Below are positions 1 to 50,941 of a DNA stretch of 50,941 nucleotides, piece after piece. The notes under the pieces are model-generated. The model made no database searches. It worked only from the letters and a program-made list of their open reading frames with translations, and was not told where the DNA came from. Origin of the DNA: an uncultured Candidatus Saccharibacteria bacterium (GTDB lineage Bacteria > Patescibacteriota > Saccharimonadia > Saccharimonadales > VXPC01); assembly GCA_964534605.1 (NCBI GenBank), contig CAZHOS010000003.1, forward strand, positions 1 to 50,941. Reading direction: 5' to 3'. Within the stretch, counting starts at the first letter, position 1, and each line of letters opens with the position of its first letter. The translations under genes were made by a program, and so were the position numbers.

Positions 1-106
1 ATAGTAATTATTCTTAAAGATCTAATAAAAGAAATAACCAAAATCTATTGAAATACTATATATAGTGTATTAATATATCTATAAGCACTACACATAGAGG
101 GTAGTA

Positions 107-1453
107 ATGTATTTGGCCCAGCGAGGGCCCTCTAGAGTGCTGGAAAGAAATATACGCACTATGAAGCTTTTAGAAAGACAAACAAGCACAAAGGCAAGGA
201 GTATTAATGTGACTGCGACTCGCTTGCTGCTCGCTCGCCTAGAGATTAATGACCCCTTGGCGCATATTATCCAGGCCGAGCAGAATAACACCGAGATCAG
301 AACGACCCAGGCCGAGCAAGAGTTTGACACAGGCATGCAAGAGCGCAACCCAGAAGGATTCTATTCTACAGAGATGTACAGTGACGTAGGCGACGATTTT
401 ATTAGTAGCCAGGGCATGTCTATGCGTACTATGTTGGATAACTCGGTACACGCAGCAAAAGTAAGGCACCAACAAGGAGACTACCCTTGGTACGGCGTAG
501 AAACAGACATACAGAGACGCCGAGAGTACGACCATCTTAGGTCCTGGAAAGACCAGGGTGCGCCGGGACGCCTGATGGTGCAGTCTCTCTGCCCCAGCAG
601 TAATGAGCTACCACACCAGCAGGCTGAAGCCATGGGTTACGACCAGCACAAACTTAGATCGAGCATCAGCGTATACCAGATGAATAATCTAGGAGAGATC
701 GAGGGCTACTTCTTTTCTATTGATCAGCATACACTAGATTCCAACAAATCCGTGTTGGACGGATTAGGGATAGTTCCCAGCAAGCAGATAGACTCTACAA
801 TCTGCTTGTTAGGCCAAGCATTTATCTATCATCCAAAAGACCCAAACAGCAGCCCACGTGACGAGGTACTAGCCCTTCATGGTTCAGAAAATAAGTCTGT
901 AGAGCTTAACCAGCGCTTATTAGCCGAATCTCGCGACGAATGGTTTGATCTTAGCGAGGTTGTCAGGGATTGCCTACAAGCCGGTCGTTACTCTGCCGAC
1001 TACTTAGCTTATGTCGCTCGTTATGACCTGCCGATGGAGGGCCCTCCAACGATTGAATGGTCGACGCATGTCATGGATCTGTACCGTTCGAGGATAGCTC
1101 CACACAAGCTGTTTGCACAGGCGAACGAGCCTGGTAGCAGCAGCACATCGACGAGCGTCGTTAGCTTGCCATCATATGGCGGTGCCTGTCCCAGCTCGAC
1201 AACCACGCTTGGTCTTGGGGCAGAGTCCTTTAGCGCGGTAAACATTGCCGATATTTCGCAGCTGCAGCATAGATATGCCGGTCATGGCGGTTGCCAGGCT
1301 TGCGGAGTCAGGGGGTCTTTGTATGGCTGCGGGGCATTCTGTCGCAGCTGCAATAATGTTTGGTGCTGGGAGTATAAAGAGACCAATAGAATGTTGAGCT
1401 ACCAGGAGGTGAACAAAGCTAGGAGATCATTCAAGTACAGGTGGATTCACTAA
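107..1453 (+). CDS. hypothetical protein with C-terminal Cys cluster
   Basis: 448-aa ORF with no family motif recognised. The C-terminus CQACG-x7-CGAFCRSC-x4-C looks like a zinc ribbon. Start is uncertain (alternative Met at residue 20). Preceded by 106 bp of very AT-rich DNA. Confidence 0.5.
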   Translation: MYLAQRGPSRVLERNIRTMKLLERQTSTKARSINVTATRLLLARLEINDPLAHIIQAEQNNTEIRTTQAEQEFDTGMQERNPEGFYSTEMYSDVGDDFISSQGMSMRTMLDNSVHAAKVRHQQGDYPWYGVETDIQRRREYDHLRSWKDQGAPGRLMVQSLCPSSNELPHQQAEAMGYDQHKLRSSISVYQMNNLGEIEGYFFSIDQHTLDSNKSVLDGLGIVPSKQIDSTICLLGQAFIYHPKDPNSSPRDEVLALHGSENKSVELNQRLLAESRDEWFDLSEVVRDCLQAGRYSADYLAYVARYDLPMEGPPTIEWSTHVMDLYRSRIAPHKLFAQANEPGSSSTSTSVVSLPSYGGACPSSTTTLGLGAESFSAVNIADISQLQHRYAGHGGCQACGVRGSLYGCGAFCRSCNNVWCWEYKETNRMLSYQEVNKARRSFKYRWIH

Positions 1454-1475
1454 CAGCTATTCTTAGCCTGTGCTC

Positions 1476-3227
1476 TTAGGTCTTCTTTGTTTTACTGCTA
1501 CGCACTGCAACGTTTCCAAACATTTTGTGTTTAGTTTCTTTAACAGACGGGTCGGTAGGGTCTTTGCTTAGCTTGTCTAGGTGTTTCTTTTTATAAGATT
1601 CAAAGGCTGAGCGCTTGAGCCCACTACGCTTAATAAAGCTGACGACTCGCTCGCTGCCAACGTAGTGGGGCATCAGTACATAATTGACACCACGTGCATA
1701 GAGGTCGGCAGCACGAGCTGGCGTGTCGGCAGAGCAGACGACTACTGCTTTTGGATTATGCTGAGCCATATAGTTTGCCAGCGAGGCGTTACCATTAAAG
1801 TCGCTGGTGGTCGAGACAACAAGCTTGGCCTGGTCGATCCCAATCTCTTCCAGTAGCTCGACATCCGTAATGTCTCCGTAGGCATTGGGGATACCTTCGT
1901 GCTCTAGGTGGTCTATTATCTTGGGGTCATAGTCGAGCACCAGGTAGCGCTTCTTCATCTGTCTAAATGACTTCACAAACTGCTCGCCCCCTTTGCGGTA
2001 ACCGATCAGCACTAGTTGCGGGCTGTCTCTTTTCTCGCGTTCGCTACGAGTCTTGGATCTTTCGAAGATAGATAAGTAGGGTGCAAACAAGTCAAACAGC
2101 TTGTCGCTATAAATAATCATATAGGACGATACAGCGATAGTTATCAAGCCAACTAACGTTACGAGATTGACTACCGTTTCGTCGATTTGCCCTTGAGCGC
2201 TGCCCAGCAAAATAAACACCAGCGAGAATTCACTTATCTGCGCCACTGCCAGACCGGCCTTGAAGCCTGTCTTTTTGGTAAAGCCCAGTCCACCCATAAT
2301 CGACATAACAATAATAGGATTACCGATTAGTACAAATGCTGATAGTAGTATAGCTTGCGGTAACACTTCGGCTAGTCCATCGATTTGTATGTGGGTACCA
2401 AGCGAGACAAAGAATAACACCACAAAGAAGTCTCTAAGTGGCCTCAGCCGCGACCCAACCTCGATAGCAAAGCTCTGTGTTGCCAGGGCAATACCAGCAG
2501 CTAAGGCTCCAACCTCTAGCGAGAACCCAGCCTCCTTAAACAAACTAGCAATACCAAACCCCCAGGCAATGGCGAATATAAATAGTAGTTCTTGCGACCC
2601 AGATATTAGGTTTTTGAGAATCGGCAGCATAAACCTCACAACAACAAAGATACCAAGCGATATTAGTATGCCCTTGATAAGCAGCTCTAGCAGACTTCCG
2701 GCCGATAGGCCTTCGCTTGTCCCAGAAGCGCTGGCGGCTATCAGTGCGACTGTCGCCAAAATATCCTGAACTAACAGAAAACCGATAGATATTTTGCCGT
2801 ATAGTCTATGCTGTTCTTTTTTGTCCGACAGTAGTTTTAGGATGATGATTGTGCTCGAGAAGGCCAGGGCTACAGAGATGTATATCGCCTCCGTACCGCC
2901 ATAGCCTAACAGGTTAGCCAGCATCCAGCCGACCCCAGCCGTAAAGGCTACCTGTCCTAGTCCTGTCAGCACGGCCACTCGGCCGACCTCCTTGATGACT
3001 TTTGGATTAAGACCCAACCCGATAATAAACAGCAGCAGGGCAATACCAAAGCTAGCCAGTCCATCCAGGGTGCTGCTGGATTCGACGGCGTTGAGCGCAA
3101 CTGGCCCAACGATAACTCCGGTCAGAATATAGCCAATAATTAGAGGCTGCTTAAGCAGCCTCATGATTATAGATATACCAGCGGCCAGCCCGATAACAAT
3201 ACTAAGCTCAGTAAAAATATTTTCCAT
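1476..3227 (-). CDS. CPA2-family cation:proton antiporter with C-terminal RCK/TrkA-N-like domain (KefB/YbaL-like)
   Basis: 583 aa. N-terminus MENIFTELSIVIGLAAG...PLIIGYILTGVIVGP is typical of Na+/H+-exchanger family proteins, followed by about 12 hydrophobic segments. The C-terminal soluble domain (QLVLIGYRKGG...VVSTTSD) resembles an RCK N-lobe. Confidence 0.85.
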   Translation of the reverse strand: MENIFTELSIVIGLAAGISIIMRLLKQPLIIGYILTGVIVGPVALNAVESSSTLDGLASFGIALLLFIIGLGLNPKVIKEVGRVAVLTGLGQVAFTAGVGWMLANLLGYGGTEAIYISVALAFSSTIIILKLLSDKKEQHRLYGKISIGFLLVQDILATVALIAASASGTSEGLSAGSLLELLIKGILISLGIFVVVRFMLPILKNLISGSQELLFIFAIAWGFGIASLFKEAGFSLEVGALAAGIALATQSFAIEVGSRLRPLRDFFVVLFFVSLGTHIQIDGLAEVLPQAILLSAFVLIGNPIIVMSIMGGLGFTKKTGFKAGLAVAQISEFSLVFILLGSAQGQIDETVVNLVTLVGLITIAVSSYMIIYSDKLFDLFAPYLSIFERSKTRSEREKRDSPQLVLIGYRKGGEQFVKSFRQMKKRYLVLDYDPKIIDHLEHEGIPNAYGDITDVELLEEIGIDQAKLVVSTTSDFNGNASLANYMAQHNPKAVVVCSADTPARAADLYARGVNYVLMPHYVGSERVVSFIKRSGLKRSAFESYKKKHLDKLSKDPTDPSVKETKHKMFGNVAVRSSKTKKT

Positions 3228-3260
3228 TTACTAACTGTTAACCCTTATAGTTTGGATTTT

Positions 3261-6200
3261 TTATTTATGAACCCTGTATCTCACTCCAACCCCGATCAGA
3301 AGGATTGCCATACCTGCTAGCAACGGTACAAAGATTTCCTGCCCCGTCTCCGCTAAGTTGGTCGACCCGTCTTGTACAAAGGTAAAGTTCTGCTCTGGGG
3401 TGGTAGCTCCTGCTACGACAGTGACTGTCTGTATCTCGAACAGGTTGCCTAGTCCATCGACGTCATTGGCGGGGTCGAAGCCTTCTGGTGGAGATATCTG
3501 TACACTGTAATCCCCTGGGAAGAGGTTGCCAAAGCTATACTCACCATTATCATCTGTTGTGGTTGTAGTCACGACATTGCCCGCAGCATCATGGAGGGTT
3601 ACTGTTAGACCACTGAGGGTTAGCTCGCTACCATCTAGGCTAAAGTCTAGATCAGGGTCTACCCAAGCTCTACCACTTATGGAGCCAAGCTCTACGTAGC
3701 CAAAGTCTTGGTCGAGATCGTTGCTATTTGTAGCATCAAGAGTTGTGACACTCATATTGTCTAGACCGCCATCATTGTCGTAGGTTTGGCCATAGCCAGT
3801 AGGTAGCGTAGCTGTATCTACCATGACTGTGTAGTCATCATATGGCAGGTTGTCGAAGAGATAGAGTCCTGATCCATCTGTAACGTCAGTAATGTCGCTA
3901 CCTAGGGCATCGGTGACTGGATTGCCGCTAGCATCTAGGAGCTTAACCGTTACACCAACTAATGGTTGTTCTGTAGCGTCTTGGATACCATCGTTGTTAG
4001 TGTCTATCCATAAGTAGTCACCAACACTGGCAAGTCCTTGGTAGCCAAAGTCTTGGTCAAAGTCGTCAGAAACGTCTGTGCCATCAAAGGTAAGGGTGGT
4101 TGCAGACATATCGTCACCTGCACCATCAGAGTCGTATGTTTGAGTGAGACCTGCAGGGAGGGTTGTTGTGTCTACCATGACTATGTAGTCGCCACTTGGT
4201 AGGTTGCTGAATGTGTAGTTACCGCTAGCATTAGTGGTAGCGGTTAGAGGCTGTCCATCCTCACCGAGGATGTCTGCACCGCTATTGTCTAGCAGCTTAA
4301 TGGTTACACCAGCTAGAGGAAGTTCGTTAGCATCCTGCGTACCATCACCATCACTATCTAGCCAGACATAGTCACCGATCGATCCATCGACTATCTCGAC
4401 ACAGACATCGTTACTTATGATGTCTAGAGTAATGATGTCACTGTTAAGACCAAAGTTGTTACAGAAGAGGTTGCCTTCTTGGGCGAAGCCTGTGTTCATG
4501 GTTAATGTAAGTGTTCTAGTTGGTTGGCCGGCGCTAAAGGCTGGCAGACTAGCACGAACTGCAGTTACGTCTGAGGGGTCTGCAGGTGCAGTAGTGCTCC
4601 AGGTAGTAGTGCCTGTTCCTGCCTGGGCGGCTGTTGGTACGTCTGTGGCTGGATCTACAAGACCTTCAGAACATATGGCGTTAAGGGTAGCGTTAGCACC
4701 ACCAAGGGCATCGCCTGCTGGCCAGTTGCTTGGATGACATGGTCTGTGGTCGACTGACGCCGATGCTGTTGTTGTGTACTCGAAGGTTTCGCCTGCGGAT
4801 GAGGGAGCAATAGAGACAAACTCTATACGGCCGTCTTGGTCTGCAGTATCTGTCCCAGTGTTAGCGTTGCCTGGGTTTTGACCATTGAATCTTTCTGGAG
4901 AGTTAGCTGTAGCTGTGCCTGGTACGGCTAGGGCACCATCGCCGTTGTATGGAAGTACATCAATGAGGTGACCGATGCCAATGTCTGATGCTCCGAGGTT
5001 GGTGTACTCTAGAGTTGTTACATAGTCTGACTGTGGTTCAAGGACTTGGTCTATATCTTGTTTGGTTACGGATTCGCCGGCGGAGGCTACGACTACGACT
5101 CTAGCTGCGTCTGAGTGAGGGGCTGCGAAGACATCTTCACAGTCAGCGGTGTTTGAGTTGCCATTAACATCGGTTGCAGTTGCACAGTGAGAGTCATCGC
5201 TAAGTAGTGCAAGGCTTGAGCTAATCTCTACATCGTTAGTATACATTCCACTAGCAACTCCCGGGTTAACGGTAGCATCAATAGTAAAGGCTGGTAGGTC
5301 ATCTCCAATGGTGTAGTTTGGTACGGTAAAGGTGATTGTCTGTCCGCTTACTGCAGCCGTACAGCTTAGGCTAGCTGCAGCGTAAACACTAGCACAGGTG
5401 TCGGAGGCGTAGCTAAGCTCAGCTGGCAGGACATCCGTAAAGGTCATGGTGTGTGTACCGCTGGCTGTACCGTTAGTTCTAGGGTCTATGGTAAAGGATA
5501 CGGTGTCTCCTGGTTCTACTGGGCCTTGAGTGGTTGGGTTGTTGGTTTTAGTAATGCTCTGCGAGGCTGGGAGGACGAGGACGCGGTCGGCGTTAAGGCT
5601 GTTGAAGGAGTACAGTGCGTTTGTAGGGTCTGTTTCAACATTAACGTAACCAGCCGTCCAAGCATTACCATTGGCTCTAGTGCCACCTATATTATTCAAC
5701 CAGGTGCCGCCCCAGTTGTTGTTATCCTCATCGTAAGTTGTCGCCGCATTTGGTAGATATGAGCCTACAGAGACAGTATTTAATAACTGCAGGTTGAATG
5801 AGAACCATAGTCTAGAGTTTAGGGCTAATGGGTCAGACTGTGCATATAGCGCATTCCAGTCTCTATCCCAGCTCATTCTAATACGCACAACATTAGCATC
5901 ACCACCAATGAGGGAGGTGTCTGTCACCCAGTCGGAGTTACCGTCACCGGTAAGATCATCTTCGCAAGTAGCTGTCCAGTGATCATCACCGGTTGCTACG
6001 TAGTCTACATCGGAGAATTCGATCGTTACACCTTGCTGAAGCGCATCAAAGGCGGTTGCAGATGCAATAACATTTACAGCGCTCCCGGCATCGTCGGTAA
6101 CAACTAATGGGTTGAATTGCGAATGAATTGCATTAGCTCTCAGGTTGTCGCTAGTTCCGAACGAGATAGGTCCTCCATGAAGATAGGCATCTTGCTGGCC

Positions 6201-7646
6201 GGTACCAATGTAGCCGGCATATACAAAACTATTAATATCTAGTGTGTCGCAGACAGCTGGATTAGTGCTGTAGAGACGCTGATCGTTTATGCCTAAGCTT
6301 GTTTCAACTATCTCACCCGGGACTGCGGCTCGCTGACCTGTCTTCGAAACTCCATTATCGTCAAATGTCTTTGTAAAATTCAACGACCCCGGCCTAGTAG
6401 CACTAATAAGCCAATCCTTAACACTCACTTCTGGCCCCGAATCAACAGTCCCTGTTTGTGAGGTTACCAAAGTGCCTGCACCACCCCAAGCTGTAAGCTC
6501 GGCAGTATTGTCTATGTTGTAGGTCTCTGCTGTAGCAAAACCATTCGGATCAAAGATATCGTCATATGGGTAGAACATGTTAAGGGATACCTTGGCCAGT
6601 GTTGCTTGGTTGACTGGTGTGTCATTAACCTGAATGGTTATTGGCTCACCAGGGCCGTTCTGCGTACAGGTGACGGTAGCGATTGAAGTTGCTGGTTGGT
6701 CTAGGAGGCTACAGCCATCGGCTGCGTTGCCAGTAATGGTGCTTTTGAGTACTATGGCGTCGTTAAAGTTACCATTGGCGTTGTCACCTTCTACTGTCGG
6801 GTCATTGCTATGGGTACCTACCCAGGTGTCTGTAATGGTGAAGTCTTGGGTGCCACCGCCGTTATCTTCTATAAACTCTGAGCCTGTGTTATGGCTTAGG
6901 GCGATGTGCCAGTTAACGGTCTTGCCTTCTTCGCCATGAACCGATGCTGGCTCGTAGACGGGCCGGTAGTTAATCTCATCTACTTCTGGTAACGATAAGA
7001 TGGTCTTGTCTAGACTCACGCCAAAGGAGGCGGTAATGGTTGTATCTAGTGAGTCTGCTGCCCTATGGGTAGCGGCAGGGTTGTCTGAGTTTGAGGTAGC
7101 GTTAACGGTAATGGTGTCTAGGTTGTTACCTGTAGCTTGGGCTGCTGGCTTAAACAGTACTTTCGTACCTTCTGTCTGGTCGCCGTGGTTACAGATAAGG
7201 GTATCGTTTAGACCATTGCCGGTGGTGTCGGTAACACTAGAGTCTGGGGATATACCAGGGAAGTCAGCCTGGACTCTACAGTCAGCAGGTACTTCTGTCC
7301 ATGAGGCGCTGTTATTGAGGGTTACGGTGGTAGTAAAGTTGGTATCGTCTGCATCGTTGAGTGAGGCTTCTACTTCGTAGACGACCAGGTCAAAGTTCTT
7401 GACTACTCCGTTGCTGTCACTACTATCTGTACCGGCTGGGGTAGAGGTAGTAGCATCGGTAGCCTCTATACCATCTTGGTCTACAGCTATGATGGTTTCT
7501 GTAGTTGGGTCTTGAGGACTAGACAGAGCCCAGGTGGCAGCGCTGTATGTAAATGCAAGCAGCAGAGTTATGGCTGCAGCAGATAATAAGAAAGATCTAC
7601 CATTTAGGTAGTCCTTTGGTTTTTGTGTGAGTTGACTGAACAACAT
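3261..7646 (-). CDS. giant cell-wall-anchored surface protein (LAETG sorting signal, SdrD/Cna-B-type repeats)
   Basis: 1461 aa with an N-terminal signal-like hydrophobic segment. C-terminal repeats are GDYVWLDSDGDGTQD..., GDYLWIDTNNDGIQD... and GRAWVDPDLDFSLDG.... It ends LAETG + hydrophobic stretch + RYRVHK, a sortase substrate signature. Confidence 0.85.
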   Translation of the reverse strand: MLFSQLTQKPKDYLNGRSFLLSAAAITLLLAFTYSAATWALSSPQDPTTETIIAVDQDGIEATDATTSTPAGTDSSDSNGVVKNFDLVVYEVEASLNDADDTNFTTTVTLNNSASWTEVPADCRVQADFPGISPDSSVTDTTGNGLNDTLICNHGDQTEGTKVLFKPAAQATGNNLDTITVNATSNSDNPAATHRAADSLDTTITASFGVSLDKTILSLPEVDEINYRPVYEPASVHGEEGKTVNWHIALSHNTGSEFIEDNGGGTQDFTITDTWVGTHSNDPTVEGDNANGNFNDAIVLKSTITGNAADGCSLLDQPATSIATVTCTQNGPGEPITIQVNDTPVNQATLAKVSLNMFYPYDDIFDPNGFATAETYNIDNTAELTAWGGAGTLVTSQTGTVDSGPEVSVKDWLISATRPGSLNFTKTFDDNGVSKTGQRAAVPGEIVETSLGINDQRLYSTNPAVCDTLDINSFVYAGYIGTGQQDAYLHGGPISFGTSDNLRANAIHSQFNPLVVTDDAGSAVNVIASATAFDALQQGVTIEFSDVDYVATGDDHWTATCEDDLTGDGNSDWVTDTSLIGGDANVVRIRMSWDRDWNALYAQSDPLALNSRLWFSFNLQLLNTVSVGSYLPNAATTYDEDNNNWGGTWLNNIGGTRANGNAWTAGYVNVETDPTNALYSFNSLNADRVLVLPASQSITKTNNPTTQGPVEPGDTVSFTIDPRTNGTASGTHTMTFTDVLPAELSYASDTCASVYAAASLSCTAAVSGQTITFTVPNYTIGDDLPAFTIDATVNPGVASGMYTNDVEISSSLALLSDDSHCATATDVNGNSNTADCEDVFAAPHSDAARVVVVASAGESVTKQDIDQVLEPQSDYVTTLEYTNLGASDIGIGHLIDVLPYNGDGALAVPGTATANSPERFNGQNPGNANTGTDTADQDGRIEFVSIAPSSAGETFEYTTTASASVDHRPCHPSNWPAGDALGGANATLNAICSEGLVDPATDVPTAAQAGTGTTTWSTTAPADPSDVTAVRASLPAFSAGQPTRTLTLTMNTGFAQEGNLFCNNFGLNSDIITLDIISNDVCVEIVDGSIGDYVWLDSDGDGTQDANELPLAGVTIKLLDNSGADILGEDGQPLTATTNASGNYTFSNLPSGDYIVMVDTTTLPAGLTQTYDSDGAGDDMSATTLTFDGTDVSDDFDQDFGYQGLASVGDYLWIDTNNDGIQDATEQPLVGVTVKLLDASGNPVTDALGSDITDVTDGSGLYLFDNLPYDDYTVMVDTATLPTGYGQTYDNDGGLDNMSVTTLDATNSNDLDQDFGYVELGSISGRAWVDPDLDFSLDGSELTLSGLTVTLHDAAGNVVTTTTTDDNGEYSFGNLFPGDYSVQISPPEGFDPANDVDGLGNLFEIQTVTVVAGATTPEQNFTFVQDGSTNLAETGQEIFVPLLAGMAILLIGVGVRYRVHK

Positions 7647-7933
7647 AGTAATAAATACCCCTTGTACGAATGTGTTTTAGTTTTAGATACGTGCAAACAT
7701 GACACAAAGATAAATGTTTATCTACTCTGTACTTGTGCTGTTTGTTTTTCCCTGTGTTGCCCCGTATTTTAGCAGCGTAGGGGGATTAATGCTAGTGGTT
7801 TTTTATGAATATTCTAAAAAATGCTGCTTCACCAAAGTACGAATTGACATATGCATAAGCATTTGCTAAGTTAGTTTTTGTCGCAAAAAAATAAACACTA
7901 AAAATTAAGAGATTTAGCGACGTGGAGGAAATC

Positions 7934-8146
7934 ATGCGTTTTATGCGTCATGACTTAGACGAGAGGTCTGCCCTGTTGGGAGGCTCTAGACCAGACTTGG
8001 CTAGGGGGAGTGCGACTGTAGTTACGAAGAAACGGTACAGTCGCACCAAGGGTAGTATTACTGTCCGCAAGTCACCAGCCTACACACGGCGGGTAGAAGT
8101 GACGGTTGTCCCTATGGAGTGGCGACAATACCTGGTACTGGATTAG
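7934..8146 (+). CDS. possible small basic protein (doubtful)
   Basis: GGAGG lies 5 nt upstream of the ATG at 7934; 70 aa, Arg/Lys-rich. The region also folds into stems (GCGACTGTA 8012-8020 pairs with TACAGTCGC 8035-8043). It lies in the long upstream region of the minus-strand adhesin gene, so it may be non-coding. Confidence 0.25.
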   Translation: MRFMRHDLDERSALLGGSRPDLARGSATVVTKKRYSRTKGSITVRKSPAYTRRVEVTVVPMEWRQYLVLD

Positions 8147-8150
8147 CGTC

Positions 8151-8897
8151 TTATTGTGGGACCGTTTGTATGTCGACCGGGTTGGTGGTCGTAGATTCGA
8201 CTTCTGCAGTGTCATCTGTGGTGCGTTCTGGAGGCGTGCCGCCAGCTTCGACGATGGCGTTGTCTAAGAAGTCGCGCATCAGGTCTAGGCTGCCCACTTC
8301 GCTATTATCTATCCGTTCGCCGTTTAGGAAGAAAGTCGGAGTACTGCTGGCATTCTTATCGCGCGCATAGGCGATCTCGTCGTTAATGATTGTGTTGGTG
8401 GACGGATCAAGGAAGTCCGTATTGTACTGCTCGATATCTAGCTCTAGCTGGTTTGCGTAGTCTTCGAATATTTCGATGGCTCTGGAGGCATCGACACCGA
8501 TGGGGTCTACGCTGGAGGGGCCATTCCAGTCTTCTTGGTTTTCGTAGAGCAGGTCGTGGAACGCCCAGAATTGACCCTGTCTGCTAGCAGCTTCGGCGGC
8601 ACGGTGAGCAGCCAGAGCATTCTGGTGGATAGCTGTTAGCGGGAAATGGATATAGCTAAAAACGATTTGATCGGAGTACTCTTCTTTGACCTGGTCTAGA
8701 AGCGGGAAGAATTGGCGGCAAGCCGGGCACTCGAAGTCACCTGCTTCGGCAAATTCTATATTTAGCTCACTCGTACCAACCGTGTGCCCAACGGTTCCGT
8801 CCTCGCCTACACTAGGGGTGGTCGACTGCTCGCCGGTTAGACCTAGGGCAATTAGGCCACCAATTATCACTACTGCTACTGCAAAAATGCTTTTCAT
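8151..8897 (-). CDS. membrane-anchored DsbA-like thiol:disulfide oxidoreductase
   Basis: 248 aa with an N-terminal anchor MKSIFAVAVVIIGGLIALGL. Carries the thioredoxin-fold active site FECPACRQF (CxxC) and has DsbA-like length and organisation. Confidence 0.8.
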   Translation of the reverse strand: MKSIFAVAVVIIGGLIALGLTGEQSTTPSVGEDGTVGHTVGTSELNIEFAEAGDFECPACRQFFPLLDQVKEEYSDQIVFSYIHFPLTAIHQNALAAHRAAEAASRQGQFWAFHDLLYENQEDWNGPSSVDPIGVDASRAIEIFEDYANQLELDIEQYNTDFLDPSTNTIINDEIAYARDKNASSTPTFFLNGERIDNSEVGSLDLMRDFLDNAIVEAGGTPPERTTDDTAEVESTTTNPVDIQTVPQ

Positions 8898-9032
8898 AAA
8901 AGTTCTCTATCCTCGCACTACGTTAAACTTAGCTGATAGTATATCCTAAATGCGTGCAGGATGCTTAACTTTTCGACAACTTTTGAAGAGCGTCTATATC
9001 TAAATACGGTGCTTATGTATTAGAATAGCTCT

Positions 9033-10121
9033 ATGATTATAGAACTTGCGCTTATAGCACTTAGCCTAAGCCTTTCGATATATCTTGTTCAGCTGATCAA
9101 GAGCTTTGGCTACATGGGTATTTCGGAGCTAAAACGCCGTGCGGGCGACGGGGATCATGATGCACTGCGTGTGTACAAGGCACGCAAGCACGGCATACAG
9201 ATATGGATTGTCCTGTGGGGGTTATTATCGCTGTCGCTGGCTCTGACCATCCTGCTACTGGACGAACTACTACCGCTTTGGCTAGCCCTAGTTTTAGACG
9301 TTCTGTTACTCGTATCGATGCACGTTATTTTGCCTTGGGCGCGCTGGCCAAGACCTAGCCTAAAGCTAGCGTCACAGGTTGGACCAATACTGGGGACGCT
9401 GCTCTATAAATCCAACCCAGTCCTTAAGGTTTTCGACCACCTGCTAGGTAACTGGGTAGAGATAGAGGCCACACAGCGTATACACTCTAAGGAAGAGCTG
9501 CTCGAGAATCTGCAAAAACTACCAGGCCAGCTTGATACTGTCGGACGTGACGAACTGCGTATCGCCACCCATGCACTGACCTTCGGCGAAAAGCAGATCC
9601 ACGAGATAATGACCCCCAAATCCATCGTCGAGATGGTCGAGGCCAAAGAACTGTTGTCCCCAGTCGTGCTTAGCGAGCTGCATGACAGCGGCTTTTCCCG
9701 TATACCGGTTTGGAGCGGTAACCAGGACAACATCGTTGGCATCCTCTACCTTAAAGATGCGCTATCGTATAAAAAAGAGATGATCGCCAAAGACATGATG
9801 AGTAGCGAAGTCTACTACGTTAACGAGCAGACAAATTTAGACCAGGTTCTCAACGCCTTCTTGCGTACTCAGCACCTTCTGTTTATAGTAGTCAACGGTT
9901 ACGAAGAGATCGTCGGCGTTATATCTATCGAAGATGTTATCGAGCAAATAATTGGCCGCTCGATTGTCGACGAGTTTGATAAATACGAAGACCTGCGTGC
10001 CGTCGCTAAACAAAGGGCCTCATCCCTTGCCAAAGAGCGTAAGACCGTAGATACAGCTAAACAGAAGAAAGTACAGAATGAAAAGGATACTCAGCGCACA
10101 AGTAGCAGAACAAAAGACTAG
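9033..10121 (+). CDS. DUF21 + CBS-pair membrane protein (CNNM/TlyC/CorC-like)
   Basis: 362 aa. N-terminal transmembrane DUF21-like region followed by tandem CBS-like segments (IMTPKSIVEMV..., MMSSEVYYVNEQTNLDQVL...VVNGYEEIVGVISIEDVIEQI). Lys-rich tail and no obvious CorC_HlyC C-domain. Confidence 0.8.
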   Translation: MIIELALIALSLSLSIYLVQLIKSFGYMGISELKRRAGDGDHDALRVYKARKHGIQIWIVLWGLLSLSLALTILLLDELLPLWLALVLDVLLLVSMHVILPWARWPRPSLKLASQVGPILGTLLYKSNPVLKVFDHLLGNWVEIEATQRIHSKEELLENLQKLPGQLDTVGRDELRIATHALTFGEKQIHEIMTPKSIVEMVEAKELLSPVVLSELHDSGFSRIPVWSGNQDNIVGILYLKDALSYKKEMIAKDMMSSEVYYVNEQTNLDQVLNAFLRTQHLLFIVVNGYEEIVGVISIEDVIEQIIGRSIVDEFDKYEDLRAVAKQRASSLAKERKTVDTAKQKKVQNEKDTQRTSSRTKD

Positions 10122-11826
10122 CACCGTTAAGATGGCTGGCTGGGTGAATGGTCGCCGCGATCATGGCGGTCTTATATTTATAGACATGCGCGACCATACC
10201 GGCTTGACTCAGCTGGTATTTAAGCCAGAAGACAAAGATCTTTTTGCGGCTGCCGAAAGCCTGCGCGACGAGTACGTCATCGAGGTCGAAGGTGTTGTGC
10301 TAGAGCGCGATGATTCACTTAAAAACTCTAACATCGTAAGCGGCGGTGTCGAGATAGAGGTTCAGAGCATGGAACTGCTTAACGCTGCCGAGACCCCTCC
10401 TTTCCAGGTGTCGGGCGCGCAGAATGTTAACGAAGACACCAGGCTCAAGCACCGCTATATTGACCTGCGCCGCCCAAAGATGCAGCATATGCTCGCCAAG
10501 CGGGCTGAGTTCTATAGCTATATGCGCAGATATATGGAGGAGCAAGACTTTATAGAGGTGTCCACACCAATCTTGGCCAACTCTAGCCCAGAAGGCGCAC
10601 GCGACTTTATAGTGCCATCCAGACTGCACCAAGGTAGCTTCTATGCGCTGCCACAAGCCCCGCAGCAGTTCAAACAGCTGCTTATGGTCGGTGGCATACC
10701 TCGTTATTATCAGATGGCTGCTTGCTTCCGCGACGAGGACCCGCGGTCCGATAGACTTTACGGCGAGTTCTATCAACTCGATTTAGAAATGTCCTTTGTA
10801 CAGGACGGCGAAGAAGTGCGCTCGACCATGGATCCGCTTATTACTCGTCTTGTTACAGACTTTGCGGACAAGAGTGTCCTTGGCGGCGAGATCCCCAGAA
10901 TAACCTACAAGGAAGCTATGGATAGGTACGGCTCCGATAAACCAGACTTACGCTATGGCCTAGAGCTGGTTGATCTTAGCGGCATAGCCAAAACGTGTAG
11001 CTTCGGGGTATTTAGCAGCGCCGTCGAGAAGGGCGGAGTGGTCAAAGCTTTGGCTGCCCCCGCAGACTTTACTCGTAAGCAGATCGACCAACTTACAGAC
11101 AAGGCCAAAGAGCTAGGTGCTGGCGGTTTGCCCTACATGAGCATGAAGGACGGCCAGCTAAGCTCATCAATCGCCAAGTTTTTCTCCGATGACGAGCTGC
11201 AAGGCATTGCCGAGGCAATGAGCCTCAAAGAAGGCGATACTGTGTTATTTGGCGCCGACAAGGCTGCAGTGGTTAACAGGGTCCTTGGTGGGCTGCGCTC
11301 GCACCTTGGTGACGCCTTGGACCTAAAAGATTCGAGTGTTGTATCACTGCTGTGGATCGTCGACTTCCCGTTCTACGAAAAAGATGACAAAACAGGTCAA
11401 CTAGACTTTGGTCACAATCCATTCTCTATGCCAAAAGGTGGCCGAGCGGCACTGGCAGCAGAAAACAAAGAAGAGATCATTGCCGATCAGTACGACATGG
11501 TCATGAACGGCTACGAGATATGCTCGGGAGGTGTGCGGAATCACCAGCCAGAGACAATGTACGAAGTCTTTGGGGTGCTCGGCTATGACCGAGATTATGT
11601 CGAGTCCCGCTTTGGCGGTATGCTCAGCGCCTTCAAGTACGGTGCCCCGCCACATGCCGGTTGTGCTTACGGTCTGGACAGAATGTTTATGGTGCTTATG
11701 GACGAGGATAACATACGCGAGGTGGTGGCCTTCCCCAAGAATGGATCGGGTGTAGACCTTCTGATGCAAGCCCCTTCTACTCTTGAATCTACCCAGCTCA
11801 AAGAGCTAGGCATCCGCAAGAGTTAA
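10078..11826 (+). CDS. aspS: aspartyl-tRNA synthetase
   Basis: 582 aa. Motifs GWVNGRRDHGGLIFIDMRDHTG (OB-fold N-domain), FYALPQAPQQFKQLLM, FRDEDPRSDR and GGVRNHQ...APPHAG are class IIb AspRS hallmarks. The start overlaps the upstream gene by 44 nt. Confidence 0.95.
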   Translation: MKRILSAQVAEQKTSTVKMAGWVNGRRDHGGLIFIDMRDHTGLTQLVFKPEDKDLFAAAESLRDEYVIEVEGVVLERDDSLKNSNIVSGGVEIEVQSMELLNAAETPPFQVSGAQNVNEDTRLKHRYIDLRRPKMQHMLAKRAEFYSYMRRYMEEQDFIEVSTPILANSSPEGARDFIVPSRLHQGSFYALPQAPQQFKQLLMVGGIPRYYQMAACFRDEDPRSDRLYGEFYQLDLEMSFVQDGEEVRSTMDPLITRLVTDFADKSVLGGEIPRITYKEAMDRYGSDKPDLRYGLELVDLSGIAKTCSFGVFSSAVEKGGVVKALAAPADFTRKQIDQLTDKAKELGAGGLPYMSMKDGQLSSSIAKFFSDDELQGIAEAMSLKEGDTVLFGADKAAVVNRVLGGLRSHLGDALDLKDSSVVSLLWIVDFPFYEKDDKTGQLDFGHNPFSMPKGGRAALAAENKEEIIADQYDMVMNGYEICSGGVRNHQPETMYEVFGVLGYDRDYVESRFGGMLSAFKYGAPPHAGCAYGLDRMFMVLMDEDNIREVVAFPKNGSGVDLLMQAPSTLESTQLKELGIRKS

Positions 11827-11894
11827 AGCTTGCGAAAAATCTTGGCTACAGGGGTTCTAAACTGTAACCATAAGCGCTATAATTAATAGCTAGG

Positions 11895-12326
11895 ATGGGA
11901 ATTCATACTCAAGAATCAGGCTTTACTCTGATCGAAGCACTGCTGACGCTCTTTGTCGTGGGCGTAATCATAACGGTTGGTTTTGACCTGACCAACGCTA
12001 CCGGTCAAATTAACCTCAAAACACGTATTTACTCGGAGGCTAACTCGCTGGCGTTCGGAAAGATGCAGGATTACGCCAACAGCGATTTTGGCGATATCCC
12101 TGTGGGCAATGCTGGCAACAACTTTTTAGTAGAGGATTTTTCTAATCAGGTTTTAACGACTTCGAATGGCCTGGTTGCTAATCCCGACGGCAAGGTTTTT
12201 ACGACTTACTTCCCCGGCTCTAGGTCTCTGATAGAAGTTCGAGTAGTCTTGGATTTTGACTATAGTGGCGATAGGCGCACTGTGGAGTATGCAAACTTTA
12301 TCCAACTGGGCGGAGTAGGGCGATGA
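11895..12326 (+). CDS. type IV pilin-like protein (prepilin-type N-terminal cleavage/methylation signal)
   Basis: 143 aa. Leader MGIHTQESG followed by FTLIEALLTLFVVGVII (class III signal, Glu at +5). Confidence 0.8.
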   Translation: MGIHTQESGFTLIEALLTLFVVGVIITVGFDLTNATGQINLKTRIYSEANSLAFGKMQDYANSDFGDIPVGNAGNNFLVEDFSNQVLTTSNGLVANPDGKVFTTYFPGSRSLIEVRVVLDFDYSGDRRTVEYANFIQLGGVGR

Positions 12327-13177
12327 TGCGCCGTAGCCTGCACAATAACAACAAGTCTCTTAATCTTCGTAGTTTACGAAGACATCGCCTCGATCAAGAG
12401 GCCTTTACCCTGATTGAGCTAGTGGTTGTGATGCCAATCATCCTGCTTATAACGGGCTATATGCTAAGTATTATGTTCGACCAGTTTGGTCAGATGGTTA
12501 TCGACACAGCAGAGTCCAACCTGCGGCTCGAGGCTCAAACCATGCTCCTAAATCTCGAGGACGAGCTGTTGTTCGCGACCGAATATGGGGACGGTCTGCA
12601 TTCCCATGTAAATGACGATCATGCGCCGCCTGGTGGCTGGACAAATAGCAACGGCGGCAACGACGTTCTGATAGTTTACGAAACGGCGATCAACGCCGGT
12701 CGCCGTGATCCAGACAGGCGCTTTGTGCGCAGGGAGGTCAACAGCTGTACTGGTGGCAATGCAGCCTTTAATCCGATTGCGATCAACAATCTTCTCTACT
12801 TTACCGAGCCAAATGATGACAACGAATACAACTCACTATTTAAGCGAACCCTAACACCAACTTTTAGCACCTGTACGCAGCACAAAAATACGGGCAATTT
12901 CTGTGACCCAGACGCTGGCGACCCCCTCTGCCCCAATAACAGTAAAAGGACCACGTGTGACGTAGCCAATGTGGGCACTGGCAGCTGTGTTGGTGTCGAC
13001 GGATTGCTTTCGGAGCAAGTTGTTGATTTTGACATAACCTACTTTGACGAGAATAACGTTATAACGAACGACCCAAGCCGAGGCGAGAAAGTCGAGATGC
13101 TGGTAACTCTGGGGGACCGAAAATACGGTAAAGACATCGAAATTACATCAAGATTCATCATGAAGAAGATTAATTAG
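12323..13177 (+). CDS. type IV minor pilin-like protein (PilW-like size)
   Basis: 284 aa. Basic 27-aa leader then A|FTLIELVVVMPIILL; Ala at -1 is seen in Gram-positive Com pseudopilins. The ATGA start overlaps the previous stop. Confidence 0.7.
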   Translation: MMRRSLHNNNKSLNLRSLRRHRLDQEAFTLIELVVVMPIILLITGYMLSIMFDQFGQMVIDTAESNLRLEAQTMLLNLEDELLFATEYGDGLHSHVNDDHAPPGGWTNSNGGNDVLIVYETAINAGRRDPDRRFVRREVNSCTGGNAAFNPIAINNLLYFTEPNDDNEYNSLFKRTLTPTFSTCTQHKNTGNFCDPDAGDPLCPNNSKRTTCDVANVGTGSCVGVDGLLSEQVVDFDITYFDENNVITNDPSRGEKVEMLVTLGDRKYGKDIEITSRFIMKKIN

Positions 13178-13182
13178 CCATA

Positions 13183-16100
13183 ATGCGTATACAAAGTTTC
13201 AACAATAGACTCAATAGGCTCTTGGCTCAGAATCCCGCGTCAGCCAGCGGCTTGTCTGGTGATCAGAGATCAATGAGGCAAATGGGTGAAGACGCCTTCG
13301 TGCTACCTATGATTTTGAGCTTCATGGTTATCATATCTGTTTTAGGGCTAACGTTGATGCAGTCGAGCCTACAGGCCAATAGTCTTGCTATTCGCCACTC
13401 GTATGTGCAGATGGCGCATATTGCCAGTGGTGCGGCCATCGACTTTGCTGAGGAGCAGTTCGAGATAGACGCATCCTACATGGGAACTCCAGAATTCACC
13501 ATCGCTGTCACAGAGAACTATCGAATCACCGTCGAAGTGGAGCACCTATACTTCCAGAACCCCCCCAACAACACCATACAACGTGTTCGTGCATGGGGAC
13601 GTGTATACATACCAGAGATATCTGCAGATAGTGACTTCGCCAGAGAGATTAACGCCTCGGTAGTGCGTAACGGTGAGGTTGTCGGGGCCGTTGATCCATC
13701 CGACTTTGAGCCATTGGTTTGGCTGGACGCGTCTGACCAAAATGTGCTGCAACAAGGAGCTACAGCCGGCACGCAGTTTATAGACGCAGATACTTCTGCG
13801 GTTGCTGCCAGTGTGGTTGAGCAGCGCGGTGCAGATGCAGGTGCAAGCCCCGGGTCACTTAACTTCTCTAGCAGTGATATCGAGCTTTCGTTTGACAACA
13901 ATACGACTGGCCATCAGTCTGTTGGTTTACGGTTCGAGGACCTTGACGCACCACAAGGCATAGAGATCAACTCTGCATATATACAGTTTACTACCGACGA
14001 AGTAACGAACCTTCCTTCGGAGGTGCAGTTAAGCGTTGAGGGCGTTGATAGTGATACAGCACCTGTTTGGGGTGGGCTGTTTGCGGTTGACGTAGCCCCT
14101 AAGACAACCGCCAACTTCCTCTGGGAGCCACCAGAGTGGAATGTTGTTGGCAGTAGCAGTATTAACGAACGTATAGACGTTACAAGCATCGTTAAGGAAA
14201 TCATTGATCGCCCCGGCTGGAGTGCGGGTAACAATATCGCCTTTACTATTACTTACGTCAATGGACCAGGCGAGAGAACAGCCAGCAAAAGCAGTCCACC
14301 CCAGCTCTTTGTCGACTGGGGTGTTGGAGGGGAAGCGATTGCCACCAATGATCCTGTGCGCCTATGGCAAGACTCGTCGATAAACGGCAACGATGCTGAG
14401 TTTTTCTCGGTGTCTACAAGCGGCTCCGTAACACCGGGATTCTTGCCTACCAATCTTAATCCAGATGTTTGGTATGACGCAGAGCAGATTGTCCCCGCAG
14501 ATCTTGACGCTAGTGACAACCTTATTGCTTGGACCGACTTGTCCGGAAACGAGAACAACGCTTTGTCACCTGGGTCGGCTATCGGCGCATCAATCGAAGA
14601 TAACTTTGACCCTGGTGTGGATAGCGCCCAATGGTCAAATATAACGGGTGGATCGACAGACGCTGTCTGTGGTTCTAGCTCTGGTAATGCCTATAGGTTT
14701 ACCAGCGCATTCAATAGACGGGCAGAGACAGAGGGTATAAACACCGAGGCTGGCGGTACGATCAACTTCCACCTGCAGCTGCAGGCTAGTAACTCGGGTG
14801 GATGTAACGCTATAGAATCCGGAGAAGATGTCGTCCTCGAATATTCAACCAATGGATCGAACTGGAGTAACATAGCTACCTACCAGGTCGGTGACTATAA
14901 CTCCTATACGCCAGTTTCGCTCAATATACCGACAGGCGCCCAGTCGTCGAGCACTCGGTTCCGCTGGCGACAAGTTTCATTTAGCTCTGGTAACTTTGAC
15001 CACTGGGGAATTGACGACGTGGCCATAACAGCAAATAGCAGCAACACAGATCAGCCGCCTAGCTTTGATGACAGTACCGATACAGTTAACTTTGATGGTG
15101 CCACCCCCGAATACCTACTTTTAGAGGACACTCTGGATCTAGATGACTTCTCGGTTTTTGTTGTCAGCGAACAAGGCGCCGCTGGTGACTCGCCGCAGTT
15201 GGGTGATGGTTCGTCATTGATCGGCGCGATCCAGGATAACTTTGATCCAACGCAAGACAACTCGCAGTGGACGACCCTCACGGGTGGTAGCGAGGATACG
15301 TCTTGCGGCAACCCGACCGAAAACGGGTTCTTGTTCGATAACCCGTTCTCTCGTTTTGCAGAGACGATTGATGCGAATACTGAGTTTGGAGGCAGCATAG
15401 ACTTCGATCTTTATATAGCTCATCAGAATTCTGGTTCATGCAATGCCGTAGAGTCCGGTGAAGACATTGTGCTGGAGTATTCTACCAATGGTGGTTCTAG
15501 CTGGAATAACATAGCCACCTACCAAGTTAATGCGTACAACGACTACACACCGGTTTCCGAGCCAATACCGGCCGCTGCCCAAGCGCCGAATACTCGGTTC
15601 CGCTGGCGACAAGTGTCATTTAGCTCTGGTGATTTTGACCATTGGGGTCTGGATAATGTTTTTGTCAACATTGCACAGCCAACAGGTTCTTCGCAGAATA
15701 TAACTTATACAGCCGATGCTCCTGGCATCAACTATCACTCCACAGCACCACCTGGAGGTATATCGAATATTAATAATGGCAACACTTCTACGAGTGGTAG
15801 CGACGACTTCGAGGTTCATCCCATTAACGCCATAGGGCGCACCATCACTATGACATTTGATCAAGTTATGGACGTCGAGCAAGCAAGCTTTTACAACCGC
15901 ACCGGCTGCTGCAGGGACCGTATTAGCGGCGCACAAATGATATTCCGCGATAGTCTGGGTACAGAACTTTTCGCCTTTACCTTCCCAGTAAACACCAATA
16001 TTAACCGCATTGATATTGCTCCGCCCTCGGGCACTATCAAGAATGTTGCTAGTGTAGACCTGACGAACTTCCAAGAGAATAACCAGAACTTCAGAGAAGT

Positions 16101-17136
16101 AACTTTTACAGGTACTATGCCTTCGGCAACTGGCAGCAATGGATTCATCGAACATGCTGGTGGCAACATTACTTATAGTTCTGACGCAACGGGCATCGAA
16201 CATTCTGTCCCCGCTGCCGGCACGGGCTTTAATGTCTGGTCTGCTGGTCGCACTTCAGACCAGCTTAGCTCAAGCATCAACGGAACCGGTAGTTCGGCAG
16301 TTCTTGCTGATGGCGAAACCTTCTCGCTGGCCCAAATTGGCGCTGTAGAGGCAACCAATGGCTTTAGCGGGGGAATCAAAGAGGTGATTGTTTATCCACG
16401 TCTGCTCAGCACTAGCGAGAGACAACAGGTAGAAGGTTATTTGGCGCACAAATGGGGCCTAGATGGCAAGCTGCCTAGCTCGCACCCCTTTAAGTCAACC
16501 GACCCCGGCGAGGACGTAACAACAGGTGGTTCAGGCACATCAAGCCCACCGACATTAGAGACGAATGCCTTGGCCGGCAGAAGTATAGTTAGGTTCGAGA
16601 ATCAAGCCCTGCTTAATATAGACCTAACCACACCCATTGATTCTGATGCAGTATCTGTATTTTTGGTTGCGCGCGCCAAGCCCGGCAGTGCGAGTGATGC
16701 TCGCCTATTGTCTGCTATGGCTGATGCCGACATCACTGATTTAACGTCTAGCTCTGGTTTTGTCGGACTGAAGCGTGTTGGTGGCTCGCCTGCTGCTCAT
16801 CAGTTTTACAATTCTAGTGCAGGCGAAGACCTTAGCAGTGTTTTTAATAACAGCTGGGGCGTGTATACGAGTGTTATATCTGGGACCCAACCAGAAAGGC
16901 TTTTAAGCAACGGTGTCGAGAACGAGAATGAAGTTATAACCACAACTAGCTTTAATGCCGACGAGATATTCATAGCAGGAACGCGCTTCGGCACTGGCTC
17001 AGGCACTAACATTGCCGAGGTAGATATTGCCGAGGTTGTAGTCTATGACAAATACATTGCATGCAATGCCATCAACGATCTGGAAGAGTACTTCTCGCTA
17101 AAATACGGCATCGCTACAACCGTAAAGTCTTGCTAG
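13183..17136 (+). CDS. giant PilX-N-type pilus-associated protein with multiple lectin-like modules
   Basis: 1317 aa.
- PilX-N-like start: DAFVLPMILSFMVIISVLGLTLMQSSLQAN...
- LamG-like motifs: LVWLDASD, IAWTDLSGNENNA and the C-terminal IKEVIVYPRLLSTSERQQVEGYLAHKWGL.
- Two tandem modules of about 145 aa ending RFRWRQVSFSSG-FDHWG-D.
- An F-type-lectin-like motif. Confidence 0.8.
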   Translation: MRIQSFNNRLNRLLAQNPASASGLSGDQRSMRQMGEDAFVLPMILSFMVIISVLGLTLMQSSLQANSLAIRHSYVQMAHIASGAAIDFAEEQFEIDASYMGTPEFTIAVTENYRITVEVEHLYFQNPPNNTIQRVRAWGRVYIPEISADSDFAREINASVVRNGEVVGAVDPSDFEPLVWLDASDQNVLQQGATAGTQFIDADTSAVAASVVEQRGADAGASPGSLNFSSSDIELSFDNNTTGHQSVGLRFEDLDAPQGIEINSAYIQFTTDEVTNLPSEVQLSVEGVDSDTAPVWGGLFAVDVAPKTTANFLWEPPEWNVVGSSSINERIDVTSIVKEIIDRPGWSAGNNIAFTITYVNGPGERTASKSSPPQLFVDWGVGGEAIATNDPVRLWQDSSINGNDAEFFSVSTSGSVTPGFLPTNLNPDVWYDAEQIVPADLDASDNLIAWTDLSGNENNALSPGSAIGASIEDNFDPGVDSAQWSNITGGSTDAVCGSSSGNAYRFTSAFNRRAETEGINTEAGGTINFHLQLQASNSGGCNAIESGEDVVLEYSTNGSNWSNIATYQVGDYNSYTPVSLNIPTGAQSSSTRFRWRQVSFSSGNFDHWGIDDVAITANSSNTDQPPSFDDSTDTVNFDGATPEYLLLEDTLDLDDFSVFVVSEQGAAGDSPQLGDGSSLIGAIQDNFDPTQDNSQWTTLTGGSEDTSCGNPTENGFLFDNPFSRFAETIDANTEFGGSIDFDLYIAHQNSGSCNAVESGEDIVLEYSTNGGSSWNNIATYQVNAYNDYTPVSEPIPAAAQAPNTRFRWRQVSFSSGDFDHWGLDNVFVNIAQPTGSSQNITYTADAPGINYHSTAPPGGISNINNGNTSTSGSDDFEVHPINAIGRTITMTFDQVMDVEQASFYNRTGCCRDRISGAQMIFRDSLGTELFAFTFPVNTNINRIDIAPPSGTIKNVASVDLTNFQENNQNFREVTFTGTMPSATGSNGFIEHAGGNITYSSDATGIEHSVPAAGTGFNVWSAGRTSDQLSSSINGTGSSAVLADGETFSLAQIGAVEATNGFSGGIKEVIVYPRLLSTSERQQVEGYLAHKWGLDGKLPSSHPFKSTDPGEDVTTGGSGTSSPPTLETNALAGRSIVRFENQALLNIDLTTPIDSDAVSVFLVARAKPGSASDARLLSAMADADITDLTSSSGFVGLKRVGGSPAAHQFYNSSAGEDLSSVFNNSWGVYTSVISGTQPERLLSNGVENENEVITTTSFNADEIFIAGTRFGTGSGTNIAEVDIAEVVVYDKYIACNAINDLEEYFSLKYGIATTVKSC

Positions 17137-17203
17137 GGTTGTATGAGTAGGACGAATTTTATGTTAGTATTTAATACATAAATAACCTTTGGGGGATATG
17201 TAG

Positions 17204-17656
17204 ATGGGTTTTGCTCTAAACAACCAAAGGGTGGGATTATTATTAGGAATCGTCATGTTCTTGGGGGCAATGATGACCGCTTACTTCGACAATGCTGCAG
17301 TATGGTCGTGGGTCAGCCTGGTTACCTTTGCTTTTGTAGTCTGGACGGTTGCCAGGATATGGAGGTCTAGTACCGGTGATGCGATTTTGCGCGGTGCAGT
17401 AATCGGCGCCATGGCGATGGTCGTTGCGAGACTTGTTGGACTGGTCTCGACAAGACTGCTTTTTTCGGAATGGACAGTAAACAGCCCCGGATACGATGTC
17501 CTCTCTGGCCCAATTACCGATATGCAACGCGTCATATTAAATGGTAGCTTTGGTCAAACATTGATCTTAGTCATAGCTTCTTCGCTTCTAGCAGCCGCAA
17601 TAACTTTCGGTGCTAGATTACTTGGCCAAGAACTTATAAATAGGAGGAGCGCATAA
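17204..17656 (+). CDS. hypothetical integral membrane protein
   Basis: 150 aa with about 4 hydrophobic segments. GGGGGA lies upstream of the ATG. Translationally coupled (TAATG) to the next gene. Confidence 0.6.
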   Translation: MGFALNNQRVGLLLGIVMFLGAMMTAYFDNAAVWSWVSLVTFAFVVWTVARIWRSSTGDAILRGAVIGAMAMVVARLVGLVSTRLLFSEWTVNSPGYDVLSGPITDMQRVILNGSFGQTLILVIASSLLAAAITFGARLLGQELINRRSA

Positions 17657-18234
17657 TGTCGAACTACATCAAAGCACTACGCGACCTACTAGTGATATTA
17701 GTGGTTATTGGAACAATATCTTTGGTCCTATCGTTCGTGACAGGTAGAGACAACGGGGAGTTCGACGCAGACGAGCGAGTTGCTAGCTTCTTGCAGGTGG
17801 ACGACACGGTTGGCGAAGTTGTCGGTACTGACGATCTTGATCTTAGCGATATATCTTTTAACGAGATCGACGGAGTAGATATTAGCGACACAGAGATTGA
17901 GACTACTGATGCAGAGCCTAACGATTCTGACGACGTAGAAGAAGGTGCTTCGGACACCACCTTCCGCGAAGGGGTGATAGAAGGTGAAGGTGACGATCAG
18001 AGCGATGCCTCAACTACTGTAGCTAACGAAGAGCGCTCTCACGTAGTAGAAGCAGGTGATACGTATGGGTGTATCGCAGAAGAGTATTACGGCAGCTTCG
18101 AGTACTGGCCACTTATCGAGGCGGCAAATGCGTCTAGTGGAGTTGGCTTTCAGGAACTAGAGCTGCACATAGGTAATCGACTGATCTTGCCAGCAACAAC
18201 GGATCAGAAGCCAGCGTCATCACTCTGTTCATAA
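17656..18234 (+). CDS. membrane-anchored acidic protein with C-terminal LysM-like domain
   Basis: 192 aa with an N-terminal TM segment and an Asp/Glu-rich linker. C-terminus HVVEAGDTYGCIAEEYYGSFEYWPLIEAAN...IGNRLILP fits the LysM pattern. Confidence 0.7.
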   Translation: MSNYIKALRDLLVILVVIGTISLVLSFVTGRDNGEFDADERVASFLQVDDTVGEVVGTDDLDLSDISFNEIDGVDISDTEIETTDAEPNDSDDVEEGASDTTFREGVIEGEGDDQSDASTTVANEERSHVVEAGDTYGCIAEEYYGSFEYWPLIEAANASSGVGFQELELHIGNRLILPATTDQKPASSLCS

Positions 18235-18267
18235 AAAACTAAGTGTTAACGGAGGGTGGGGCGTAGG

Positions 18268-19080
18268 ATGCAAAAAGCTACTCTAGAGCAAGGGTTGGGT
18301 TCGGTAGAGCTAAGGTCCATGCCATGGAGGCCTCCAGAGCTAGGGCTTGTGGATGGTCGACTCGATCCCTACAAAGTCTTGGTGTCAGAGATGATGTTAC
18401 AGCAGACACAGGTTGCACGTGTTGCCCCAAAATACAGAGAGTTCATTGCCAGATACGATAGTTTTTCTGCTTTGGCTGCAGCCAGTCAAGTAGAAGTATT
18501 AAGGCTTTGGCAGGGTCTAGGCTATAACCGACGGGCTAAATATCTGCTAGAAGCCGCCAAAGAACTAGCCAAGCTAGCCGACTCACCAACGCTCGAGCAG
18601 CTCATGGCGCTTAACGGTGTAGGCTATAACACAGCCGCAGCAATACGCGTCTATAGCTTAAATGAACCCTTGGTCTTTATAGAGACCAATATCCGGACAG
18701 TTGTTGGTCATTACTTTTTTTTGGACAGGCAAGACCAGGTTGCCGACTCGGAAATACAAAAAATCATGGAGTCCATCGTGCCTAGCGAAGACCCCAGGAC
18801 ATGGTATTACAAGATGATGGATCACGGGGCTATACTAAAGAAGAGTCCAAGCTCAAAGTCGATGAATAGCTTTAAATCATATAGCAAACAATCTGCCTTC
18901 GAAGGCTCTAGAAGACAGCTCCGTGGTCAATGCCTAAGGCTTCTGTTGGAAGAGCCAAGGGATATAGGGTCACTGGTGGACATGACAGGCGACAAAGACC
19001 GAACAGAATCGGTAGTGCTAGAACTGCAGAAAGAGGGACTGCTAGCTAAAGACAAAGATCTATGGAGGGTAGCAGGCTAG
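18268..19080 (+). CDS. MutY/Nth-family HhH-GPD DNA glycosylase-like protein
   Basis: MPWRP...DPYKVLVSEMMLQQTQV...LWQGLGYNRRAKYL...LNGVGYNTAAAI matches the MutY N-domain. The ORF opens at GTG 18256; ATG 18268 follows a GGAGGG. No Cys-rich Fe-S loop is visible. Confidence 0.75.
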   Translation: MQKATLEQGLGSVELRSMPWRPPELGLVDGRLDPYKVLVSEMMLQQTQVARVAPKYREFIARYDSFSALAAASQVEVLRLWQGLGYNRRAKYLLEAAKELAKLADSPTLEQLMALNGVGYNTAAAIRVYSLNEPLVFIETNIRTVVGHYFFLDRQDQVADSEIQKIMESIVPSEDPRTWYYKMMDHGAILKKSPSSKSMNSFKSYSKQSAFEGSRRQLRGQCLRLLLEEPRDIGSLVDMTGDKDRTESVVLELQKEGLLAKDKDLWRVAG

Positions 19081-19124
19081 TCTTTAGCTTTGGCTTTCAC
19101 TCCATAGGTTGATAAAATTAAGCT

Positions 19125-19733
19125 ATGAAAAAATTATGGTTATTCCTTATTCTTGCAGCCATGGTCGCCCAGGGTGATGTAGGGGTCTTAGCGCAGTCGC
19201 TGGTTGACCGACCTGATGTAACTAGGCAAGAAGCTATCACCAGACTAACCCAGCTTATTGATTTTTATAACATAGACCTTACTGAGGCCGAAGAAGACCG
19301 GGTCATTACTGTTTGCAGACAAATACAGTCTAATAATCTCGAACCACTTCGATCAAAGACAGAGGATCTCGCTGCTACCTACGAAGCAACAGTCAATAGC
19401 GTCGAGCTAACAGTAGGCTTTATTGCCAACTCTCTGCGCGAGATGTCCGAAGATGCTTCTGGTATGGACCTCGTTATCTTTCATCTGCAACGAGATACCC
19501 GGGAACTGCAAGAGTCTGTCGAGATATACCAAAGGGTTCTTGACGAGGTACTTATAATTGATTGCCAGGTCTTTCCCGAAGCCTTTACGGCAGGCCTGAC
19601 GGAGGCTAGGGAGCGTGCTAGGGTTGTCGAAGCTGACGCGCAGGATATCAAGAATACTCTAGACGAAGAGCTCTCGCAGTCACTCTCTAACGTTCGCTCA
19701 CGCATCCAGGCGATCGAGGGTAGGGCTCAGTGA
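19125..19733 (+). CDS. secreted hypothetical protein (helical)
   Basis: 202 aa. Signal-like N-terminus MKKLWLFLILAAMVAQG; the remainder is charged and helix-prone. Confidence 0.6.
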   Translation: MKKLWLFLILAAMVAQGDVGVLAQSLVDRPDVTRQEAITRLTQLIDFYNIDLTEAEEDRVITVCRQIQSNNLEPLRSKTEDLAATYEATVNSVELTVGFIANSLREMSEDASGMDLVIFHLQRDTRELQESVEIYQRVLDEVLIIDCQVFPEAFTAGLTEARERARVVEADAQDIKNTLDEELSQSLSNVRSRIQAIEGRAQ

Positions 19734-20059
19734 TCAAGAACTTTTTTTTGAACGAGGAAAGGCTTGCCAGGCCCGTCATATCGTTGATAGGAGTATTTAT
19801 AGTTGTGGCTGCGCTCTCGTCGGCCTCGTTTGCTCTTTTTTGGTTCTCTGACACAAAAGATCTAGTTAGCAGCATCCAGGCAAACTCTAGCTTTAACGGA
19901 GATCAAGTGCTACCAGCAGAAAGTATTGATGCGGATGGGGTTCTAAGCACTGCTGAGCTGCAGCTTTTAGAGGAAAATATTCAAGAAGAATCAGCTAAGC
20001 TTAATCCAGAGATAGATTTTGATGTCACCGAGATAAGCGAGGCCGTGATTGGCTTCTAA
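19730..20059 (+). CDS. hypothetical membrane-anchored protein
   Basis: 109 aa. GTG start overlaps the upstream stop; one TM segment (PVISLIGVFIVVAALSSASFALFWF). Confidence 0.5.
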   Translation: MIKNFFLNEERLARPVISLIGVFIVVAALSSASFALFWFSDTKDLVSSIQANSSFNGDQVLPAESIDADGVLSTAELQLLEENIQEESAKLNPEIDFDVTEISEAVIGF

Positions 20060-20062
20060 TTT

Positions 20063-21331
20063 TTAGCCAAAGTTTTGGTGTAGCCAGTCATCGAGACTAT
20101 TAACTCCGCCTCCGCTCATACAAACAACCAGATCTCCGGCTTCCAGATGGGCCTTTATGCTATCTTTTAGCTGTGCATCGAGCATGGCAGGTTGAGCAAT
20201 CTCTTTATTGTCCATATATTCTATAAGATCGCTAGGCTCGAGGATCTCGAGGCTTGCGTCTTCGCGCGCCATAAAGCTGGGCACCCAATATAGCTTGCTG
20301 ACACCTTTAAACAGATCTTTATACTCGTCCTTTATGTAGTGCTGGCGACGATTAGTCAGAGGTTCGTGAACGACTACGATTGGCTTATTTAGTTCCCTGG
20401 CAAGCCCTATACAACCGGCGATCTTTTCTGGGGTATGGGCGTAGTCGGTCACCAGGTTCGAATCTATATACTCGAACCTTCTGCTAACTCCAGGAAACTC
20501 ATTGACTATGTCGATCAATTTTTGCTCTGGCTCTCCGCTTAGTCTAGCGACCGCAGTAACTGCTTGTGAGGCGTTGCGTCTATTGATTTCTCCCAGCAGG
20601 TTTATGCCAGGCAATACGCTTGATATGGCGTAGCCAACGCTGATTCGCCCAAGCTTCTTTATATCTTCTGGCCACAAGTATGCGTTCTGAGATTGACTCA
20701 AGAAATCTACAAAGGCCTGGTTGTAGTTATCTTCGGATGGATATACTTCGTGGTGGTCATATGCGACACCTGTGATGATAGATATTCCAGGATGGAAAGC
20801 CAGAAAATTTCTATCAAATTCGTCGGCCTCGTAAACGAACCATTTAGCTCCCTCGTCTATGCTGGCGATCTCCGCAAAAGGCAGCTTGCCGCCAACAGAG
20901 TAACCAAACGGTATCTTGCCTAGCTGCCCAAGTAGCCAGACGCACATTGCGGTAGTAGTAGTCTTGCCGTGCGTACCTGCAATAGCTAGCATTTTCGTGC
21001 CGTTCTCTTCTAAGATGTGGTTTAGAAACTCGTCTCTTTTTGTTGATTTAATGCCGTTTTTGTCCACGAATTTTAGCTCTTCATGGTCAGGGTTCTGGAG
21101 CGGCAGAGCAGAGCTGTAGACGAACCAATCTATAGGATTTTCTTTGTGCACTTTGGCAATTTGCTCTTCGGTTTGGGGGCCACAGTGTATGTCTATGCCT
21201 TTTGCCTGCAGCGAATCTGTGAACCTTGAAGGATGAAGATCGCTACCACTTACTTTGTAACCAAGTTGTTTAGCGATTTGGCTCAATGGACCAATGCCCA
21301 CGCCACCGATACCTGAAAAGAATATATGCAT
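20063..21331 (-). CDS. murC: Mur ligase, MurC-like (UDP-N-acetylmuramate--L-alanine ligase)
   Basis: MHIFFSGIGGVGIGPLSQIAKQLGYKVSGSD is a MurC/Mpl-type N-domain, and AIAGTHGKTTTTAM is the ATP-binding loop. The ORF extends to 21472, but the conserved N-terminus begins at Met 21331. Confidence 0.85.
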   Translation of the reverse strand: MHIFFSGIGGVGIGPLSQIAKQLGYKVSGSDLHPSRFTDSLQAKGIDIHCGPQTEEQIAKVHKENPIDWFVYSSALPLQNPDHEELKFVDKNGIKSTKRDEFLNHILEENGTKMLAIAGTHGKTTTTAMCVWLLGQLGKIPFGYSVGGKLPFAEIASIDEGAKWFVYEADEFDRNFLAFHPGISIITGVAYDHHEVYPSEDNYNQAFVDFLSQSQNAYLWPEDIKKLGRISVGYAISSVLPGINLLGEINRRNASQAVTAVARLSGEPEQKLIDIVNEFPGVSRRFEYIDSNLVTDYAHTPEKIAGCIGLARELNKPIVVVHEPLTNRRQHYIKDEYKDLFKGVSKLYWVPSFMAREDASLEILEPSDLIEYMDNKEIAQPAMLDAQLKDSIKAHLEAGDLVVCMSGGGVNSLDDWLHQNFG

Positions 21332-21419
21332 ATATTTAGCATAGCATGAGCCTTCACTCTTGTGGACAGATAAAAACAGAGGTAGAAAAAGGTGGAATAT
21401 TTGTGCTAGCATTAGCGTA

Positions 21420-22052
21420 ATGAGAAAACACGTCAAAAAGACACTTAAATCTGCCTGGGCGCTTTGGGGCAATCTATCTTTAGGAACAATACTATTGATT
21501 TTGGGCCTTAGTGCAGCTGGTTCTATTTACGGCTTAAGGTCTAATAATCTGACAATGATAGATCTGCGTAACGAGGTTATTTTAGCCGACAAAGATGATG
21601 GCGATATCGAACAAGCACTCAGGGATTTGCGCGCACACGTTAATAGCCATATGAACACCGATCTAAGCCGCGACCTAGGGGGTGTTTCTGGAGTAGAGCA
21701 GCCGATTCAGCTGATCTACTCTTTTTATAGAGCCTCTATAGACGAATACCAAAAACTAGTTGTTGACTCAGCAGAGAACACGACGATTCTTAACGACGCG
21801 ATTGCCGCCTGCACCTCAGTCCAGATAACAGAGCGATTAAACTGCATTAATACGGAGGTAGAGACCGTTGATGACTCTAACTTCCCAGCACTAGCCCCAT
21901 TGCCAAAGGATTTATTTGTCCATGACTTTCACAGTCCACGCTGGACACCGGACCTAGCAGGTATCTCGATAGTTTTCTTTGCGCTCAGCATCCTGCTACT
22001 TGCTACTCGTTTTGTCGTTGGCTACATGGTTGGTCGCGCTACAAGAAGTTAG
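21420..22052 (+). CDS. hypothetical membrane protein (N- and C-terminal TM segments)
   Basis: The ORF opens at TTG 21360; ATG 21420 gives MRKHVKKTLKSAWALWGNLSLGTILLILGL... A second TM segment lies near the C-terminus. Confidence 0.6.
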   Translation: MRKHVKKTLKSAWALWGNLSLGTILLILGLSAAGSIYGLRSNNLTMIDLRNEVILADKDDGDIEQALRDLRAHVNSHMNTDLSRDLGGVSGVEQPIQLIYSFYRASIDEYQKLVVDSAENTTILNDAIAACTSVQITERLNCINTEVETVDDSNFPALAPLPKDLFVHDFHSPRWTPDLAGISIVFFALSILLLATRFVVGYMVGRATRS

Positions 22053-22059
22053 GCTTCAA

Positions 22060-22105
22060 GCAACACTATAAAAGACCGCCAATTGGCGGTCTTTTATAGT
22101 GTTGC
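22060..22105. terminator. bidirectional stem-loop terminator between convergent genes
   Basis: Perfect 21-bp stem: GCAACACTATAAAAGACCGCC / AATT loop / GGCGGTCTTTTATAGTGTTGC. Confidence 0.8.
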
Positions 22106-22115
22106 TGCAGTAGAA

Positions 22116-22790
22116 CTAAGGAGTCGTAGTGTCAGCTGCTTCGCCTGATGGGGCGCTGTCCTCTTGTGGGTTGACTGTTGCCGGCTGGACTTGCTGCTGC
22201 GTCGCCGCCTGGTCGTCATCACATCCTGGATCTCTGGTTACTGGAGCGTCAAGAGTGTTTATTTGGTAGTCTCTGATTGCACAGACTACTTCACCGGTCT
22301 CTCCCAGGTTTTCCCAGTAAAGTACTTGGCTGCGGTTGATGTACATAGCGTCGTCTGGGCCGTGGAGCTCGCTACCAAGCTTGGCGAGGCTGATTCCGGT
22401 GGTTTGTGTCTGGCCGGTGTCTGGCTGTAGAGCTGTTTCTACCTGAACGTAGTATATGTCTGTTAGCTCATAAGTATTAGCGTTGTTGATATTTAAACGA
22501 CCAAAGTAAACCTGATTATCAGAGCTGTCCAAGAATACCGCCTGATACTGATCTTCACTGACAAGCTCGCTCTCTTGCTGTATGGCAGAGGTGCTGCGCG
22601 CGAGTATTGCAATTGTTGCAAGCGCAAGAATACCGCCTAGTAGGAGTAGGGCGCCTACAGCAAAGCGAAGCGGTCCAGCTGGCTGGCCTCCGCCACCTGT
22701 CATCTTTGGTGCTGCTGCATGACTTGATTGGGTTTTTGTTGTTTGGTGTTGCCGTTGCCGTTGCGGCTGACGGTTCATGAATTCACTCAT
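22116..22790 (-). CDS. hypothetical membrane-anchored protein
   Basis: 224 aa. Gln/Arg-rich cytoplasmic N-terminus, one TM segment (LRFAVGALLLLGGILALATIAILA), then an extracytoplasmic domain. AAGGGTGG lies upstream of the ATG. Confidence 0.6.
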   Translation of the reverse strand: MSEFMNRQPQRQRQHQTTKTQSSHAAAPKMTGGGGQPAGPLRFAVGALLLLGGILALATIAILARSTSAIQQESELVSEDQYQAVFLDSSDNQVYFGRLNINNANTYELTDIYYVQVETALQPDTGQTQTTGISLAKLGSELHGPDDAMYINRSQVLYWENLGETGEVVCAIRDYQINTLDAPVTRDPGCDDDQAATQQQVQPATVNPQEDSAPSGEAADTTTP

Positions 22791-23004
22791 CGACTTTAGG
22801 GTCCACCCTTTCTATCTCAGTTATTACTGATAAAATTGTAATGCATAAGCGGTATAGTGGCAAGAGATGAATGGTCATAGTAGAGCTGCTTATCGGCCTC
22901 TCTCGCACGATGATCGGGGTCGAACCTATATCCTAAGGTGTTGACAAGTGTTAGTCCAGAGAGTAATGTGGAATTACTACTAGATTTTAAGGAGGGCTTA
23001 AGCA

Positions 23005-23208
23005 GTGGCTTATAAGCATACTAATTCAAGGGGTGTGACATATTACCTAAATACGAAAGAAGTAGAACTTCGCGGCGGTAAGCTGCAGCGTATCTACTAC
23101 TTCAGTAAAGACGAGCGTCCAGAAACAGGCTGTGAATTGCCTGACGACATGTCAGTTAACGAGAACGTACGTAACGGCTTCTTAACTGTAAAGCGCGACA
23201 AGAAATAG
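23005..23208 (+). CDS. small conserved-looking hypothetical protein
   Basis: 67 aa. Strong AAGGAGGG lies 8 nt before the GTG start, TTGACA-type promoter upstream (about 22942) and a clean terminator downstream. Sequence begins MAYKHTNSRGVTYYLN...RIYYFSKD. Confidence 0.6.
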   Translation: MAYKHTNSRGVTYYLNTKEVELRGGKLQRIYYFSKDERPETGCELPDDMSVNENVRNGFLTVKRDKK

Positions 23209-23227
23209 CTCTTCTCTGACTTACTGC

Positions 23228-23257
23228 AAAAACGACCTCCTCCGAGGTCGTTTTGTT
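23228..23257 (+). terminator. rho-independent terminator
   Basis: Stem CGACCTC / loop CTCC / GAGGTCG, followed by TTTTGTT. Confidence 0.8.
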
Positions 23258-23295
23258 ATGGACAAAAATACCTGCTTATGCTATGATATATTAAT

Positions 23296-23700
23296 ATGCC
23301 AAGAACTAACAGACACAATGCGCTAACACATATCAGGCACATCAGAGAAAATGTGCTGGGTCCGCATCGGACAAGGCAACAGATAGGTGAGGACTTAGGG
23401 CTTCGAGGGGTTAGTACGAGAAACGTACCCGCAGAGATCGCAGCTCTTGGGACAGGGCGAGAGGTAGCTGTATTACCGATAGCCGTACACACTAAACGGG
23501 CGGAAGGCATTGCTGTACAGGCGGCATCTACACAAAATCCTGGAGTAGCCGCTGAGGCCGCTCTAAAGTATGCTACTGGCTCACCGACAGACAATGGGTG
23601 GGAGGACACCCCTCCTTTATCTGACCATGAAAGAAGGAAGGCTTACCTTGCAGAAATAGCCGATAACGCAGCAGATAGGCGAGATAACAGACACGCGTAG
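23296..23700 (+). CDS. hypothetical protein (uncertain)
   Basis: 134-aa ORF. First codon positions are G-rich (GAG GAC ... GCA GAG ATC GCA GCT), which favours coding on the plus strand. Overlapping minus-strand ORFs are probably shadows. The 10-nt direct repeat TAACAGACAC occurs near both ends. Confidence 0.45.
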   Translation: MPRTNRHNALTHIRHIRENVLGPHRTRQQIGEDLGLRGVSTRNVPAEIAALGTGREVAVLPIAVHTKRAEGIAVQAASTQNPGVAAEAALKYATGSPTDNGWEDTPPLSDHERRKAYLAEIADNAADRRDNRHA

Positions 23701-23714
23701 GATATACTAGTGCG

Positions 23715-24644
23715 ATGCTAATACTCGCTCCAATGTATGATGTGACCGACACTGTCTTTCGGCAGATGGTGGCTTCTTGCGCCCCTCCGGACATGTTTAT
23801 GACCGAGTTTGTGAATGTTGATGGCCTGCAGAGCCCTGGGCGCCAACGCCTGCTGCACTTCTTAAAGCTTGAGGATACACACGATGTACCGGTTATTGCC
23901 CAGATATGGGGCAAAACACCCGAGAATTATTACAAAGTAGCCCAAGAGGTTGCCGACATGGGCTTCGACGGTATAGATATCAATACCGGCTGCCCCGACA
24001 AGACTATTACCAAAAACGGCTGCTGCTCGGCCTTTATACAGCCAGAAAACCGGCCGCTCTTCAAAGAGATATTGCAGGCTACTAAAGACGGCTCAAAGGG
24101 CTTGCCAGTAAGCGTAAAAACGCGCCTGGGCTGGGGCGAGACAGACTTTAGTTGGCATCAGATGGTGCTAGAGCAGGGCGTCAGCATGTTTAGCATCCAT
24201 GGCCGTACCAAGCGCGAGATGAGCAAGGTCCCAGTGCGCTGGGACGAAATAGTGCATATCCGTAAGCTACGTGATGATATTGCCCCAAACACCAAGATTA
24301 TTGGTAACGGTGACGTCCTGACCCGTCAACAGGCAGAAGAGTTACAGGCCAAGCATGGACTAGACGGTATTATGATTGGCCGCGGGGTCTTCCAGGATCC
24401 GTTTGTCTTTGCCAAGTCCAGCCCTTGGGCTGATTATCCTCGGTCCGAGAAGATAAAGCTGTTTATCAAGCATCTCGAGCTTTACCGCGACACCTACAGC
24501 AGCGGCGAGAGGCGCTTTGATCCCACTAAGAAGTTTATGAAGGTTTATATCAATGGTTTCGAGGGGGCTAGTGATATACGGGCTAAGGTTGCGGTTACTA
24601 AATCTGCTGATGAGGCTATCAATATCTTAAGACAGAGTCTCTAG
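23715..24644 (+). CDS. dus: tRNA-dihydrouridine synthase
   Basis: 309 aa. LAPMYDVTDTVFRQM, DINTGCP and a TIM-barrel length/pattern are typical of the Dus family. Confidence 0.9.
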   Translation: MLILAPMYDVTDTVFRQMVASCAPPDMFMTEFVNVDGLQSPGRQRLLHFLKLEDTHDVPVIAQIWGKTPENYYKVAQEVADMGFDGIDINTGCPDKTITKNGCCSAFIQPENRPLFKEILQATKDGSKGLPVSVKTRLGWGETDFSWHQMVLEQGVSMFSIHGRTKREMSKVPVRWDEIVHIRKLRDDIAPNTKIIGNGDVLTRQQAEELQAKHGLDGIMIGRGVFQDPFVFAKSSPWADYPRSEKIKLFIKHLELYRDTYSSGERRFDPTKKFMKVYINGFEGASDIRAKVAVTKSADEAINILRQSL

Positions 24645-24651
24645 AGGCTTA

Positions 24652-24773
24652 CGGGGAGGGACTCGCCCACGTTCCGCGGGCCCGAAACTTCGTTCATGGC
24701 AACAAGTTGTCAGAAGAAGGTTTCCTTGCAACATGCCACAGGCATGTTTCACCCCCGACCTCTAGTGTCAGAG
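24652..24773 (-). pseudogene. ghost copy of the 3' half of tRNA-fMet, split in the T-loop by an 85-nt insert
   Basis: On the minus strand:
- CTCtgACaCtaGAGGTCGGGGGT (24773-24751) matches the anticodon loop through T54, 17/23.
- An 85-nt insert follows.
- CGAGTCCCTCCCCG (24665-24652) matches C56 onward. Confidence 0.6.
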
Positions 24774-24793
24774 AACCAGAATCCTTGCCAAGA

Positions 24794-24835
24794 AACCAAG
24801 TAAAATACCCACATCTGTGGGTATTTTACTTGGTT
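24794..24835 (-). terminator. hairpin terminator that incorporates the tRNA ACCA end
   Basis: 18-bp perfect stem AACCAAGTAAAATACCCA / 6-nt loop / TGGGTATTTTACTTGGTT, followed by TTTCTT on the minus strand. Confidence 0.7.
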
Positions 24836-24905
24836 GCGGGGGAGGGACTCGAACCCCCGACCTCGTGGTTATGAGCCACGCGAGCTGCCGCTGCTCCACC
24901 CCGCG
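24831..24905 (-). tRNA. initiator tRNA-fMet (anticodon CAU)
   Basis: The 75-nt sequence CGCGGGGTGGAGCAGCGGCAGCTCGCGTGGCTCATAACCACGAGGTCGGGGGTTCGAGTCCCTCCCCCGCAACCA forms a cloverleaf. It has the C1xA72 mismatch and A11:U24 typical of bacterial initiators, and the CCA end is encoded. Confidence 0.9.
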
Positions 24906-24995
24906 ATATCTGCGCATAGAACTGACTGAGACGGCTCTATCGACTAGACTAATCTACAAGATTACGCAGTAGTTGTCAATCTAATAGTCTCGTTT

Positions 24996-25427
24996 TTAGC
25001 GTGTTAGGCTATCGCCAGAAAAGAAGCGCACCCACTCTTCGAGCGGCGTTGGTTGCTCGGCTTGCTCTACCGTAGCTTGGTCGTCTTGAAAAGAGCTGGA
25101 TATACGCTCTGTGGTTTGCTCTAGCGAGGACTGCTCTAGGATAACTAAGCTTTCGCCATCACCGATCAGGCCCAGCCTATCACGGGCAGACAAATCCTGA
25201 TAATACTCTGTTCTAAAAAACTCATTCTGCAGCTCTTGGGTATCCTTCTGGATACGCAACAATTCGATTTCTTGCTCGATGGTGCGGGACTCTTGTTCTA
25301 GGTCGTAGTTTAGGCTTATTTGATCAACGGTTTGCCATGTAATACCCAGCGATATAATCAGAAAGAACATTAGGTTAACGTTGCGCCGATCTGTAATAAT
25401 CGACCAGGCTTGTTTGGCTTTATCCAT
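24996..25427 (-). CDS. septum formation initiator (FtsB/DivIC-like)
   Basis: 143 aa. N-terminal TM segment (VNLMFFLIISLGITW), a coiled-coil and the conserved ...YQDLSARDRLGLIGDGESLVIL pattern. Confidence 0.75.
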   Translation of the reverse strand: MDKAKQAWSIITDRRNVNLMFFLIISLGITWQTVDQISLNYDLEQESRTIEQEIELLRIQKDTQELQNEFFRTEYYQDLSARDRLGLIGDGESLVILEQSSLEQTTERISSSFQDDQATVEQAEQPTPLEEWVRFFSGDSLTR

Positions 25428-25475
25428 AGCTATATCTTATAGCACGAACACCCTGCTGTTCAATCTACTGTTTTT

Positions 25476-25484
25476 TGCTATAAT
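25476..25484 (+). promoter_or_regulatory. extended -10 (TGcTATAAT) upstream of tRNA
   Basis: TGCTATAAT lies about 38 nt upstream of the tRNA 5' end. The same 9-mer occurs at 35933-35941. Confidence 0.4.
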
Positions 25485-25521
25485 CTACCTCTGTAGCAGA
25501 CAGCAATAGAGTTTTTTTGAT

Positions 25522-25597
25522 GGGGGTGTAGCTCAGGGGTTAGAGCAGTCGACTCATAATCGATTGGTCGCTGGTTCAATTCCAGCCACCCCCACCA
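25522..25597 (+). tRNA. elongator-type tRNA(CAU), probably tRNA-Ile2 (lysidine)
   Basis: The 76-nt sequence GGGGGTGTAGCTCAGGGGTTAGAGCAGTCGACTCATAATCGATTGGTCGCTGGTTCAATTCCAGCCACCCCCACCA forms a cloverleaf. Its D-arm, anticodon arm and variable/T-arm closely resemble E. coli ileX as I remember it. The Met versus Ile2 call needs a classifier. Confidence 0.9.
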
Positions 25598-25612
25598 AGA
25601 AAATTTTATCCA

Positions 25613-25715
25613 ATAAATCGATGGCTAATGACGCGGAACAAGCATGGGAGCTGCTGTCTCGCTACTGCGTCGTTCACTAAAGTTAACTCCTTACAATTCC
25701 AGCCACCCCCACCAA
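25613..25715 (+). pseudogene. ghost copy of the 3' half of the preceding tRNA(CAU), split in the T-loop by a 64-nt insert
   Basis: - ATAAaTCGATGGCTAAT (25613-25629) is a degenerate anticodon-loop to T-stem segment.
- The insert is 25630-25693.
- CAATTCCAGCCACCCCCACCAA (25694-25715) is 22/22 identical to 25577-25598. Confidence 0.6.
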
Positions 25716-25733
25716 AAGAACCTTAAACATTTT

Positions 25734-25742
25734 TGCTAGAAT
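25734..25742 (+). promoter_or_regulatory. extended -10 (TGcTAGAAT), near-leaderless start of the EamA gene
   Basis: TTTTGCTAGAATA ends 6 nt before ATG 25749. The same 13-mer precedes hrcA (48638-48650). Confidence 0.4.
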
Positions 25743-25748
25743 AGACCC

Positions 25749-26615
25749 ATGGATTGGTTGGTCGTAACTGTAATTGCTATTTTCTCAAGAGCTTTTTATT
25801 CAGTTTCTGTGAAGAGTATGAGCAGTAATGTAAAAGTTTCGGCCTCAATGCAGGCTGTATTATTAACACTATTAGCTGCACTTCTGACCCTACTGTTAGT
25901 CCCATTTCTGGGCTTCAGTACAGAAGGCATCTCTCAGAACTGGAAAATAATACTCGTGCTAGCGGTATCCCAGGGTGTTGGTAATGTGATCTATTTTAGG
26001 GGTCAAGAGCATCTTGATGCGGGCACCACTCAGGTTGCACTTTCTAGTATGCTTATATGGACAGCATTACTGTCTGCACTGTTTCTTGGATCTAGCTATA
26101 GTGTTCGGCAATATTTAGGGATGGTGTTACTTGGTATCTGCATACTTTTTGCAAACAGTCGAACCAAGGGCGCGGCAATCGCTGCCAAGGGGATTGCATA
26201 TATATTGGTGTCGGCAGTCGTGTTCTCTGTATTTGTGGTAGCTGGTGCAGATTTATCTAGTAAGATTAATATTGTTACGTATCTCCTTGCGACCTATTTA
26301 GGGGCTAGTATCTTTTCTATATTGGGTCTGCATAAAACCTTTAGAAGGGATGTAGGTTACCTCAAGGCCAATTTAACCCATTCAATTAAGAGCACATCTC
26401 TCGCCAGCATTACTTCTTTGCTCTATTTTATGCTTATATTTTACGCCTTCAGATTATCGCCTGATCCAGGCGTGGTCGCGGTTCTAGCTAATGCTCAAGT
26501 AGTCACAACGGTATTCGTAGCAGCTATATTGCTACAAGAAAGAGAACGGATTTTCAGAAAGTCCATATCTGCCTTAATTGTGCTTTTAGCCGCATATCTT
26601 ATATCAGGGGTTTAA
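25749..26615 (+). CDS. EamA/DMT-family transporter
   Basis: 288 aa with about 10 TM segments in two similar halves, the typical drug/metabolite transporter architecture. Confidence 0.8.
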   Translation: MDWLVVTVIAIFSRAFYSVSVKSMSSNVKVSASMQAVLLTLLAALLTLLLVPFLGFSTEGISQNWKIILVLAVSQGVGNVIYFRGQEHLDAGTTQVALSSMLIWTALLSALFLGSSYSVRQYLGMVLLGICILFANSRTKGAAIAAKGIAYILVSAVVFSVFVVAGADLSSKINIVTYLLATYLGASIFSILGLHKTFRRDVGYLKANLTHSIKSTSLASITSLLYFMLIFYAFRLSPDPGVVAVLANAQVVTTVFVAAILLQERERIFRKSISALIVLLAAYLISGV

Positions 26616-26623
26616 CTTTTACT

Positions 26624-28021
26624 CTAAGTACACTTTATGCGGCTACAGGCGATGCGAACGGCTTCGCTCCAGGTCGGGAAGGCATGGATGGTGTCATTGA
26701 TCTGTGAAGCCTTCATGCCGTGCTGCGCTGCAAGTGTTAGCTCGTGTAGCATTTCGCCAGCTCTTGGGGCGACAATACTGCCTCCCAGGACGACTCCGGT
26801 GTGGGAGGCCAACACCTTTACAAAGCCAGTCTTTTTGTGGCTGGTGTTGCTGCGCCCGATGATGCTAATTGGCACCTGGGATACCTGGTAGTCGATACCT
26901 TTGTCTTTTAGTTCTTGCTCGCTAGGACCAACGCTGGCGGCTTCTGGGCTGATAAATATACAGCGGGGGATGGCATGGTAGTCGGCGGCGATTTTTTTGC
27001 GGTGCCATAGGTTGTGGCCAACAAGTCGACTTTGATAAGTCGCTGTATGTGTAAACATGTACGGTCCGGTTACGTCACCAGCAACATAAATATGTGGATT
27101 AGAAGTCTGCATGTACTTGTTGGCATGGATGCTGCGCGCGTCGTATTTAACGCCAGCATTCTCGAGTCCTATATCTGTCATAGCACCCTTACCAGCAGCT
27201 AAAAGGACCTCTTGGACTATCGTCTTCTTCTGCTCGCCATCTAGCGTGTAGTGGACCTCTTTTTTGCCCTTTCTGGCAACGACTTTGGTGACCTGGGTAG
27301 AAGTGTGGACCTGAATGCCCTCTGACTCGAACACCGCACGCATTGTTTGACCGACCTCGGGGTCTTCTTTGGGTGCTAGCCGAGGGGCATATTCGGCAAT
27401 CTGTACTTTTGTGCCGAATGTAGCGAAGAACTGGCTAAACTCGCAGCCAATAGCTCCACCACCAATAACGAATAAACTGGTAGGTAGTTTCTTGAGCGAT
27501 ATCGCTTCGCGGTAGGTTATATAGCCCGCGTCTGCCAAGCCCTCGATCGACCGCGGTACGACGTTGTATGTGCCGGTAGCGATAAGGAATTTGTGGGCAC
27601 TGTAGCGCTTCTTGCCAACAGATACCGTCCAAGGGCTTAGAAAGTGTGCTTTGCCCTTGATGGAGGCTATCCCGGCGTCTTTGTATAGTTTTTTGCCTGC
27701 GTGCGTGCCTGTGTTGTATACAGCTTCGTCCTTCCACTGCATAATCTTTTGGAAGTTAAAGCTTACGCCTGTTGCACGGACGCCAAAGTGGGCAGCTTCG
27801 CGCTTGGCAACACGGTAAGTTTCAGCAGCTGTTAGTAAAGCTTTGGTAGGCACGCAGCCAAAGTTAGGGCATTCGCCCCCGATTGTATCGGCCTCGATGA
27901 CAGCGACTTTCTTGCCAGCGCGTGCTGACATGTTGGCAGCAACGTTGCCAGCAGGCCCAGAACCTATAACGATAAGGTCATAGTCTAGATGGCGTGGTTT
28001 TTTTGGTTTCTGGCTATGCAT
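26624..28021 (-). CDS. class I FAD-dependent pyridine nucleotide-disulfide oxidoreductase (Lpd/GR/MerA-like)
   Basis: 465 aa. Motifs: DLIVIGSGPAG (FAD), redox-active GGECPNFGCVPTK, VIGGGAIGCEFSQFF (NAD(P)) and the C-terminal HAFPTWSE interface motif. Confidence 0.85.
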   Translation of the reverse strand: MHSQKPKKPRHLDYDLIVIGSGPAGNVAANMSARAGKKVAVIEADTIGGECPNFGCVPTKALLTAAETYRVAKREAAHFGVRATGVSFNFQKIMQWKDEAVYNTGTHAGKKLYKDAGIASIKGKAHFLSPWTVSVGKKRYSAHKFLIATGTYNVVPRSIEGLADAGYITYREAISLKKLPTSLFVIGGGAIGCEFSQFFATFGTKVQIAEYAPRLAPKEDPEVGQTMRAVFESEGIQVHTSTQVTKVVARKGKKEVHYTLDGEQKKTIVQEVLLAAGKGAMTDIGLENAGVKYDARSIHANKYMQTSNPHIYVAGDVTGPYMFTHTATYQSRLVGHNLWHRKKIAADYHAIPRCIFISPEAASVGPSEQELKDKGIDYQVSQVPISIIGRSNTSHKKTGFVKVLASHTGVVLGGSIVAPRAGEMLHELTLAAQHGMKASQINDTIHAFPTWSEAVRIACSRIKCT

Positions 28022-28032
28022 GTTTGTTTCTC

Positions 28033-28302
28033 CTAATGTAATACTCGGTGGTGCAGGTACATGTACGCGGCATCCAAACTATAAGACTTTAGAGACTTAG
28101 TGGCTTGGGCGCGTATGTCGTTACTGGTGACCTCTTGTTTATCCTTGATCCAGGAGTTGACGTCAGCAGTGACCTCTTTGGCGACAATCTCGGCTGTACC
28201 AACAGGCACCATGACACTAAGGCAGATAGAGTAAATACTGGCGTATAGTTTACGCTCGTCATATGTTTCGGCATGTCCAGCCCGTTTTACGATATGCTTC
28301 AC
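28033..28302 (-). CDS. stand-alone ATP-cone domain protein
   Basis: 89 aa. MKHIVKRAGHAETYDERKLYASIY... matches the (V/I)KRdG..E.fd..Ki ATP-cone start. GTG start with GGGAG upstream. Confidence 0.7.
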   Translation of the reverse strand: MKHIVKRAGHAETYDERKLYASIYSICLSVMVPVGTAEIVAKEVTADVNSWIKDKQEVTSNDIRAQATKSLKSYSLDAAYMYLHHRVLH

Positions 28303-28326
28303 GCGGAATCTCCCATCAAAATACTC

Positions 28327-29031
28327 CTACCCAAAGTTTATTGTGCCGTTGGCAATTAGTATTAATATCCAACCCAGAGAAACCATCAGCAGCCCCATAA
28401 ACAGCCTCATGACACCCTTGCTTTCTTCTTTCCACTTGGCCACAGAGCTGATCTTTGTGCCACCAGCAACCATAAACAAGATCGCTACTAGCGGGGCAAC
28501 AAAGACAATGTTATATATAACCATCATACCAAGTGCCCAGGCGTTAAAGTTAACGCTTAAGATGTTAATAATGGCTAGGTAGGGTGCACCGGTACACGGT
28601 AGTTCGACTGCAGCTACGAATGCGCCCAGCATCATGACACCAAAAATAGACGTCTTGCTGGTGGACCAGTCGTGTATTTTGGCGGCGTATTTCTTGGGTA
28701 TTTGCAAGCTCATACCCTTGCCGTACCAGAAGTAATCCTTGATCTCTAAAACACCGGCCAGTATAACTAGCGAGCCAACAAATAGACTTAGATACTCTGC
28801 AAAAACAATCGGGATTTCTGACAGGAAGTAAACGAGACCTAGACCAGCCAGTAGGTAGGTAGCAAAGATAGCAAAGATGTATGCGCCGCCAACTGCAAGC
28901 AGACGCTTTGGGGATTGTCCGTTGCCCAGTACGACAGAAACCATGAGTATCAGAACACCGATGGCGCAGGGATTGATAGAGTCGATAGCGGCCGAGCCAA
29001 CAACGAGCGTGAGTGTCGGTAAATCTAACAT
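28327..29031 (-). CDS. CcdA/DsbD-type transmembrane thiol-disulfide electron transporter
   Basis: 234 aa with about 6 TM segments. Carries the two hallmark intramembrane Pro-Cys motifs (DSINPCAIGV and VELPCTGAPY). Confidence 0.8.
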   Translation of the reverse strand: MLDLPTLTLVVGSAAIDSINPCAIGVLILMVSVVLGNGQSPKRLLAVGGAYIFAIFATYLLAGLGLVYFLSEIPIVFAEYLSLFVGSLVILAGVLEIKDYFWYGKGMSLQIPKKYAAKIHDWSTSKTSIFGVMMLGAFVAAVELPCTGAPYLAIINILSVNFNAWALGMMVIYNIVFVAPLVAILFMVAGGTKISSVAKWKEESKGVMRLFMGLLMVSLGWILILIANGTINFG

Positions 29032-29035
29032 TGCC

Positions 29036-30247
29036 CTATGCCTCCTCGCCTAGCTTGATTGCTTCGCAGTCGAGGTCTTCGCCCAGAGCTACATTATGCT
29101 CGCAGCGTAGAACCTCTTGGTAGGTGTTGCAGTCTTCTGCAGGTACAACCAGGCCACCATCGTCCTTGAAGGTTGCGATCTCGACACCCGTTGGGTTGCC
29201 TTCGCTGTCGTAATATGCCGAGCAGTAGCTAGCCTGAGATTCGTAAGTGTTGCTATTAGTCGTTAGGGCAGTGCTGCTGGTGTAGTCGGTAACGTCTGTG
29301 ATGTCACACTGCTGGGCGTTAAATTCTGACAATCCAAACTCTGTACAGCGCACAGAATCCTTTAGACCGTATTGGTTGCAGAGTCGGTTGGTGAATTCTC
29401 TGGGCGTATCGAACTCAAAGATCACGCAGTCCCCAGGAGGTACATTAGGGTTATCGCTATATATGTAGTCGGCAGCTGAGGCCAGAGTAGTCGGGTTGTA
29501 GTCACCCGCCACATCTTGTTGCGGCAGGGTTACACCGGGCTCTAGTTTGTACTGCTGGTAAGTATCATCGTCTTCGTTAAACTGGTAGACAAACACCTGT
29601 AGTTCCGCAGGTTGCGTGCCACACAGTTGCCCGTTTTGCAGGTCTAATATTCGGCTACCGTCTTCGGCTGCTCCGACGTAGTCGTTAAGCTGGCTTAGGT
29701 TGGATGCGTCTACTTCGTCGCCATCAACATCGTCTTCTTCTATGCGCTCGTCATGGATTGGGATAACAATCCTGTTTTGTTCTAGGCTGCCGCCAATCGT
29801 GCTCATAAAGTTACCAATAGTTGCGTCTTCATCGAGGTCCACCACAACACCCTCCAGATGGATGCGCTTATCATCGTGCTCGTGCAGCACTGGACTGCCG
29901 ATCTTGTTGCTCAGGAATTGGAACGGATCGCGGAGCTCCACTTCGCTGCCGCAAGCCCAATACTCTATATCGGCGTGCCAGTGAACCGGCCCCCCAGAGT
30001 CAGAGACGACATTTAGATATACGGTAGAGCCTATGAGGAATATGGTCGAGCCAACTACGGTCGTAGCCATAGCTATAAAAAGAGGTAGCTTGGTGATAGG
30101 AAATCTGTCTTTTGTCTGCGATGCAATAATGATCAGTACGATCAGCACAATCGCCGACACGCCAACAGTCCGCAGTCCCCAGCTCGTAATCTGGCCTTCA
30201 AGGTTAGAGCTTGCAAATGTGAATATATCCACCTTGTCCCATTCCAC
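29036..30247 (-). CDS. membrane-anchored extracytoplasmic Cys-rich protein with HWH...HEHDD motif
   Basis: 403 aa with a GTG start and two N-terminal TM segments. VHWHADIEYWACG...SPVLHEHDDKRIHLEG resembles metal-binding modules often seen next to Dsb genes. About 10 Cys lie in the ectodomain, and there are acidic stretches. Confidence 0.65.
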   Translation of the reverse strand: MEWDKVDIFTFASSNLEGQITSWGLRTVGVSAIVLIVLIIIASQTKDRFPITKLPLFIAMATTVVGSTIFLIGSTVYLNVVSDSGGPVHWHADIEYWACGSEVELRDPFQFLSNKIGSPVLHEHDDKRIHLEGVVVDLDEDATIGNFMSTIGGSLEQNRIVIPIHDERIEEDDVDGDEVDASNLSQLNDYVGAAEDGSRILDLQNGQLCGTQPAELQVFVYQFNEDDDTYQQYKLEPGVTLPQQDVAGDYNPTTLASAADYIYSDNPNVPPGDCVIFEFDTPREFTNRLCNQYGLKDSVRCTEFGLSEFNAQQCDITDVTDYTSSTALTTNSNTYESQASYCSAYYDSEGNPTGVEIATFKDDGGLVVPAEDCNTYQEVLRCEHNVALGEDLDCEAIKLGEEA

Positions 30248-30362
30248 AGGATGCCTGCCAGCCCCTGTCTTTATGTTTTGCTTATGCAGTAATCCTACTA
30301 TACCATTAGCATTATAAAAAAGTATATTTTCGTTGATGCAAAAAGGGTGAGGAAATCAAGCG

Positions 30363-33263
30363 ATGAGCAGCAAAAAAACAAGGCAGGCCTACAGGTCTAC
30401 ATTCAAGGCAGTTATAGCTAGCCTGCAGACGGATGCTGACTCTGGCTTATCCTCAGCAGAGGCTGCTGCCCGGCTGGAGCAATACGGTCCAAATACACTC
30501 AAAGCCTCTAAAAGAATTCACCCCCTCAGGCTGTTTCTTAATCAATTTAAAGACGTGCTAGTTATTATTCTGCTGGTCGCAGCATTGGTGTCGTGGGGTG
30601 TCAGCCTTATACATACCGACTCGTCGCAATCTGCCAGTCATGACCAACAGATATTGGCTGCCTTAGCCTGCGATAGACTGACGGCAGACTTTAGAGACAC
30701 AGATCGGTTCTGTGGCCAACCATCAACGATCTGTGGCACGGAATATGACGGTCCGGTTAGCGAGTACTGCGAGGGAGCCGAAGAATCCGAAGGTGCCCAG
30801 GAGGCATTATTGATATTCGCCATCGTTATCGCCATCGCCGTTATCGGTTTCTTTAACGAGTACAGGGCCGAGAAAACAGTCGAAGCTCTTAAGAAGCTTG
30901 TCGGTCAAAAAGCAACAATTAAACGAGCCGGCAAGGTGGTCGAGGTCGACGCCTCCGATATCGTCCCCGGCGACATCATAATTCTAGAAGAAGGCATGAA
31001 GGTCCCGGCTGATATTCGACTAGGTAAGGTTAGTAGCCTCTATATTAACGAAGCCAGCTTGACTGGCGAGAGTCTGCCTGTCGGCAAGAACACCCTAACT
31101 CTTAAGCAGACTAAACCGCTTGGGGACCAGAAGTCTATGGCTTTCGCCGGAACCCATGTTACGCAGGGCACGGCCGAAGGTGTCGTCGTAGCCACGGCGC
31201 AAGAGACGGAGCTAGGCAAGATTGCCAGCCTCGTTAACGAGGTCGAGGAGGCCCAAACACCTATGCAGCGTAAGCTTGATGAGCTCGGGCGCAAGCTTGG
31301 CTTCTTTGTGCTGCTTACATGTGTCGTAGTCTTTATTATAGTTCTATTGTTTGTTGACGAGGCTCAGGACGGGTCTTTCTTAGTCCGGGCGATCTTTGCC
31401 TTTACGGCTGCAGTCGCACTGGCTGTGGCTGCAATCCCCGAAGGCCTAGCTTTTGTTGTGCGTATTAGTTTGGCGTTGGGCGCGCGCCGTATGGCGCTTA
31501 AGAACGCCCTTGTGCGCAAGCTAAGTGCTGTCGAAGCTCTTGGCTCAACCGACGTTATATGCTCTGACAAAACAGGTACGCTAACTAGAGGAGAGATGAC
31601 CGTCCGCTCTGTTTATGCTGCCGATCAAGTCTATAGCGTGAGTGGCACTGGCTATAGCCTGGCTGGCAATGTGATGCAGGGCGCCAAAAAGCTGTTGACC
31701 AAGAGGCTCCCCAAAGCAGTTGAGCTCACCCTGCGCACTGGTACACTTTGCAACAACGCACATATAAAGAACGATGGCATTATTGGCGATCCAACCGAAG
31801 GAGCACTGCTCGTAGCAGCTGCCAAAGCGGGCTTAGATCACGATCAACTCAATAGTAGCTTCGACCGTGTCCACGAGGTACCCTTCACCTCAGAACGCAA
31901 GCGCATGTCTGTTGCCTGCCGTGGCAAAGACGGTTTTTCTGCTTACAGCAAAGGCGCAACAGAAAGTGTCCTAGAGCTCTGCACGCACATCCAGACAAGG
32001 AATGGCCGCAAAAAAATAACCGACAAAGACAAGCAAGCCATAATGGACATGAATAGCAAGCTAGCCTCAAAAGCGCTACGCGTATTGGCTTTTGCTCAAA
32101 AAGATATGGCTGCTCGACCAAAAACCAATAGCGAAATCGAGCGTGGCTTGACGTTTGTTGGCCTGCAAGCAATGATGGACCCTCCTAGGACCGAGGTTAA
32201 AGAGGTTGTCCACCGCGTCCAGGCCGAGAGCGGCATTAGAGTGGTCATGATAACCGGCGACTATATCGAGACAGCCAAGGCAGTTGCGGCCGAGATCGGG
32301 CTGGAAGGCGAGGCGCTCTCGGGCGTAGACATAGATGCTATGAGCCACGAAGAGTTCGAAGATAGAGTAGAGCATACCAGTGTTTATGCCCGTGTTAACC
32401 CCGAGCATAAAATCCGTATCGTCAAGGCCCTTAAGGCCCACGGACATCAAGTAGCTATGACCGGCGACGGCGTTAACGATGCTCCAGCCATAAAAGCCGC
32501 CGATATCGGTATCGCTATGGGTATAACAGGCACAGACGCCAGTAAGGAAGCGGCTGATCTTATACTGCTGGACGATCAATTCCTGACTATAATTGGGGCG
32601 ATCGAAGAGGGGCGAGGGATATTCGATAACGTACGCAAGTTTGTGAACTTCCTTATATCCTGCAACATAGCCGAGGTCCTGGCGGTGCTAGTTGGTATAC
32701 TGGTTTTTAACGACCTGATACTAACTGCAGCCCAGCTGTTATTTATTAACATTGTCACAGATGGATTGCCGGCAGTTGCACTTGGCTCTGACCCTGCCCA
32801 GAGCGACTCCTTGCAGCAGAAGCCTCAACACTACCAAGAATCCATACTCAATAAGCGTACCTGGGTGGAGATAACAACTTTTGGCGTGCTGATGACAATT
32901 GCCGTTATTGGGCATTATTGGTACAACATCAATAACTACTCAGCCGCTGCAGCAGCATCAGGTGCTTTCACAGCTTTAGTTGTTTACCAGCTTGTTAGAT
33001 TAGTAGATATCCGCACAGACTACGCCATAAGATGGTTTAGCAATCCTTGGCTAAGCGTTGCAATGCTTAGCAGTATCGCTCTGCAGTTTGTGGTCCTATA
33101 CTTTAGCCCTGTTGCCGAGTACTTCGGAGTAGTGCCTCTGCGCTTGCACGATTGGGTGATTATCGCCGTTGGCAGCGCAGTTCTATTTGTAGCCATGAAG
33201 GCTCTCAACCCCCTATTTGACTATCTGGGTCCCGAAGCCAAAGTTGCTCGGCAAGCAAAATAA
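30363..33263 (+). CDS. P-type (P2/Ca2+- or Mg2+-type) cation-transporting ATPase
   Basis: 966 aa. Motifs: TGES, the phosphorylation motif ICSDKTGTLT, MITGD, and TGDGVNDAPAIKAADIGIAMG. N-terminal Cation_ATPase_N-like GLSSAEAAARLEQYGPN. Confidence 0.9.
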   Translation: MSSKKTRQAYRSTFKAVIASLQTDADSGLSSAEAAARLEQYGPNTLKASKRIHPLRLFLNQFKDVLVIILLVAALVSWGVSLIHTDSSQSASHDQQILAALACDRLTADFRDTDRFCGQPSTICGTEYDGPVSEYCEGAEESEGAQEALLIFAIVIAIAVIGFFNEYRAEKTVEALKKLVGQKATIKRAGKVVEVDASDIVPGDIIILEEGMKVPADIRLGKVSSLYINEASLTGESLPVGKNTLTLKQTKPLGDQKSMAFAGTHVTQGTAEGVVVATAQETELGKIASLVNEVEEAQTPMQRKLDELGRKLGFFVLLTCVVVFIIVLLFVDEAQDGSFLVRAIFAFTAAVALAVAAIPEGLAFVVRISLALGARRMALKNALVRKLSAVEALGSTDVICSDKTGTLTRGEMTVRSVYAADQVYSVSGTGYSLAGNVMQGAKKLLTKRLPKAVELTLRTGTLCNNAHIKNDGIIGDPTEGALLVAAAKAGLDHDQLNSSFDRVHEVPFTSERKRMSVACRGKDGFSAYSKGATESVLELCTHIQTRNGRKKITDKDKQAIMDMNSKLASKALRVLAFAQKDMAARPKTNSEIERGLTFVGLQAMMDPPRTEVKEVVHRVQAESGIRVVMITGDYIETAKAVAAEIGLEGEALSGVDIDAMSHEEFEDRVEHTSVYARVNPEHKIRIVKALKAHGHQVAMTGDGVNDAPAIKAADIGIAMGITGTDASKEAADLILLDDQFLTIIGAIEEGRGIFDNVRKFVNFLISCNIAEVLAVLVGILVFNDLILTAAQLLFINIVTDGLPAVALGSDPAQSDSLQQKPQHYQESILNKRTWVEITTFGVLMTIAVIGHYWYNINNYSAAAAASGAFTALVVYQLVRLVDIRTDYAIRWFSNPWLSVAMLSSIALQFVVLYFSPVAEYFGVVPLRLHDWVIIAVGSAVLFVAMKALNPLFDYLGPEAKVARQAK

Positions 33264-33288
33264 GGCCTAATATCAAAACATAAGCTTA

Positions 33289-33316
33289 TTGACATTTTAG
33301 CAATTATGTGTATAAT
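33289..33316 (+). promoter_or_regulatory. near-consensus sigma70-type promoter
   Basis: TTGACA (33289-33294), a 16-nt spacer, then TATAAT (33311-33316). Confidence 0.6.
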
Positions 33317-33384
33317 AGTGCATGTTAGTGATCACAAACAAACATTACAAAAATAAAATAAATAGAACTTTAGGAGTCATAAGA

Positions 33385-33558
33385 ATGGCACTACTAAAAA
33401 AGCGAAAGTCAGAACCTAAGCAATCTAAAGATAATAAGTCGACACAGCAGTCGGCAAGAAGCGATGACAGCACAGGTAAGTCCCAGCAGGACGAAGCCAA
33501 AGCACTTCTAGAGGCAGCTCAGCTTAAAGAAGATGCCGGTCAATGTGCATTCTGCTAA
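33385..33558 (+). CDS. small Lys/Gln-rich hypothetical protein ending CAFC
   Basis: TAGGAG lies 8 nt before ATG 33385 (the ORF opens at 33322). 57 aa, low complexity, C-terminus GQCAFC. Confidence 0.5.
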   Translation: MALLKKRKSEPKQSKDNKSTQQSARSDDSTGKSQQDEAKALLEAAQLKEDAGQCAFC

Positions 33559-33681
33559 ATCTTAGTTCGTACAGATAACTGCTAAGTTTTAGGGAAGGAA
33601 TAGATGTCACAGTTTGAAGTCTCAAAGACTAATAATATTGTCATAAGATTTATCGATACAGTATTCGGTTAAACAATAACT

Positions 33682-33812
33682 AGAGCCTGGCAAAACTCAG
33701 CGGATGAAAAGCGAAAAAGGCCCAGCACGTATGTTTTTCGCTCATCGGATGAGTCTTGTCAGGCTCTTATGGTCAGTCGGTGCACCCCATGTATGGGGTG
33801 TTACCTTTTTTG
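33682..33812 (+). ncRNA. candidate small RNA: 86-nt extended hairpin plus terminator
   Basis: - Outer arms AGAGCCTGGCAAAACTCA / TGAGTCTTGTCAGGCTCT pair at 16 of 18 positions.
- Inner stem is GCGAAAAA / TTTTTCGC.
- Next comes CACCCCA-TGTA-TGGGGTG followed by a T-tract (33783-33812). Confidence 0.35.
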
Positions 33813-33877
33813 GTGTCCGGAGTATTCGAAAAAATCACATCGTGTTAAAATAAGCATAAATAATATAACCAAAAAAA

Positions 33878-35902
33878 GTGGGCATGGAAGAGAACTCGAG
33901 CAATACACCGGACGTTTCAAGCAAAAAGGTGATACAGCCTTTGGCTAGTTCGGCCGATAGTGCCCCTAAGGCGACAAGCCCTCCGCCTGTCGATCCAAAA
34001 AAGGTAGATGTCTCTAATTTGGACCCAGACCTACAACAGATGATAAAAGAAGCCGAAAAGGGGCGCCCTAGCCGACCTAGACTGCAGCAAAAACACGCCT
34101 TTCCAACTGACAAGCCCCAAGACTCCGGCGCCAAGATAATCGACGCCAATAAAAAAGCTAAGTCTAAGGGCGGTGTTGCTAGTATCTTTACAACACAGCT
34201 CAAATCGATTCTCCACGAGAAGCACGTTACAACGGACATGACCCTGGAGCAGATAGAGAGCAAGGTTGGCAGAGAAAATATGCAGGCCTCTAGCGAGGCG
34301 GACCCAGCTCCTCAGCCAAAATCAGAGCCAGAGCAAAAACCAAAAACAGAGCCAGTGGCCAAACCTGCCGAAGTAGTTGGCGACACCCCCTTGCAGCCGG
34401 CGCCAGCGCCTGCGCCCGCTCTTACGTCAGAAATTGACTCATCTGGGGACCACCACGACGGAGAAGCCGACGAGAAGCAAGCAGCTACAGCCGTTAAAAA
34501 GACCAAGAAAAAGAAGAAGATAAAACCCGGGCGTAAATTCTTCCTAGCTTGCATCGGCATCTTGGCTCTCGCCTTGATAGCTGTAGGTGTGTGGGCTTTT
34601 CTTTTTAGATCAACTGAAGAGCCAGTCGATCAAACGACGCAGCAGCAAGAGGAAATCGTTGCAACCGTGCAGTCTATCGAGGCGGCTAGGCCCATCGAAA
34701 ACTTACAGTACACAAGTGACGAAGGTCAGTCTTGGCGGGATCTGGACGAACTAATAACCATCGAAGAAGGCTACTGGATTAGGACTGGCGAGAGGCAAGA
34801 GGAAGAGTCTTTTAGCACAATACTGCTTGGCGATGGCAGTCAGGTGCGCTTTGACAGCGAAACGACGGTAGAGTTTAATGCTGCTTCGTCTGAGGGGGTT
34901 TCGCTCGCTCTGCAGTCGGGCCGAGTATATGTTCGTGTAGCCAGTGCGCAGGACCGCAGCTTTATGGTCAACACACGCTCGATGATCTTGGACGCGACTG
35001 GCACCGCCTTTATTGCCTCTAGCTCTATAGCCGAGGATAGGTTGGAGGTTTACGAAGGTGCCGTCATTGAGGGCAACCAGAATCTTAGCTTTACACAGGG
35101 CCAAGGCCTAACTATCGAAAATGCCGAGAACCTCGTAGAGGTAATAGATCTTGATGTAGCGGAGTACGGACAAGACGAGTTCGTACTCTGGAACAGAGAA
35201 CAAGATATAGCTTCTAGCTTGTTCGCGGACTCGCTTGGTATTTTGGATGACATAGAACCTCCCGAGCTAACAATCAGCTCCCCAGCAAATGATGCTGTTA
35301 TTGTGACTGACCCGGCTGTAGCTACAACAACAATTGAGTTTACGGGCACATCCGAGGCCGGTGCTCAGATAACTGTTAGTGAGGGTGATGTTACCGAAAC
35401 AGTCAATGCAGACGCTCAGGGCGAGTTCACAGTCATCCTTGGAACAGAGGCTCAGCCTGGTCCGGGGCAGCCAATCGAGTTAACTTACCAGGTGGTTGCC
35501 AGTGATAGCCGCGGCAATGAGACGTCTCAGCAAGTAGGGGTGATTCTGGAGTCTCCAGAAGTCGAAGAGTCGATTACACTTGCTGCTGTAGCTACTCCCG
35601 GTGTCGGAGTAATCCTTAACTGGACACTTAGCGAGAACTTTACTCCTGCCCAAGGCCTGCAAATCGTATGGGACACATCTAGTGGACCGACCTATCCCAT
35701 CCAAAGTTCTGGAGGTGTTGGGAATTGCAATATGGATAGTGGCAGCGTCATACCTGCTGGCAATACATCTGCCCAGATTTGTCTACAAGACGGGCGGACG
35801 TACTTTATCCGCGCTTGCCGGTTTATAGCCCAGTCAAACAGTTGCGACCTATACAGTAACGAGATCGAGATCCAGGCCCCAACCGGTGGCACAGACTCCT
35901 AG
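33878..35902 (+). CDS. membrane-anchored protein with FecR-like and Ig-like domains
   Basis: 674 aa. Lys/Pro-rich cytoplasmic N-terminus and one TM segment (FFLACIGILALALIAVGVWAFLF). FecR-like segment IRTGE...LLGDGSQVRFDSETTVEF...SGRVYVRV, then a bacterial Ig-like stretch. Confidence 0.7.
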   Translation: MGMEENSSNTPDVSSKKVIQPLASSADSAPKATSPPPVDPKKVDVSNLDPDLQQMIKEAEKGRPSRPRLQQKHAFPTDKPQDSGAKIIDANKKAKSKGGVASIFTTQLKSILHEKHVTTDMTLEQIESKVGRENMQASSEADPAPQPKSEPEQKPKTEPVAKPAEVVGDTPLQPAPAPAPALTSEIDSSGDHHDGEADEKQAATAVKKTKKKKKIKPGRKFFLACIGILALALIAVGVWAFLFRSTEEPVDQTTQQQEEIVATVQSIEAARPIENLQYTSDEGQSWRDLDELITIEEGYWIRTGERQEEESFSTILLGDGSQVRFDSETTVEFNAASSEGVSLALQSGRVYVRVASAQDRSFMVNTRSMILDATGTAFIASSSIAEDRLEVYEGAVIEGNQNLSFTQGQGLTIENAENLVEVIDLDVAEYGQDEFVLWNREQDIASSLFADSLGILDDIEPPELTISSPANDAVIVTDPAVATTTIEFTGTSEAGAQITVSEGDVTETVNADAQGEFTVILGTEAQPGPGQPIELTYQVVASDSRGNETSQQVGVILESPEVEESITLAAVATPGVGVILNWTLSENFTPAQGLQIVWDTSSGPTYPIQSSGGVGNCNMDSGSVIPAGNTSAQICLQDGRTYFIRACRFIAQSNSCDLYSNEIEIQAPTGGTDS

Positions 35903-35932
35903 TTGGCAGGGTTTTAATCTTTAATATTTTTC

Positions 35933-35941
35933 TGCTATAAT
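35933..35941 (+). promoter_or_regulatory. extended -10 (TGcTATAAT) for the tRNA leader transcript
   Basis: Same 9-mer as upstream of the other plus-strand tRNA; lies about 210 nt upstream of the tRNA. Confidence 0.45.
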
Positions 35942-35965
35942 CCACCCCTGTTGAAAAGAGACCAT

Positions 35966-36143
35966 CACACATTTGGCGGTCGTCATCGACTAGCAAAAGA
36001 AAACCGTGGTTTTCTTCCCTCGGCATCAAACCAAGAATCTCTGATTCTGTTTGAGGATGAGAGAGGAGTAGCGATGATCTGCCAAGATGTGTTGTTCTGC
36101 TACTTGTTTGCAGGACCACACATTTGGTGGTCGTCATCGACTA
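35966..36143 (+). promoter_or_regulatory. structured leader with two direct copies and one inverted copy of a 27-nt repeat
   Basis: R1 is CACACATTTGGCGGTCGTCATCGACTA (35966-35992). R2 is the same with one change (36117-36143). An inverted, degenerate copy GAGTAGCGATGATCTGCCAAGATGTG lies at about 36066-36091. Confidence 0.4.
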
Positions 36144-36149
36144 CGACGA

Positions 36150-36226
36150 GGCGGTATAGCTCAGCTGGTTAGAGCGCAGGACTCATAAGCCTGAGGTCAG
36201 TGGTTCAAGTCCACTTACCGCTACCA
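36150..36226 (+). tRNA. elongator-type tRNA(CAU), probably tRNA-Met
   Basis: The 77-nt sequence GGCGGTATAGCTCAGCTGGTTAGAGCGCAGGACTCATAAGCCTGAGGTCAGTGGTTCAAGTCCACTTACCGCTACCA forms a cloverleaf. It has G1-U72 and an A31-G39 mismatch. Met versus Ile2 is not resolvable by eye. Confidence 0.9.
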
Positions 36227-36227
36227 G

Positions 36228-36260
36228 AAAAAGTTCATCTAAAAGGTGAGCTTTTTTGTT
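36228..36260 (+). terminator. rho-independent terminator of the tRNA
   Basis: AAAAAGTTCATC / TAAAA / GGTGAGCTTTTT (with G-U pairs), followed by TTGTTTG. Confidence 0.75.
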
Positions 36261-36262
36261 TG

Positions 36263-36368
36263 ATAAGCCTGAGTTTAGTGGTGACGGCGACCAAACAGGG
36301 GGCTGCTGTCGCCTATTCTGCCGTTCTTGAAAGCAAGAGCTCTTTACAAGTCCACTTACCTCTACCAA
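36263..36368 (+). pseudogene. ghost copy of the 3' half of the preceding tRNA(CAU), split in the T-loop by a 64-nt insert
   Basis: - ATAAGCCTGAGtttAGTGGT (36263-36282) matches tRNA positions 35-54 at 17 of 20.
- The insert is 36283-36346.
- CAAGTCCACTTACCtCTACCA (36347-36367) is 20/21 identical to 36206-36226. Confidence 0.65.
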
Positions 36369-36431
36369 TAAAATAAATCTAAGAAGGTGAATTTTTTTAA
36401 TCGGGGTGATAGCGATGCTAGACTTAAGGCG

Positions 36432-37319
36432 ATGAGTATTAATATTGCACCGGGTAAGTATGTAGTGGCGGTTTCTGGCGGGGTTGACTCGATGGTTTTG
36501 CTGGATGTGTTAAGCGAGACCAATGATCTGGATCTTATCGTAGCGCACTTTGACCACGGAATACGCAATGATTCGCATGTAGATGCAGAATTTGCTGCAG
36601 CTGCTGCAGGCCGCTATGGTATGGCGGTCGAGACTGAGCGCGTAGAGCTAGGAGCCGATGCAAGTGAAGAGGCTGCTCGCATCGCTCGTTATAACTTTTT
36701 GCACGATATCAGGTCCAAATACCAGGCCCAGGCAATTATTACAGCCCATCATCAAGACGATCTACTAGAGACCGTGGTTATTAATATTTCTAGAGGCACT
36801 GGCCGGCATGGCCTCAGCAGCTTACGCAGTCAGGGTAGCTTGCAGCGCCCACTGCTGGGTTGGTCTAAGCAAGATATTATGGATTATGCTGACTCCCATG
36901 ACATCGAGTGGCGCGAGGATCCTACTAACAAAGACACAACACTGCTGCGCAACCATATTAGGCACGAGATTTTGCCGAAATTATCCCAAGCTCAAAAGCA
37001 GACGCTTATTAATACTTCGATACGAACTGCCGAGCTGAACGATCAGATAGACGAAGGTCTGGCCACACTCCTCAAGTACAAAAGCTATCGGCACGAGGGC
37101 AAGGTTTACCCCAGGTCTTGGTTTAATTCATTGCCGCATAGTCTGTGCATGGATATCGTCCACCATTGGATGCGCCAGCTAAAAGTGCACGACTATAGCC
37201 GTCCAAAGATCGATAGGATTGTCCTGCAGCTCAAGACACTTCGTCCGGGTAAGCAGGTGCAGCTTGGTAGTGACAAAACAATAGCTATTACCAAAAGATC
37301 CTTGCGTCTGCAGGTTTAG
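36432..37319 (+). CDS. tilS: tRNA(Ile)-lysidine synthase
   Basis: PP-loop VAVSGGVDSMVLLDVL, HFDHGIR and ITAHHQDDLLET. The ORF opens at GTG 36387; ATG 36432 is the more likely start. Short form (about 295 aa). Confidence 0.85.
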   Translation: MSINIAPGKYVVAVSGGVDSMVLLDVLSETNDLDLIVAHFDHGIRNDSHVDAEFAAAAAGRYGMAVETERVELGADASEEAARIARYNFLHDIRSKYQAQAIITAHHQDDLLETVVINISRGTGRHGLSSLRSQGSLQRPLLGWSKQDIMDYADSHDIEWREDPTNKDTTLLRNHIRHEILPKLSQAQKQTLINTSIRTAELNDQIDEGLATLLKYKSYRHEGKVYPRSWFNSLPHSLCMDIVHHWMRQLKVHDYSRPKIDRIVLQLKTLRPGKQVQLGSDKTIAITKRSLRLQV

Positions 37320-37774
37320 AGCCCGACTTTAATACCGAATTCTTCCCGCAAGTCTTTTAGTGGGCGGCCCAAGTACTGCTCGTAGTCAAAGTGTGGCCAC
37401 TTTTTCTTCATGCGCACAGCTCGGTACGCGGCTCTAATAACTCTAGGCAGAGTGGTGAGCAAGCGTTTTGTTAACCGCCATATACCAAAATGGCCGACAA
37501 CCTTCCCAATAAACCCCTTTTTTACGATGTTGGTCATCTTTTTGGGAGGTAGCTTGCAGCCGAGCACAGTCATGACCTCTACCAGTAACTCTTCTGCGGA
37601 TGTTGGTCCAAGCCCAAAGAATACATGGGCCGCGTCGTGGGCTTTAACTACAGATGCTTCTTGGCCTAAAAAGCCGTCGCTATCTACAAAGTCAGGGTGG
37701 TTTTTGTAGTATTCATCTAGTCCCATTTGCAGCGTCTGATTGGTGTCTGGCGACTGATAAGCGTATTTACTCAT
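37316..37774 (-). CDS. Coq4-family-like protein
   Basis: HDAAHVFFGLGPTSAEE fits the Coq4 HDxxH-x11-E metal-ligand motif. The ORF extends to 37864, but Met 37774 (MSKYAYQSPD) is the likely start. Confidence 0.6.
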   Translation of the reverse strand: MSKYAYQSPDTNQTLQMGLDEYYKNHPDFVDSDGFLGQEASVVKAHDAAHVFFGLGPTSAEELLVEVMTVLGCKLPPKKMTNIVKKGFIGKVVGHFGIWRLTKRLLTTLPRVIRAAYRAVRMKKKWPHFDYEQYLGRPLKDLREEFGIKVGL

Positions 37775-37867
37775 GGTCAAAATCTTACCACTTGGGTCAT
37801 AATAACAACGTAATTTAAGTAGAATTATATGCTGATAATACGTCTTATCCTGTAGAATAGGCAAGAT

Positions 37868-39724
37868 ATGAAACCCAAGAACAACAAGCCCAAGCCTAAT
37901 AATACAATCCGCACGATTATCTTTTTACTGATGGTCGGTGGCCTGGCGGCGGCAATTATCTTTGCTAACTCCAGCACGGACGAGCTAGAGCAGGTGTCTT
38001 TTAGTAGCGTTATAGAGCGCGCTAACAACGGCGAGATTAAAGACCTAAATGTCGACCAAGAGAGGGTGGAAGTAACCCTGCAAGACTCGGAAGAGCCAAG
38101 CCAGTTTGCTATCCGTGATACTAGCGGCACACTACAAGACCAAGGTCTATCGCCAGATGCACCTGTCGAGGTGACCTTCGAGTCGACCGACGACTCACGC
38201 GGCTTGATCATCGGCTTGGCAGCAAACTTGTTAGTGCCGATTGCTATCTTGCTGGTCCTTATCTATATGTTCCGCTCGGCCCAAGGCCAGGGCAATCAAG
38301 CTATGAGCTTTGGTAAGAGCAAAGCCAGACTGTATGGTAACGAAAAAGACAAAGTGCTATTTAAGGACATAGCTGGCAACGAAAATGCCAAGGAGGACCT
38401 CAACGAAGTTGTTGACTTCCTAAAGCACCCAGAGAAGTTCAAAGATGTTGGCGCCAAGATACCAAAGGGTGTACTGCTAGTCGGTCCTCCCGGTACCGGT
38501 AAAACAATGATCGCCCGTGCTGTGGCCGGCGAGGCAAGTGTACCTTACTTTAGTATCAGTGGATCAGAGTTTGTCGAGATGTTTGTTGGTGTCGGTGCCA
38601 GCCGTGTGCGCGACTTATTCTCTAAGGCTAAAAAGAACGCTCCGGCTATAATATTCGTAGACGAGATCGATGCAGTTGGCCGCAAACGTGGTAGCGGTAT
38701 GGGTGGCGGCCACGACGAGCGCGAGCAAACGCTCAATCAAATACTTGTCGAGATGGACGGGTTCGAGCAGGGGCAGAACGTTATCGTATTAGCAGCAACC
38801 AACCGCGCAGACGTATTAGATAATGCACTGCTACGCCCAGGCCGCTTTGACCGCCGCGTAATGATAGGCCTGCCAGACCGCAAAGACCGCGAAGCAATCC
38901 TCGATGTGCACTTCAAAGAAAAGCCAACCGAGAAGTCTGTCGATATACCGAGCTTGGCCGCCAAGACTGCTGGCAGTTCTGGGGCAGACCTCGCTAACAT
39001 TGCCAACGAGGCCGCCATCCGTGCTGCTCGTCATGACCGTAAAACAATTAAGAACGAAGATGTTGTAGAGGCTTTCGAAAAAGTAGCTATCGGTCCCGAG
39101 CGTAAAGGCAAGATCATGAGTGAAGAAGACAAGAAGCTCACAGCTATTCACGAGGCTGGACACGCGATAGTCGGACATGTGCTTCCGGAAAGCGACATGG
39201 TGCACAAGGTGACCATCGTAAGTCGTGGCCATGCTGGAGGCGTAACGTGGTTTATCCCACAAAATGACCAGTCCTACCATACGATCGGCTGGTACAAAGA
39301 TGTAATTGCCAGAATTATGGGCGGCCGTATCGCAGAGGAGATCTACTACGGCAAAGAGAATGTTACAACAGGTGCTGGAGGGTCGGACCTGCAGAAGGCA
39401 GCCGAGATGGCCCGCGAAATGGTTGTAACCATGGGTATGGGCAGTGGAGATTTGCGTGACAGGGTATTTAGTACAGAAGATGGCATGATGTTCGAGCGGA
39501 TGGTTCACGAAAAGACTTATAGCGACGAAACGGCCAAGCGTATAGATGACGAGGTAGCCAGACTAATGAAGGAAGGCGCAGACAGAGCAAGGACAGTCAT
39601 TAAAGCCAACAAGTCGTACATCGACAAACTTGCCGAGGCGCTGCTAGATAAAGAGACTATCGAGGCGGATGAAGTGTTGGAGATCTTTAAGGGGGCTAAA
39701 CTCCCCACTTCAGCCAAGCTTTAG
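37868..39724 (+). CDS. ftsH: ATP-dependent zinc metalloprotease FtsH
   Basis: 618 aa with two TM segments. Walker [15 protein letters not shown], the SRH region and the [10 protein letters not shown] zinc motif. Confidence 0.95.
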
Positions 39725-39735
39725 GCCACTGGCCC

Positions 39736-39784
39736 GGAAGCAGCACCTGCCAAAGAGCAAAGCTCTTTGCGCTGTGCTGATTCC
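39736..39784 (+). terminator. long hairpin after ftsH
   Basis: GGAAGCAGCAC ... AAAGAGC-AAA-GCTCTTT ... GTGCTGATTCC, then GTCTTT. The T-tract is weak. Confidence 0.5.
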
Positions 39785-39977
39785 GTCTTTGGCCACAATT
39801 GATATTTTATCTTTACGGTACGCAGTCGGAGTGCCATATACACACCTCCTTTGCGTTCCGCAGACAAAATTCAATTCTGGCTCAAAGCCAGCAACCTAAA
39901 GCCCACGCTTCGATCAAGTTTGGTCAGCTAGCAGTATTTTATTGAGTTATAATTAAGGAAAAGAGCGAAGGAGAAGC

Positions 39978-40481
39978 ATGGCTGTTGAGTGGCACGACAA
40001 AGTTGATGATAACGATAATGTTATTGGCAAGATTACTAGGGAAGAGATAAATACTACGGATACCTATAACTTTAGGGTCGTAAATATGTTTATTAAGAAT
40101 TCAAAAGGTCAGCTTTGGACTCCTCGGCGAGTAAAATCAAAAAGAACTTTTCCAGATGCACTTGATTTTGCAGTAGGAGGCCATGTAGATATGGGCGAGA
40201 CATACGAGGAGGCGCTCGTAAGAGAAACTATGGAAGAGTTGAATATCGAGCTAGATATGAAGCATGTCCATAAAATAGGTAGACTTACGCCTGCTGATGG
40301 GCGGTTCGCTTTCATGAACATATACGAATATGAGACTGACGAAGATCCTAGATATAATCCCCAAGACTTTAGCGGATTTGAATGGCTCTCTCCGCAAGAA
40401 CTTGTTGATAGGATCGAGTCTGGAGACAAGGCCAAGAGCGATATAGCTCCAATAGTGAGATCATTCTATATAGATCAATAA
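39978..40481 (+). CDS. NUDIX hydrolase
   Basis: 167 aa. Nudix box GGHVDMGETYEEALVRETMEELNI; AAGGAG lies upstream of the ATG. Confidence 0.85.
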   Translation: MAVEWHDKVDDNDNVIGKITREEINTTDTYNFRVVNMFIKNSKGQLWTPRRVKSKRTFPDALDFAVGGHVDMGETYEEALVRETMEELNIELDMKHVHKIGRLTPADGRFAFMNIYEYETDEDPRYNPQDFSGFEWLSPQELVDRIESGDKAKSDIAPIVRSFYIDQ

Positions 40482-40610
40482 CTATCTCTAGGTAGTGTAT
40501 TTTTAGTTTGGGCTGAGTGGTGTAGATTTCACGGCGCCAAGACTGAGTGCAGCTTAAAATACCTAAGATGTACCAGTAGCAAGTTCGATGAATCAGATTC
40601 ATTCTGATTC

Positions 40611-42227
40611 ATGGTGCTTGTGCCTGGGGTTGTGAGGTATACTTATGGCATGAATCGTATACTACGTCGCGCCAACGTCAAGCTGTCGCTTGGAAATGCT
40701 GCTTTCTTGTTAGCTAGTTCTAGTTTCTTGGGCGTTATACTTGGAGTTATTCGCACCAAGGCGATTAACTCGAACTTTAATAACTTTATGTCCGGCGCTT
40801 ACTTTGCTGCGTTCAAGATCCCCGACCTTATATACATCGCGTTTGCTTCCGGGGCTATCAGCGTGGCTTTTATGCCGGTACTGACCGACAAATTGGGTAA
40901 GGGTAACCGCAAGGGTGCCTGGCAATTGACTAGCTATGTACTAAATGCCATGGCTCTGGTTACGTTTGTTATGTCTCTGCTGCTTATAATCTTTGCGCGT
41001 CCACTACTCGAGCATGTCATTGCCCCTGGGTTTTCACCGGAGCGTCTGGACGTAGCTACGTCTGTTATGCGTTTGGTTGCGATCAACCCTCTCGTTTTCT
41101 CTATAGTATCGGTCCTAGCTAGTGTGCAGCAGGCCATGGGGCGCTTCTTCTTCTTTGCTATTGCTCCGCTGTTTTACAACATATCTATTATCGCTAGCAT
41201 CTATATCTTCCAGGACAATATTGGCATAGTGGGATTGGGTGTTGGTGTAGCCATTGGCTCGCTATTAAACTTGGCTGTGGTCAGCCTGGGTATGATCGGT
41301 CTTAACTTTAAGCATAGCCTCAGGATCAATCTACGGGATAAGTCTCTGCGGCAGGTTATGACAGCGGTCCCACCTCGCTCGATCAACCAGGGCATAACCC
41401 AGATCAACACGATTGCAGAAACACGTTTTGCGAGCCGTATAAGCATTAGCGCAGTGACTAACTTCGAGAACGCTCTGGTGCTACATAATGCGCCTGTACG
41501 GTTGATTGGTGTGGCAATTAGTACTGCGGCCTTCCCGCGCTTCACCGAAAGGTTATCGCAAGGGCGACCCGACCTCTTCCGCAAGGAATTTATGGGTGTC
41601 CTAAAGGCAATGATCTGGATAGCAGTGCCTGTAGTTGCTGCTAGTTACTTTGGGCGAGACTATTTGGCGCGCATTATCTTCTCGAACGATAACCGCGAGA
41701 TTGCCATAATCTTTGGGTTCTTGTCTATCAGTATGTTCTTTCGCACTATTTACTCGGTGATCACACGCTACTTCTATGCCCAGAAGGACACTAAGACTCC
41801 GCTCTATGTATCGCTGTTTACGATTGCGTTCAACGTCTATCTGGCCTACCGATTATCCCGAGCCGATGCCTACGGGGTTTCAGGCTTGGCGATCGCGGCA
41901 TCCACCACAGCTGCACTGGAGGTTATGACGCTGCTGTTTATCATGAAGAAGCGCGATCATAAAATGTTCGACCTAGATTTCTTTAAGGGGCTAATGAGCA
42001 TACTGGCGACTGCAGCCTTCGTGTCTGTCGGGGCCTTCTTCTTCTCGATATTCTTGCCACTAAAGCCGACTGACGTTAGTGTCATCCTTTATGTAAAAAT
42101 AAGTATTATCGGCCTACTTACTATCGCCCTGCACATATTCGTCTCCTGGATACTCGGCGTCGAAGAATCCAAGCCAGTTACCGCGAAGATAAAAAAGATA
42201 ATACTCCGCCCCGTAAAAATAAACTAG
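40611..42227 (+). CDS. murJ: lipid II flippase MurJ (MviN family)
   Basis: About 14 TM segments. N-terminal pattern SSFLGVILGVIRTKAI...AAFKIPDLIYIAFASGAISVAFMPVL is typical of MurJ. The start may be ATG 40650. Confidence 0.85.
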   Translation: MVLVPGVVRYTYGMNRILRRANVKLSLGNAAFLLASSSFLGVILGVIRTKAINSNFNNFMSGAYFAAFKIPDLIYIAFASGAISVAFMPVLTDKLGKGNRKGAWQLTSYVLNAMALVTFVMSLLLIIFARPLLEHVIAPGFSPERLDVATSVMRLVAINPLVFSIVSVLASVQQAMGRFFFFAIAPLFYNISIIASIYIFQDNIGIVGLGVGVAIGSLLNLAVVSLGMIGLNFKHSLRINLRDKSLRQVMTAVPPRSINQGITQINTIAETRFASRISISAVTNFENALVLHNAPVRLIGVAISTAAFPRFTERLSQGRPDLFRKEFMGVLKAMIWIAVPVVAASYFGRDYLARIIFSNDNREIAIIFGFLSISMFFRTIYSVITRYFYAQKDTKTPLYVSLFTIAFNVYLAYRLSRADAYGVSGLAIAASTTAALEVMTLLFIMKKRDHKMFDLDFFKGLMSILATAAFVSVGAFFFSIFLPLKPTDVSVILYVKISIIGLLTIALHIFVSWILGVEESKPVTAKIKKIILRPVKIN

Positions 42228-42477
42228 AAATCAAGCTATTACTTCTATAAAAACAGAGGTCAATCTGTTAAAGTTACTTCTATATGGAAAGAGTTATTTT
42301 ACTACCTGGGCGGATTAGATCCATTGGCTCTAGGTCAGAATCGAATTTTTGCGCTGAAGCTTGGCGATGGCTGTGCATAGGGCACTGCCCTGGCAAGATC
42401 CGTAAGCTAAAATATCGGTTCTGGCCAGAGAGCGCCCTACAAGCTGCCACTTGCTTGCAGATAGGAGGGCATGCCCA

Positions 42478-44256
42478 ATGGATCTAATTAGGAATTACGC
42501 GATTATTGCCCATATAGATCACGGCAAATCCACCCTAGCTGACCGCCTCCTAGAGATTACCGGTACTGTTGAGAAGCGCGAAATGAAGCAACAGCTGCTA
42601 GACAAGATGGATTTAGAGCGCGAGAAGGGCATAACTATTAAGCTGGCACCAGTGAGGATGCTGTATAAGGACCACCAATTAAATCTCATAGACACTCCAG
42701 GTCACGTCGATTTTAGCTACGAAGTTTCTCGTAGTTTGCAGGCCTGCGAAGGTGCATTGCTGGTTGTAGATGCATCGCAGGGTATTCAGGCTCAGACATT
42801 AGCAAATGTCTATTTGGCCATGGAGAATGATCTAAAGATTATCCCAGTGCTTAACAAAATAGATCTGCCAGCTGCAGATGTACCGCGGGTGTCTGCCGAG
42901 GTCAAGTCGCTGCTGGGCTGCAAGGACGAGGACATCCTCAAGGTGAGCGCCAAAACAGGCGAAGGCGTAGAAGGCGTGCTAGAGGCTGTTATCGAGCGTG
43001 TACCACCGCCCACAAAGACAACGGACGATAACAGGACCAGAGCTCTAATATTCGATTCGTATTACGACGAGTACCGCGGGGTAGTGCTCTACGCCCGTGT
43101 TTTCGATGGCCAAATCGACAAGGCCGCTGACTTTCACATGATGGCCACAGAAGCTAACGGCATAGCCCTAGAGGTCGGGGCGCTCTCGCCCGAGATGAAC
43201 CCCCACCAAAGCCTGGATATTGGCGAGATCGGATATATCGTCACTAACCTTAAAAGCACTGCCGAGGCGAGGGTGGGCGACACAATCACTTTACAAAAAA
43301 ACCCTGCCGTTGACGCCTTGCCTGGCTATAAGGAAGTCCGACCCTTTGTGTTTTCCGGTGTGTTCCCTAGCAGCAATGATCAGTACAACCAACTTAAGGA
43401 TGCTATGGACAAGCTAAAGCTGTCGGACTCGGCTCTTGTATTCGACCCAGAGAATTCCCCGGTCTTGGGGCACGGCTTCCGTGTTGGGTTCTTGGGGCTA
43501 CTACACATGGACATTGTGCGCGAGAGGTTAGAGCGCGAGTACGGAGTAGAGGTTATTATGAGCAACCCCAGCACCGATTACGAGGTCACGCTTACGAGTA
43601 ACGAAGAGCTATCCATACGATCAGCCTCCGACCTACCAGACCCACAAAAGATAGAGGAGGTCCGCGAACCATGGGTGGACGGCGAGATCGTTTGTCCCAA
43701 CGAGTACGTAGGTACCGTCATCCAGCTAATCGTTGGCGCTAGAGGTTTGCAAAAGAACGTCGATTATGTCGATCAGCTAGCGATCGTTAACTTCGAGGCC
43801 CCCTTAGCCAATCTACTAACAGATTTTTATGATCGGCTCAAAAGCCAGACAAGCGGCTACGGCAGCTTTAACTACGAAATAAAAGAGTACCGCACAGAAG
43901 ACTTGGTGCGCGTAGATTTCTACGTAGCAGGTGACATAGTCGAAGCATTAAGCGTTATGCGTCATCGTTCCGAGGCAGCAGCTTTCGGGCGCGATATTGT
44001 CAAAAAGCTCAAAGAGATTATTCCGAGACAACAGTTCAAGGTTGCTCTGCAGGCTGGAATCGGCGGCAAGTTTATAGCCCGCGAAGACCTTAGTGGCTTC
44101 CGCAAGGATGTAACCGGTAAGCTGTATGGCGGTGATGTTAGCCGTCGTAAAAAGCTACTCGACAAACAAAAGAAGGGCAAAGCCCGCATGAAGATGTTTG
44201 GCAAGGTAGAGCTACCCAGCGAAGCCTTTACCGTTCTTCTCCAGCGCGACGACTAA
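42478..44256 (+). CDS. lepA: elongation factor 4 (LepA)
   Basis: NYAIIAHIDHGKSTLADRLL, DTPGHVDF, NKIDL and the LepA-specific C-terminus. AGGAGG lies 9 nt before ATG 42478; the ORF opens at 42451. Confidence 0.95.
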   Translation: MDLIRNYAIIAHIDHGKSTLADRLLEITGTVEKREMKQQLLDKMDLEREKGITIKLAPVRMLYKDHQLNLIDTPGHVDFSYEVSRSLQACEGALLVVDASQGIQAQTLANVYLAMENDLKIIPVLNKIDLPAADVPRVSAEVKSLLGCKDEDILKVSAKTGEGVEGVLEAVIERVPPPTKTTDDNRTRALIFDSYYDEYRGVVLYARVFDGQIDKAADFHMMATEANGIALEVGALSPEMNPHQSLDIGEIGYIVTNLKSTAEARVGDTITLQKNPAVDALPGYKEVRPFVFSGVFPSSNDQYNQLKDAMDKLKLSDSALVFDPENSPVLGHGFRVGFLGLLHMDIVRERLEREYGVEVIMSNPSTDYEVTLTSNEELSIRSASDLPDPQKIEEVREPWVDGEIVCPNEYVGTVIQLIVGARGLQKNVDYVDQLAIVNFEAPLANLLTDFYDRLKSQTSGYGSFNYEIKEYRTEDLVRVDFYVAGDIVEALSVMRHRSEAAAFGRDIVKKLKEIIPRQQFKVALQAGIGGKFIAREDLSGFRKDVTGKLYGGDVSRRKKLLDKQKKGKARMKMFGKVELPSEAFTVLLQRDD

Positions 44257-44266
44257 GAGTTTGGTA

Positions 44267-44304
44267 GAGCGCTACATTTACTAAATGTTGCTCGGTATTT
44301 TTTT
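44267..44304 (+). terminator. rho-independent terminator after lepA
   Basis: GAGCGCTACATTT / ACT / AAATGTTGCTC, followed by GGTATTTTTTT. Confidence 0.75.
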
Positions 44305-44599
44305 AGACGGAGATTAAACTTGCTATGTTTATTTTTTACTGCTACTATTTTTGCAGCACAGGGAAAAATAAAAAATCATAAGCGAAACAGCAATAGCTGT
44401 TAGCTAACGATATCTGTAATAAAAGCAGAAACCTCAATCACATTCGCACCAAAAATTAATAATTCGAGGGAAAACCGGTGTTTTATGTCCACGCACAGGA
44501 TCTTAATAATAAAAAGAGAAACTACATAAGATATGTAGTTTGTTCACATTTTGCTAATAGTAGCGTGGACATAAATAAAAACTCAGATAGGGTCAGATA

Positions 44600-47500
44600 A
44601 TGAAAAAAAGTATTTTAGGTGGACGGCTGTATCAAACAGCTAAAGAGTCTACATTCTCAAAACTAACGAAATCAAAGAGAATGCTTGCTAGCCTTACGGC
44701 AATACCGTTAGCTGCCGGTCTTATAGTTACCTTGAGTAACACCTCGGCGGCACCGACTGGCAGTATAACTCAGTTTCCAGCTGATCTACCCTCTGCGGCC
44801 ACGACTGAGATTGTTGGTCTTGTTTTTCGTGACTTCAATGCGAACGGAGTAAAAGAAACTCAAGAACCAGGAATCAGCGGATTCGGCACAGCTAATCAAC
44901 TAACCGCAACTGCGTATGACGACACAAATGCCGCCGTGTCTGTTGCTACAACAGATGCTGATGGAATCTTCACGCTTACAGGACTCAGCGCTGCAACTGA
45001 CTACCGAGTTGAGATAAGCGGTCTACCATCCCATCTACAGGCAGGTGCTTCAACCTCTGGTGGTGCAGAATCTCTGACCACTTTCTCAACTGCGGGTGAT
45101 AACGATATCCTTATCGGGGTTAATGCGCCAGGCGACTTTTGTCAGAGTGTAGATCAGGTGCATCTTGGGACAAGCTGTTTCTTGAATGGGGACGCAGTCG
45201 ATCCAACAACTGGTACAGCTGCTGGTGATACATTTGTATCCTTTGACTACAATTTCACTGCTGGCTCAACAGTTAATGTTGAGGCAACAGGTCTCGACAC
45301 AGGTGCTACATACGGTGTTGCGTATGACCCCGCACGTGATACTTGGTACTCATCTGCATACGTTAAGCGTCATGCAGGATTTGGATCTGCTGGAATTGGC
45401 GGGATCTATGAGATCGATAGTACTTCAAACACAACCCTCCTTCACGATAACAATAATTTAACAGAGATAGTACGGCCTGACCTTGGAGACACTGGTGACC
45501 CTAGTAGAGACACAGAGGCTTTCGCAGCTGTCGGTACTATGGGTCTCGGTGATTTAGAGTTTGATCCTATAAGTAGGAATCTTTACTCCGTTAACCTCGA
45601 GCAGAAACAGATTGATATCTATAACGTTGATACCGCTGGTAATGTTACTGTACAAGCACCTTTTGCCATACCAGATCCTGGATGTAGTGGTGGAGAGCAC
45701 AGACCATTTGCTCTAAATATCCATGACGGAGATGTTTTCTATAGTGTTACTTGTGATGCTTCAACTTCACAGAATGCAGCCGACCTACATGGCTATATCG
45801 CCGGTATTACCACCGGAGTAATCGAGGACTTCGCACTAGACTACGATCACTTCTGTAGTATTGAAAACAGTATATCTGCGGGTACTGCTTGCAATGAAAA
45901 TCCAGCTGAAGATCGACAATATGATCCATGGAATGACGACATTAGTACTTGGAACTTCTGGTTCCCTGGATTTGACCCAGATGGTGCTAGGCCGCTTGCT
46001 GCCTTTCCATTAGTATCGGACATCGAGTTTGATAATGATGAATCGCTCATTATAGCAATTAGAGATCTTATGGCTGATAAGATAGGAGAGGATAACCTTC
46101 TTCCTACAGCAGCAGATGAGGCTTTCATTGCACCAGCGAACTTGGTAACCGGAATGGCTGGAGGAGATCTTCTTAGGAGCTGCTTTAATTCAACTACAGG
46201 AATATACGAGATAGAAGGAACAAGCGCTGACCCTAACTGTCAACAAAGTTTGGCTGGGGACAACACGCTCTTTGCCGAATACTATACTGGTGAGCACTAT
46301 GATAATCCTATAGGTTTTGATTTCCACCAAGAGACCTCACTGGGTTCCACAGCCTTCGTTAGAGGTCAAGAGGAAGTAGTCCTAAACTCAATTGACCCAT
46401 TTGGACCCGACACGGGCGGCACATTTAGGCTTAGCAACACAACTGGTGCTGCAGGAGATAAGATAGAGCTATACGGCAATACAACTCCTGGAGGATTCCA
46501 GAAGGCTAACGGTCTTGGTGACATTCACGCTGCTTGTCAGCTAGCTCCTGTAGAGATTGGTAATGTCCTCTGGATAGATACCGATAACGATGGTGTATAC
46601 GACCCATCAGAAGTACCGCTTCCTGGAACAACCGTTGAGCTCCTTGATAGTACAGGAGCAGTTGTTGCAACAGCCATTACAGACGCAAACGGAAATTACA
46701 TCTTTACCGGTCATAGCTATGACCATCCTGGAGCTTGGCAGAGTACATCAATTGACCCAGACACTGCTGATGAAGCAGGTATAGTTCCTGGCGGCGTACT
46801 GCCAAACAGCAACTACACAGTTAGAATAGACACAACTCAGTCTGCAATTGCAAATCCTAACTACGCACTAACAGTCGCTAATAACGGCTCAAACGACAGC
46901 CATGACTCGGATGGTGTAATGAATGGAAACTTCGCAGAAGTCGCTGTAACAACTGGTGGTCCTGGTGAAAACAACCACACGTTAGACTTTGGCTTTAGTA
47001 TGAATGCGCCACTAGCATCAGTAGGTGACTACGTCTGGATCGACGCTAACAGTGACGGTGTCCAAGACGCAGGCGAACTACCACTTGCTGGTGTAGACGT
47101 TAAGCTTGTAGACGCAGGTGGAGCAACACTTGACACAGACACAACAGACAGCCTAGGACTCTACCTCTTCGAGGACCTTCCATACGCAACCTACACCCTC
47201 ATGGTAGACACAGCTACACTACCTGCCGGTTACACACAGACCTTTGACAACCAAGCACCACTTGACCACATGAGTACCGTTACTCTAGATGGAACCAACG
47301 ATGCTGACCGTGCTCAAGACTTTGGGTATGTGCCAACCGCAGATGTCTCTGTAGTAAAGAATGTAAGCCAAGGGACCTATACGCTAGGTACTGCGGATAC
47401 AGTTACATACACAGTTGAGGTTACAAATAACGGCCCAGCGGATCTAACGGGGATCACATTTACGGACAACCAACCAGCAAACGTTGCATTTGCCTCATGG

Positions 47501-48541
47501 ACATGTGCCATCACAACAGCTACTTCAGGTACATACACAGAAAGCTGTAGCACTGCTTCTGGCAACGGTAACATAAGCGAAACACTAACACTTAATACAG
47601 GTGGAGCAGCAACGTTCACCATTACAGCTAACGTAGCCGCTGCCGCGACAGGAACTATTGTCAACACAGCCAACGTAGGCCTTCCAGCTGGAGTAGTGCA
47701 GACTGCTACAAACCTACAAGATGTAGACTCGGCTCAAATAACACCGACGACTCCTCCGCCACCGCCACTAGCATCAGTAGGTGACTACGTCTGGATCGAC
47801 GCTAACAGTGACGGTGTCCAAGACGCAGGCGAACTACCACTTGCTGGTGTAGACGTTAAGCTTGTAGACGCAGGTGGAGCAACACTTGACACAGACACAA
47901 CAGACAGCCTAGGACTCTACCTCTTCGAGGACCTTCCATACGCAACCTACACCCTCATGGTAGACACAGCTACACTACCTGCCGGTTACACACAGACCTT
48001 TGACAACCAAGCACCACTTGACCACATGAGTACCGTTACTCTAGATGGAACCAACGATGCTGACCGTGCTCAAGACTTTGGGTATAAGCAGACGGGCTCT
48101 ATATCCGGCACAGCTTGGGTGGATCCTAACGAGGACTTTACTCTAGATGGTAGCGAGTTTACCCTAGAAGGACTTACAGTGACGCTGTTTGACCAAGCAG
48201 GCGTAGCAGTCAACACTGCTGTAACTGACGCAGACGGTAACTATACCTTCCTAGGAGTTTGTGCTGGCGACTACACCATACAGATATCGCCTCCAGAAGG
48301 CTATGATCCATCAAACGATTTTGACGGTATCGGCAACTTGTTCGAGATACAGACTGTTACAGTGGTAGCAGGTGCAGCAACAACGGGACAGAACTTTACT
48401 TTTGTCCAGGATGAATCGACGCTTGCCCCGACGGGTCTAGATATCACAAAGACAGTTTACGTCGGTACGGTCTTGACAGTCGCTACGGCCTACATAGGCG
48501 TAAGTGGTCGCAAGTCGACACGGCGCAAATATAGCCTCTAG
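44600..48541 (+). CDS. giant cell-wall-anchored surface protein (LAPTG sorting signal, SdrD/Cna-B-type and DUF11-like repeats)
   Basis: 1313 aa with a signal-like N-terminus. Repeats GNVLWIDTDNDGVYD, 2x GDYVWIDANSDGVQD and GTAWVDPNEDFTLDG. DUF11-like segment VSVVKNVS...VEVTNNGPADLTGITFTD. It ends LAPTG + hydrophobic stretch + GRKSTRRKYSL. Confidence 0.85.
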   Translation: MKKSILGGRLYQTAKESTFSKLTKSKRMLASLTAIPLAAGLIVTLSNTSAAPTGSITQFPADLPSAATTEIVGLVFRDFNANGVKETQEPGISGFGTANQLTATAYDDTNAAVSVATTDADGIFTLTGLSAATDYRVEISGLPSHLQAGASTSGGAESLTTFSTAGDNDILIGVNAPGDFCQSVDQVHLGTSCFLNGDAVDPTTGTAAGDTFVSFDYNFTAGSTVNVEATGLDTGATYGVAYDPARDTWYSSAYVKRHAGFGSAGIGGIYEIDSTSNTTLLHDNNNLTEIVRPDLGDTGDPSRDTEAFAAVGTMGLGDLEFDPISRNLYSVNLEQKQIDIYNVDTAGNVTVQAPFAIPDPGCSGGEHRPFALNIHDGDVFYSVTCDASTSQNAADLHGYIAGITTGVIEDFALDYDHFCSIENSISAGTACNENPAEDRQYDPWNDDISTWNFWFPGFDPDGARPLAAFPLVSDIEFDNDESLIIAIRDLMADKIGEDNLLPTAADEAFIAPANLVTGMAGGDLLRSCFNSTTGIYEIEGTSADPNCQQSLAGDNTLFAEYYTGEHYDNPIGFDFHQETSLGSTAFVRGQEEVVLNSIDPFGPDTGGTFRLSNTTGAAGDKIELYGNTTPGGFQKANGLGDIHAACQLAPVEIGNVLWIDTDNDGVYDPSEVPLPGTTVELLDSTGAVVATAITDANGNYIFTGHSYDHPGAWQSTSIDPDTADEAGIVPGGVLPNSNYTVRIDTTQSAIANPNYALTVANNGSNDSHDSDGVMNGNFAEVAVTTGGPGENNHTLDFGFSMNAPLASVGDYVWIDANSDGVQDAGELPLAGVDVKLVDAGGATLDTDTTDSLGLYLFEDLPYATYTLMVDTATLPAGYTQTFDNQAPLDHMSTVTLDGTNDADRAQDFGYVPTADVSVVKNVSQGTYTLGTADTVTYTVEVTNNGPADLTGITFTDNQPANVAFASWTCAITTATSGTYTESCSTASGNGNISETLTLNTGGAATFTITANVAAAATGTIVNTANVGLPAGVVQTATNLQDVDSAQITPTTPPPPPLASVGDYVWIDANSDGVQDAGELPLAGVDVKLVDAGGATLDTDTTDSLGLYLFEDLPYATYTLMVDTATLPAGYTQTFDNQAPLDHMSTVTLDGTNDADRAQDFGYKQTGSISGTAWVDPNEDFTLDGSEFTLEGLTVTLFDQAGVAVNTAVTDADGNYTFLGVCAGDYTIQISPPEGYDPSNDFDGIGNLFEIQTVTVVAGAATTGQNFTFVQDESTLAPTGLDITKTVYVGTVLTVATAYIGVSGRKSTRRKYSL
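47008..47329 (+). repeat. 322-bp direct repeat, copy 1 (inside adhesin gene)
   Basis: Identical base-for-base, by my line-by-line comparison, to 47764-48085. Encodes one SdrD-type module. Confidence 0.9.
47764..48085 (+). repeat. 322-bp direct repeat, copy 2
   Basis: Offset 756 nt (252 codons, in frame) from copy 1. Confidence 0.9.
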
Positions 48542-48559
48542 AGGCTACACAGAGTGTCA

Positions 48560-48589
48560 AAATAGCGCCCACATTCATGGGCGCTATTT
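48560..48589 (+). terminator. hairpin after adhesin gene
   Basis: AAATAGCGCCCA / CATTCA / TGGGCGCTATTT, followed by a weak T-tract (TTTGTGT). Confidence 0.5.
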
Positions 48590-48610
48590 GTGTATATGGT
48601 TTTAGTAAAA

Positions 48611-48637
48611 TTGGCGCTCGTTTACTTCGAGTGCCAA
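48611..48637 (+). promoter_or_regulatory. CIRCE-like HrcA operator overlapping the hrcA promoter
   Basis: TTGGCGCTC-N9-GAGTGCCAA compared with the CIRCE consensus TTAGCACTC-N9-GAGTGCTAA. The -10 TAGAAT lies at 48644-48649. Confidence 0.7.
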
Positions 48638-48658
48638 TTTTGCTAGAATAAGGACAAG

Positions 48659-49369
48659 ATGACAGATAGACAGGCAAGTATTTTAGGAGCGATTATAGAG
48701 GAGCATGCCGAGCTGGCTGCTCCGGTAGGCAGCGTTACGTTAGCCAAGCTGTTTAAAGTCAGCAGCGCCACTATACGATCAGAAATGGCTGCGCTAGAGC
48801 GCTCTGGCATGATAGAGCAGCCGCACACAAGTGCTGGGCGCGTACCAACAGACCAAGGCTACCGTTGGTATGTAAACAACCTGCAAGAGAGCAAAGAGCC
48901 CTACAAGTCAGTCGACAACACGAAGGCTCTGGATGTTCGTGTGCGAGGGGCCGGCGAGCCAACGCAGGCCATACGATCAGCCGTCGACAGCCTAGTACAG
49001 CTAACCCATAATGCTGCTATTGGCACGTTGGGATCCCAGCTTTATATCAGCGGGCTAGCCAACCTTTTTGGCCAGCCAGAGTTTAGCGGAACGAATGCTG
49101 TCAAAGAAGTTGCCTATTTGCTAGACAACATAGAGCCTTGGTTGCGCGAAGCTGCCCCCAACAAGCCGGTAAGTGTATTTATTGGTAAAGAAAACCCAAT
49201 CGGTAAGGCCAGCGGCTGCGCCCTAATCATCAGCAAATATCGCAGCCCCTTTAGCGACCGCAGCTATATTGGCACGGTTGGCCCCACCAGGCAGCACTAC
49301 AAACAGACGATGGGGCTGGTAGGATTCGCCGGAGAGATGTTAGAGAAGGAGTTATTTGCTAATGCCTAA
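48659..49369 (+). CDS. hrcA: heat-inducible transcription repressor HrcA (short form)
   Basis: N-terminal wHTH: RQASILGAIIEEHAELAAPVGSVTLAKLFKVSSATIRSEMAALERSGMIEQPHTSAGRVPTDQGYRWYV. 236 aa; grpE follows. Confidence 0.85.
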   Translation: MTDRQASILGAIIEEHAELAAPVGSVTLAKLFKVSSATIRSEMAALERSGMIEQPHTSAGRVPTDQGYRWYVNNLQESKEPYKSVDNTKALDVRVRGAGEPTQAIRSAVDSLVQLTHNAAIGTLGSQLYISGLANLFGQPEFSGTNAVKEVAYLLDNIEPWLREAAPNKPVSVFIGKENPIGKASGCALIISKYRSPFSDRSYIGTVGPTRQHYKQTMGLVGFAGEMLEKELFANA

Positions 49370-49820
49370 AAAGAAACCAACTATCAAGGATCTGGAAAAA
49401 CAAGTAGCTGATCTGACGGAAGCTTTGCAACGAGAACGTGCCGACGCCGAAAACGTCCGCCGACGCAGTGGAGAAGACATAGTAAATGCCATCATCCGTG
49501 GTAAAGAACAGGCAGTCGAGGGCCTGTTGCCGCTGTTGGATACACTTAGTTTGGCATTTGCTCATCCACCCAAAGATATTGCCGAGCACAAGTGGGTGAA
49601 GGGCGTTATGGGGCTAGACAAACAGCTGCAATCAATTATGCAAGAGTTTGGACTAGAGAAGATACCGACAAAAGATCAAGAGTTTGACCCCGAGCTCATG
49701 CAAGCAGTAGCAGCAGAAGGCGACGGAGATGCACAGACCGTTTCCGAAGAACTACAGCCCGGCTATAAACTGAACGGTAAGGTTGTGCGCGTTGCCATGG
49801 TGCGCGTTAAAAATGCCTGA
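49362..49820 (+). CDS. grpE: nucleotide exchange factor GrpE
   Basis: RERADAENVRRR, LLPLLDTLSLA and the C-terminal beta-domain VV..A.V.V. AAGGAG lies 10 nt before ATG 49362. The gene overlaps the hrcA stop. Confidence 0.85.
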   Translation: MPKKKPTIKDLEKQVADLTEALQRERADAENVRRRSGEDIVNAIIRGKEQAVEGLLPLLDTLSLAFAHPPKDIAEHKWVKGVMGLDKQLQSIMQEFGLEKIPTKDQEFDPELMQAVAAEGDGDAQTVSEELQPGYKLNGKVVRVAMVRVKNA

Positions 49821-50388
49821 AACAAAGGCTGCAGACAGGCTAGAAGGTGATTACTACAAAGAGGTTGTAGGGCCTGCCTTTAATCTTGCCATACTTGCCT
49901 TTAACAGAACCCTGGTATCTTGGAGCTCGATGAAAGAGGAGGATGCATTCTATGACCCTTTGCAGTCGGCTGTAACCGTCCAGAATATATTCCTAGATGT
50001 ATTAATTTCATCTCCTCGCGAAATTAATCGGCGGGAAAAAGAGATTAGGGATGAAAAGCTTCGACTGCTGACGTCAGTCTCAGGAAGCATAGCTCTATCG
50101 TCTTATCTTCTGTCTGATAGGGCCGGCAATAACGGTAGTGATTGGCACAGGGTTTATCATAGTGCGCACAGCCAATGGCGTTACTTCATGGGTGCGGACT
50201 ACTTACCTTTAATAGAGCGGGGTTTTGACGAGCAGACCGAGGAGTGCTATCAGGATGTTCGCGCAAATCTACATCTTCCAGAACAAGTGGCAGCAAGATT
50301 AGAATCAAGACAAAATGAGGTTGATTCCTTGGTTAGATTTGCAGGCGTAGTCTCTAGACCTAAACTTCTTGCTGCTGTATTGAGCTAG
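49813..50388 (+). CDS. hypothetical protein
   Basis: ATG 49813 overlaps the grpE stop (ATGCCTGA). 191 aa with no recognised motif. It sits where dnaK would normally follow grpE. Confidence 0.5.
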   Translation: MPETKAADRLEGDYYKEVVGPAFNLAILAFNRTLVSWSSMKEEDAFYDPLQSAVTVQNIFLDVLISSPREINRREKEIRDEKLRLLTSVSGSIALSSYLLSDRAGNNGSDWHRVYHSAHSQWRYFMGADYLPLIERGFDEQTEECYQDVRANLHLPEQVAARLESRQNEVDSLVRFAGVVSRPKLLAAVLS

Positions 50389-50430
50389 CCGCAGTCTGCT
50401 AATGCACGCACGGTATGATAAAGTATAAGC

Positions 50431-50649
50431 ATGTTAAAAAAATATATATCTAATAAATGGCTAGAGTTACTAGCAAGCCTGGCAATATTTGCGGTATTAC
50501 TAGTAGTGTTTGCCATGGCCTTCTCTGGGAATTGGGTGTTTGATCGGATTTATCTCTGGCAGCCCAACCTCCAAGCACTAATTACACTCATTGGCTTTAC
50601 GGCTTTTCCGTACTATGTACGCTATATCTTCAATACAATAAAAAGATAG
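50431..50649 (+). CDS. small hypothetical membrane protein
   Basis: 72 aa with two hydrophobic segments. Confidence 0.5.
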   Translation: MLKKYISNKWLELLASLAIFAVLLVVFAMAFSGNWVFDRIYLWQPNLQALITLIGFTAFPYYVRYIFNTIKR

Positions 50650-50674
50650 CAGTAGAACTACGGTCAGAAACACA

Positions 50675-50696
50675 GATTTAGCACTAGAGCACTAAA
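50675..50696. repeat. 22-nt direct repeat, copy 1 (GATTTAGCACTAGAGCACTAAA)
   Basis: Exact second copy at 50840-50861. A partial third match, CACTAGAGCA, lies at 50901-50910. Confidence 0.85.
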
Positions 50697-50702
50697 CCCA
50701 TC

Positions 50703-50835
50703 TATTGCCACGGCTCCTAGCGCCCCGCAGACCCTGTGAGCACATATTTTCCCTTACAACCCTTAGCTAGGGCTAGGTGTTGTAGGTAGAAATTGCACTA
50801 TCAGGGCCTGCGGAGCACAAATAGCCATAGCAATA
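50703..50835 (-). ncRNA. candidate structured RNA (133-nt extended hairpin) between the direct repeats
   Basis: - Arms 50703-50715 / 50823-50835 and 50725-50736 / 50802-50813 pair.
- All 3 mismatches are C-A on the plus strand, which means G-U on the minus strand.
- Inner stems are CCTTACAAC / GTTGTAGG and a CCTAGC-type apical hairpin. Confidence 0.35.
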
Positions 50836-50839
50836 CACG

Positions 50840-50861
50840 GATTTAGCACTAGAGCACTAAA
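50840..50861. repeat. 22-nt direct repeat, copy 2
   Basis: Identical to 50675-50696. Confidence 0.85.
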
Positions 50862-50941
50862 TACGCACCTTCTCACTACTCTTTGCCCCCCCAAAGACTC
50901 CACTAGAGCATATTCTTCTCACCAGAACCTAGCTATGGCTA

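Follow-up and report, generated by a model that had tools for sequence, protein, structure and literature searches.

A probable minor-pilin triad ending in a 1317-residue modular candidate tip adhesin in a Saccharibacteria relative

Three tightly packed genes encoding proteins of 143, 284, and 1317 aa lie downstream of aspS, which ends at position 11826 of the 50,941-nt stretch of DNA analyzed here (the window). The largest protein combines an N-terminal helix with a series of beta-sandwich domains of the carbohydrate-binding type. The locus raises the question of whether these genes encode minor subunits of a type IV pilus (T4P) and whether the third acts as an adhesin at its tip.

The locus, its source organism, and related loci

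Type IV pilins carry a short hydrophilic leader followed by a characteristic signal: Gly (rarely Ala or Ser) at position -1, Phe at +1, and Glu at +5. The -1/+1 pairs at the predicted cleavage sites of the three proteins are G/F in gene 1, A/F in gene 2, and A39/F40 in gene 3 (Table 1). The sequence-only reading of this DNA described three coupled genes after aspS with the signals G↓FTLIE and A↓FTLIE, and the open reading frames (ORFs) and signals are exactly as stated there. Genes 1 and 2 overlap by ATGA, and 5 nt separate genes 2 and 3. No further prepilin-type motif was found in the window besides these three genes. Position -1 is Ala, not Gly, in both gene 2 and gene 3, a residue shared by only 10% of the members of the gene-3 family.

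The AspRS of the window is 61–67% identical to those of 80 Saccharibacteria/Saccharimonadales MAGs, and its FtsH is 66–74% identical to the FtsH of triad-carrying loci. Judged by these proteins, the source organism is a relative of Saccharibacteria (TM7/CPR), ultrasmall bacteria that live on other bacteria. The episymbiont setting that had been suggested from the letters alone agrees with this AspRS-based assignment. Other giant surface proteins are also encoded in the window.

Table 1. Positions of the three genes and of the modules of gene 3 in the window (↓, predicted signal cleavage site)
Feature	Positions (strand)	Length or residues	Characteristics
Minor pilin 1	11895..12326 (+)	143 aa	Class III signal MGIHTQESG↓FTLIE; Glu5
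Minor pilin 2	12323..13177 (+)	284 aa	27-aa leader, ...LDQEA↓FTLIE; Glu5; four family-invariant Cys
Modular PilX-type minor pilin (gene 3)	13183..17136 (+)	1317 aa	Family core (33–405, 1121–1317) plus 715-aa insertion
Leader	13183..13299 (+)	1–39	...MRQMGEDA↓FVLPMILSFMVIISVLGL...; ends at Ala39
Pilin module	13300..13665 (+)	~40–161	Long N-terminal helix, then four antiparallel strands (AlphaFold2)
Beta module without a family name	13795..14358 (+)	~205–392	~165–185 aa; within family core
Lineage-specific in-frame insertion	14398..16542 (+)	406–1120	715 aa
Reelin-subrepeat-B jelly roll, copy 1	14596..15030 (+)	472–616	
Reelin-subrepeat-B, copy 2	15232..15672 (+)	684–830	
Segment without domain assignment	15685..16065 (+)	~835–961	
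Partial LamG/Laminin_G_3-like domain	16066..16506 (+)	962–1108	End ...IKEVIVYPRLLSTSERQQVEGYLAHKWGL
Concanavalin-A/LamG-like beta-sandwich	16543..17136 (+)	1121–1317	Conserved family core; conserved terminal Cys

All three proteins have full-length homologues in the same order at 32 other loci (29 metagenome loci and 3 Logan contigs); therefore, the operon is far beyond chance. The first triad gene of the relatives encodes 138–150 aa and is homologous to gene 1; compared with 21 locus ORFs, gene 1 was 34–45% identical from end to end (lowest E 1e-37), and it was 57% identical to the gene of locus L110. Gene 2 is ~45% identical to the second triad gene of the relatives (240–255 aa; E 3e-81). 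The gene-1 family profile matched solved type IV pilins (E 5e-4), and the gene-2 family profile matched solved pilins through the N-terminal helix (E 2e-3). Against Pfam N_methyl (PF07963; cut-off 21.2 bits), genes 1 and 2 scored 20.3 and 15.6 bits, respectively; their counterparts in locus L106, with 22.8 and 20.9 bits, pass or nearly pass.

A complete T4P cluster in the relatives comprises PilB, PilC, the major pilin, the triad, PilM, PilN, and PilO. The triad lies inside or adjoins a T4P cluster at at least nine loci (L084, L085, L089, L093, L095, L097, L103, L106, and L109); in L106, Pfam identified T2SSE (7e-125), T2SSF (2e-63), PilM_2 (8.5e-30), and N_methyl pilins. When every ORF of 120 aa or longer in the 51-kb window was scanned with Pfam, no PilB-, PilC-, PilD-, or PilM-type genes emerged, in agreement with the earlier remark that pilB/pilC/pilM-type genes are missing from it. 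Since the window contains neither assembly genes nor a prepilin peptidase, this genome can only be presumed to encode a cognate machine. The gene order of a syntenic relative (L110–L112) is NaH-dsbA-CBS-aspS-143aa-250aa-596aa-...-murC-...-dus; therefore, the 1317-aa gene occupies the position of the 596-aa gene.

Signal and pilin module of the third protein

The gene-3 family forms 35 clusters at 50% identity and at least 137 at 90% identity, with a median length of 634 aa; its longest member besides the window protein has 713 aa. The family carries no name in Pfam or NCBIfam. Its record names include "concanavalin A-like lectin/glucanase superfamily protein" (one NCBI record) and "pseudopilin PulG", and the organism, where named, is Saccharibacteria. 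The architecture consists of a confidently modelled lollipop pilin module, a beta module without a name, and a C-terminal concanavalin-A (ConA)-like domain; one variant (P0040) bears a vWA-like module.

Among 144 family members, position -1 is Gly in 130 and Ala in 14, while position +1 is Phe in 119 and Tyr in 23. Pro is present at +4 in 134 members, and none has Glu at +5 (0/144), where Thr, Met, Val, or Ser is found instead. In gene 3, the predicted prepilin-peptidase site A39↓F40 is followed by FVLP, with Pro4 and without Glu5, and this motif suggests that the protein is cleaved there by the prepilin peptidase. The true start of gene 3 may be M1 or M31/M34. M1 would preserve the close gene spacing found throughout the relatives and implies a 39-aa leader, which is possibly unusually long; homology to the relatives begins at M31/M34. 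Similarity to the triad relatives extends over residues 31–407 (E 5e-106) and 1123–1317 (E 3e-38).

The pilin module was modelled with AlphaFold2 over residues 31–215 from an alignment of 17 family sequences, so that model residue 1 corresponds to residue 31 of the protein; the pLDDT exceeded 90 over model residues 10–130. In model numbering, a 59-residue helix (7–65) is followed by strands at 71–79, 84–95, 102–112, and 122–131. The model displays the feature of the pilin lollipop fold, a long N-terminal helix on an antiparallel beta-sheet. Using hhalign, the GF motif was in register with the gene-1 and gene-2 prepilin families (E ~1e-4). A Foldseek search of the PDB with the pilin module yielded no significant match (best E 0.1; Streptococcus sanguinis PilA at rank 50, E 0.74). 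Gene 3 did not match N_methyl (PF07963/TIGR02532), and no curated pilin model fits it. Its N-terminus had been likened to PilX-N. The design is indeed alike (no Glu5, Pro4), but the profile matches are not significant: Pfam PilX_N (PF14341) had no match at E ≤1 in gene 3 or 14 relatives, NCBIfam GspK (NF037980) matched only 2 of 15 members at E 0.047, and ComGG matched none.

The beta module of the family core is 30–45% identical to repeats in P0002–P0018, and the same module is also found, repeated in tandem, in many large proteins that other bacteria secrete. It matched no named family; CBM96 was detected in 1 of 16 copies (E 0.025). The GAST content of gene 3 is 36.9%, compared with 26.6% for AspRS; that of TM7x PilX1/PilX2 is ~36.5% (PMC11623550).

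We considered whether the 1317-aa protein may be a stand-alone membrane adhesin with an uncleaved N-terminal helix that functions outside the pilus, the small pilins aiding its export or being unrelated to it. The lack of a fitting curated pilin model, of machinery genes in the window, and of a PilD signal in SignalP results for the comparable TM7x PilX1/PilX2 (PMC11623550) is consistent with this explanation, as are the other giant surface proteins of the window. However, the G/A-F-x-M/L-P motif is conserved precisely at the prepilin cut position, and the gene keeps a fixed order behind two prepilins, and the reading frames abut or overlap. In relatives, it is placed between the major pilin gene and pilM, and the lollipop fold of the model also argues for a pilin. 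We consider a stand-alone adhesin to be unlikely.

The C-terminal domain and the 715-aa insertion

The C-terminal domain matched the family C-terminal-domain profile with an E of 4e-52 and was modelled with a pLDDT of ~90 over residues 1124–1317. With Foldseek, this domain aligned to the lectin domain of calreticulin and to the lectin-like domain of Hc from tetanus and botulinum toxins (E 7.5e-7, probability 1.0, ~212 columns). A profile from Laminin_G_3-annotated proteins matched residues 1145–1314 (1e-8); Pfam PF13385 (Laminin_G_3) had no match in the window protein and reached E 0.03 in one family member. The motif quoted earlier as a C-terminal LamG signature, ERQQVEGYLAHKWGL (~residue 1085), belongs to the internal partial LamG domain of the insertion; the actual C-terminal LamG-like domain is a second one.

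No other member of the family carries the insertion, not even the syntenic counterpart P0028. Two of its modules, each of about 145 aa, had been left unassigned; we identified them as Reelin-subrepeat-B domains. Pfam PF21471 matched two stretches with a total of 172.1 bits (cut-off 27; E 5e-51), and in the PDB, copy 1 matched reelin chain 6a48 (E 1e-21) and copy 2 matched 3a7q (E 4e-30). The copies are 60% identical, and at the DNA level the repeat recurs at a spacing of 639 nt. To our knowledge, lectin activity has not been demonstrated for Reelin-B domains, and we know of no binding function for the bacterial copies.

The F-type-lectin-like domain proposed for this protein was not supported. 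In the segment behind copy 2, F5_F8_type_C_2 remained below its cut-off at residues 863–927 (16.3 bits vs. 27.8; E 0.015), a PDB search with residues 835–988 returned no match, and the structure model was of low confidence. A match to F5_F8_type_C (22 bits vs. 28.2) falls inside Reelin-B copy 1. The partial LamG-like domain matched the Laminin_G_3-derived profile at an i-E of 1e-24 (profile positions 59–191 of 193) and the family C-terminal-domain profile at 1e-9 (positions 102–204). Most of the insertion was poorly modelled (mean pLDDT 55).

The domain content also bears on whether the triad forms a non-adhesive filament, namely, a Com-type DNA-uptake pilus or a secretion pseudopilus, with a big subunit that binds DNA or other cargo. 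In NCBIfam, genes 1 and 2 are weakly similar to ComGD/GE/GF and GspH/G (E 0.002–0.04), but these matches comprise the N-terminal helix only and are far under the cut-offs. The T4P cluster abuts recA-recX in several relatives, and there is a hint of DNA uptake by the essential TM7x pilus (PMC11623550); however, the clusters of the relatives contain PilM/PilN/PilO-type alignment genes. Moreover, the recognizable modules of the big subunit are all beta-sandwiches of the carbohydrate-binding type, with no DNA-binding folds among them. A filament of this type appears quite improbable. That the insertion stems from a chimeric assembly, or from a gene fusion now in decay, and gives a non-functional protein is highly improbable. 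It is unique among >170 family members and internally duplicated, but the reading frame is single and unbroken, family homology returns in frame past the insertion, the GC content is unremarkable, an identical protein is recorded on two contigs, and the two copies of the duplication have acquired no stops while diverging to 60% identity at the protein level.

Proposed role and comparison with known systems

We conclude, with a probability of approximately 0.78, that the three genes constitute the conserved set of minor-pilin genes for the type IV pilus of Saccharibacteria, a set that here lies apart from the assembly genes. Gene 3 is likely a pilus-tip adhesin enlarged approximately twofold by ~715 residues of sugar-binding-type modules. 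The central proposal of the sequence-only reading, a minor-pilin operon ending in a pilin-anchored lectin-like candidate tip adhesin, is thus upheld by the taxon, the T4P clusters, the signal, and the pilin and ConA folds.

We propose that all three proteins are processed by a prepilin peptidase whose gene lies elsewhere in the genome and that the cleaved pilins assemble into a priming complex, which ends at the pilus tip. The Glu5-less gene 3 subunit would be on top, similar to GspK of type II secretion and S. sanguinis PilA, and its beta-sandwich modules would be displayed outward. The folds of these modules suggest carbohydrate binding, and their targets may be glycans on the surface of the host bacterium. 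The insertion may add or change binding specificities or extend the reach of the protein. Whether an episymbiont tip pilin was retargeted in place by a four-beta-sandwich, 715-aa cassette in the first loop of the ConA-like domain, creating a type IV pilin that exceeds all others seen so far in size and number of modules, is a tentative and rather doubtful proposal.

T4P with lectin-like minor pilins are the best current lead for host recognition by ultrasmall CPR episymbionts (PMC11623550). The present analysis contributes a family of Glu5-less modular pilins that is defined by sequence, extends across the phylum, and would be missed by motif-based pilin surveys; the 2021 modular-pilin survey required the IPR012902 motif (PMC8179133), which the gene-3 family lacks. 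Under the tentative proposal of in-place retargeting, this family would supply the subunit that generally recognizes hosts in the phylum. The 596-aa protein of the syntenic relative and the 1317-aa protein, which have matching locus positions, are a natural pair that isolates the 715-aa module block and provides a clean substrate for asking whether module gain alters host or glycan specificity. If, under the same proposal, the extra modules bind glycans independently, host-range changes in Saccharibacteria could be read directly from the genome as module gain in this one gene.

The fusion of adhesive modules to a pilin anchor had been regarded as setting this locus apart from classical systems. 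However, the principle is already established by S. sanguinis PilB/PilC and TM7x PilX1/PilX2, and nothing here is new in principle. Modular pilins are widespread, and gene 3, a pilin module fused to extra modules, falls under their published definition; its 1317 aa compare with 860 aa for the "most extreme" modular pilin of the 2021 survey (PMC8179133).

The order of a small, a mid-size, and a large Glu5-less pilin is the same in GspI-GspJ-GspK, PilV-PilW-PilX, and ComGE-GF-GG, and the Glu5-less subunit caps the filament in such tip complexes (PMC9934059). In contrast to these complexes, the window operon has no fourth (H-type) minor pilin. GspK has an alpha-domain inserted in the pilin sheet, whereas the extra domains of gene 3 are appended beta-sandwiches.

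Similar to PilY1/PilC of diderm T4aP, the gene 3 product is a large protein with a modular adhesive part that would be presented at the tip by minor pilins. PilY1 is a non-pilin defined by a C-terminal beta-propeller (PF05567), which was absent from gene 3 in the Pfam scan; unlike PilY1, gene 3 has its own pilin module. The solved repeats of mouse reelin were matched by sequence. In this eukaryotic signalling protein, the subrepeat belongs to an EGF-containing repeat, whereas Reelin-B domains are stand-alone modules within a pilin here.

In S. sanguinis, one operon also encodes three minor pilins (PMC8179133, PMC9934059). PilA has the same Pro4/no-Glu5 signal as gene 3 and is modelled at the very tip; this Glu5 exception defines the cap subunits GspK and PilA (PMC9934059). 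Glycans are bound by PilC, a pilin with a ConA-like lectin module (PMC9934059), and the vWA module of PilB is paralleled by the vWA-like module of P0040. However, sequence homology to these pilins is undetectable. Gene 3 unites the Glu5-less cap and the lectin carrier, which S. sanguinis splits between PilA and PilC, and it carries several modules, whereas the modular pilins of S. sanguinis have one or two.

By description, the closest parallels in the same phylum are PilX1 (gene products TM7x_00415–00475) and PilX2 (TM7x_02975–02995) of TM7x (Nanosynbacter lyticus), lectin-like minor pilins for which no PilD signal is predicted (PMC11623550). Similar to gene 3, they are the largest pilins of their locus, have a high GAST content, and are encoded with PilV/PilW-type minor pilins. 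They also share an N-terminal helix without a canonical PilD signal and a C-terminal lectin-like beta domain, and have been proposed as host-glycan tip adhesins (PMC11623550). The window protein differs in being approximately twice the usual family size, with four extra modules, and in belonging to a triad that is separated from the machinery genes. The beta domain of PilX1 is an L-type-lectin-like jelly roll, the ConA fold class also found in gene 3, whereas PilX2 has a beta-propeller, and deletion of pilX2 impairs host binding (PMC11623550).

Operon layout and genomic context of the pilin triad

The three ORFs downstream of aspS, which ends at 11826, were confirmed by an ORF check at the coordinates assigned in the sequence-only reading. 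The stop codon of gene 1 overlaps the start of gene 2 (gcgATGAtg), and 5 nt separate the stop of gene 2 from the start of gene 3. Gene 3 may start at M1 or at M31/M34. GC content was uniform across the operon region. A motif scan detected no prepilin-type N-terminus in the window besides those of the triad. Pfam scans of all window ORFs of at least 120 aa recovered transporters, housekeeping genes, and a further two giant proteins with repeats; no PilB, PilC, PilD, or PilM was detected. A scan of the + strand revealed no promoters or terminators above shuffled expectation; a TATAAT box is visible 11 nt upstream of gene 1.

Coordinates of the triad and other window features, with the triad counterparts in relatives
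Feature	Coordinates	Strand	Product or content	Counterpart in relatives
Gene 1, prepilin	11895-12326	+	143 aa, MGIHTQESG/FTLIE	138-150-aa prepilin, GFT[VIL][VI]E
Gene 2, prepilin	12323-13177	+	284 aa, ...RHRLDQEA/FTLIE	240-255-aa prepilin, GFT[LI][VIL]E
Gene 3, large protein	13183-17136	+	1317 aa, ...MRQMGEDA/FVLPMILSFMVIISVLGLTLMQSSLQAN	Family member of ~580-715 aa
Module within gene 3	13795-14358		~165 aa (residues 205-392)	
aspS to HhH-GPD interval	11827-18255			
Acidic protein	17656-18234		192 aa	
DsbA-like thioredoxin gene	8151-8897			
Giant protein	3261-7646	-	1461 aa	
Giant protein	44600-48541	+	1313 aa	
tRNA, anticodon CAU	36150-36226			
tilS	36387-37319		PP-loop ATP_bind_3	
tRNA, anticodon CAU	24831-24905	-		
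tRNA, anticodon CAU	25522-25597	+		

The genomic context in relatives provided the decisive evidence. Metagenome contigs scanned with the anchor alignment yielded 29 loci, and wherever a locus had sufficient flank, the member of the gene-3 family came third in this triad, with reading frames abutting or overlapping. All three window proteins showed full-length matches to their counterparts: 34-45% identity for gene 1 (E down to 1e-37), approximately 45% for gene 2 (E 3e-81), and, for gene 3, 46% over residues 31-407 (E 5e-106) and 33-38% over residues 1123-1317. The triad was located within a type IV pilus (T4P) cluster in eight loci (L085, L089, L093, L095, L097, L103, L106, and L109) and beside one in L084. 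The usual order is an ATPase of ~590 aa, a platform protein of ~406 aa, the major pilin, and the triad, followed by a PilM-like protein of ~357 aa, a PilN-like protein ('MINLLPP...'), a PilO-like protein, and 100-aa proteins; L089 deviates in gene order and orientation. The Pfam matches in L106 were T2SSE (7e-125), T2SSF (2e-63), PilM_2 (8.5e-30), and N_methyl pilins, with a weak match to PilO. The FtsH adjoining these clusters was 66-74% identical to that of the window; therefore, the cluster loci belong to Saccharibacteria-level relatives. The triad stands alone in L086, L088, and L090-L092, as it does in the window.

Several further features of these loci were noted. The T4P cluster with the triad abuts recX-recA in L085, L103, L106, and L109 (about 2400-5200), and a divergent pilin gene lies between recA and pilB in the last three, which is reminiscent of 'locus two' of Nanosynbacter lyticus TM7x (PMC11623550). 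A variant of the triad (L113, 7643-11236; L114, 2277-5870) adjoins a heliorhodopsin gene. Its first pilin is enlarged to 515 aa, and its third gene encodes P0040 (411 aa), named 'pseudopilin PulG' by JGI, in which the family anchor is fused to a vWA-like module (IIDNSWSMS, DxSxS motif). Four cysteines are invariant in the gene-2 family (C125, C167, C195, and C205 in alignment A7), and every relative examined retains the DsbA-like thioredoxin gene upstream of aspS; these features may be connected through disulfide formation in the pilins.

The operon-adjacent AspRS was 61-67% identical to those of 80 species-representative genomes. Since almost all of them carry the title Candidatus Saccharibacteria or Saccharimonadales, the earlier guess of an episymbiont lineage is supported at the phylum level. 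None of the 80 representatives had the triad downstream of aspS, and the interval from aspS to the HhH-GPD gene (L002-L030) is a variable spot in Saccharibacteria, with 3-8 kb of unrelated genes that differ between species. These two results first suggested that the triad is an orphan island. That reading was overturned when relatives proved to have the triad at other sites and when it was also detected at this spot in L110-L112, which, together with the window, are the only cases of a pilin triad in this interval.

Other genes of the window were also compared. The acidic protein has a C-terminus that appears LysM-like by eye, and no Pfam match was obtained for it at E 0.01; the syntenic relative L110 lacks its gene as well as orf150 and the HhH-GPD gene. 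Both giant proteins contain SdrD_B / CarboxypepD_reg / SpaA-type repeats, and the one on the - strand is also missing from L110, where a 64-aa gene is all that occupies this position. The tRNA(CAU) gene 160 nt upstream of tilS is probably tRNA-Ile2 beside its lysidine synthase; the window has two further tRNA(CAU) genes.

A family of predicted pilins lacking Glu5

A word-indexed search of 5.8 billion proteins found no full-length relative of the 1317-aa protein, only proteins that share a single module: large secreted proteins with tandem repeats of the ~165-aa module (residues 211-385), one Reelin-B protein, and a few Laminin_G_3 proteins matching residues 1051-1124. A word-based search with the anchor alignment as the query found nothing, NCBIfam gave no match to the protein, and Pfam gave none at its N-terminus. 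The family was revealed by an exhaustive HMMER search with residues 1-215, which yielded 35 clusters (50% identity), the majority of them 560-665 aa in length and aligning, from their own N-termini, to query residue 35 onwards. A later search seeded with the family member P0037 expanded this to at least 137 clusters at 90% identity. Among the matches listed for that search, all were 607-713 aa, none had a precomputed Pfam domain, the names, where present, were 'hypothetical protein', 'concanavalin A-like lectin/glucanase superfamily protein', and 'pseudopilin PulG', and the organisms named were Saccharibacteria, Saccharimonadales, or Patescibacteria.

Family members begin with a short basic leader, G-F-x-(M/L)-P, and approximately 20 hydrophobic residues, after which come a helix with the conserved pattern Y.Q.A..A.kaAiDYAkEqF and several strands. 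The second common part is a module of the 211-385 type, and the C-terminal domain ends in ...AEvvVYD..L.C......E.YL..KW....C. Among 144 members with intact N-termini, position -1 was Gly in 130 and Ala in 14, position +1 was Phe in 119 and Tyr in 23, position +4 was Pro in 134, and position +5 was never Glu; the median leader was 15 aa. Judging from this pattern, the signal is a class III (prepilin) signal of a degenerate kind.

The leader-GF-helix region aligned in register with the gene 2 family (E 9.6e-5, probability 58%) and the gene 1 family (E 1.2e-4, probability 55%) in profile-profile comparisons. An AlphaFold2 model of residues 31-215, based on a 17-sequence family alignment, consisted of a single helix of 59 residues and, after it, four antiparallel strands, with pLDDT >90 for model residues 10-130. 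The predicted topology is that of a small type IV pilin. A Foldseek search of the PDB with this model gave no significant match (best E 0.1; Streptococcus sanguinis PilA at rank 50, E 0.74), which speaks neither for nor against the pilin fold. A profile of the full family matched nothing in the PDB. No pilin assignment was obtained from the curated Pfam and NCBIfam profiles for 15 family members. The N-terminus had been likened to PilX-N; however, Pfam PilX_N, NCBIfam GspK, and NCBIfam ComGG had no significant match in the large protein or family members, and, therefore, the protein is not filed under those families.

Modules and expansion of the 1317-aa protein

Three Logan contigs encode P0028 (596 aa), which is the closest family member, in a gene order matching that of the window: Na/H exchanger, DsbA-like, CBS, aspS, the triad (143, 250, and 596 aa), orf202 and orf109 homologues, murC, ..., and dus. 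In pairwise alignments, residues 33-405 of the window protein matched P0028 residues 8-395 (52% identity, E 3e-124), and residues 1121-1317 matched residues 401-596 (37% identity, E 4e-35). Therefore, residues 406-1120 (715 aa) are an in-frame insertion replacing a 5-residue stretch, just past the strand W.D.S.NgNdA, which is the first conserved one in the C-terminal domain. The window protein is the sole length outlier among 160 family sequences of >500 aa (median 634, longest other member 713), and an identical 1317-aa protein is on record on two contigs. Window gene 3 is an enlarged form of the gene that occupies this position in the relative.

Two Reelin-subrepeat-B domains (Pfam PF21471, 172 bits) were located at residues 472-616 and 684-830. 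The two copies share 60% identity, and the spacing of their DNA repeats is 639 nt. A PDB sequence search with the large protein matched reelin only (E 4e-30). A profile constructed from proteins annotated as Laminin_G_3 matched residues 962-1108 (i-E 1e-24), covering only the C-terminal two-thirds of the profile, and residues 1145-1314 (1e-8), while the family C-terminal-domain profile matched residues 1120-1317 (4e-52) and, partially, 994-1095 (1e-9). The F-type-lectin-like domain previously proposed was rejected, with only sub-threshold F5/8-type-C hints in Pfam, and the corresponding segment (residues about 835-961) is left unassigned. An AlphaFold2 model of residues 385-1317 (mean pLDDT 55) was confident for residues 1124-1317 only, and Foldseek matched these to the lectin-like jelly roll of tetanus/botulinum toxin Hc and the calreticulin lectin domain (E 7.5e-7, probability 1.0, over ~212 columns). 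The model places the C-terminal domain in the concanavalin-A-like fold class.

By eye, residues 444-463 and 624-677 resemble the N-terminal strands that the partial LamG at residues 962-1108 lacks; if so, the Reelin-B modules would be loop insertions. This nested arrangement was unsupported: splices before residues 985-1110 scored 79.9 bits against 78.6 +/- 1.1 bits for 40 control splices. No significant model was found for the 211-385 module in Pfam, NCBIfam, or the PDB. CBM96, Mann_GBD, and DNRLRE, with one weak match each, were discarded, as were PDB 'Pizza' matches, in which no individual stretch exceeded the threshold and which we took as spurious. Tandem repeats of this module are widespread in large secreted proteins of other phyla, with the consensus DDAEE...SSDLEL...vGlRF..v.IPqGA.I..AYIQFT.DE...W...W..vG......RTPDl..iVqEIvnR.GW..gN.

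Proposed function and comparison with known systems

All three genes are homologous to a triad that belongs to T4P clusters. Genes 1 and 2 have canonical class III signals. The class III signal of gene 3 is degenerate and conserved, and its product has a pilin-type fold in addition to Reelin-B modules, a domain with a ConA-like fold, and a segment resembling LamG. The GAST content of the gene 3 protein (36.9% versus 26.6% in AspRS) fits an exposed pilus protein. In type IV filaments, co-encoded minor pilins assemble into a priming complex, which comes to lie at the tip of the filament; a Glu5-less subunit is only possible at the top because it is unable to neutralize the N-terminus of a subunit above, and the tip tolerates bulky grafted modules (PMC9934059, PMC8179133). 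In Saccharibacteria, the candidates for host binding are PilX-type minor pilins that have lectin-like domains along with non-canonical signals, the deletion of pilX2 lowers host binding, and host cell-wall glycans, rhamnose in particular, are important for attachment (PMC11623550). Based on this knowledge, gene 3 most likely encodes a pilus-tip adhesin for host-surface glycans. The three minor pilins probably form a priming complex ending at the pilus tip, with the Glu5-less gene 3 product at its top, where it would bind host-surface glycans. The insertion would bring additional or changed specificities, or a longer reach.

The design of gene 3 is that of modular pilins. A 2021 survey of these proteins described more than 1,200 examples in 264 architectures, the most extreme being an 860-aa protein, and required the IPR012902 motif (PMC8179133), which the gene-3 family lacks. 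Both peculiarities of the family signal, Pro4 and no Glu5, have been described for S. sanguinis PilA (PMC9934059), and the concept was already published within Saccharibacteria (PMC11623550). The present analysis adds a definition, by sequence, of a large family that lacks Glu5 and is unnamed by Pfam and NCBIfam, its modular variants, including the vWA-type P0040, and a unique 1317-aa member with a 715-aa insertion, whose position is occupied by a 596-aa gene in a syntenic relative.

What the first reader, a model, noticed from the sequence alone, without database searches (positions are those of the whole stretch)
24652..36368. All three tRNA(CAU) genes are trailed by a ghost copy of their own 3' half, broken exactly in the T-loop
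The only tRNA genes I can find are 24831-24905 (minus), 25522-25597 (plus) and 36150-36226 (plus).

Each is followed on its own strand, within about 15-60 nt, by a second copy of only the 3' half of that tRNA. The copy starts inside the anticodon loop and runs to T54. It is then interrupted by 64-85 nt of unrelated sequence and resumes at C56 through the acceptor 3' strand and a CCA-like end.
- fMet: 24773-24751 / 85-nt insert / 24665-24652.
- Ile2-like: 25613-25629 / 64-nt insert / 25694-25715 (22/22 identical to the tRNA).
- Met-like: 36263-36282 / 64-nt insert / 36347-36367 (20/21).

The break point (T54 | C56) is the same in all three.

Established knowledge: tyrosine-recombinase elements integrate in the anticodon loop or T-loop of tRNA genes and displace the host 3' fragment. 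A nested anticodon-loop plus T-loop integration history could generate this architecture. However, no integrase or island remains, the units are tiny, and the pattern is 3 of 3.

Alternatives are a functional tRNA-like RNA (decoy, mimic or processing signal) or an uncharacterised T-loop-targeting mini-element.
Basis: partly seen in the sequence, partly recalled or inferred. Interest (0 to 1): 0.8.

Follow-up and report, generated by a model that had tools for sequence, protein, structure and literature searches.

The report
T-loop-targeting mini-elements beside tRNA genes
The "ghost" tRNA halves are real: they are partial tRNA copies split at the T-loop by small, folded, gene-less insertions, one of which belongs to a large uncatalogued mobile family found beside every kind of tRNA in Saccharibacteria-like bacteria.

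Summary
All three tRNA(CAU) genes are followed by a same-strand partial copy of their own 3' part, interrupted in the T-loop. Five of the six repeat pieces beat 2000 shuffles.

The pattern is not CAU-specific. The 86-nt insert in the fMet ghost (24665-24750, minus) belongs to a family I call "I". It is about 90 nt long and forms three hairpins in a four-way junction closed by the T-stem. Covariation is very strong. Rfam 15 has no match.

I found 8 copies in 85 Saccharimonadales loci and 155 in 118 metagenome loci. They lie beside tRNAs of 13 isotypes, always in the tRNA's orientation, inserted after GGT of the T-loop. Occasional copies sit in a D-loop, and eight sit nested in the H3 hairpin of another I copy. 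I-bearing copies are fragments lying next to an intact tRNA.

The 64-nt inserts of the other two ghosts are homologous to each other but could not be linked to I.

Best reading: site-specific, gene-less mini-elements, with the ghosts as displaced or duplicated tRNA ends. The enzyme that moves them is unknown. Large serine recombinases that abut tRNA genes in related loci are candidates. Rivals are a host-functional RNA and ordinary integrase scars.

The parts
24831..24905 (-). tRNA-fMet (CAU) gene
   Evidence: ARAGORN; Rfam tRNA 59.9 bits
24796..24833 (-). Terminator-like hairpin that includes the CCA end (CCAAGTAAAATACCCAC...GTGGGTATTTTACTTGG)
   Evidence: Read from the sequence. The same tRNA-terminator layout is seen in relatives.
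24767..24787 (-). Degenerate inverted copy of the T-arm (segment b, CAAGGATTCTGGTTCTCTGAC)
   Evidence: Sequence. Equivalent and clearer inverted T-arm copies occur in L006, L015, L084 and L040. Enriched over a cross-locus control in 15/47 units.
24751..24762 (-). Ghost 5' piece: variable loop + T-stem 5' strand + T54 (GAGGTCGGGGGT, 12/12 identical to the tRNA)
   Evidence: 0/2000 shuffles
24665..24750 (-). Insert I: three hairpins H1-H3. A member of the large I family.
   Evidence: cmsearch 140.1 bits, E = 2e-37 over 24646-24787. nhmmer family profile E = 1.9e-21 over 24663-24751. Covariation.
24652..24665 (-). Ghost 3' piece: T-loop 3' part + T-stem 3' strand + start of the acceptor strand. 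13/13 identical, then a 1-nt deletion and decay.
25522..25597 (+).
   Evidence: 74.1 bits
25612..25628 (+). Putative ghost 5' piece (AATAAATCGATGGCTAA). The similarity is weak.
   Evidence: Not significant alone (374/2000 shuffles). Supported only by its position just before the insert.
25629..25693 (+). 64-65-nt insert (I-64), homologous to the insert at 36282-36346
   Evidence: nhmmer E = 6.6e-16. Single-sequence fold z = -0.4. Not detected by the I models.
25694..25715 (+). Ghost 3' piece, C56 to CCA(+A), 21/21 identical
36150..36226 (+).
   Evidence: 67.9 bits. tilS assigned from the PP-loop domain.
36227..36262 (+). Terminator-like hairpin 1
   Evidence: Sequence. Not called by the simple terminator scan.
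36263..36282 (+). Ghost 5' piece, A35 to T54 (ATAAGCCTGAGTTTAGTGGT)
   Evidence: 0/2000 shuffles
36283..36346 (+). 64-nt insert (I-64)
   Evidence: nhmmer E = 2.2e-15. Fold z = -1.3.
36347..36367 (+). Ghost 3' piece, C56 to CCA, 20/21 identical
36368..36403 (+). Diverged second copy of the terminator, showing that the duplication extends beyond the tRNA
   Evidence: Direct comparison of the two trailers

Best explanation
Each ghost is a partial copy of the neighbouring tRNA gene that carries a small, folded, gene-less insertion in its T-loop.

**What the fMet insert is.** It is a member of a widespread family, I. The family is about 90 nt long and starts GA(G/A)AA right after T54. It has hairpins H1, H2 and H3, and the end of H3 abuts T55/C56. 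I behaves as a site-specific mobile unit that lands after GGT in the motif GGT^T(C). That motif occurs in T-loops, in D-loops and in I's own H3 5' strand.

**Why ghosts sit beside intact genes.** These bacteria carry single-copy tRNA genes, so an insertion in the only functional copy would be lethal. The element is therefore only seen in a redundant fragment next to an intact gene. Two stereotyped layouts occur:
- (a) intact tRNA, terminator, about 40 nt, variable loop plus T-stem 5' strand, I, then T55 to CCA;
- (b) the tRNA 5' part up to T54, I, T55-C62, about 44 nt, then the intact tRNA.

**Most likely mechanism (inferred).** The unit that integrates at a tRNA is a roughly 200-bp cassette. 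It consists of I plus a replacement tRNA end with its own terminator or promoter. It recombines in the T-loop, restores the gene and displaces the old end, which becomes the ghost. This follows the logic of tRNA-targeting integrative elements, but in miniature and without any gene. The recombinase would act in trans. tRNA-abutting large serine recombinases seen in related loci are candidates.

**The other two ghosts.** Those at 25612-25715 and 36263-36367 are head-to-tail partial duplications starting at A35. They carry a different 64-nt insert at the same T-loop position. By analogy I read them the same way, with less support.

**Shown versus inferred.** Shown: the repeats, the family, its structure, its target position, its multiplicity and its nesting. 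Inferred: the cassette model, lethality as the filter, and the enzyme.
For: **Repeats.** Real in the window.

**Structure of I.**
- Six Saccharimonadales fMet units share a fold with compensatory changes at 22 of 37 pairs.
- In 130 aligned copies, 95.2% of cells pair versus 74.6% in shuffles. Cells with changes on both sides number 821 versus 230. Slid-partner controls give at most 50% pairing and at most 124 such cells.

**Multiplicity and host range.**
- 8 copies in 85 Saccharimonadales loci.
- 155 copies in 118 loci by profile search, next to 13 tRNA isotypes, always on the tRNA's strand.
- Layout counts: 54 in layout a and 39 in layout b, with narrow spacing (67-92 nt and 41-50 nt).

**Target position.**
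- A D-loop insertion in a decayed tRNA copy just upstream of the intact tRNA, L051 12679-12818.
- Eight nested I-in-I insertions, all at model position about 71, with no duplication. An identical 87-nt inner copy lies in two different outer copies, L158 and L233.

**Evidence for a cassette.**
- In most layout-a units the repeat ends sharply at the CCA end (29 of 54 are 20-30 nt; only 5 extend 54-120 nt into the terminator).
- Arrays occur at one tRNA, for example L184 with tRNA-Lys, an I unit and then an F2-type unit.
- The ghost and the functional tRNA-Gln copy in L155 have different anticodon-stem sequences.
- Distribution is patchy on a Dus tree.

**Candidate recombinases and related displacement.**
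- Large serine recombinase genes lie convergent with tRNA 3' ends in L083, L258, L200, L231 and L071.
- A 3.7-kb islet sits between tRNA-fMet and an uninterrupted ghost in L056.

**No local helper or known family.**
- No conserved ORF accompanies I.
- No integrase or transposase domain was found in 28 window ORFs.
- Rfam has no match.
Against: - The cassette model does not by itself explain the nested insertions of I alone, so at least two modes of movement are needed.
- No enzyme was linked to I. Serine recombinases are next to only 4 of 118 metagenome loci, and none is in the window.
- Copies at different tRNAs within one contig are strongly diverged yet keep their hairpins. I looks better preserved than the ghost tRNA parts and spacers. 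That suggests selection on resident copies, i.e. a function, rather than pure parasitism.
- Only 3 pairs of near-identical copies in different contexts were found, so recent transposition is rare.
- The 64-nt inserts of two of the three window ghosts could not be tied to I or to any other copy outside the window. Their folds are not significant.
- The inverted T-arm segment b is enriched but not universal, and its role is unexplained.
- The taxonomy of the metagenome contigs is only indirectly supported.
Confidence: 0.55

Rival explanations
1. I is a host-functional (or element-encoded but functional) structured RNA. It would be made from tRNA-linked units, and its tRNA-derived flanks, together with the antisense T-arm segment, would serve as guide, decoy, processing signal or sensor for the cognate tRNA.
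For: - Very strong covariation, plus one G.U pair in H3 conserved in 106 of 116 copies, which shows strand specificity.
- I is always co-oriented with the tRNA.
- I is better preserved than the adjacent ghost tRNA parts and spacers in tRNA-Gln units of different contigs.
- The spacing is stereotyped.
- An antisense T-arm copy able to pair with both flanks of I is enriched.
- In relatives, ghosts often end in CCA followed by their own terminator.
Against: - Presence is patchy among related species. In the 80 dus loci the exact T-loop/T-stem 9-mer recurs downstream of 6/37 fMet, 3/49 and 2/16 tRNAs.
- Self-nested copies and D-loop copies look parasitic.
- No promoter-like site was found for the window ghosts, and a terminator lies between tRNA and ghost.
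- G.U pairs are otherwise rare, about 2% of cells (derived). This fits folded DNA at least as well as RNA.
- The acceptor tail decays in several units, including the window's own, L009 and L051.
Confidence: 0.2
2. The ghosts are ordinary att scars of conventional integrase-bearing islands or prophages that integrated in tRNA genes and then decayed. The inserts would be leftover element arms, as in the reader's nested-integration history.
For: - L056 has a 3.7-kb islet (TOTE primase-helicase plus Fic) flanked by roughly 95-bp repeats of the tRNA-fMet 3' end plus terminator.
- Uninterrupted 3' ghosts occur in L052, L258 and L174.
- Large serine recombinases lie next to tRNAs.
- A 15-nt anticodon-loop repeat lies beside a non-CAU tRNA in L083.
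- The second and third window ghosts start at A35, a classical crossover sublocation (established knowledge: the Williams 2002 classification, recalled from memory).
Against: - Random decay would not leave the same 90-nt covarying unit at the same nucleotide in more than 160 places, next to 13 tRNA isotypes.
- It would not produce D-loop or self-nested copies.
- No integrase or cargo lies inside any of the small units.
- It would require exact deletion of each element's interior three times in one window.
Confidence: 0.12
3. I inserts alone as single-stranded DNA, in the manner of a PATE (a small non-autonomous IS200/IS605 derivative), into the T-loop of the working tRNA gene at the replication fork. 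The direct-inverted-direct copies of the tRNA 3' end would then arise in the same event by template switching at the T-arm and terminator hairpins. Only such rescued products would survive.
For: - No terminal inverted repeats and no target duplication.
- A fixed orientation and a fixed short 5' target (GGT).
- Hairpins near both ends, and nesting of I alone.
- An inverted T-arm/tRNA 3' copy between the real gene and the ghost.
- Few G.U pairs.
Against: - H1 and H3 are unlike each other, whereas IS200/IS605 ends normally share one hairpin type (recalled from memory).
- No Y1 transposase was seen.
- Repeats mostly stop at the CCA end instead of including the terminator, which a local template switch would copy.
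- The ghost differs from the resident tRNA in L155.
Confidence: 0.1

Closest known systems
tRNA-targeting integrative elements and their gene-less derivatives (genomic islands, prophages, cis-mobilisable elements flanked by att sites)
   Same: - Integration inside the T-loop or anticodon loop of a tRNA gene.
- The gene is restored by a copy of its end carried on the element.
- The displaced end remains as a direct repeat.
- Several units can accrete at one tRNA.
- One kb-scale example (L056) and recombinase genes next to tRNAs exist in relatives.
   Different: - The units here are about 150-250 bp and carry no gene at all.
- The repeat is split by a conserved folded 64-110-nt module exactly at T54/T55.
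- The same module serves at least 13 different tRNA species.
- The module also inserts alone into D-loops and into itself.
IS200/IS605-derived palindrome-associated elements and REP/BIME-type small repeats
   Same: - Small, non-coding and multi-copy.
- No terminal inverted repeats and no target duplication.
- Hairpins maintained by covariation.
- Orientation-specific insertion 3' of a short fixed sequence.
- Dependent on an enzyme supplied in trans.
   Different: - The two end hairpins are dissimilar.
- The target lies inside tRNA loops.
- Insertions are accompanied by tRNA-end duplications.
- No Y1 transposase or RAYT (REP-associated tyrosine transposase) was identified.
Non-canonical tRNA introns (archaeal bulge-helix-bulge introns in D- and T-loops; bacterial group I introns in anticodon loops)
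   Same: A structured insertion at a precise nucleotide of a tRNA loop, in the tRNA's orientation. D-loop and T-loop positions are both used.
   Different: - Removing I restores a tRNA in only 2 of 124 cases, so the carriers are fragments.
- No bulge-helix-bulge motif is evident.
- I is far too small for a group I core.
- An intact, uninterrupted gene usually lies alongside.
IS110/IS1111-type site-specific elements that use RNA guides or target hairpins
   Same: - Precise, orientation-specific insertion into conserved structured sequences.
- A non-coding structured RNA or DNA module is essential to the element.
- Sense and antisense copies of the target lie next to the module.
   Different: - No DEDD recombinase gene.
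- I lacks the large internal guide loops of bridge RNAs.
- The antisense segment is continuous, lies outside I and is not universal.

Membership tests
tRNA-targeting integrative element (integrase island or prophage) | Direct repeat of the tRNA segment running from a crossover in the anticodon loop or T-loop to the 3' end | tested here: met
   - Window repeats.
- Repeats start at T55 (22±1 nt from the 3' end) in 47/54 layout-a units.
tRNA-targeting integrative element (integrase island or prophage) | Integrase or recombinase gene inside the element, next to an att site | tested here: not met
   - There is no ORF inside the 100-190-nt units.
- No recombinase domain in 28 window ORFs.
- No serine recombinase homolog in the window.
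- No conserved neighbouring ORF in 118 loci.
tRNA-targeting integrative element (integrase island or prophage) | The displaced repeat (attR) is contiguous, with the element body lying between the two repeats | tested here: not met
   - The ghosts are split at T54/T55 by the insert.
- Only L056, L052, L258 and L174 show contiguous ghosts.
MITE (miniature inverted-repeat transposable element) | Terminal inverted repeats and a target-site duplication | tested here: not met
   - In the consensus the ends TGAGAA... and ...GTGACC are not inverted copies of each other.
- The flanks GGT | (T)CGA show no duplication.
MITE (miniature inverted-repeat transposable element) | Short, non-coding, multi-copy | tested here: met
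   - 155 copies in 600 kb of metagenome loci, with up to 3-4 per locus.
- The only recurrent ORFs are antisense artefacts.
IS200/IS605-type single-strand element (PATE) | Orientation-specific insertion 3' of a fixed short target, without duplication | tested here: met
   - The left flank ends in GG(T) in T-loops, in a D-loop and in H3.
- Caveat: the metagenome pattern itself required GGTGA, so the unbiased support comes from the second copies and the Saccharimonadales copies.
IS200/IS605-type single-strand element (PATE) | Similar subterminal hairpins at both ends, and a Y1 (HUH) transposase in the genome | tested here: inconclusive
   - H1 and H3 both exist but differ in sequence and loop.
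- The presence of a transposase could not be examined without whole genomes.
tRNA intron (group I, or bulge-helix-bulge type) | Removal of the insert restores a complete tRNA, and the interrupted gene is the functional copy | tested here: not met
   - In-silico deletion restores a tRNA in 2 of 124 cases.
- 93 of 125 full-length copies have an intact same-strand tRNA within 200 nt.
Any Rfam 15 family (ribozymes, riboswitches, known sRNAs, omega-RNA-like motifs) | A covariance-model match | tested here: not met
   No match overlapping any insert, even at E <= 10 on short stretches.
Element mobilised by a large serine recombinase | A cognate serine recombinase acting on the T-loop site with a 2-nt crossover | not testable with these tools
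   Only association is available: the genes abut tRNA 3' ends in L083, L258, L200, L231 and L071.

The most novel reading that the evidence does not exclude
I is a new class of protein-gene-less, self-structured mobile element, or a ribozyme-like 'T-loop intron-transposon'. Its targeting of individual tRNA genes would be directed by nucleic-acid pairing. The antisense T-arm copy next to it would act as a splint or guide spanning the T54/T55 insertion point, so one universal scaffold could be reprogrammed for every tRNA species.
Probability: 0.12. Interest if true: 0.92.

Novelty: new variant of a known kind. Interest (0 to 1): 0.72.

Why it matters
- **Annotation.** Partial tRNA copies beside tRNA genes in Saccharibacteria, and probably other candidate-phyla bacteria, are usually dismissed as integrase scars or annotation noise. 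Here they mark a very abundant, sharply defined structured element that current RNA and mobile-element catalogues lack. That affects tRNA annotation in these genomes.
- **A clean target-specificity system.** The element gives a compact case of one nucleotide position in a universal RNA-gene motif being targeted.
- **An open mechanistic question.** It is unclear how a 90-nt element with no gene moves and why its fold is kept. If the fold acts as RNA, or guides targeting, it would be a new mechanism. If it is a hitchhiker on serine recombinases, it defines their natural minimal substrates.

Tried and rejected
- **Rfam.** Searches at gathering and permissive thresholds, on the window, on L040 and on five short metagenome loci, found nothing for any insert.
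- **First genome scan.** A scan with a single Pyr_redox protein found no relatives. The second scan, with a Dus alignment, worked.
- **Viral contigs.** A scan for the H3/T-loop junction motif gave 58 hits, all chance matches in coding DNA.
- **BLASTN.** Searching with the window units found almost nothing. Profile and covariance models were needed.
- **Intron hypothesis.** Rejected by in-silico splicing.
- **Small antisense ORF.** The 23-aa reading frame opposite I-64 is not conserved between the two copies (manual check).
- **SD-like motif.** The CTCCTTA (anti-Shine-Dalgarno-like) end of I-64 recurs in L081 and L056, but I could not interpret it.
- **Linked protein.** The search for a protein linked to I gave only antisense-ORF artefacts.
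- **Linking other inserts to I.** Attempts to tie the 64-nt inserts and the F2, I2 and I3 insert types to I failed, with both nhmmer and the covariance model.
- **Taxonomy.** A protein-database search on a metagenome contig protein timed out.
- **Literature.** Six full-text searches found no description of such an element. PMC9897764 covers tRNA gene fragments in general; I saw only its listing.
- **Hairpin-opening origin of segment b.** Rejected, because segment b copies an uninterrupted T-arm rather than the I-bearing one.
Full report
**1. What is in the window**

The window is a chromosomal stretch of a Saccharimonadales (Saccharibacteria/TM7) bacterium.
- Its dihydrouridine synthase is up to 78% identical to proteins named Patescibacteria or Saccharibacteria.
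- The neighbouring genes are housekeeping genes: dus, divIC, an EamA transporter, tilS, ftsH, aspS, murJ, lepA and hrcA.

**2. Checking the observation**

- Local alignment finds the 3' end of each tRNA again downstream on the same strand: 13/13, 21/21 and 20/21 identities.
- Against 2000 shuffles of the 250 nt downstream, all three 3' pieces and two of the three 5' pieces are never matched. Upstream controls stay at background.
- The 5' piece of the second ghost (25613-25629) is not significant on its own.
- The fMet 5' piece is 12 nt, GAGGTCGGGGGT, at 24762-24751. It starts in the variable loop, not the anticodon loop.
- The ghost of the third tRNA starts at A35, directly after the tRNA's terminator hairpin, and is followed by a diverged second copy of that terminator. 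It is therefore a head-to-tail duplication of A35 through the terminator.
- The two 64-nt inserts are homologous to each other.

**3. Relatives**

I fetched eighty dus loci from one genome per species.
- They hold 113 tRNAs, of which 107 are CAU. The three CAU genes therefore cluster near dus throughout this order, which is why the window shows only CAU tRNAs.
- Ghosts recur downstream, and never upstream, of a minority of these tRNAs.
- They are scattered over a Dus tree rather than clustered in one clade.
- Reading them shows a common plan. In order: the tRNA, a terminator hairpin, often a degenerate inverted copy of the T-arm, the variable loop plus T-stem 5' strand, a hairpin-rich insert, the rest of the T-loop with the T-stem 3' strand and acceptor strand (often ending in CCA), and often a second terminator.
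- Several insert types exist. The window's fMet insert groups with those of L005, L009, L028, L051 and L064.

**4. The insert is a structured family**

- An alignment of those six units folds into a four-way junction. The T-stem closes three hairpins, and 22 of 37 pairs show compensatory changes.
- A covariance model built from it scores the window copy at 140 bits.
- The model also finds two further copies in the dus loci. One, in L064, has only an antisense tRNA-fMet 3' end on its left. The other, in L051, sits in the D-loop (after GCTCAGTGG, before AGAGCA) of a decayed tRNA copy lying just upstream of the intact gene.
- In these loci the element lies next to Leu, Gln, Val, Arg, Lys, Pro, Ser, His, Glu, Gly, Ile, Thr and Ala tRNAs, among others, always on the tRNA's strand.
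- On 130 aligned copies, 95.2% of pair cells are standard pairs versus 74.6% in shuffles. Cells changed on both sides number 821 versus 230. Sliding the partners drops pairing to 26-50%. One G.U pair in H3 is nearly invariant.
- Rfam 15 has no match for any copy.
- Six literature searches found nothing comparable.

**5. How the element sits**

A profile search finds 155 copies in 118 loci, of which 125 are full length.
- Layout a (54 copies): an intact tRNA lies 67-92 nt upstream. The sequence after I repeats the tRNA from T55 onward, usually for 20-30 nt and so exactly to the CCA end. In five cases it continues 54-120 nt into the terminator.
- Layout b (39 copies): the tRNA 5' part up to T54 precedes I, T55-C62 follows it, and an intact tRNA with the same anticodon starts 41-50 nt later. 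The promoter region is sometimes duplicated too.
- Deleting I in silico restores a tRNA in only 2 of 124 cases, so the carriers are fragments, not intron-containing genes.
- Eight copies are nested in another I, always at model position about 71, in the H3 5' strand CGGGGT^C, which resembles the T-loop site CGGGGT^TC. These nested copies have no flanking duplication. One identical 87-nt inner copy lies in two different outer copies.
- Near-identical copies in unrelated contexts are otherwise rare: 3 pairs.
- No conserved protein gene accompanies I. The only recurrent ORFs are antisense translations of I itself.

**6. Evidence on mechanism**

- The repeat's sharp end at CCA, and the different terminators after tRNA and ghost, are what an element carrying its own replacement tRNA end would leave.
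- Arrays fit repeated integration into the working T-loop, each event pushing older units outward. An example is tRNA-Lys followed by an I unit and then an F2-type unit in L184.
- In L155 the ghost and the working tRNA-Gln differ in the anticodon-stem sequence, which suggests one part came from elsewhere.
- Ordinary displacement also occurs in this lineage. L056 has a 3.7-kb TOTE primase-helicase plus Fic islet between tRNA-fMet and an uninterrupted ghost with a copy of the terminator.
- Uninterrupted ghosts follow tRNA-Gln in L258 and L174.
- Large serine recombinase genes abut tRNA 3' ends in L083, L258, L200, L231 and L071.
- None of this identifies the enzyme that moves I.
- The window has no recombinase among 28 ORFs scanned, and no serine recombinase homolog.
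- The inverted T-arm segment is enriched (15 of 47 layout-a units exceed the 95th percentile of a cross-locus control) but it is not universal. Its role is open.

**7. Interpretation**

- *Best reading (confidence about 0.55).* The ghosts are the displaced or duplicated tRNA ends of tiny, gene-less, T-loop-specific mobile units. I is the conserved core of one such family, and the 64-nt inserts form a second, so far window-only, type.
- *What is shown.* The repeats, the family, its fold, its target position, its multiplicity, its nesting and its independence from anticodon.
- *What is inferred.* The cassette model, lethality as the filter that leaves only fragment-borne copies, and a trans-acting recombinase.
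- *Main rival (about 0.2): a functional RNA.* Resident copies keep their hairpins while diverging in sequence, and they look better preserved than the ghost tRNA parts and spacers. Against it stand the patchy presence, the self-nesting, the lack of a promoter and the scarcity of G.U pairs.
- *Other rivals.* Plain decayed integrase scars (about 0.12) cannot explain the conserved unit at one nucleotide position in more than 160 places. A single-strand transposon with template-switch rescue (about 0.1) fits the end features and the inverted copies, but not the sharp repeat boundary.

**8. Limits**

- Two of the three window ghosts carry inserts that I could not link to anything outside the window. 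Their predicted folds are not significant.
- The metagenome pattern required GGTGA at the left junction, so the target-site claim rests mainly on second copies in those loci and on the Saccharimonadales copies.
- The taxonomy of the metagenome contigs is only indirectly supported: 30 loci share proteins, at up to 73% identity, with the Saccharimonadales loci. A direct database search failed.
- Only the neighbourhoods of hits were available, never whole genomes.

Noticed in passing
L056:10247-13975: A 3.7-kb islet lies between tRNA-fMet and an uninterrupted 25-nt ghost plus a copy of the terminator (roughly 95-bp direct repeats). It encodes a TOTE-type archaeo-eukaryotic primase-helicase (707 aa) and a Fic protein (350 aa). 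It has no integrase.
   Followed up: partly
L083:17706-19289; L258:312-1850; L200:46-1503; L231:285-596; L071:13148-14008: Large serine recombinase genes lie convergent with tRNA genes. In L083, L258, L200 and L231 they run right up to the tRNA 3' end; in L071 the gene is about 640 nt downstream of the tRNA. This suggests tRNA-targeting serine integrases in Saccharibacteria.
   Followed up: partly
window 36150-37319: The third tRNA(CAU) lies directly upstream of tilS. From my memory of E. coli ileX, it resembles tRNA-Ile2 more than the 25522 gene does. Not tool-verified.
   Followed up: no
80 dus loci (L001-L080) and window 23715-25597: The dus / tRNA-fMet / divIC / second tRNA(CAU) neighbourhood is conserved across Saccharimonadales. 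107 of the 113 tRNAs within 10 kb of dus are CAU tRNAs.
   Followed up: partly
L184 (downstream of tRNA-Lys 579-654, minus strand): Two successive ghost units follow one tRNA-Lys. The first carries I. The second carries a different, F2-type insert (TTCGGTGG...ATGTGCGCTG). The same F2-type insert also occurs after tRNA-fMet in L006, L060, L062, L069 and L077.
   Followed up: partly
window 25680-25693; L081 about 10965-10985; L056 about 10395-10415: The 3' end of the 64-nt insert, (G)TTAACTCCTTACA, recurs in two places: downstream of the orthologous tRNA in the closest relative (L081, as GTTACCTCCTTACAA), and inside the left end of the L056 islet. It resembles the anti-Shine-Dalgarno end of 16S rRNA. 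Its meaning is unknown.
   Followed up: no
L083:12800-12998 (minus strand): An 87-nt non-CAU tRNA (ARAGORN calls it Asp-GTC; it is probably a long-arm tRNA) is followed about 95 nt downstream by an exact 15-nt repeat of its anticodon loop and stem, CTCGTCAAGTTGGTT.
   Followed up: no
L081:11860-12620: In the contig of the closest relative, composition switches abruptly to GC-rich coding sequence right after a ghost-like inverted T-arm motif (CAAGATTCTGAACCTGCGAC). This may be an assembly chimera or a foreign insertion at that repeat.
   Followed up: no

What the first reader, a model, noticed from the sequence alone, without database searches (positions are those of the whole stretch)
25630..25693. 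The T-loop inserts of two different ghost tRNA halves are homologous 64-nt elements
The 25630-25693 insert is GACGCGGAACAAGCATGGGAGCTGCTGTCTCGCTACTGCGTCGTTCACTAAAGTTAACTCCTTA. The 36283-36346 insert is GACGGCGACCAAACAGGGGGCTGCTGTCGCCTATTCTGCCGTTCTTGAAAGCAAGAGCTCTTTA.

Both are exactly 64 nt. Both start GACG directly after tRNA position 54 and end (C/T)TTA directly before C56. They share the blocks GGG-GCTGCTGTC, TGC-GTTC and AAAG. By eye roughly two thirds of positions match, with 1-2 gaps.

The flanking tRNA-derived parts differ because each matches its own tRNA. The insert is therefore a discrete element family placed at the same T-loop position in two different tRNA backgrounds.

No conserved reading frame exists; an indel shifts the frame, and the 19-codon ATG ORF in copy 1 is not preserved in copy 2. 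This points to a DNA or RNA element. The 85-nt fMet insert shares only CGCGGAAC and may be unrelated.
Basis: seen in the sequence. Interest (0 to 1): 0.7.

Follow-up and report, generated by a model that had tools for sequence, protein, structure and literature searches.

The report
Foreign inserts in leftover tRNA halves
Next to each of three methionine-type tRNA genes of an uncultured Saccharibacteria bacterium lies a leftover copy of the gene's back half, broken at one fixed loop position by foreign DNA; two of these 64-base inserts are related, and the whole most likely records past DNA recombination at tRNA genes rather than a working gene.

Summary
The inserts at 25630-25693 and 36283-36346 are both 64 nt. 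Each replaces one T of the T54/T55 pair in a partial tRNA copy. They are about 65% identical, far above shuffled controls (0 of 5000).

A third partial copy (fMet, minus strand) carries an unrelated 85-nt insert (24666-24750) at the same position.

Each partial copy ("ghost") lies just downstream of an intact CAU-anticodon tRNA gene and its terminator. It starts in the anticodon loop.

About ten related Saccharibacteria loci with the same gene order have the tRNAs but no ghosts. One relative (L037) has a different tRNA-fragment scar. In a syntenic relative the fMet tRNA abuts the Dus stop codon; in the window the ghost holds that place, so it is the displaced original 3' end.

I found no further copy of the 64-nt sequence in the window, in IMG/VR, in GTDB representative genomes or in phage records. 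I found no Rfam match, no conserved ORF, no convincing shared fold, no terminal inverted repeats and no recombinase gene nearby.

Best reading (confidence about 0.4): these are scars of tRNA-targeted recombination. Dispensable displaced 3' halves later took up foreign non-coding DNA at the T-loop crossover point.

The family has only two members so far.

The parts
24831..24905 (-). Intact initiator-type tRNA (CAU)
   Evidence: ARAGORN; Rfam tRNA 59.9 bits
24779..24850 (.). Palindrome with 35-nt arms. Its core is the terminator hairpin after tRNA-fMet. The outer arms are the tRNA 3' end and a degenerate inverted copy of it.
   Evidence: the repeat finder I1, 83% complementary. The hairpin interior differs, with compensating changes, in sister strain L123.
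24751..24775 (-). fMet ghost, 5' part (anticodon loop to T54). The 12 nt next to the insert are identical to the tRNA; the rest is decayed.
24666..24750 (-). 85-nt insert in the T-loop of the fMet ghost. It is unrelated to the 64-nt inserts and rich in hairpins.
   Evidence: With its flanks it folds at z = -3.3.
24645..24665 (-). fMet ghost, 3' part (C56 onward). It directly abuts the Dus stop codon (24642-24644), the place the real tRNA occupies in relative L036.
25522..25597 (+). Intact tRNA (CAU). It looks like tRNA-Ile2 by resemblance only; ARAGORN calls it Met.
25613..25629 (+). Ile2-like ghost, 5' part. It is strongly decayed, including two changes in the T-stem strand.
   Evidence: direct reading
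25630..25693 (+). 64-nt insert, copy 1 (the finding)
25694..25725 (+). Ile2-like ghost, 3' part plus trailer. It is a 32-nt direct repeat of 25577-25608 (88%); the first 23 nt are identical.
36150..36226 (+). Intact tRNA (CAU), elongator-Met-like, upstream of tilS. It is 100% identical to the tRNA of relative L003, where it lies on the other strand.
36227..36262 (+). Terminator hairpin and T-run after tRNA-Met; the end of tandem unit 1
   Evidence: fold; repeat D3
36263..36282 (+). Met ghost, 5' part (A35 to T54, 18/20). It begins tandem unit 2, 78 nt after the start of unit 1.
36283..36346 (+). 64-nt insert, copy 2
36347..36398 (+). Met ghost, 3' part (20/21) plus a degenerate copy of the terminator, ending at the tilS start

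Best explanation
The three loci are fossils of recombination aimed at tRNA genes.

Step 1 is shown for fMet and inferred for the other two. A short piece of DNA entered each CAU tRNA gene. It supplied a new 3' part and a terminator, so the gene stayed intact. The original 3' half, from the anticodon loop onward, was pushed downstream as a dispensable 'ghost'. This is the classical outcome of site-specific integration into a tRNA gene. Almost nothing of an element body is left here.

Step 2 is inferred. The ghost still offered a T-arm, a favoured crossover site of tRNA-targeting recombinases. Because the ghost is dispensable, it could survive an insertion there; the same event in the real gene would be lethal. 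Foreign non-coding DNA was joined in exactly between T54 and C56. What remains is 64 nt at the Ile2-like and Met ghosts and 85 nt at the fMet ghost. The two 64-nt pieces are homologous and so come from related donors. The 85-nt piece comes from an unrelated donor.

On this reading the 64-nt sequence is element-derived DNA next to a crossover point. It may once have been a protein-binding arm: both copies keep the direct motif CTGCTGTC ... CTGC(C)GT(T)C. It is not a gene, and no evidence was found that it is a structured RNA.
For: - Architecture: the same layout occurs three times. An intact tRNA and terminator are followed by a partial 3' copy that starts in the anticodon loop and is interrupted at T54/C56.
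- Ancestral state: loci L003, L007/L036, L038, L044 and L121, several sharing the window's gene order (L036 the full order MurC..Dus-tRNAfMet-DivIC-tRNAIle2-Pyr_redox..tRNAMet-TilS-FtsH), have the tRNAs and no ghost.
- Rarity: a z-score scan finds downstream direct ghosts only in the window (z = 6.9, 12.4, 11.0) and in L037 (z = 7.7).
- Displacement: in L036 the fMet tRNA 3' end directly abuts the Dus stop codon. In the window the ghost 3' part holds that position, and the working gene lies 186 nt further on behind a new terminator.
- Uneven decay in the Ile2-like ghost: the part 5' of the insert has about 6 changes plus indels in 20 positions, while the part 3' of it is 23/23 identical. The two sides therefore have different histories or constraints, as expected around a recombination junction.
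- Same junction, different inserts: two unrelated insert sequences use the identical junction. This points to a target-determined crossover.
- Independent precedent: relative L037 carries another kind of scar at the same tRNA-Met locus. It has an inverted 3' half after a palindromic terminator and a 14-nt T-loop/T-stem repeat 158 nt downstream.
- Not another kind of feature: the inserts show no significant fold, no covariation, no Rfam hit, no conserved ORF and no similarity to tRNA.
- Published parallels: T-loop attB sites are documented for mycobacteriophage Ms6 (PMC1762012). In an archaeon, integration of a mobile element was proposed to add an intervening sequence to a tRNA gene and leave a tRNA fragment (PMC3293823).
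Against: - No integrase, transposase or other element gene lies between or near the repeats. Only 16-57 nt separate each tRNA from its ghost.
- Three near-complete losses of an element body, all leaving the ghost start in the anticodon loop, are not expected from random deletion.
- Classical integration does not put anything inside the T-loop of the distal repeat. A second event is needed at each of the three loci.
- One T is lost at every junction. Conservative site-specific recombination does not predict that.
- At the Met locus the two units are a head-to-tail tandem repeat including the terminator (74-column alignment). That looks more like a local duplication than an integration.
- No donor element, attP or further copy was found in any collection.
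Confidence: 0.4

Rival explanations
1. One-step mini-insertion. A single small DNA module of about 120-190 bp was inserted into the T-loop of each tRNA gene. Its order is: new T-loop-to-CCA segment, terminator, a tRNA-like stretch (A35-T54), then the 64/85-nt sequence. In circular form, the ghost with its insert would be the module's attachment site. It would be a non-autonomous, tRNA-restoring integrative mini-element moved by a recombinase encoded elsewhere.
For: - It needs only one event per locus and explains the missing element body.
- It explains why the part 5' of the insert in the Ile2-like ghost is much more diverged than the 3' part: element-borne versus host DNA.
- It fits the ghost 3' part of fMet lying in the ancestral position.
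- The trailers after the Ile2-like and Met tRNAs look weakly alike (about 13 of 20 positions, by eye; AT-rich, not tested).
Against: - The end of the insert next to the junction does not resemble a core site paired with the T-stem 3' arm (by eye).
- No integrative element this small is known.
- No recombinase gene lies in the 51-kb window.
- No other copy was found anywhere.
- The ghost's T-stem carries the lineage-specific derived sequence of the host tRNA-fMet (GGGGG/CCCTC, against GCAGG/CCTGC in L036 and L038). The module would therefore have to be native to this lineage.
Confidence: 0.2
2. Replication or repair accident. Local tandem and inverted duplication of the tRNA 3' half plus terminator arose by slippage or template switching at strong hairpins. 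The 64/85-nt pieces would be filler copied from elsewhere in the genome. No mobile element is involved.
For: - The Met locus is an exact head-to-tail duplication of a 78-nt unit, terminator included.
- The fMet locus and L037 contain palindromes whose arms include the tRNA 3' end, typical of fold-back events.
- The region between tRNA-fMet and its ghost differs by indels and a replaced hairpin in a sister strain that is 94% identical.
Against: - Accidents would not place unrelated fillers at exactly the same nucleotide of the T-loop three times.
- Accidents would not give two homologous fillers identical ends at two loci.
- No source of the filler exists in the window.
- About ten related loci show no such duplication.
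Confidence: 0.15
3. Functional RNA or regulatory module. Ghost plus insert would be transcribed and act as a tRNA mimic or tRNA-directed RNA. For example, the antisense strand could pair with both sides of position 55. Alternatively it could act as a leader for the downstream genes (EamA, TilS).
For: - The 13-23 nt just 3' of each insert are almost perfectly kept (55 of 56 positions over the three ghosts), while other ghost parts decayed.
- The Ile2-like ghost 3' part plus its trailer stays complementary to the tRNA leader and acceptor strand (18 nt, 89%).
- Both 64-nt copies lie upstream of, and in the same orientation as, the next gene.
Against: - There is no significant folding (z = -0.2 and -1.0) and no consistent covariation.
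- There is no Rfam match even at E = 10.
- No promoter-like site lies in or before the ghosts, and a terminator separates them from the tRNA.
- The T-stem of the Ile2-like ghost is broken.
- The feature is absent from all relatives, so it is not a conserved function.
- The fMet ghost faces the end of a convergent gene.
Confidence: 0.07
4. Assembly artefact: strain variants of the tRNA 3' half joined in series by the assembler.
For: Two other assemblies break at 24765 and at 24829, on either side of the fMet terminator.
Against: - The Met locus, including the unit1/unit2 junction and the insert, is identical in two independent assemblies (MEGAHIT and Logan contigs).
- The Ile2-like locus is 99.95% identical in the ENA contig.
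- The fMet ghost with its insert is present in two further contigs.
- A bubble between variants cannot create the junction k-mers seen.
Confidence: 0.02

Closest known systems
Partial tRNA direct repeats (attL/attR) left by integrases that target tRNA genes, with crossover in the anticodon loop or T-loop. T-loop example: mycobacteriophage Ms6 attB in tRNA-Ala (PMC1762012). The sublocation classes are recalled from Williams 2002, which was not read here.
   Same: - An intact tRNA gene is followed by a direct repeat of its 3' part.
- The repeat starts in the anticodon loop.
- The second breakpoint lies in the T-loop.
- The displaced copy holds the ancestral flank (fMet).
   Different: - No integrase and no element body lie between the repeats (16-57 nt only).
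- The distal repeat is itself interrupted inside the T-loop.
- One T is missing at each junction.
Archaeal tRNA gene disruption by integrating elements: intron gain plus a scattered tRNA fragment in Caldiarchaeum subterraneum (Sugahara et al. 2012, PMC3293823). Also transposition of homologous tRNA introns between tRNA genes in Thermoproteales (recalled from memory, not read here).
   Same: - Homologous intervening sequences sit at a fixed non-canonical position in different tRNA backgrounds.
- A tRNA fragment lies beside a reconstituted gene.
- A mobile-element origin is proposed.
   Different: - There the interrupted gene is functional because archaea splice such introns.
- Here the interrupted copies lack a 5' half and cannot be tRNAs.
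- The organism is a bacterium, and no splicing motif was tested.
Miniature non-autonomous elements: MITEs, and cis-mobilizable elements (CIMEs) derived from integrative elements by deletion (from general knowledge).
   Same: - The sequence is short, non-coding, has defined ends and occurs in more than one copy.
- No enzyme of its own is encoded.
   Different: - There are no terminal inverted repeats, no target-site duplication and no flanking att duplication.
- Only two copies are known, and they are 35% diverged.
tRNA gene fragments mis-annotated in prokaryotic genomes (bioRxiv 10.1101/2022.07.05.498093; title and abstract only)
   Same: These are partial, non-functional tRNA-derived sequences next to real genes.
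   Different: From the title and abstract alone, that work concerns annotation errors; whether it covers fragments carrying a recurrent T-loop insert was not checked.

Membership tests
tRNA-gene integration scar (attL/attR direct repeats) | Intact tRNA gene plus a direct repeat of its 3' portion downstream | tested here: met
   (z = 6.9-12.4 at all three loci)
tRNA-gene integration scar (attL/attR direct repeats) | The distal repeat carries the ancestral 3' flank of the gene | tested here: met
   Met for fMet: the ghost abuts the Dus stop codon, as the real tRNA does in L036. Flank comparisons for the Ile2-like and Met loci were uninformative.
tRNA-gene integration scar (attL/attR direct repeats) | An element with a recombinase gene, or its remains, lies between the repeats | tested here: not met
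   Only 16-57 nt lie between tRNA and ghost. No integrase or transposase domain occurs in any window ORF.
tRNA-gene integration scar (attL/attR direct repeats) | The repeat is continuous across the crossover region | tested here: not met
   The repeat is interrupted by 64/64/85 nt, with one T lost.
MITE / IS-derived miniature element | Terminal inverted repeats | tested here: not met
   No inverted repeat joins the insert ends (direct reading).
MITE / IS-derived miniature element | Target-site duplication | tested here: not met
   The flanks are T54 and C56. Nothing is duplicated and one T is missing.
MITE / IS-derived miniature element | Multiple dispersed copies | tested here: inconclusive
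   Two copies lie in 51 kb and none elsewhere in the window. The rest of the genome could not be reached. No copy was found in IMG/VR or in GTDB representatives with a block pattern.
IS200/IS605-type single-strand elements (PATE) | Subterminal hairpins at both ends and insertion 3' of a fixed tetra- or pentanucleotide without loss of bases | tested here: not met
   The 64-nt copies have no significant hairpins, and one base is lost at the junction.
tRNA intron (archaeal BHB type or bacterial group I) | The interrupted gene encodes a complete tRNA | tested here: not met
   The ghosts lack everything 5' of the anticodon loop. ARAGORN and Rfam find only the three intact genes.
tRNA intron (archaeal BHB type or bacterial group I) | A splicing motif (bulge-helix-bulge or group I core) | not tested
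   No intron family matched in Rfam at E <= 10. The BHB geometry was not examined.
Structured non-coding RNA | Stability above shuffled controls and compensatory base changes | tested here: not met
   Single-sequence z = -0.22 and -1.02. The consensus fold is -3.7 kcal/mol with 0 compensatory pairs, or -7.35 kcal/mol with 2 when flanks are included. With only two sequences the power is low.
Integron attC site | RYYYAAC ... GTTRRRY core sites in an imperfect palindrome | tested here: not met
   By eye. AAC and GTT are present, but the core sites do not fit and the arms are not nested.

The most novel reading that the evidence does not exclude
The 64-nt sequence (and, separately, the 85-nt one) could be a new kind of very small mobile or recombinase-delivered insertion that is specific for the T54/C56 position of tRNA T-loops. 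It would have no inverted repeats and no target duplication. It would be visible only where a dispensable tRNA half lets it survive. Alternatively, the whole tRNA-restoring module of about 140 bp could be a miniature integrative element circulating in Saccharibacteria.
Probability: 0.12. Interest if true: 0.75.

Novelty: new variant of a known kind. Interest (0 to 1): 0.4.

Why it matters
Candidate Phyla Radiation bacteria such as Saccharibacteria have tiny genomes, and few mobile elements have been described in them. Here all three tRNA genes of the window, the CAU set, carry a layered recombination scar that related genomes lack. That suggests tRNA-targeted DNA traffic has acted in this lineage.

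The loci also show how an essential single-copy tRNA gene can be hit repeatedly and survive: the gene is restored and the displaced half absorbs later insertions.

The pattern is a bacterial counterpart of the insertions into tRNA genes that in archaea become introns or split genes.

If the insert proved to be an active T-loop-specific element, it would be a new type of site-specific mobile DNA. As it stands, the finding is a well-documented oddity in one lineage.

Tried and rejected
**Further copies of the insert**
- A two-copy nhmmer model found none in the window or in any fetched locus.
- The pattern GCTGCTGTC..CGTTC..AAAG in IMG/VR gave 7 hits, none with the other conserved blocks of the insert (GGG upstream, GACG start), so taken as chance.
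- A 20-base block pattern in GTDB representatives gave 21 hits in unrelated phyla, consistent with chance (my estimate: on the order of 10), and none in Saccharibacteria.

**A phage or element attP**
- The two tRNA 3' ends gave 0 hits in IMG/VR.
- Two patterns from the 85-nt insert gave 0 hits in IMG/VR.
- blastn against INPHARED phage records found nothing.

**Known RNA families**
- Rfam found only the three tRNAs, at the gathering threshold and at E <= 10.

**Origin of the inserts**
- Insert derived from tRNA sequence: rejected; all 18 comparisons fall within the shuffle range.
- The 85-nt insert as a diverged or inverted relative of the 64-nt ones: rejected.
- Coding remnant: the frames disagree across the best-conserved block, so no conserved ORF.
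- Promoter inside the insert: the scan found none.

**Mobile genes nearby**
- No integrase lies between tRNA-CAU and tilS in metagenome relatives with long gaps.

**Closer relatives**
- The DivIC-like search gave only a sister strain on 0.6-0.75 kb contigs. Its sequence ends 14 nt past the ghost T-stem and cannot show whether the 85-nt insert is present.
- Cluster look-ups gave no strain variants.

**Flank comparison**
- Flank similarity did not show which copy is ancestral at the Ile2-like and Met loci.

Full report
**What is there**

The window is a chromosomal stretch of a Saccharibacteria (TM7) bacterium. The TilS homologues are so named by their sources, and the nearest is only 55% identical. 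The window holds three tRNA genes, all with a CAU anticodon:
- an initiator-type gene at 24831-24905 (minus strand);
- an Ile2-like gene at 25522-25597;
- an elongator-Met-like gene at 36150-36226, upstream of tilS and ftsH.

The Ile2 and Met labels rest on resemblance only.

Each gene is followed on its own strand by a terminator-like spacer and then by a partial copy of its own 3' half. That copy begins in the anticodon loop and runs to the CCA end. In all three copies the T-loop is interrupted at the same nucleotide: the T-stem 5' strand and one T are followed by foreign sequence and then by C56. The foreign piece is 64 nt at 25630-25693, 64 nt at 36283-36346, and 85 nt at 24666-24750.

**Check of the observation**

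- Their global alignment scores 46, against -4.6 +/- 7.3 for dinucleotide shuffles (0 of 5000).
- Their local alignment scores 30, against 12.9 +/- 2.0 (0 of 2000).
- MAFFT gives 42 identical columns of 66.
- The 85-nt insert is unrelated to them in either orientation.
- None of the inserts resembles any part of the three tRNAs.

The Met locus is base-for-base identical in a MEGAHIT contig and a Logan contig from other data sets. The Ile2-like locus and the fMet ghost recur in further contigs. The structure is therefore real.

**What the inserts are not**

- Not a known RNA. Rfam finds nothing beyond the tRNAs, even at E = 10.
- Not a convincingly structured RNA. The 64-nt copies fold no better than shuffles (z = -0.22 and -1.02). 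RNAalifold finds a consensus of only -3.7 kcal/mol with no compensatory pair, or -7.35 kcal/mol with two when flanks are included. By eye each copy can form two hairpins at roughly corresponding places, but the pairs fall in different alignment columns. With two sequences this stays unproven.
- Not coding. The best-conserved block, GCTGCTGTC, is read in different frames in the two copies.
- Not a standard transposable mini-element. The insert ends share no inverted repeat, nothing is duplicated, and one T is lost.
- Not a promoter. The scan found no promoter-like site in or before the ghosts.

The only internal feature shared by both copies is a direct motif pair, CTGCTGTC and CTGC(C)GT(T)C, about 15 nt apart (by eye).

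**Distribution**

- A two-copy nhmmer model finds no other copy in the window or in the 120 loci fetched.
- Block patterns found only chance matches in IMG/VR and in one genome per GTDB species (21 hits in unrelated phyla).
- tRNA 3'-end patterns, patterns from the 85-nt insert and blastn against phage records found nothing.

The rest of this genome could not be reached with the tools. It is therefore unknown whether other tRNAs carry ghosts.

**Comparison with relatives**

I fetched orthologous loci through TilS homologues and a metagenome scan.
- L036 has the same gene order as the window: MurC, Dus, tRNA-fMet, DivIC-like, tRNA-Ile2, Pyr_redox, ATPase, tRNA-Met, TilS, FtsH. It has all three tRNAs and no ghost.
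- L003, L038, L044 and L121 also lack ghosts.
- A k-mer scan and a z-score scan of every tRNA in all loci found downstream direct ghosts only in the window (z = 6.9, 12.4, 11.0) and in L037 (z = 7.7). All other signals were neighbouring tRNA genes.

The ghosts are therefore a derived feature of this lineage.

In L036 the 3' end of tRNA-fMet directly abuts the stop codon of the convergent Dus gene. In the window it is the ghost that abuts the Dus stop, and the working gene lies 186 nt away behind a long palindromic terminator. So, at least at this locus, the ghost 3' part is the original end of the gene. The present 3' end plus terminator is the newer DNA.

L037 (GCA_020631905.1) shows that the tRNA-Met/tilS locus is recombination-prone in this group. 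It has an inverted 3' half just after a palindromic terminator that resembles the window's fMet terminator. It also has a 14-nt T-loop/T-stem repeat 158 nt downstream.

The orientation of tRNA-Met relative to a conserved left flank also flips among relatives. It is plus in the window, L037 and L121, and minus in L003, L036, L038 and L044.

**Decay pattern**

- In the Ile2-like ghost the 23 nt after the insert are identical to the gene. The 20 nt before it carry about six changes and several indels, including two in the T-stem strand.
- In the fMet ghost the 12 nt before and the 13 nt after the insert are identical, and the more distal parts have decayed.
- In the Met ghost the two tRNA-like parts are 18/20 and 20/21. 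The duplicated terminator is about 75% identical.

The sequences bordering the insert, above all on its 3' side, are thus better kept than the rest. Three explanations fit:
- the two sides of the junction have different origins;
- the events are recent and the two 64-nt sequences had already diverged in their donors;
- short-tract gene conversion, or selection, has kept the borders.

These cannot be separated with one genome.

**Sister strain**

A DivIC-like homologue led to 0.6-0.75 kb contigs that are 94-96.6% identical to the window. L123 runs 105 nt past tRNA-fMet.
- The terminator hairpin has a different interior with fully matching arms.
- The spacer has several substitutions and indels.
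- The ghost 5' part is present (CTAGAGCAAGTCGGGGAT).
- The contig ends 14 nt later.

Those last bases fit a continuous T-loop (15 of 17 to the tRNA) about as well as the start of the 85-nt insert (7 of 10). The order of events is therefore not settled. Two other assemblies end at 24765 and 24829, on either side of this variable stretch. That fits co-occurring strain variants or a coverage gap.

**Interpretation**

The best-supported account has two layers.
1. A tRNA-restoring insertion displaced the original 3' half, as site-specific integration into tRNA genes does.
2. The displaced half, which is dispensable but still carries a T-arm, received foreign DNA at the T-loop crossover point.

An unrelated 85-nt sequence occupies the identical junction. 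This argues that the target fixes the position. It also explains why such inserts are seen only in ghosts: in these genomes each CAU tRNA appears to be single-copy, so the same event in the real gene would be lethal.

This account has weaknesses:
- no recombinase gene and no element body;
- the need for a second event at all three loci;
- the lost T;
- the head-to-tail tandem form of the Met locus.

I therefore give it about 0.4. The rivals are:
- a one-step tRNA-restoring mini-module (0.2);
- replication-based rearrangement with templated filler (0.15);
- a functional RNA (0.07);
- an assembly artefact (0.02).

**Relation to known systems**

The loci meet two defining features of tRNA integration scars: the direct 3' repeat and the ancestral flank at the distal copy. 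They fail two others: an element between the repeats and a continuous repeat. They fail the defining features tested for MITEs, IS200/IS605-type elements, attC sites, tRNA introns and structured RNAs; copy number for MITEs was inconclusive and the intron splicing motif was not examined.

The nearest published parallel is archaeal. There, integration of a mobile element was proposed to add an intervening sequence to a tRNA gene and leave a tRNA fragment (PMC3293823). T-loop attachment sites are documented for phage Ms6 (PMC1762012).

I file the finding as a new variant of a known kind. It is of moderate interest and is limited by resting on a single lineage.

Noticed in passing
window 36090-36226, compared with L003 1790-1903, L037 9600-9713 and L121 9872-9948: The tRNA-Met gene upstream of tilS is flipped among Saccharibacteria relatives. 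It is plus in the window, L037 and L121, and minus in L003, L036, L038 and L044. The left flank (...ACGACG) stays collinear right up to the tRNA edge. The gene therefore seems to invert precisely at its own ends.
   Followed up: partly
L037 9714-9884 (GCA_020631905.1): After tRNA-Met lies a palindromic terminator whose right arm continues into an inverted tRNA 3' half with an abnormal 6-nt 'T-loop'. A 14-nt direct repeat of the T-loop/T-stem lies 158 nt downstream. The terminator (ACCAAAGTAAAGCCACCC...) resembles the one after the window's tRNA-fMet.
   Followed up: partly
window 24766-24828: Two other assemblies of the same strain end at 24765 (an ENA MEGAHIT contig and a Logan contig, at the same base), and a third contig ends at 24829. 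The 63 nt between them hold the terminator hairpin, which differs in sister strain L123. The cause may be strain polymorphism or a coverage gap.
   Followed up: partly
window 25506-25528 with 25587-25609, and with 25704-25721: The leader of the Ile2-like tRNA is complementary to its own trailer. This would extend the acceptor stem by about 14 bp (23-nt arms, 83%). The leader is also complementary to the ghost 3' end plus its trailer (18 nt, 89%).
   Followed up: no
window 25749-26615 and 37316-37864: Two genes have no counterpart at the same place in the syntenic relative L036. One is an EamA-family transporter right after the Ile2-like ghost. The other is a small Coq4-like gene on the opposite strand between tilS and ftsH.
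   Followed up: no
window 35930-36149, compared with L003 1710-1826: The roughly 220-nt spacer between the FecR-domain gene and tRNA-Met has blocks conserved with a distant relative, for example AGGAG.AGCGATGAT. A promoter-like site lies at 35903-35930. This may be an unannotated small RNA or a long tRNA leader.
   Followed up: no
window 24636-24649 and 24759-24765: The hexamer CTAGAG occurs at the Dus stop codon, within a short palindrome, and again in the fMet ghost 5' part. The two copies bracket the 121-nt segment of T-stem, insert and ghost 3' part.
   Followed up: no
The closest relatives (Dus 78% identical) therefore stayed out of reach.
   Followed up: yes
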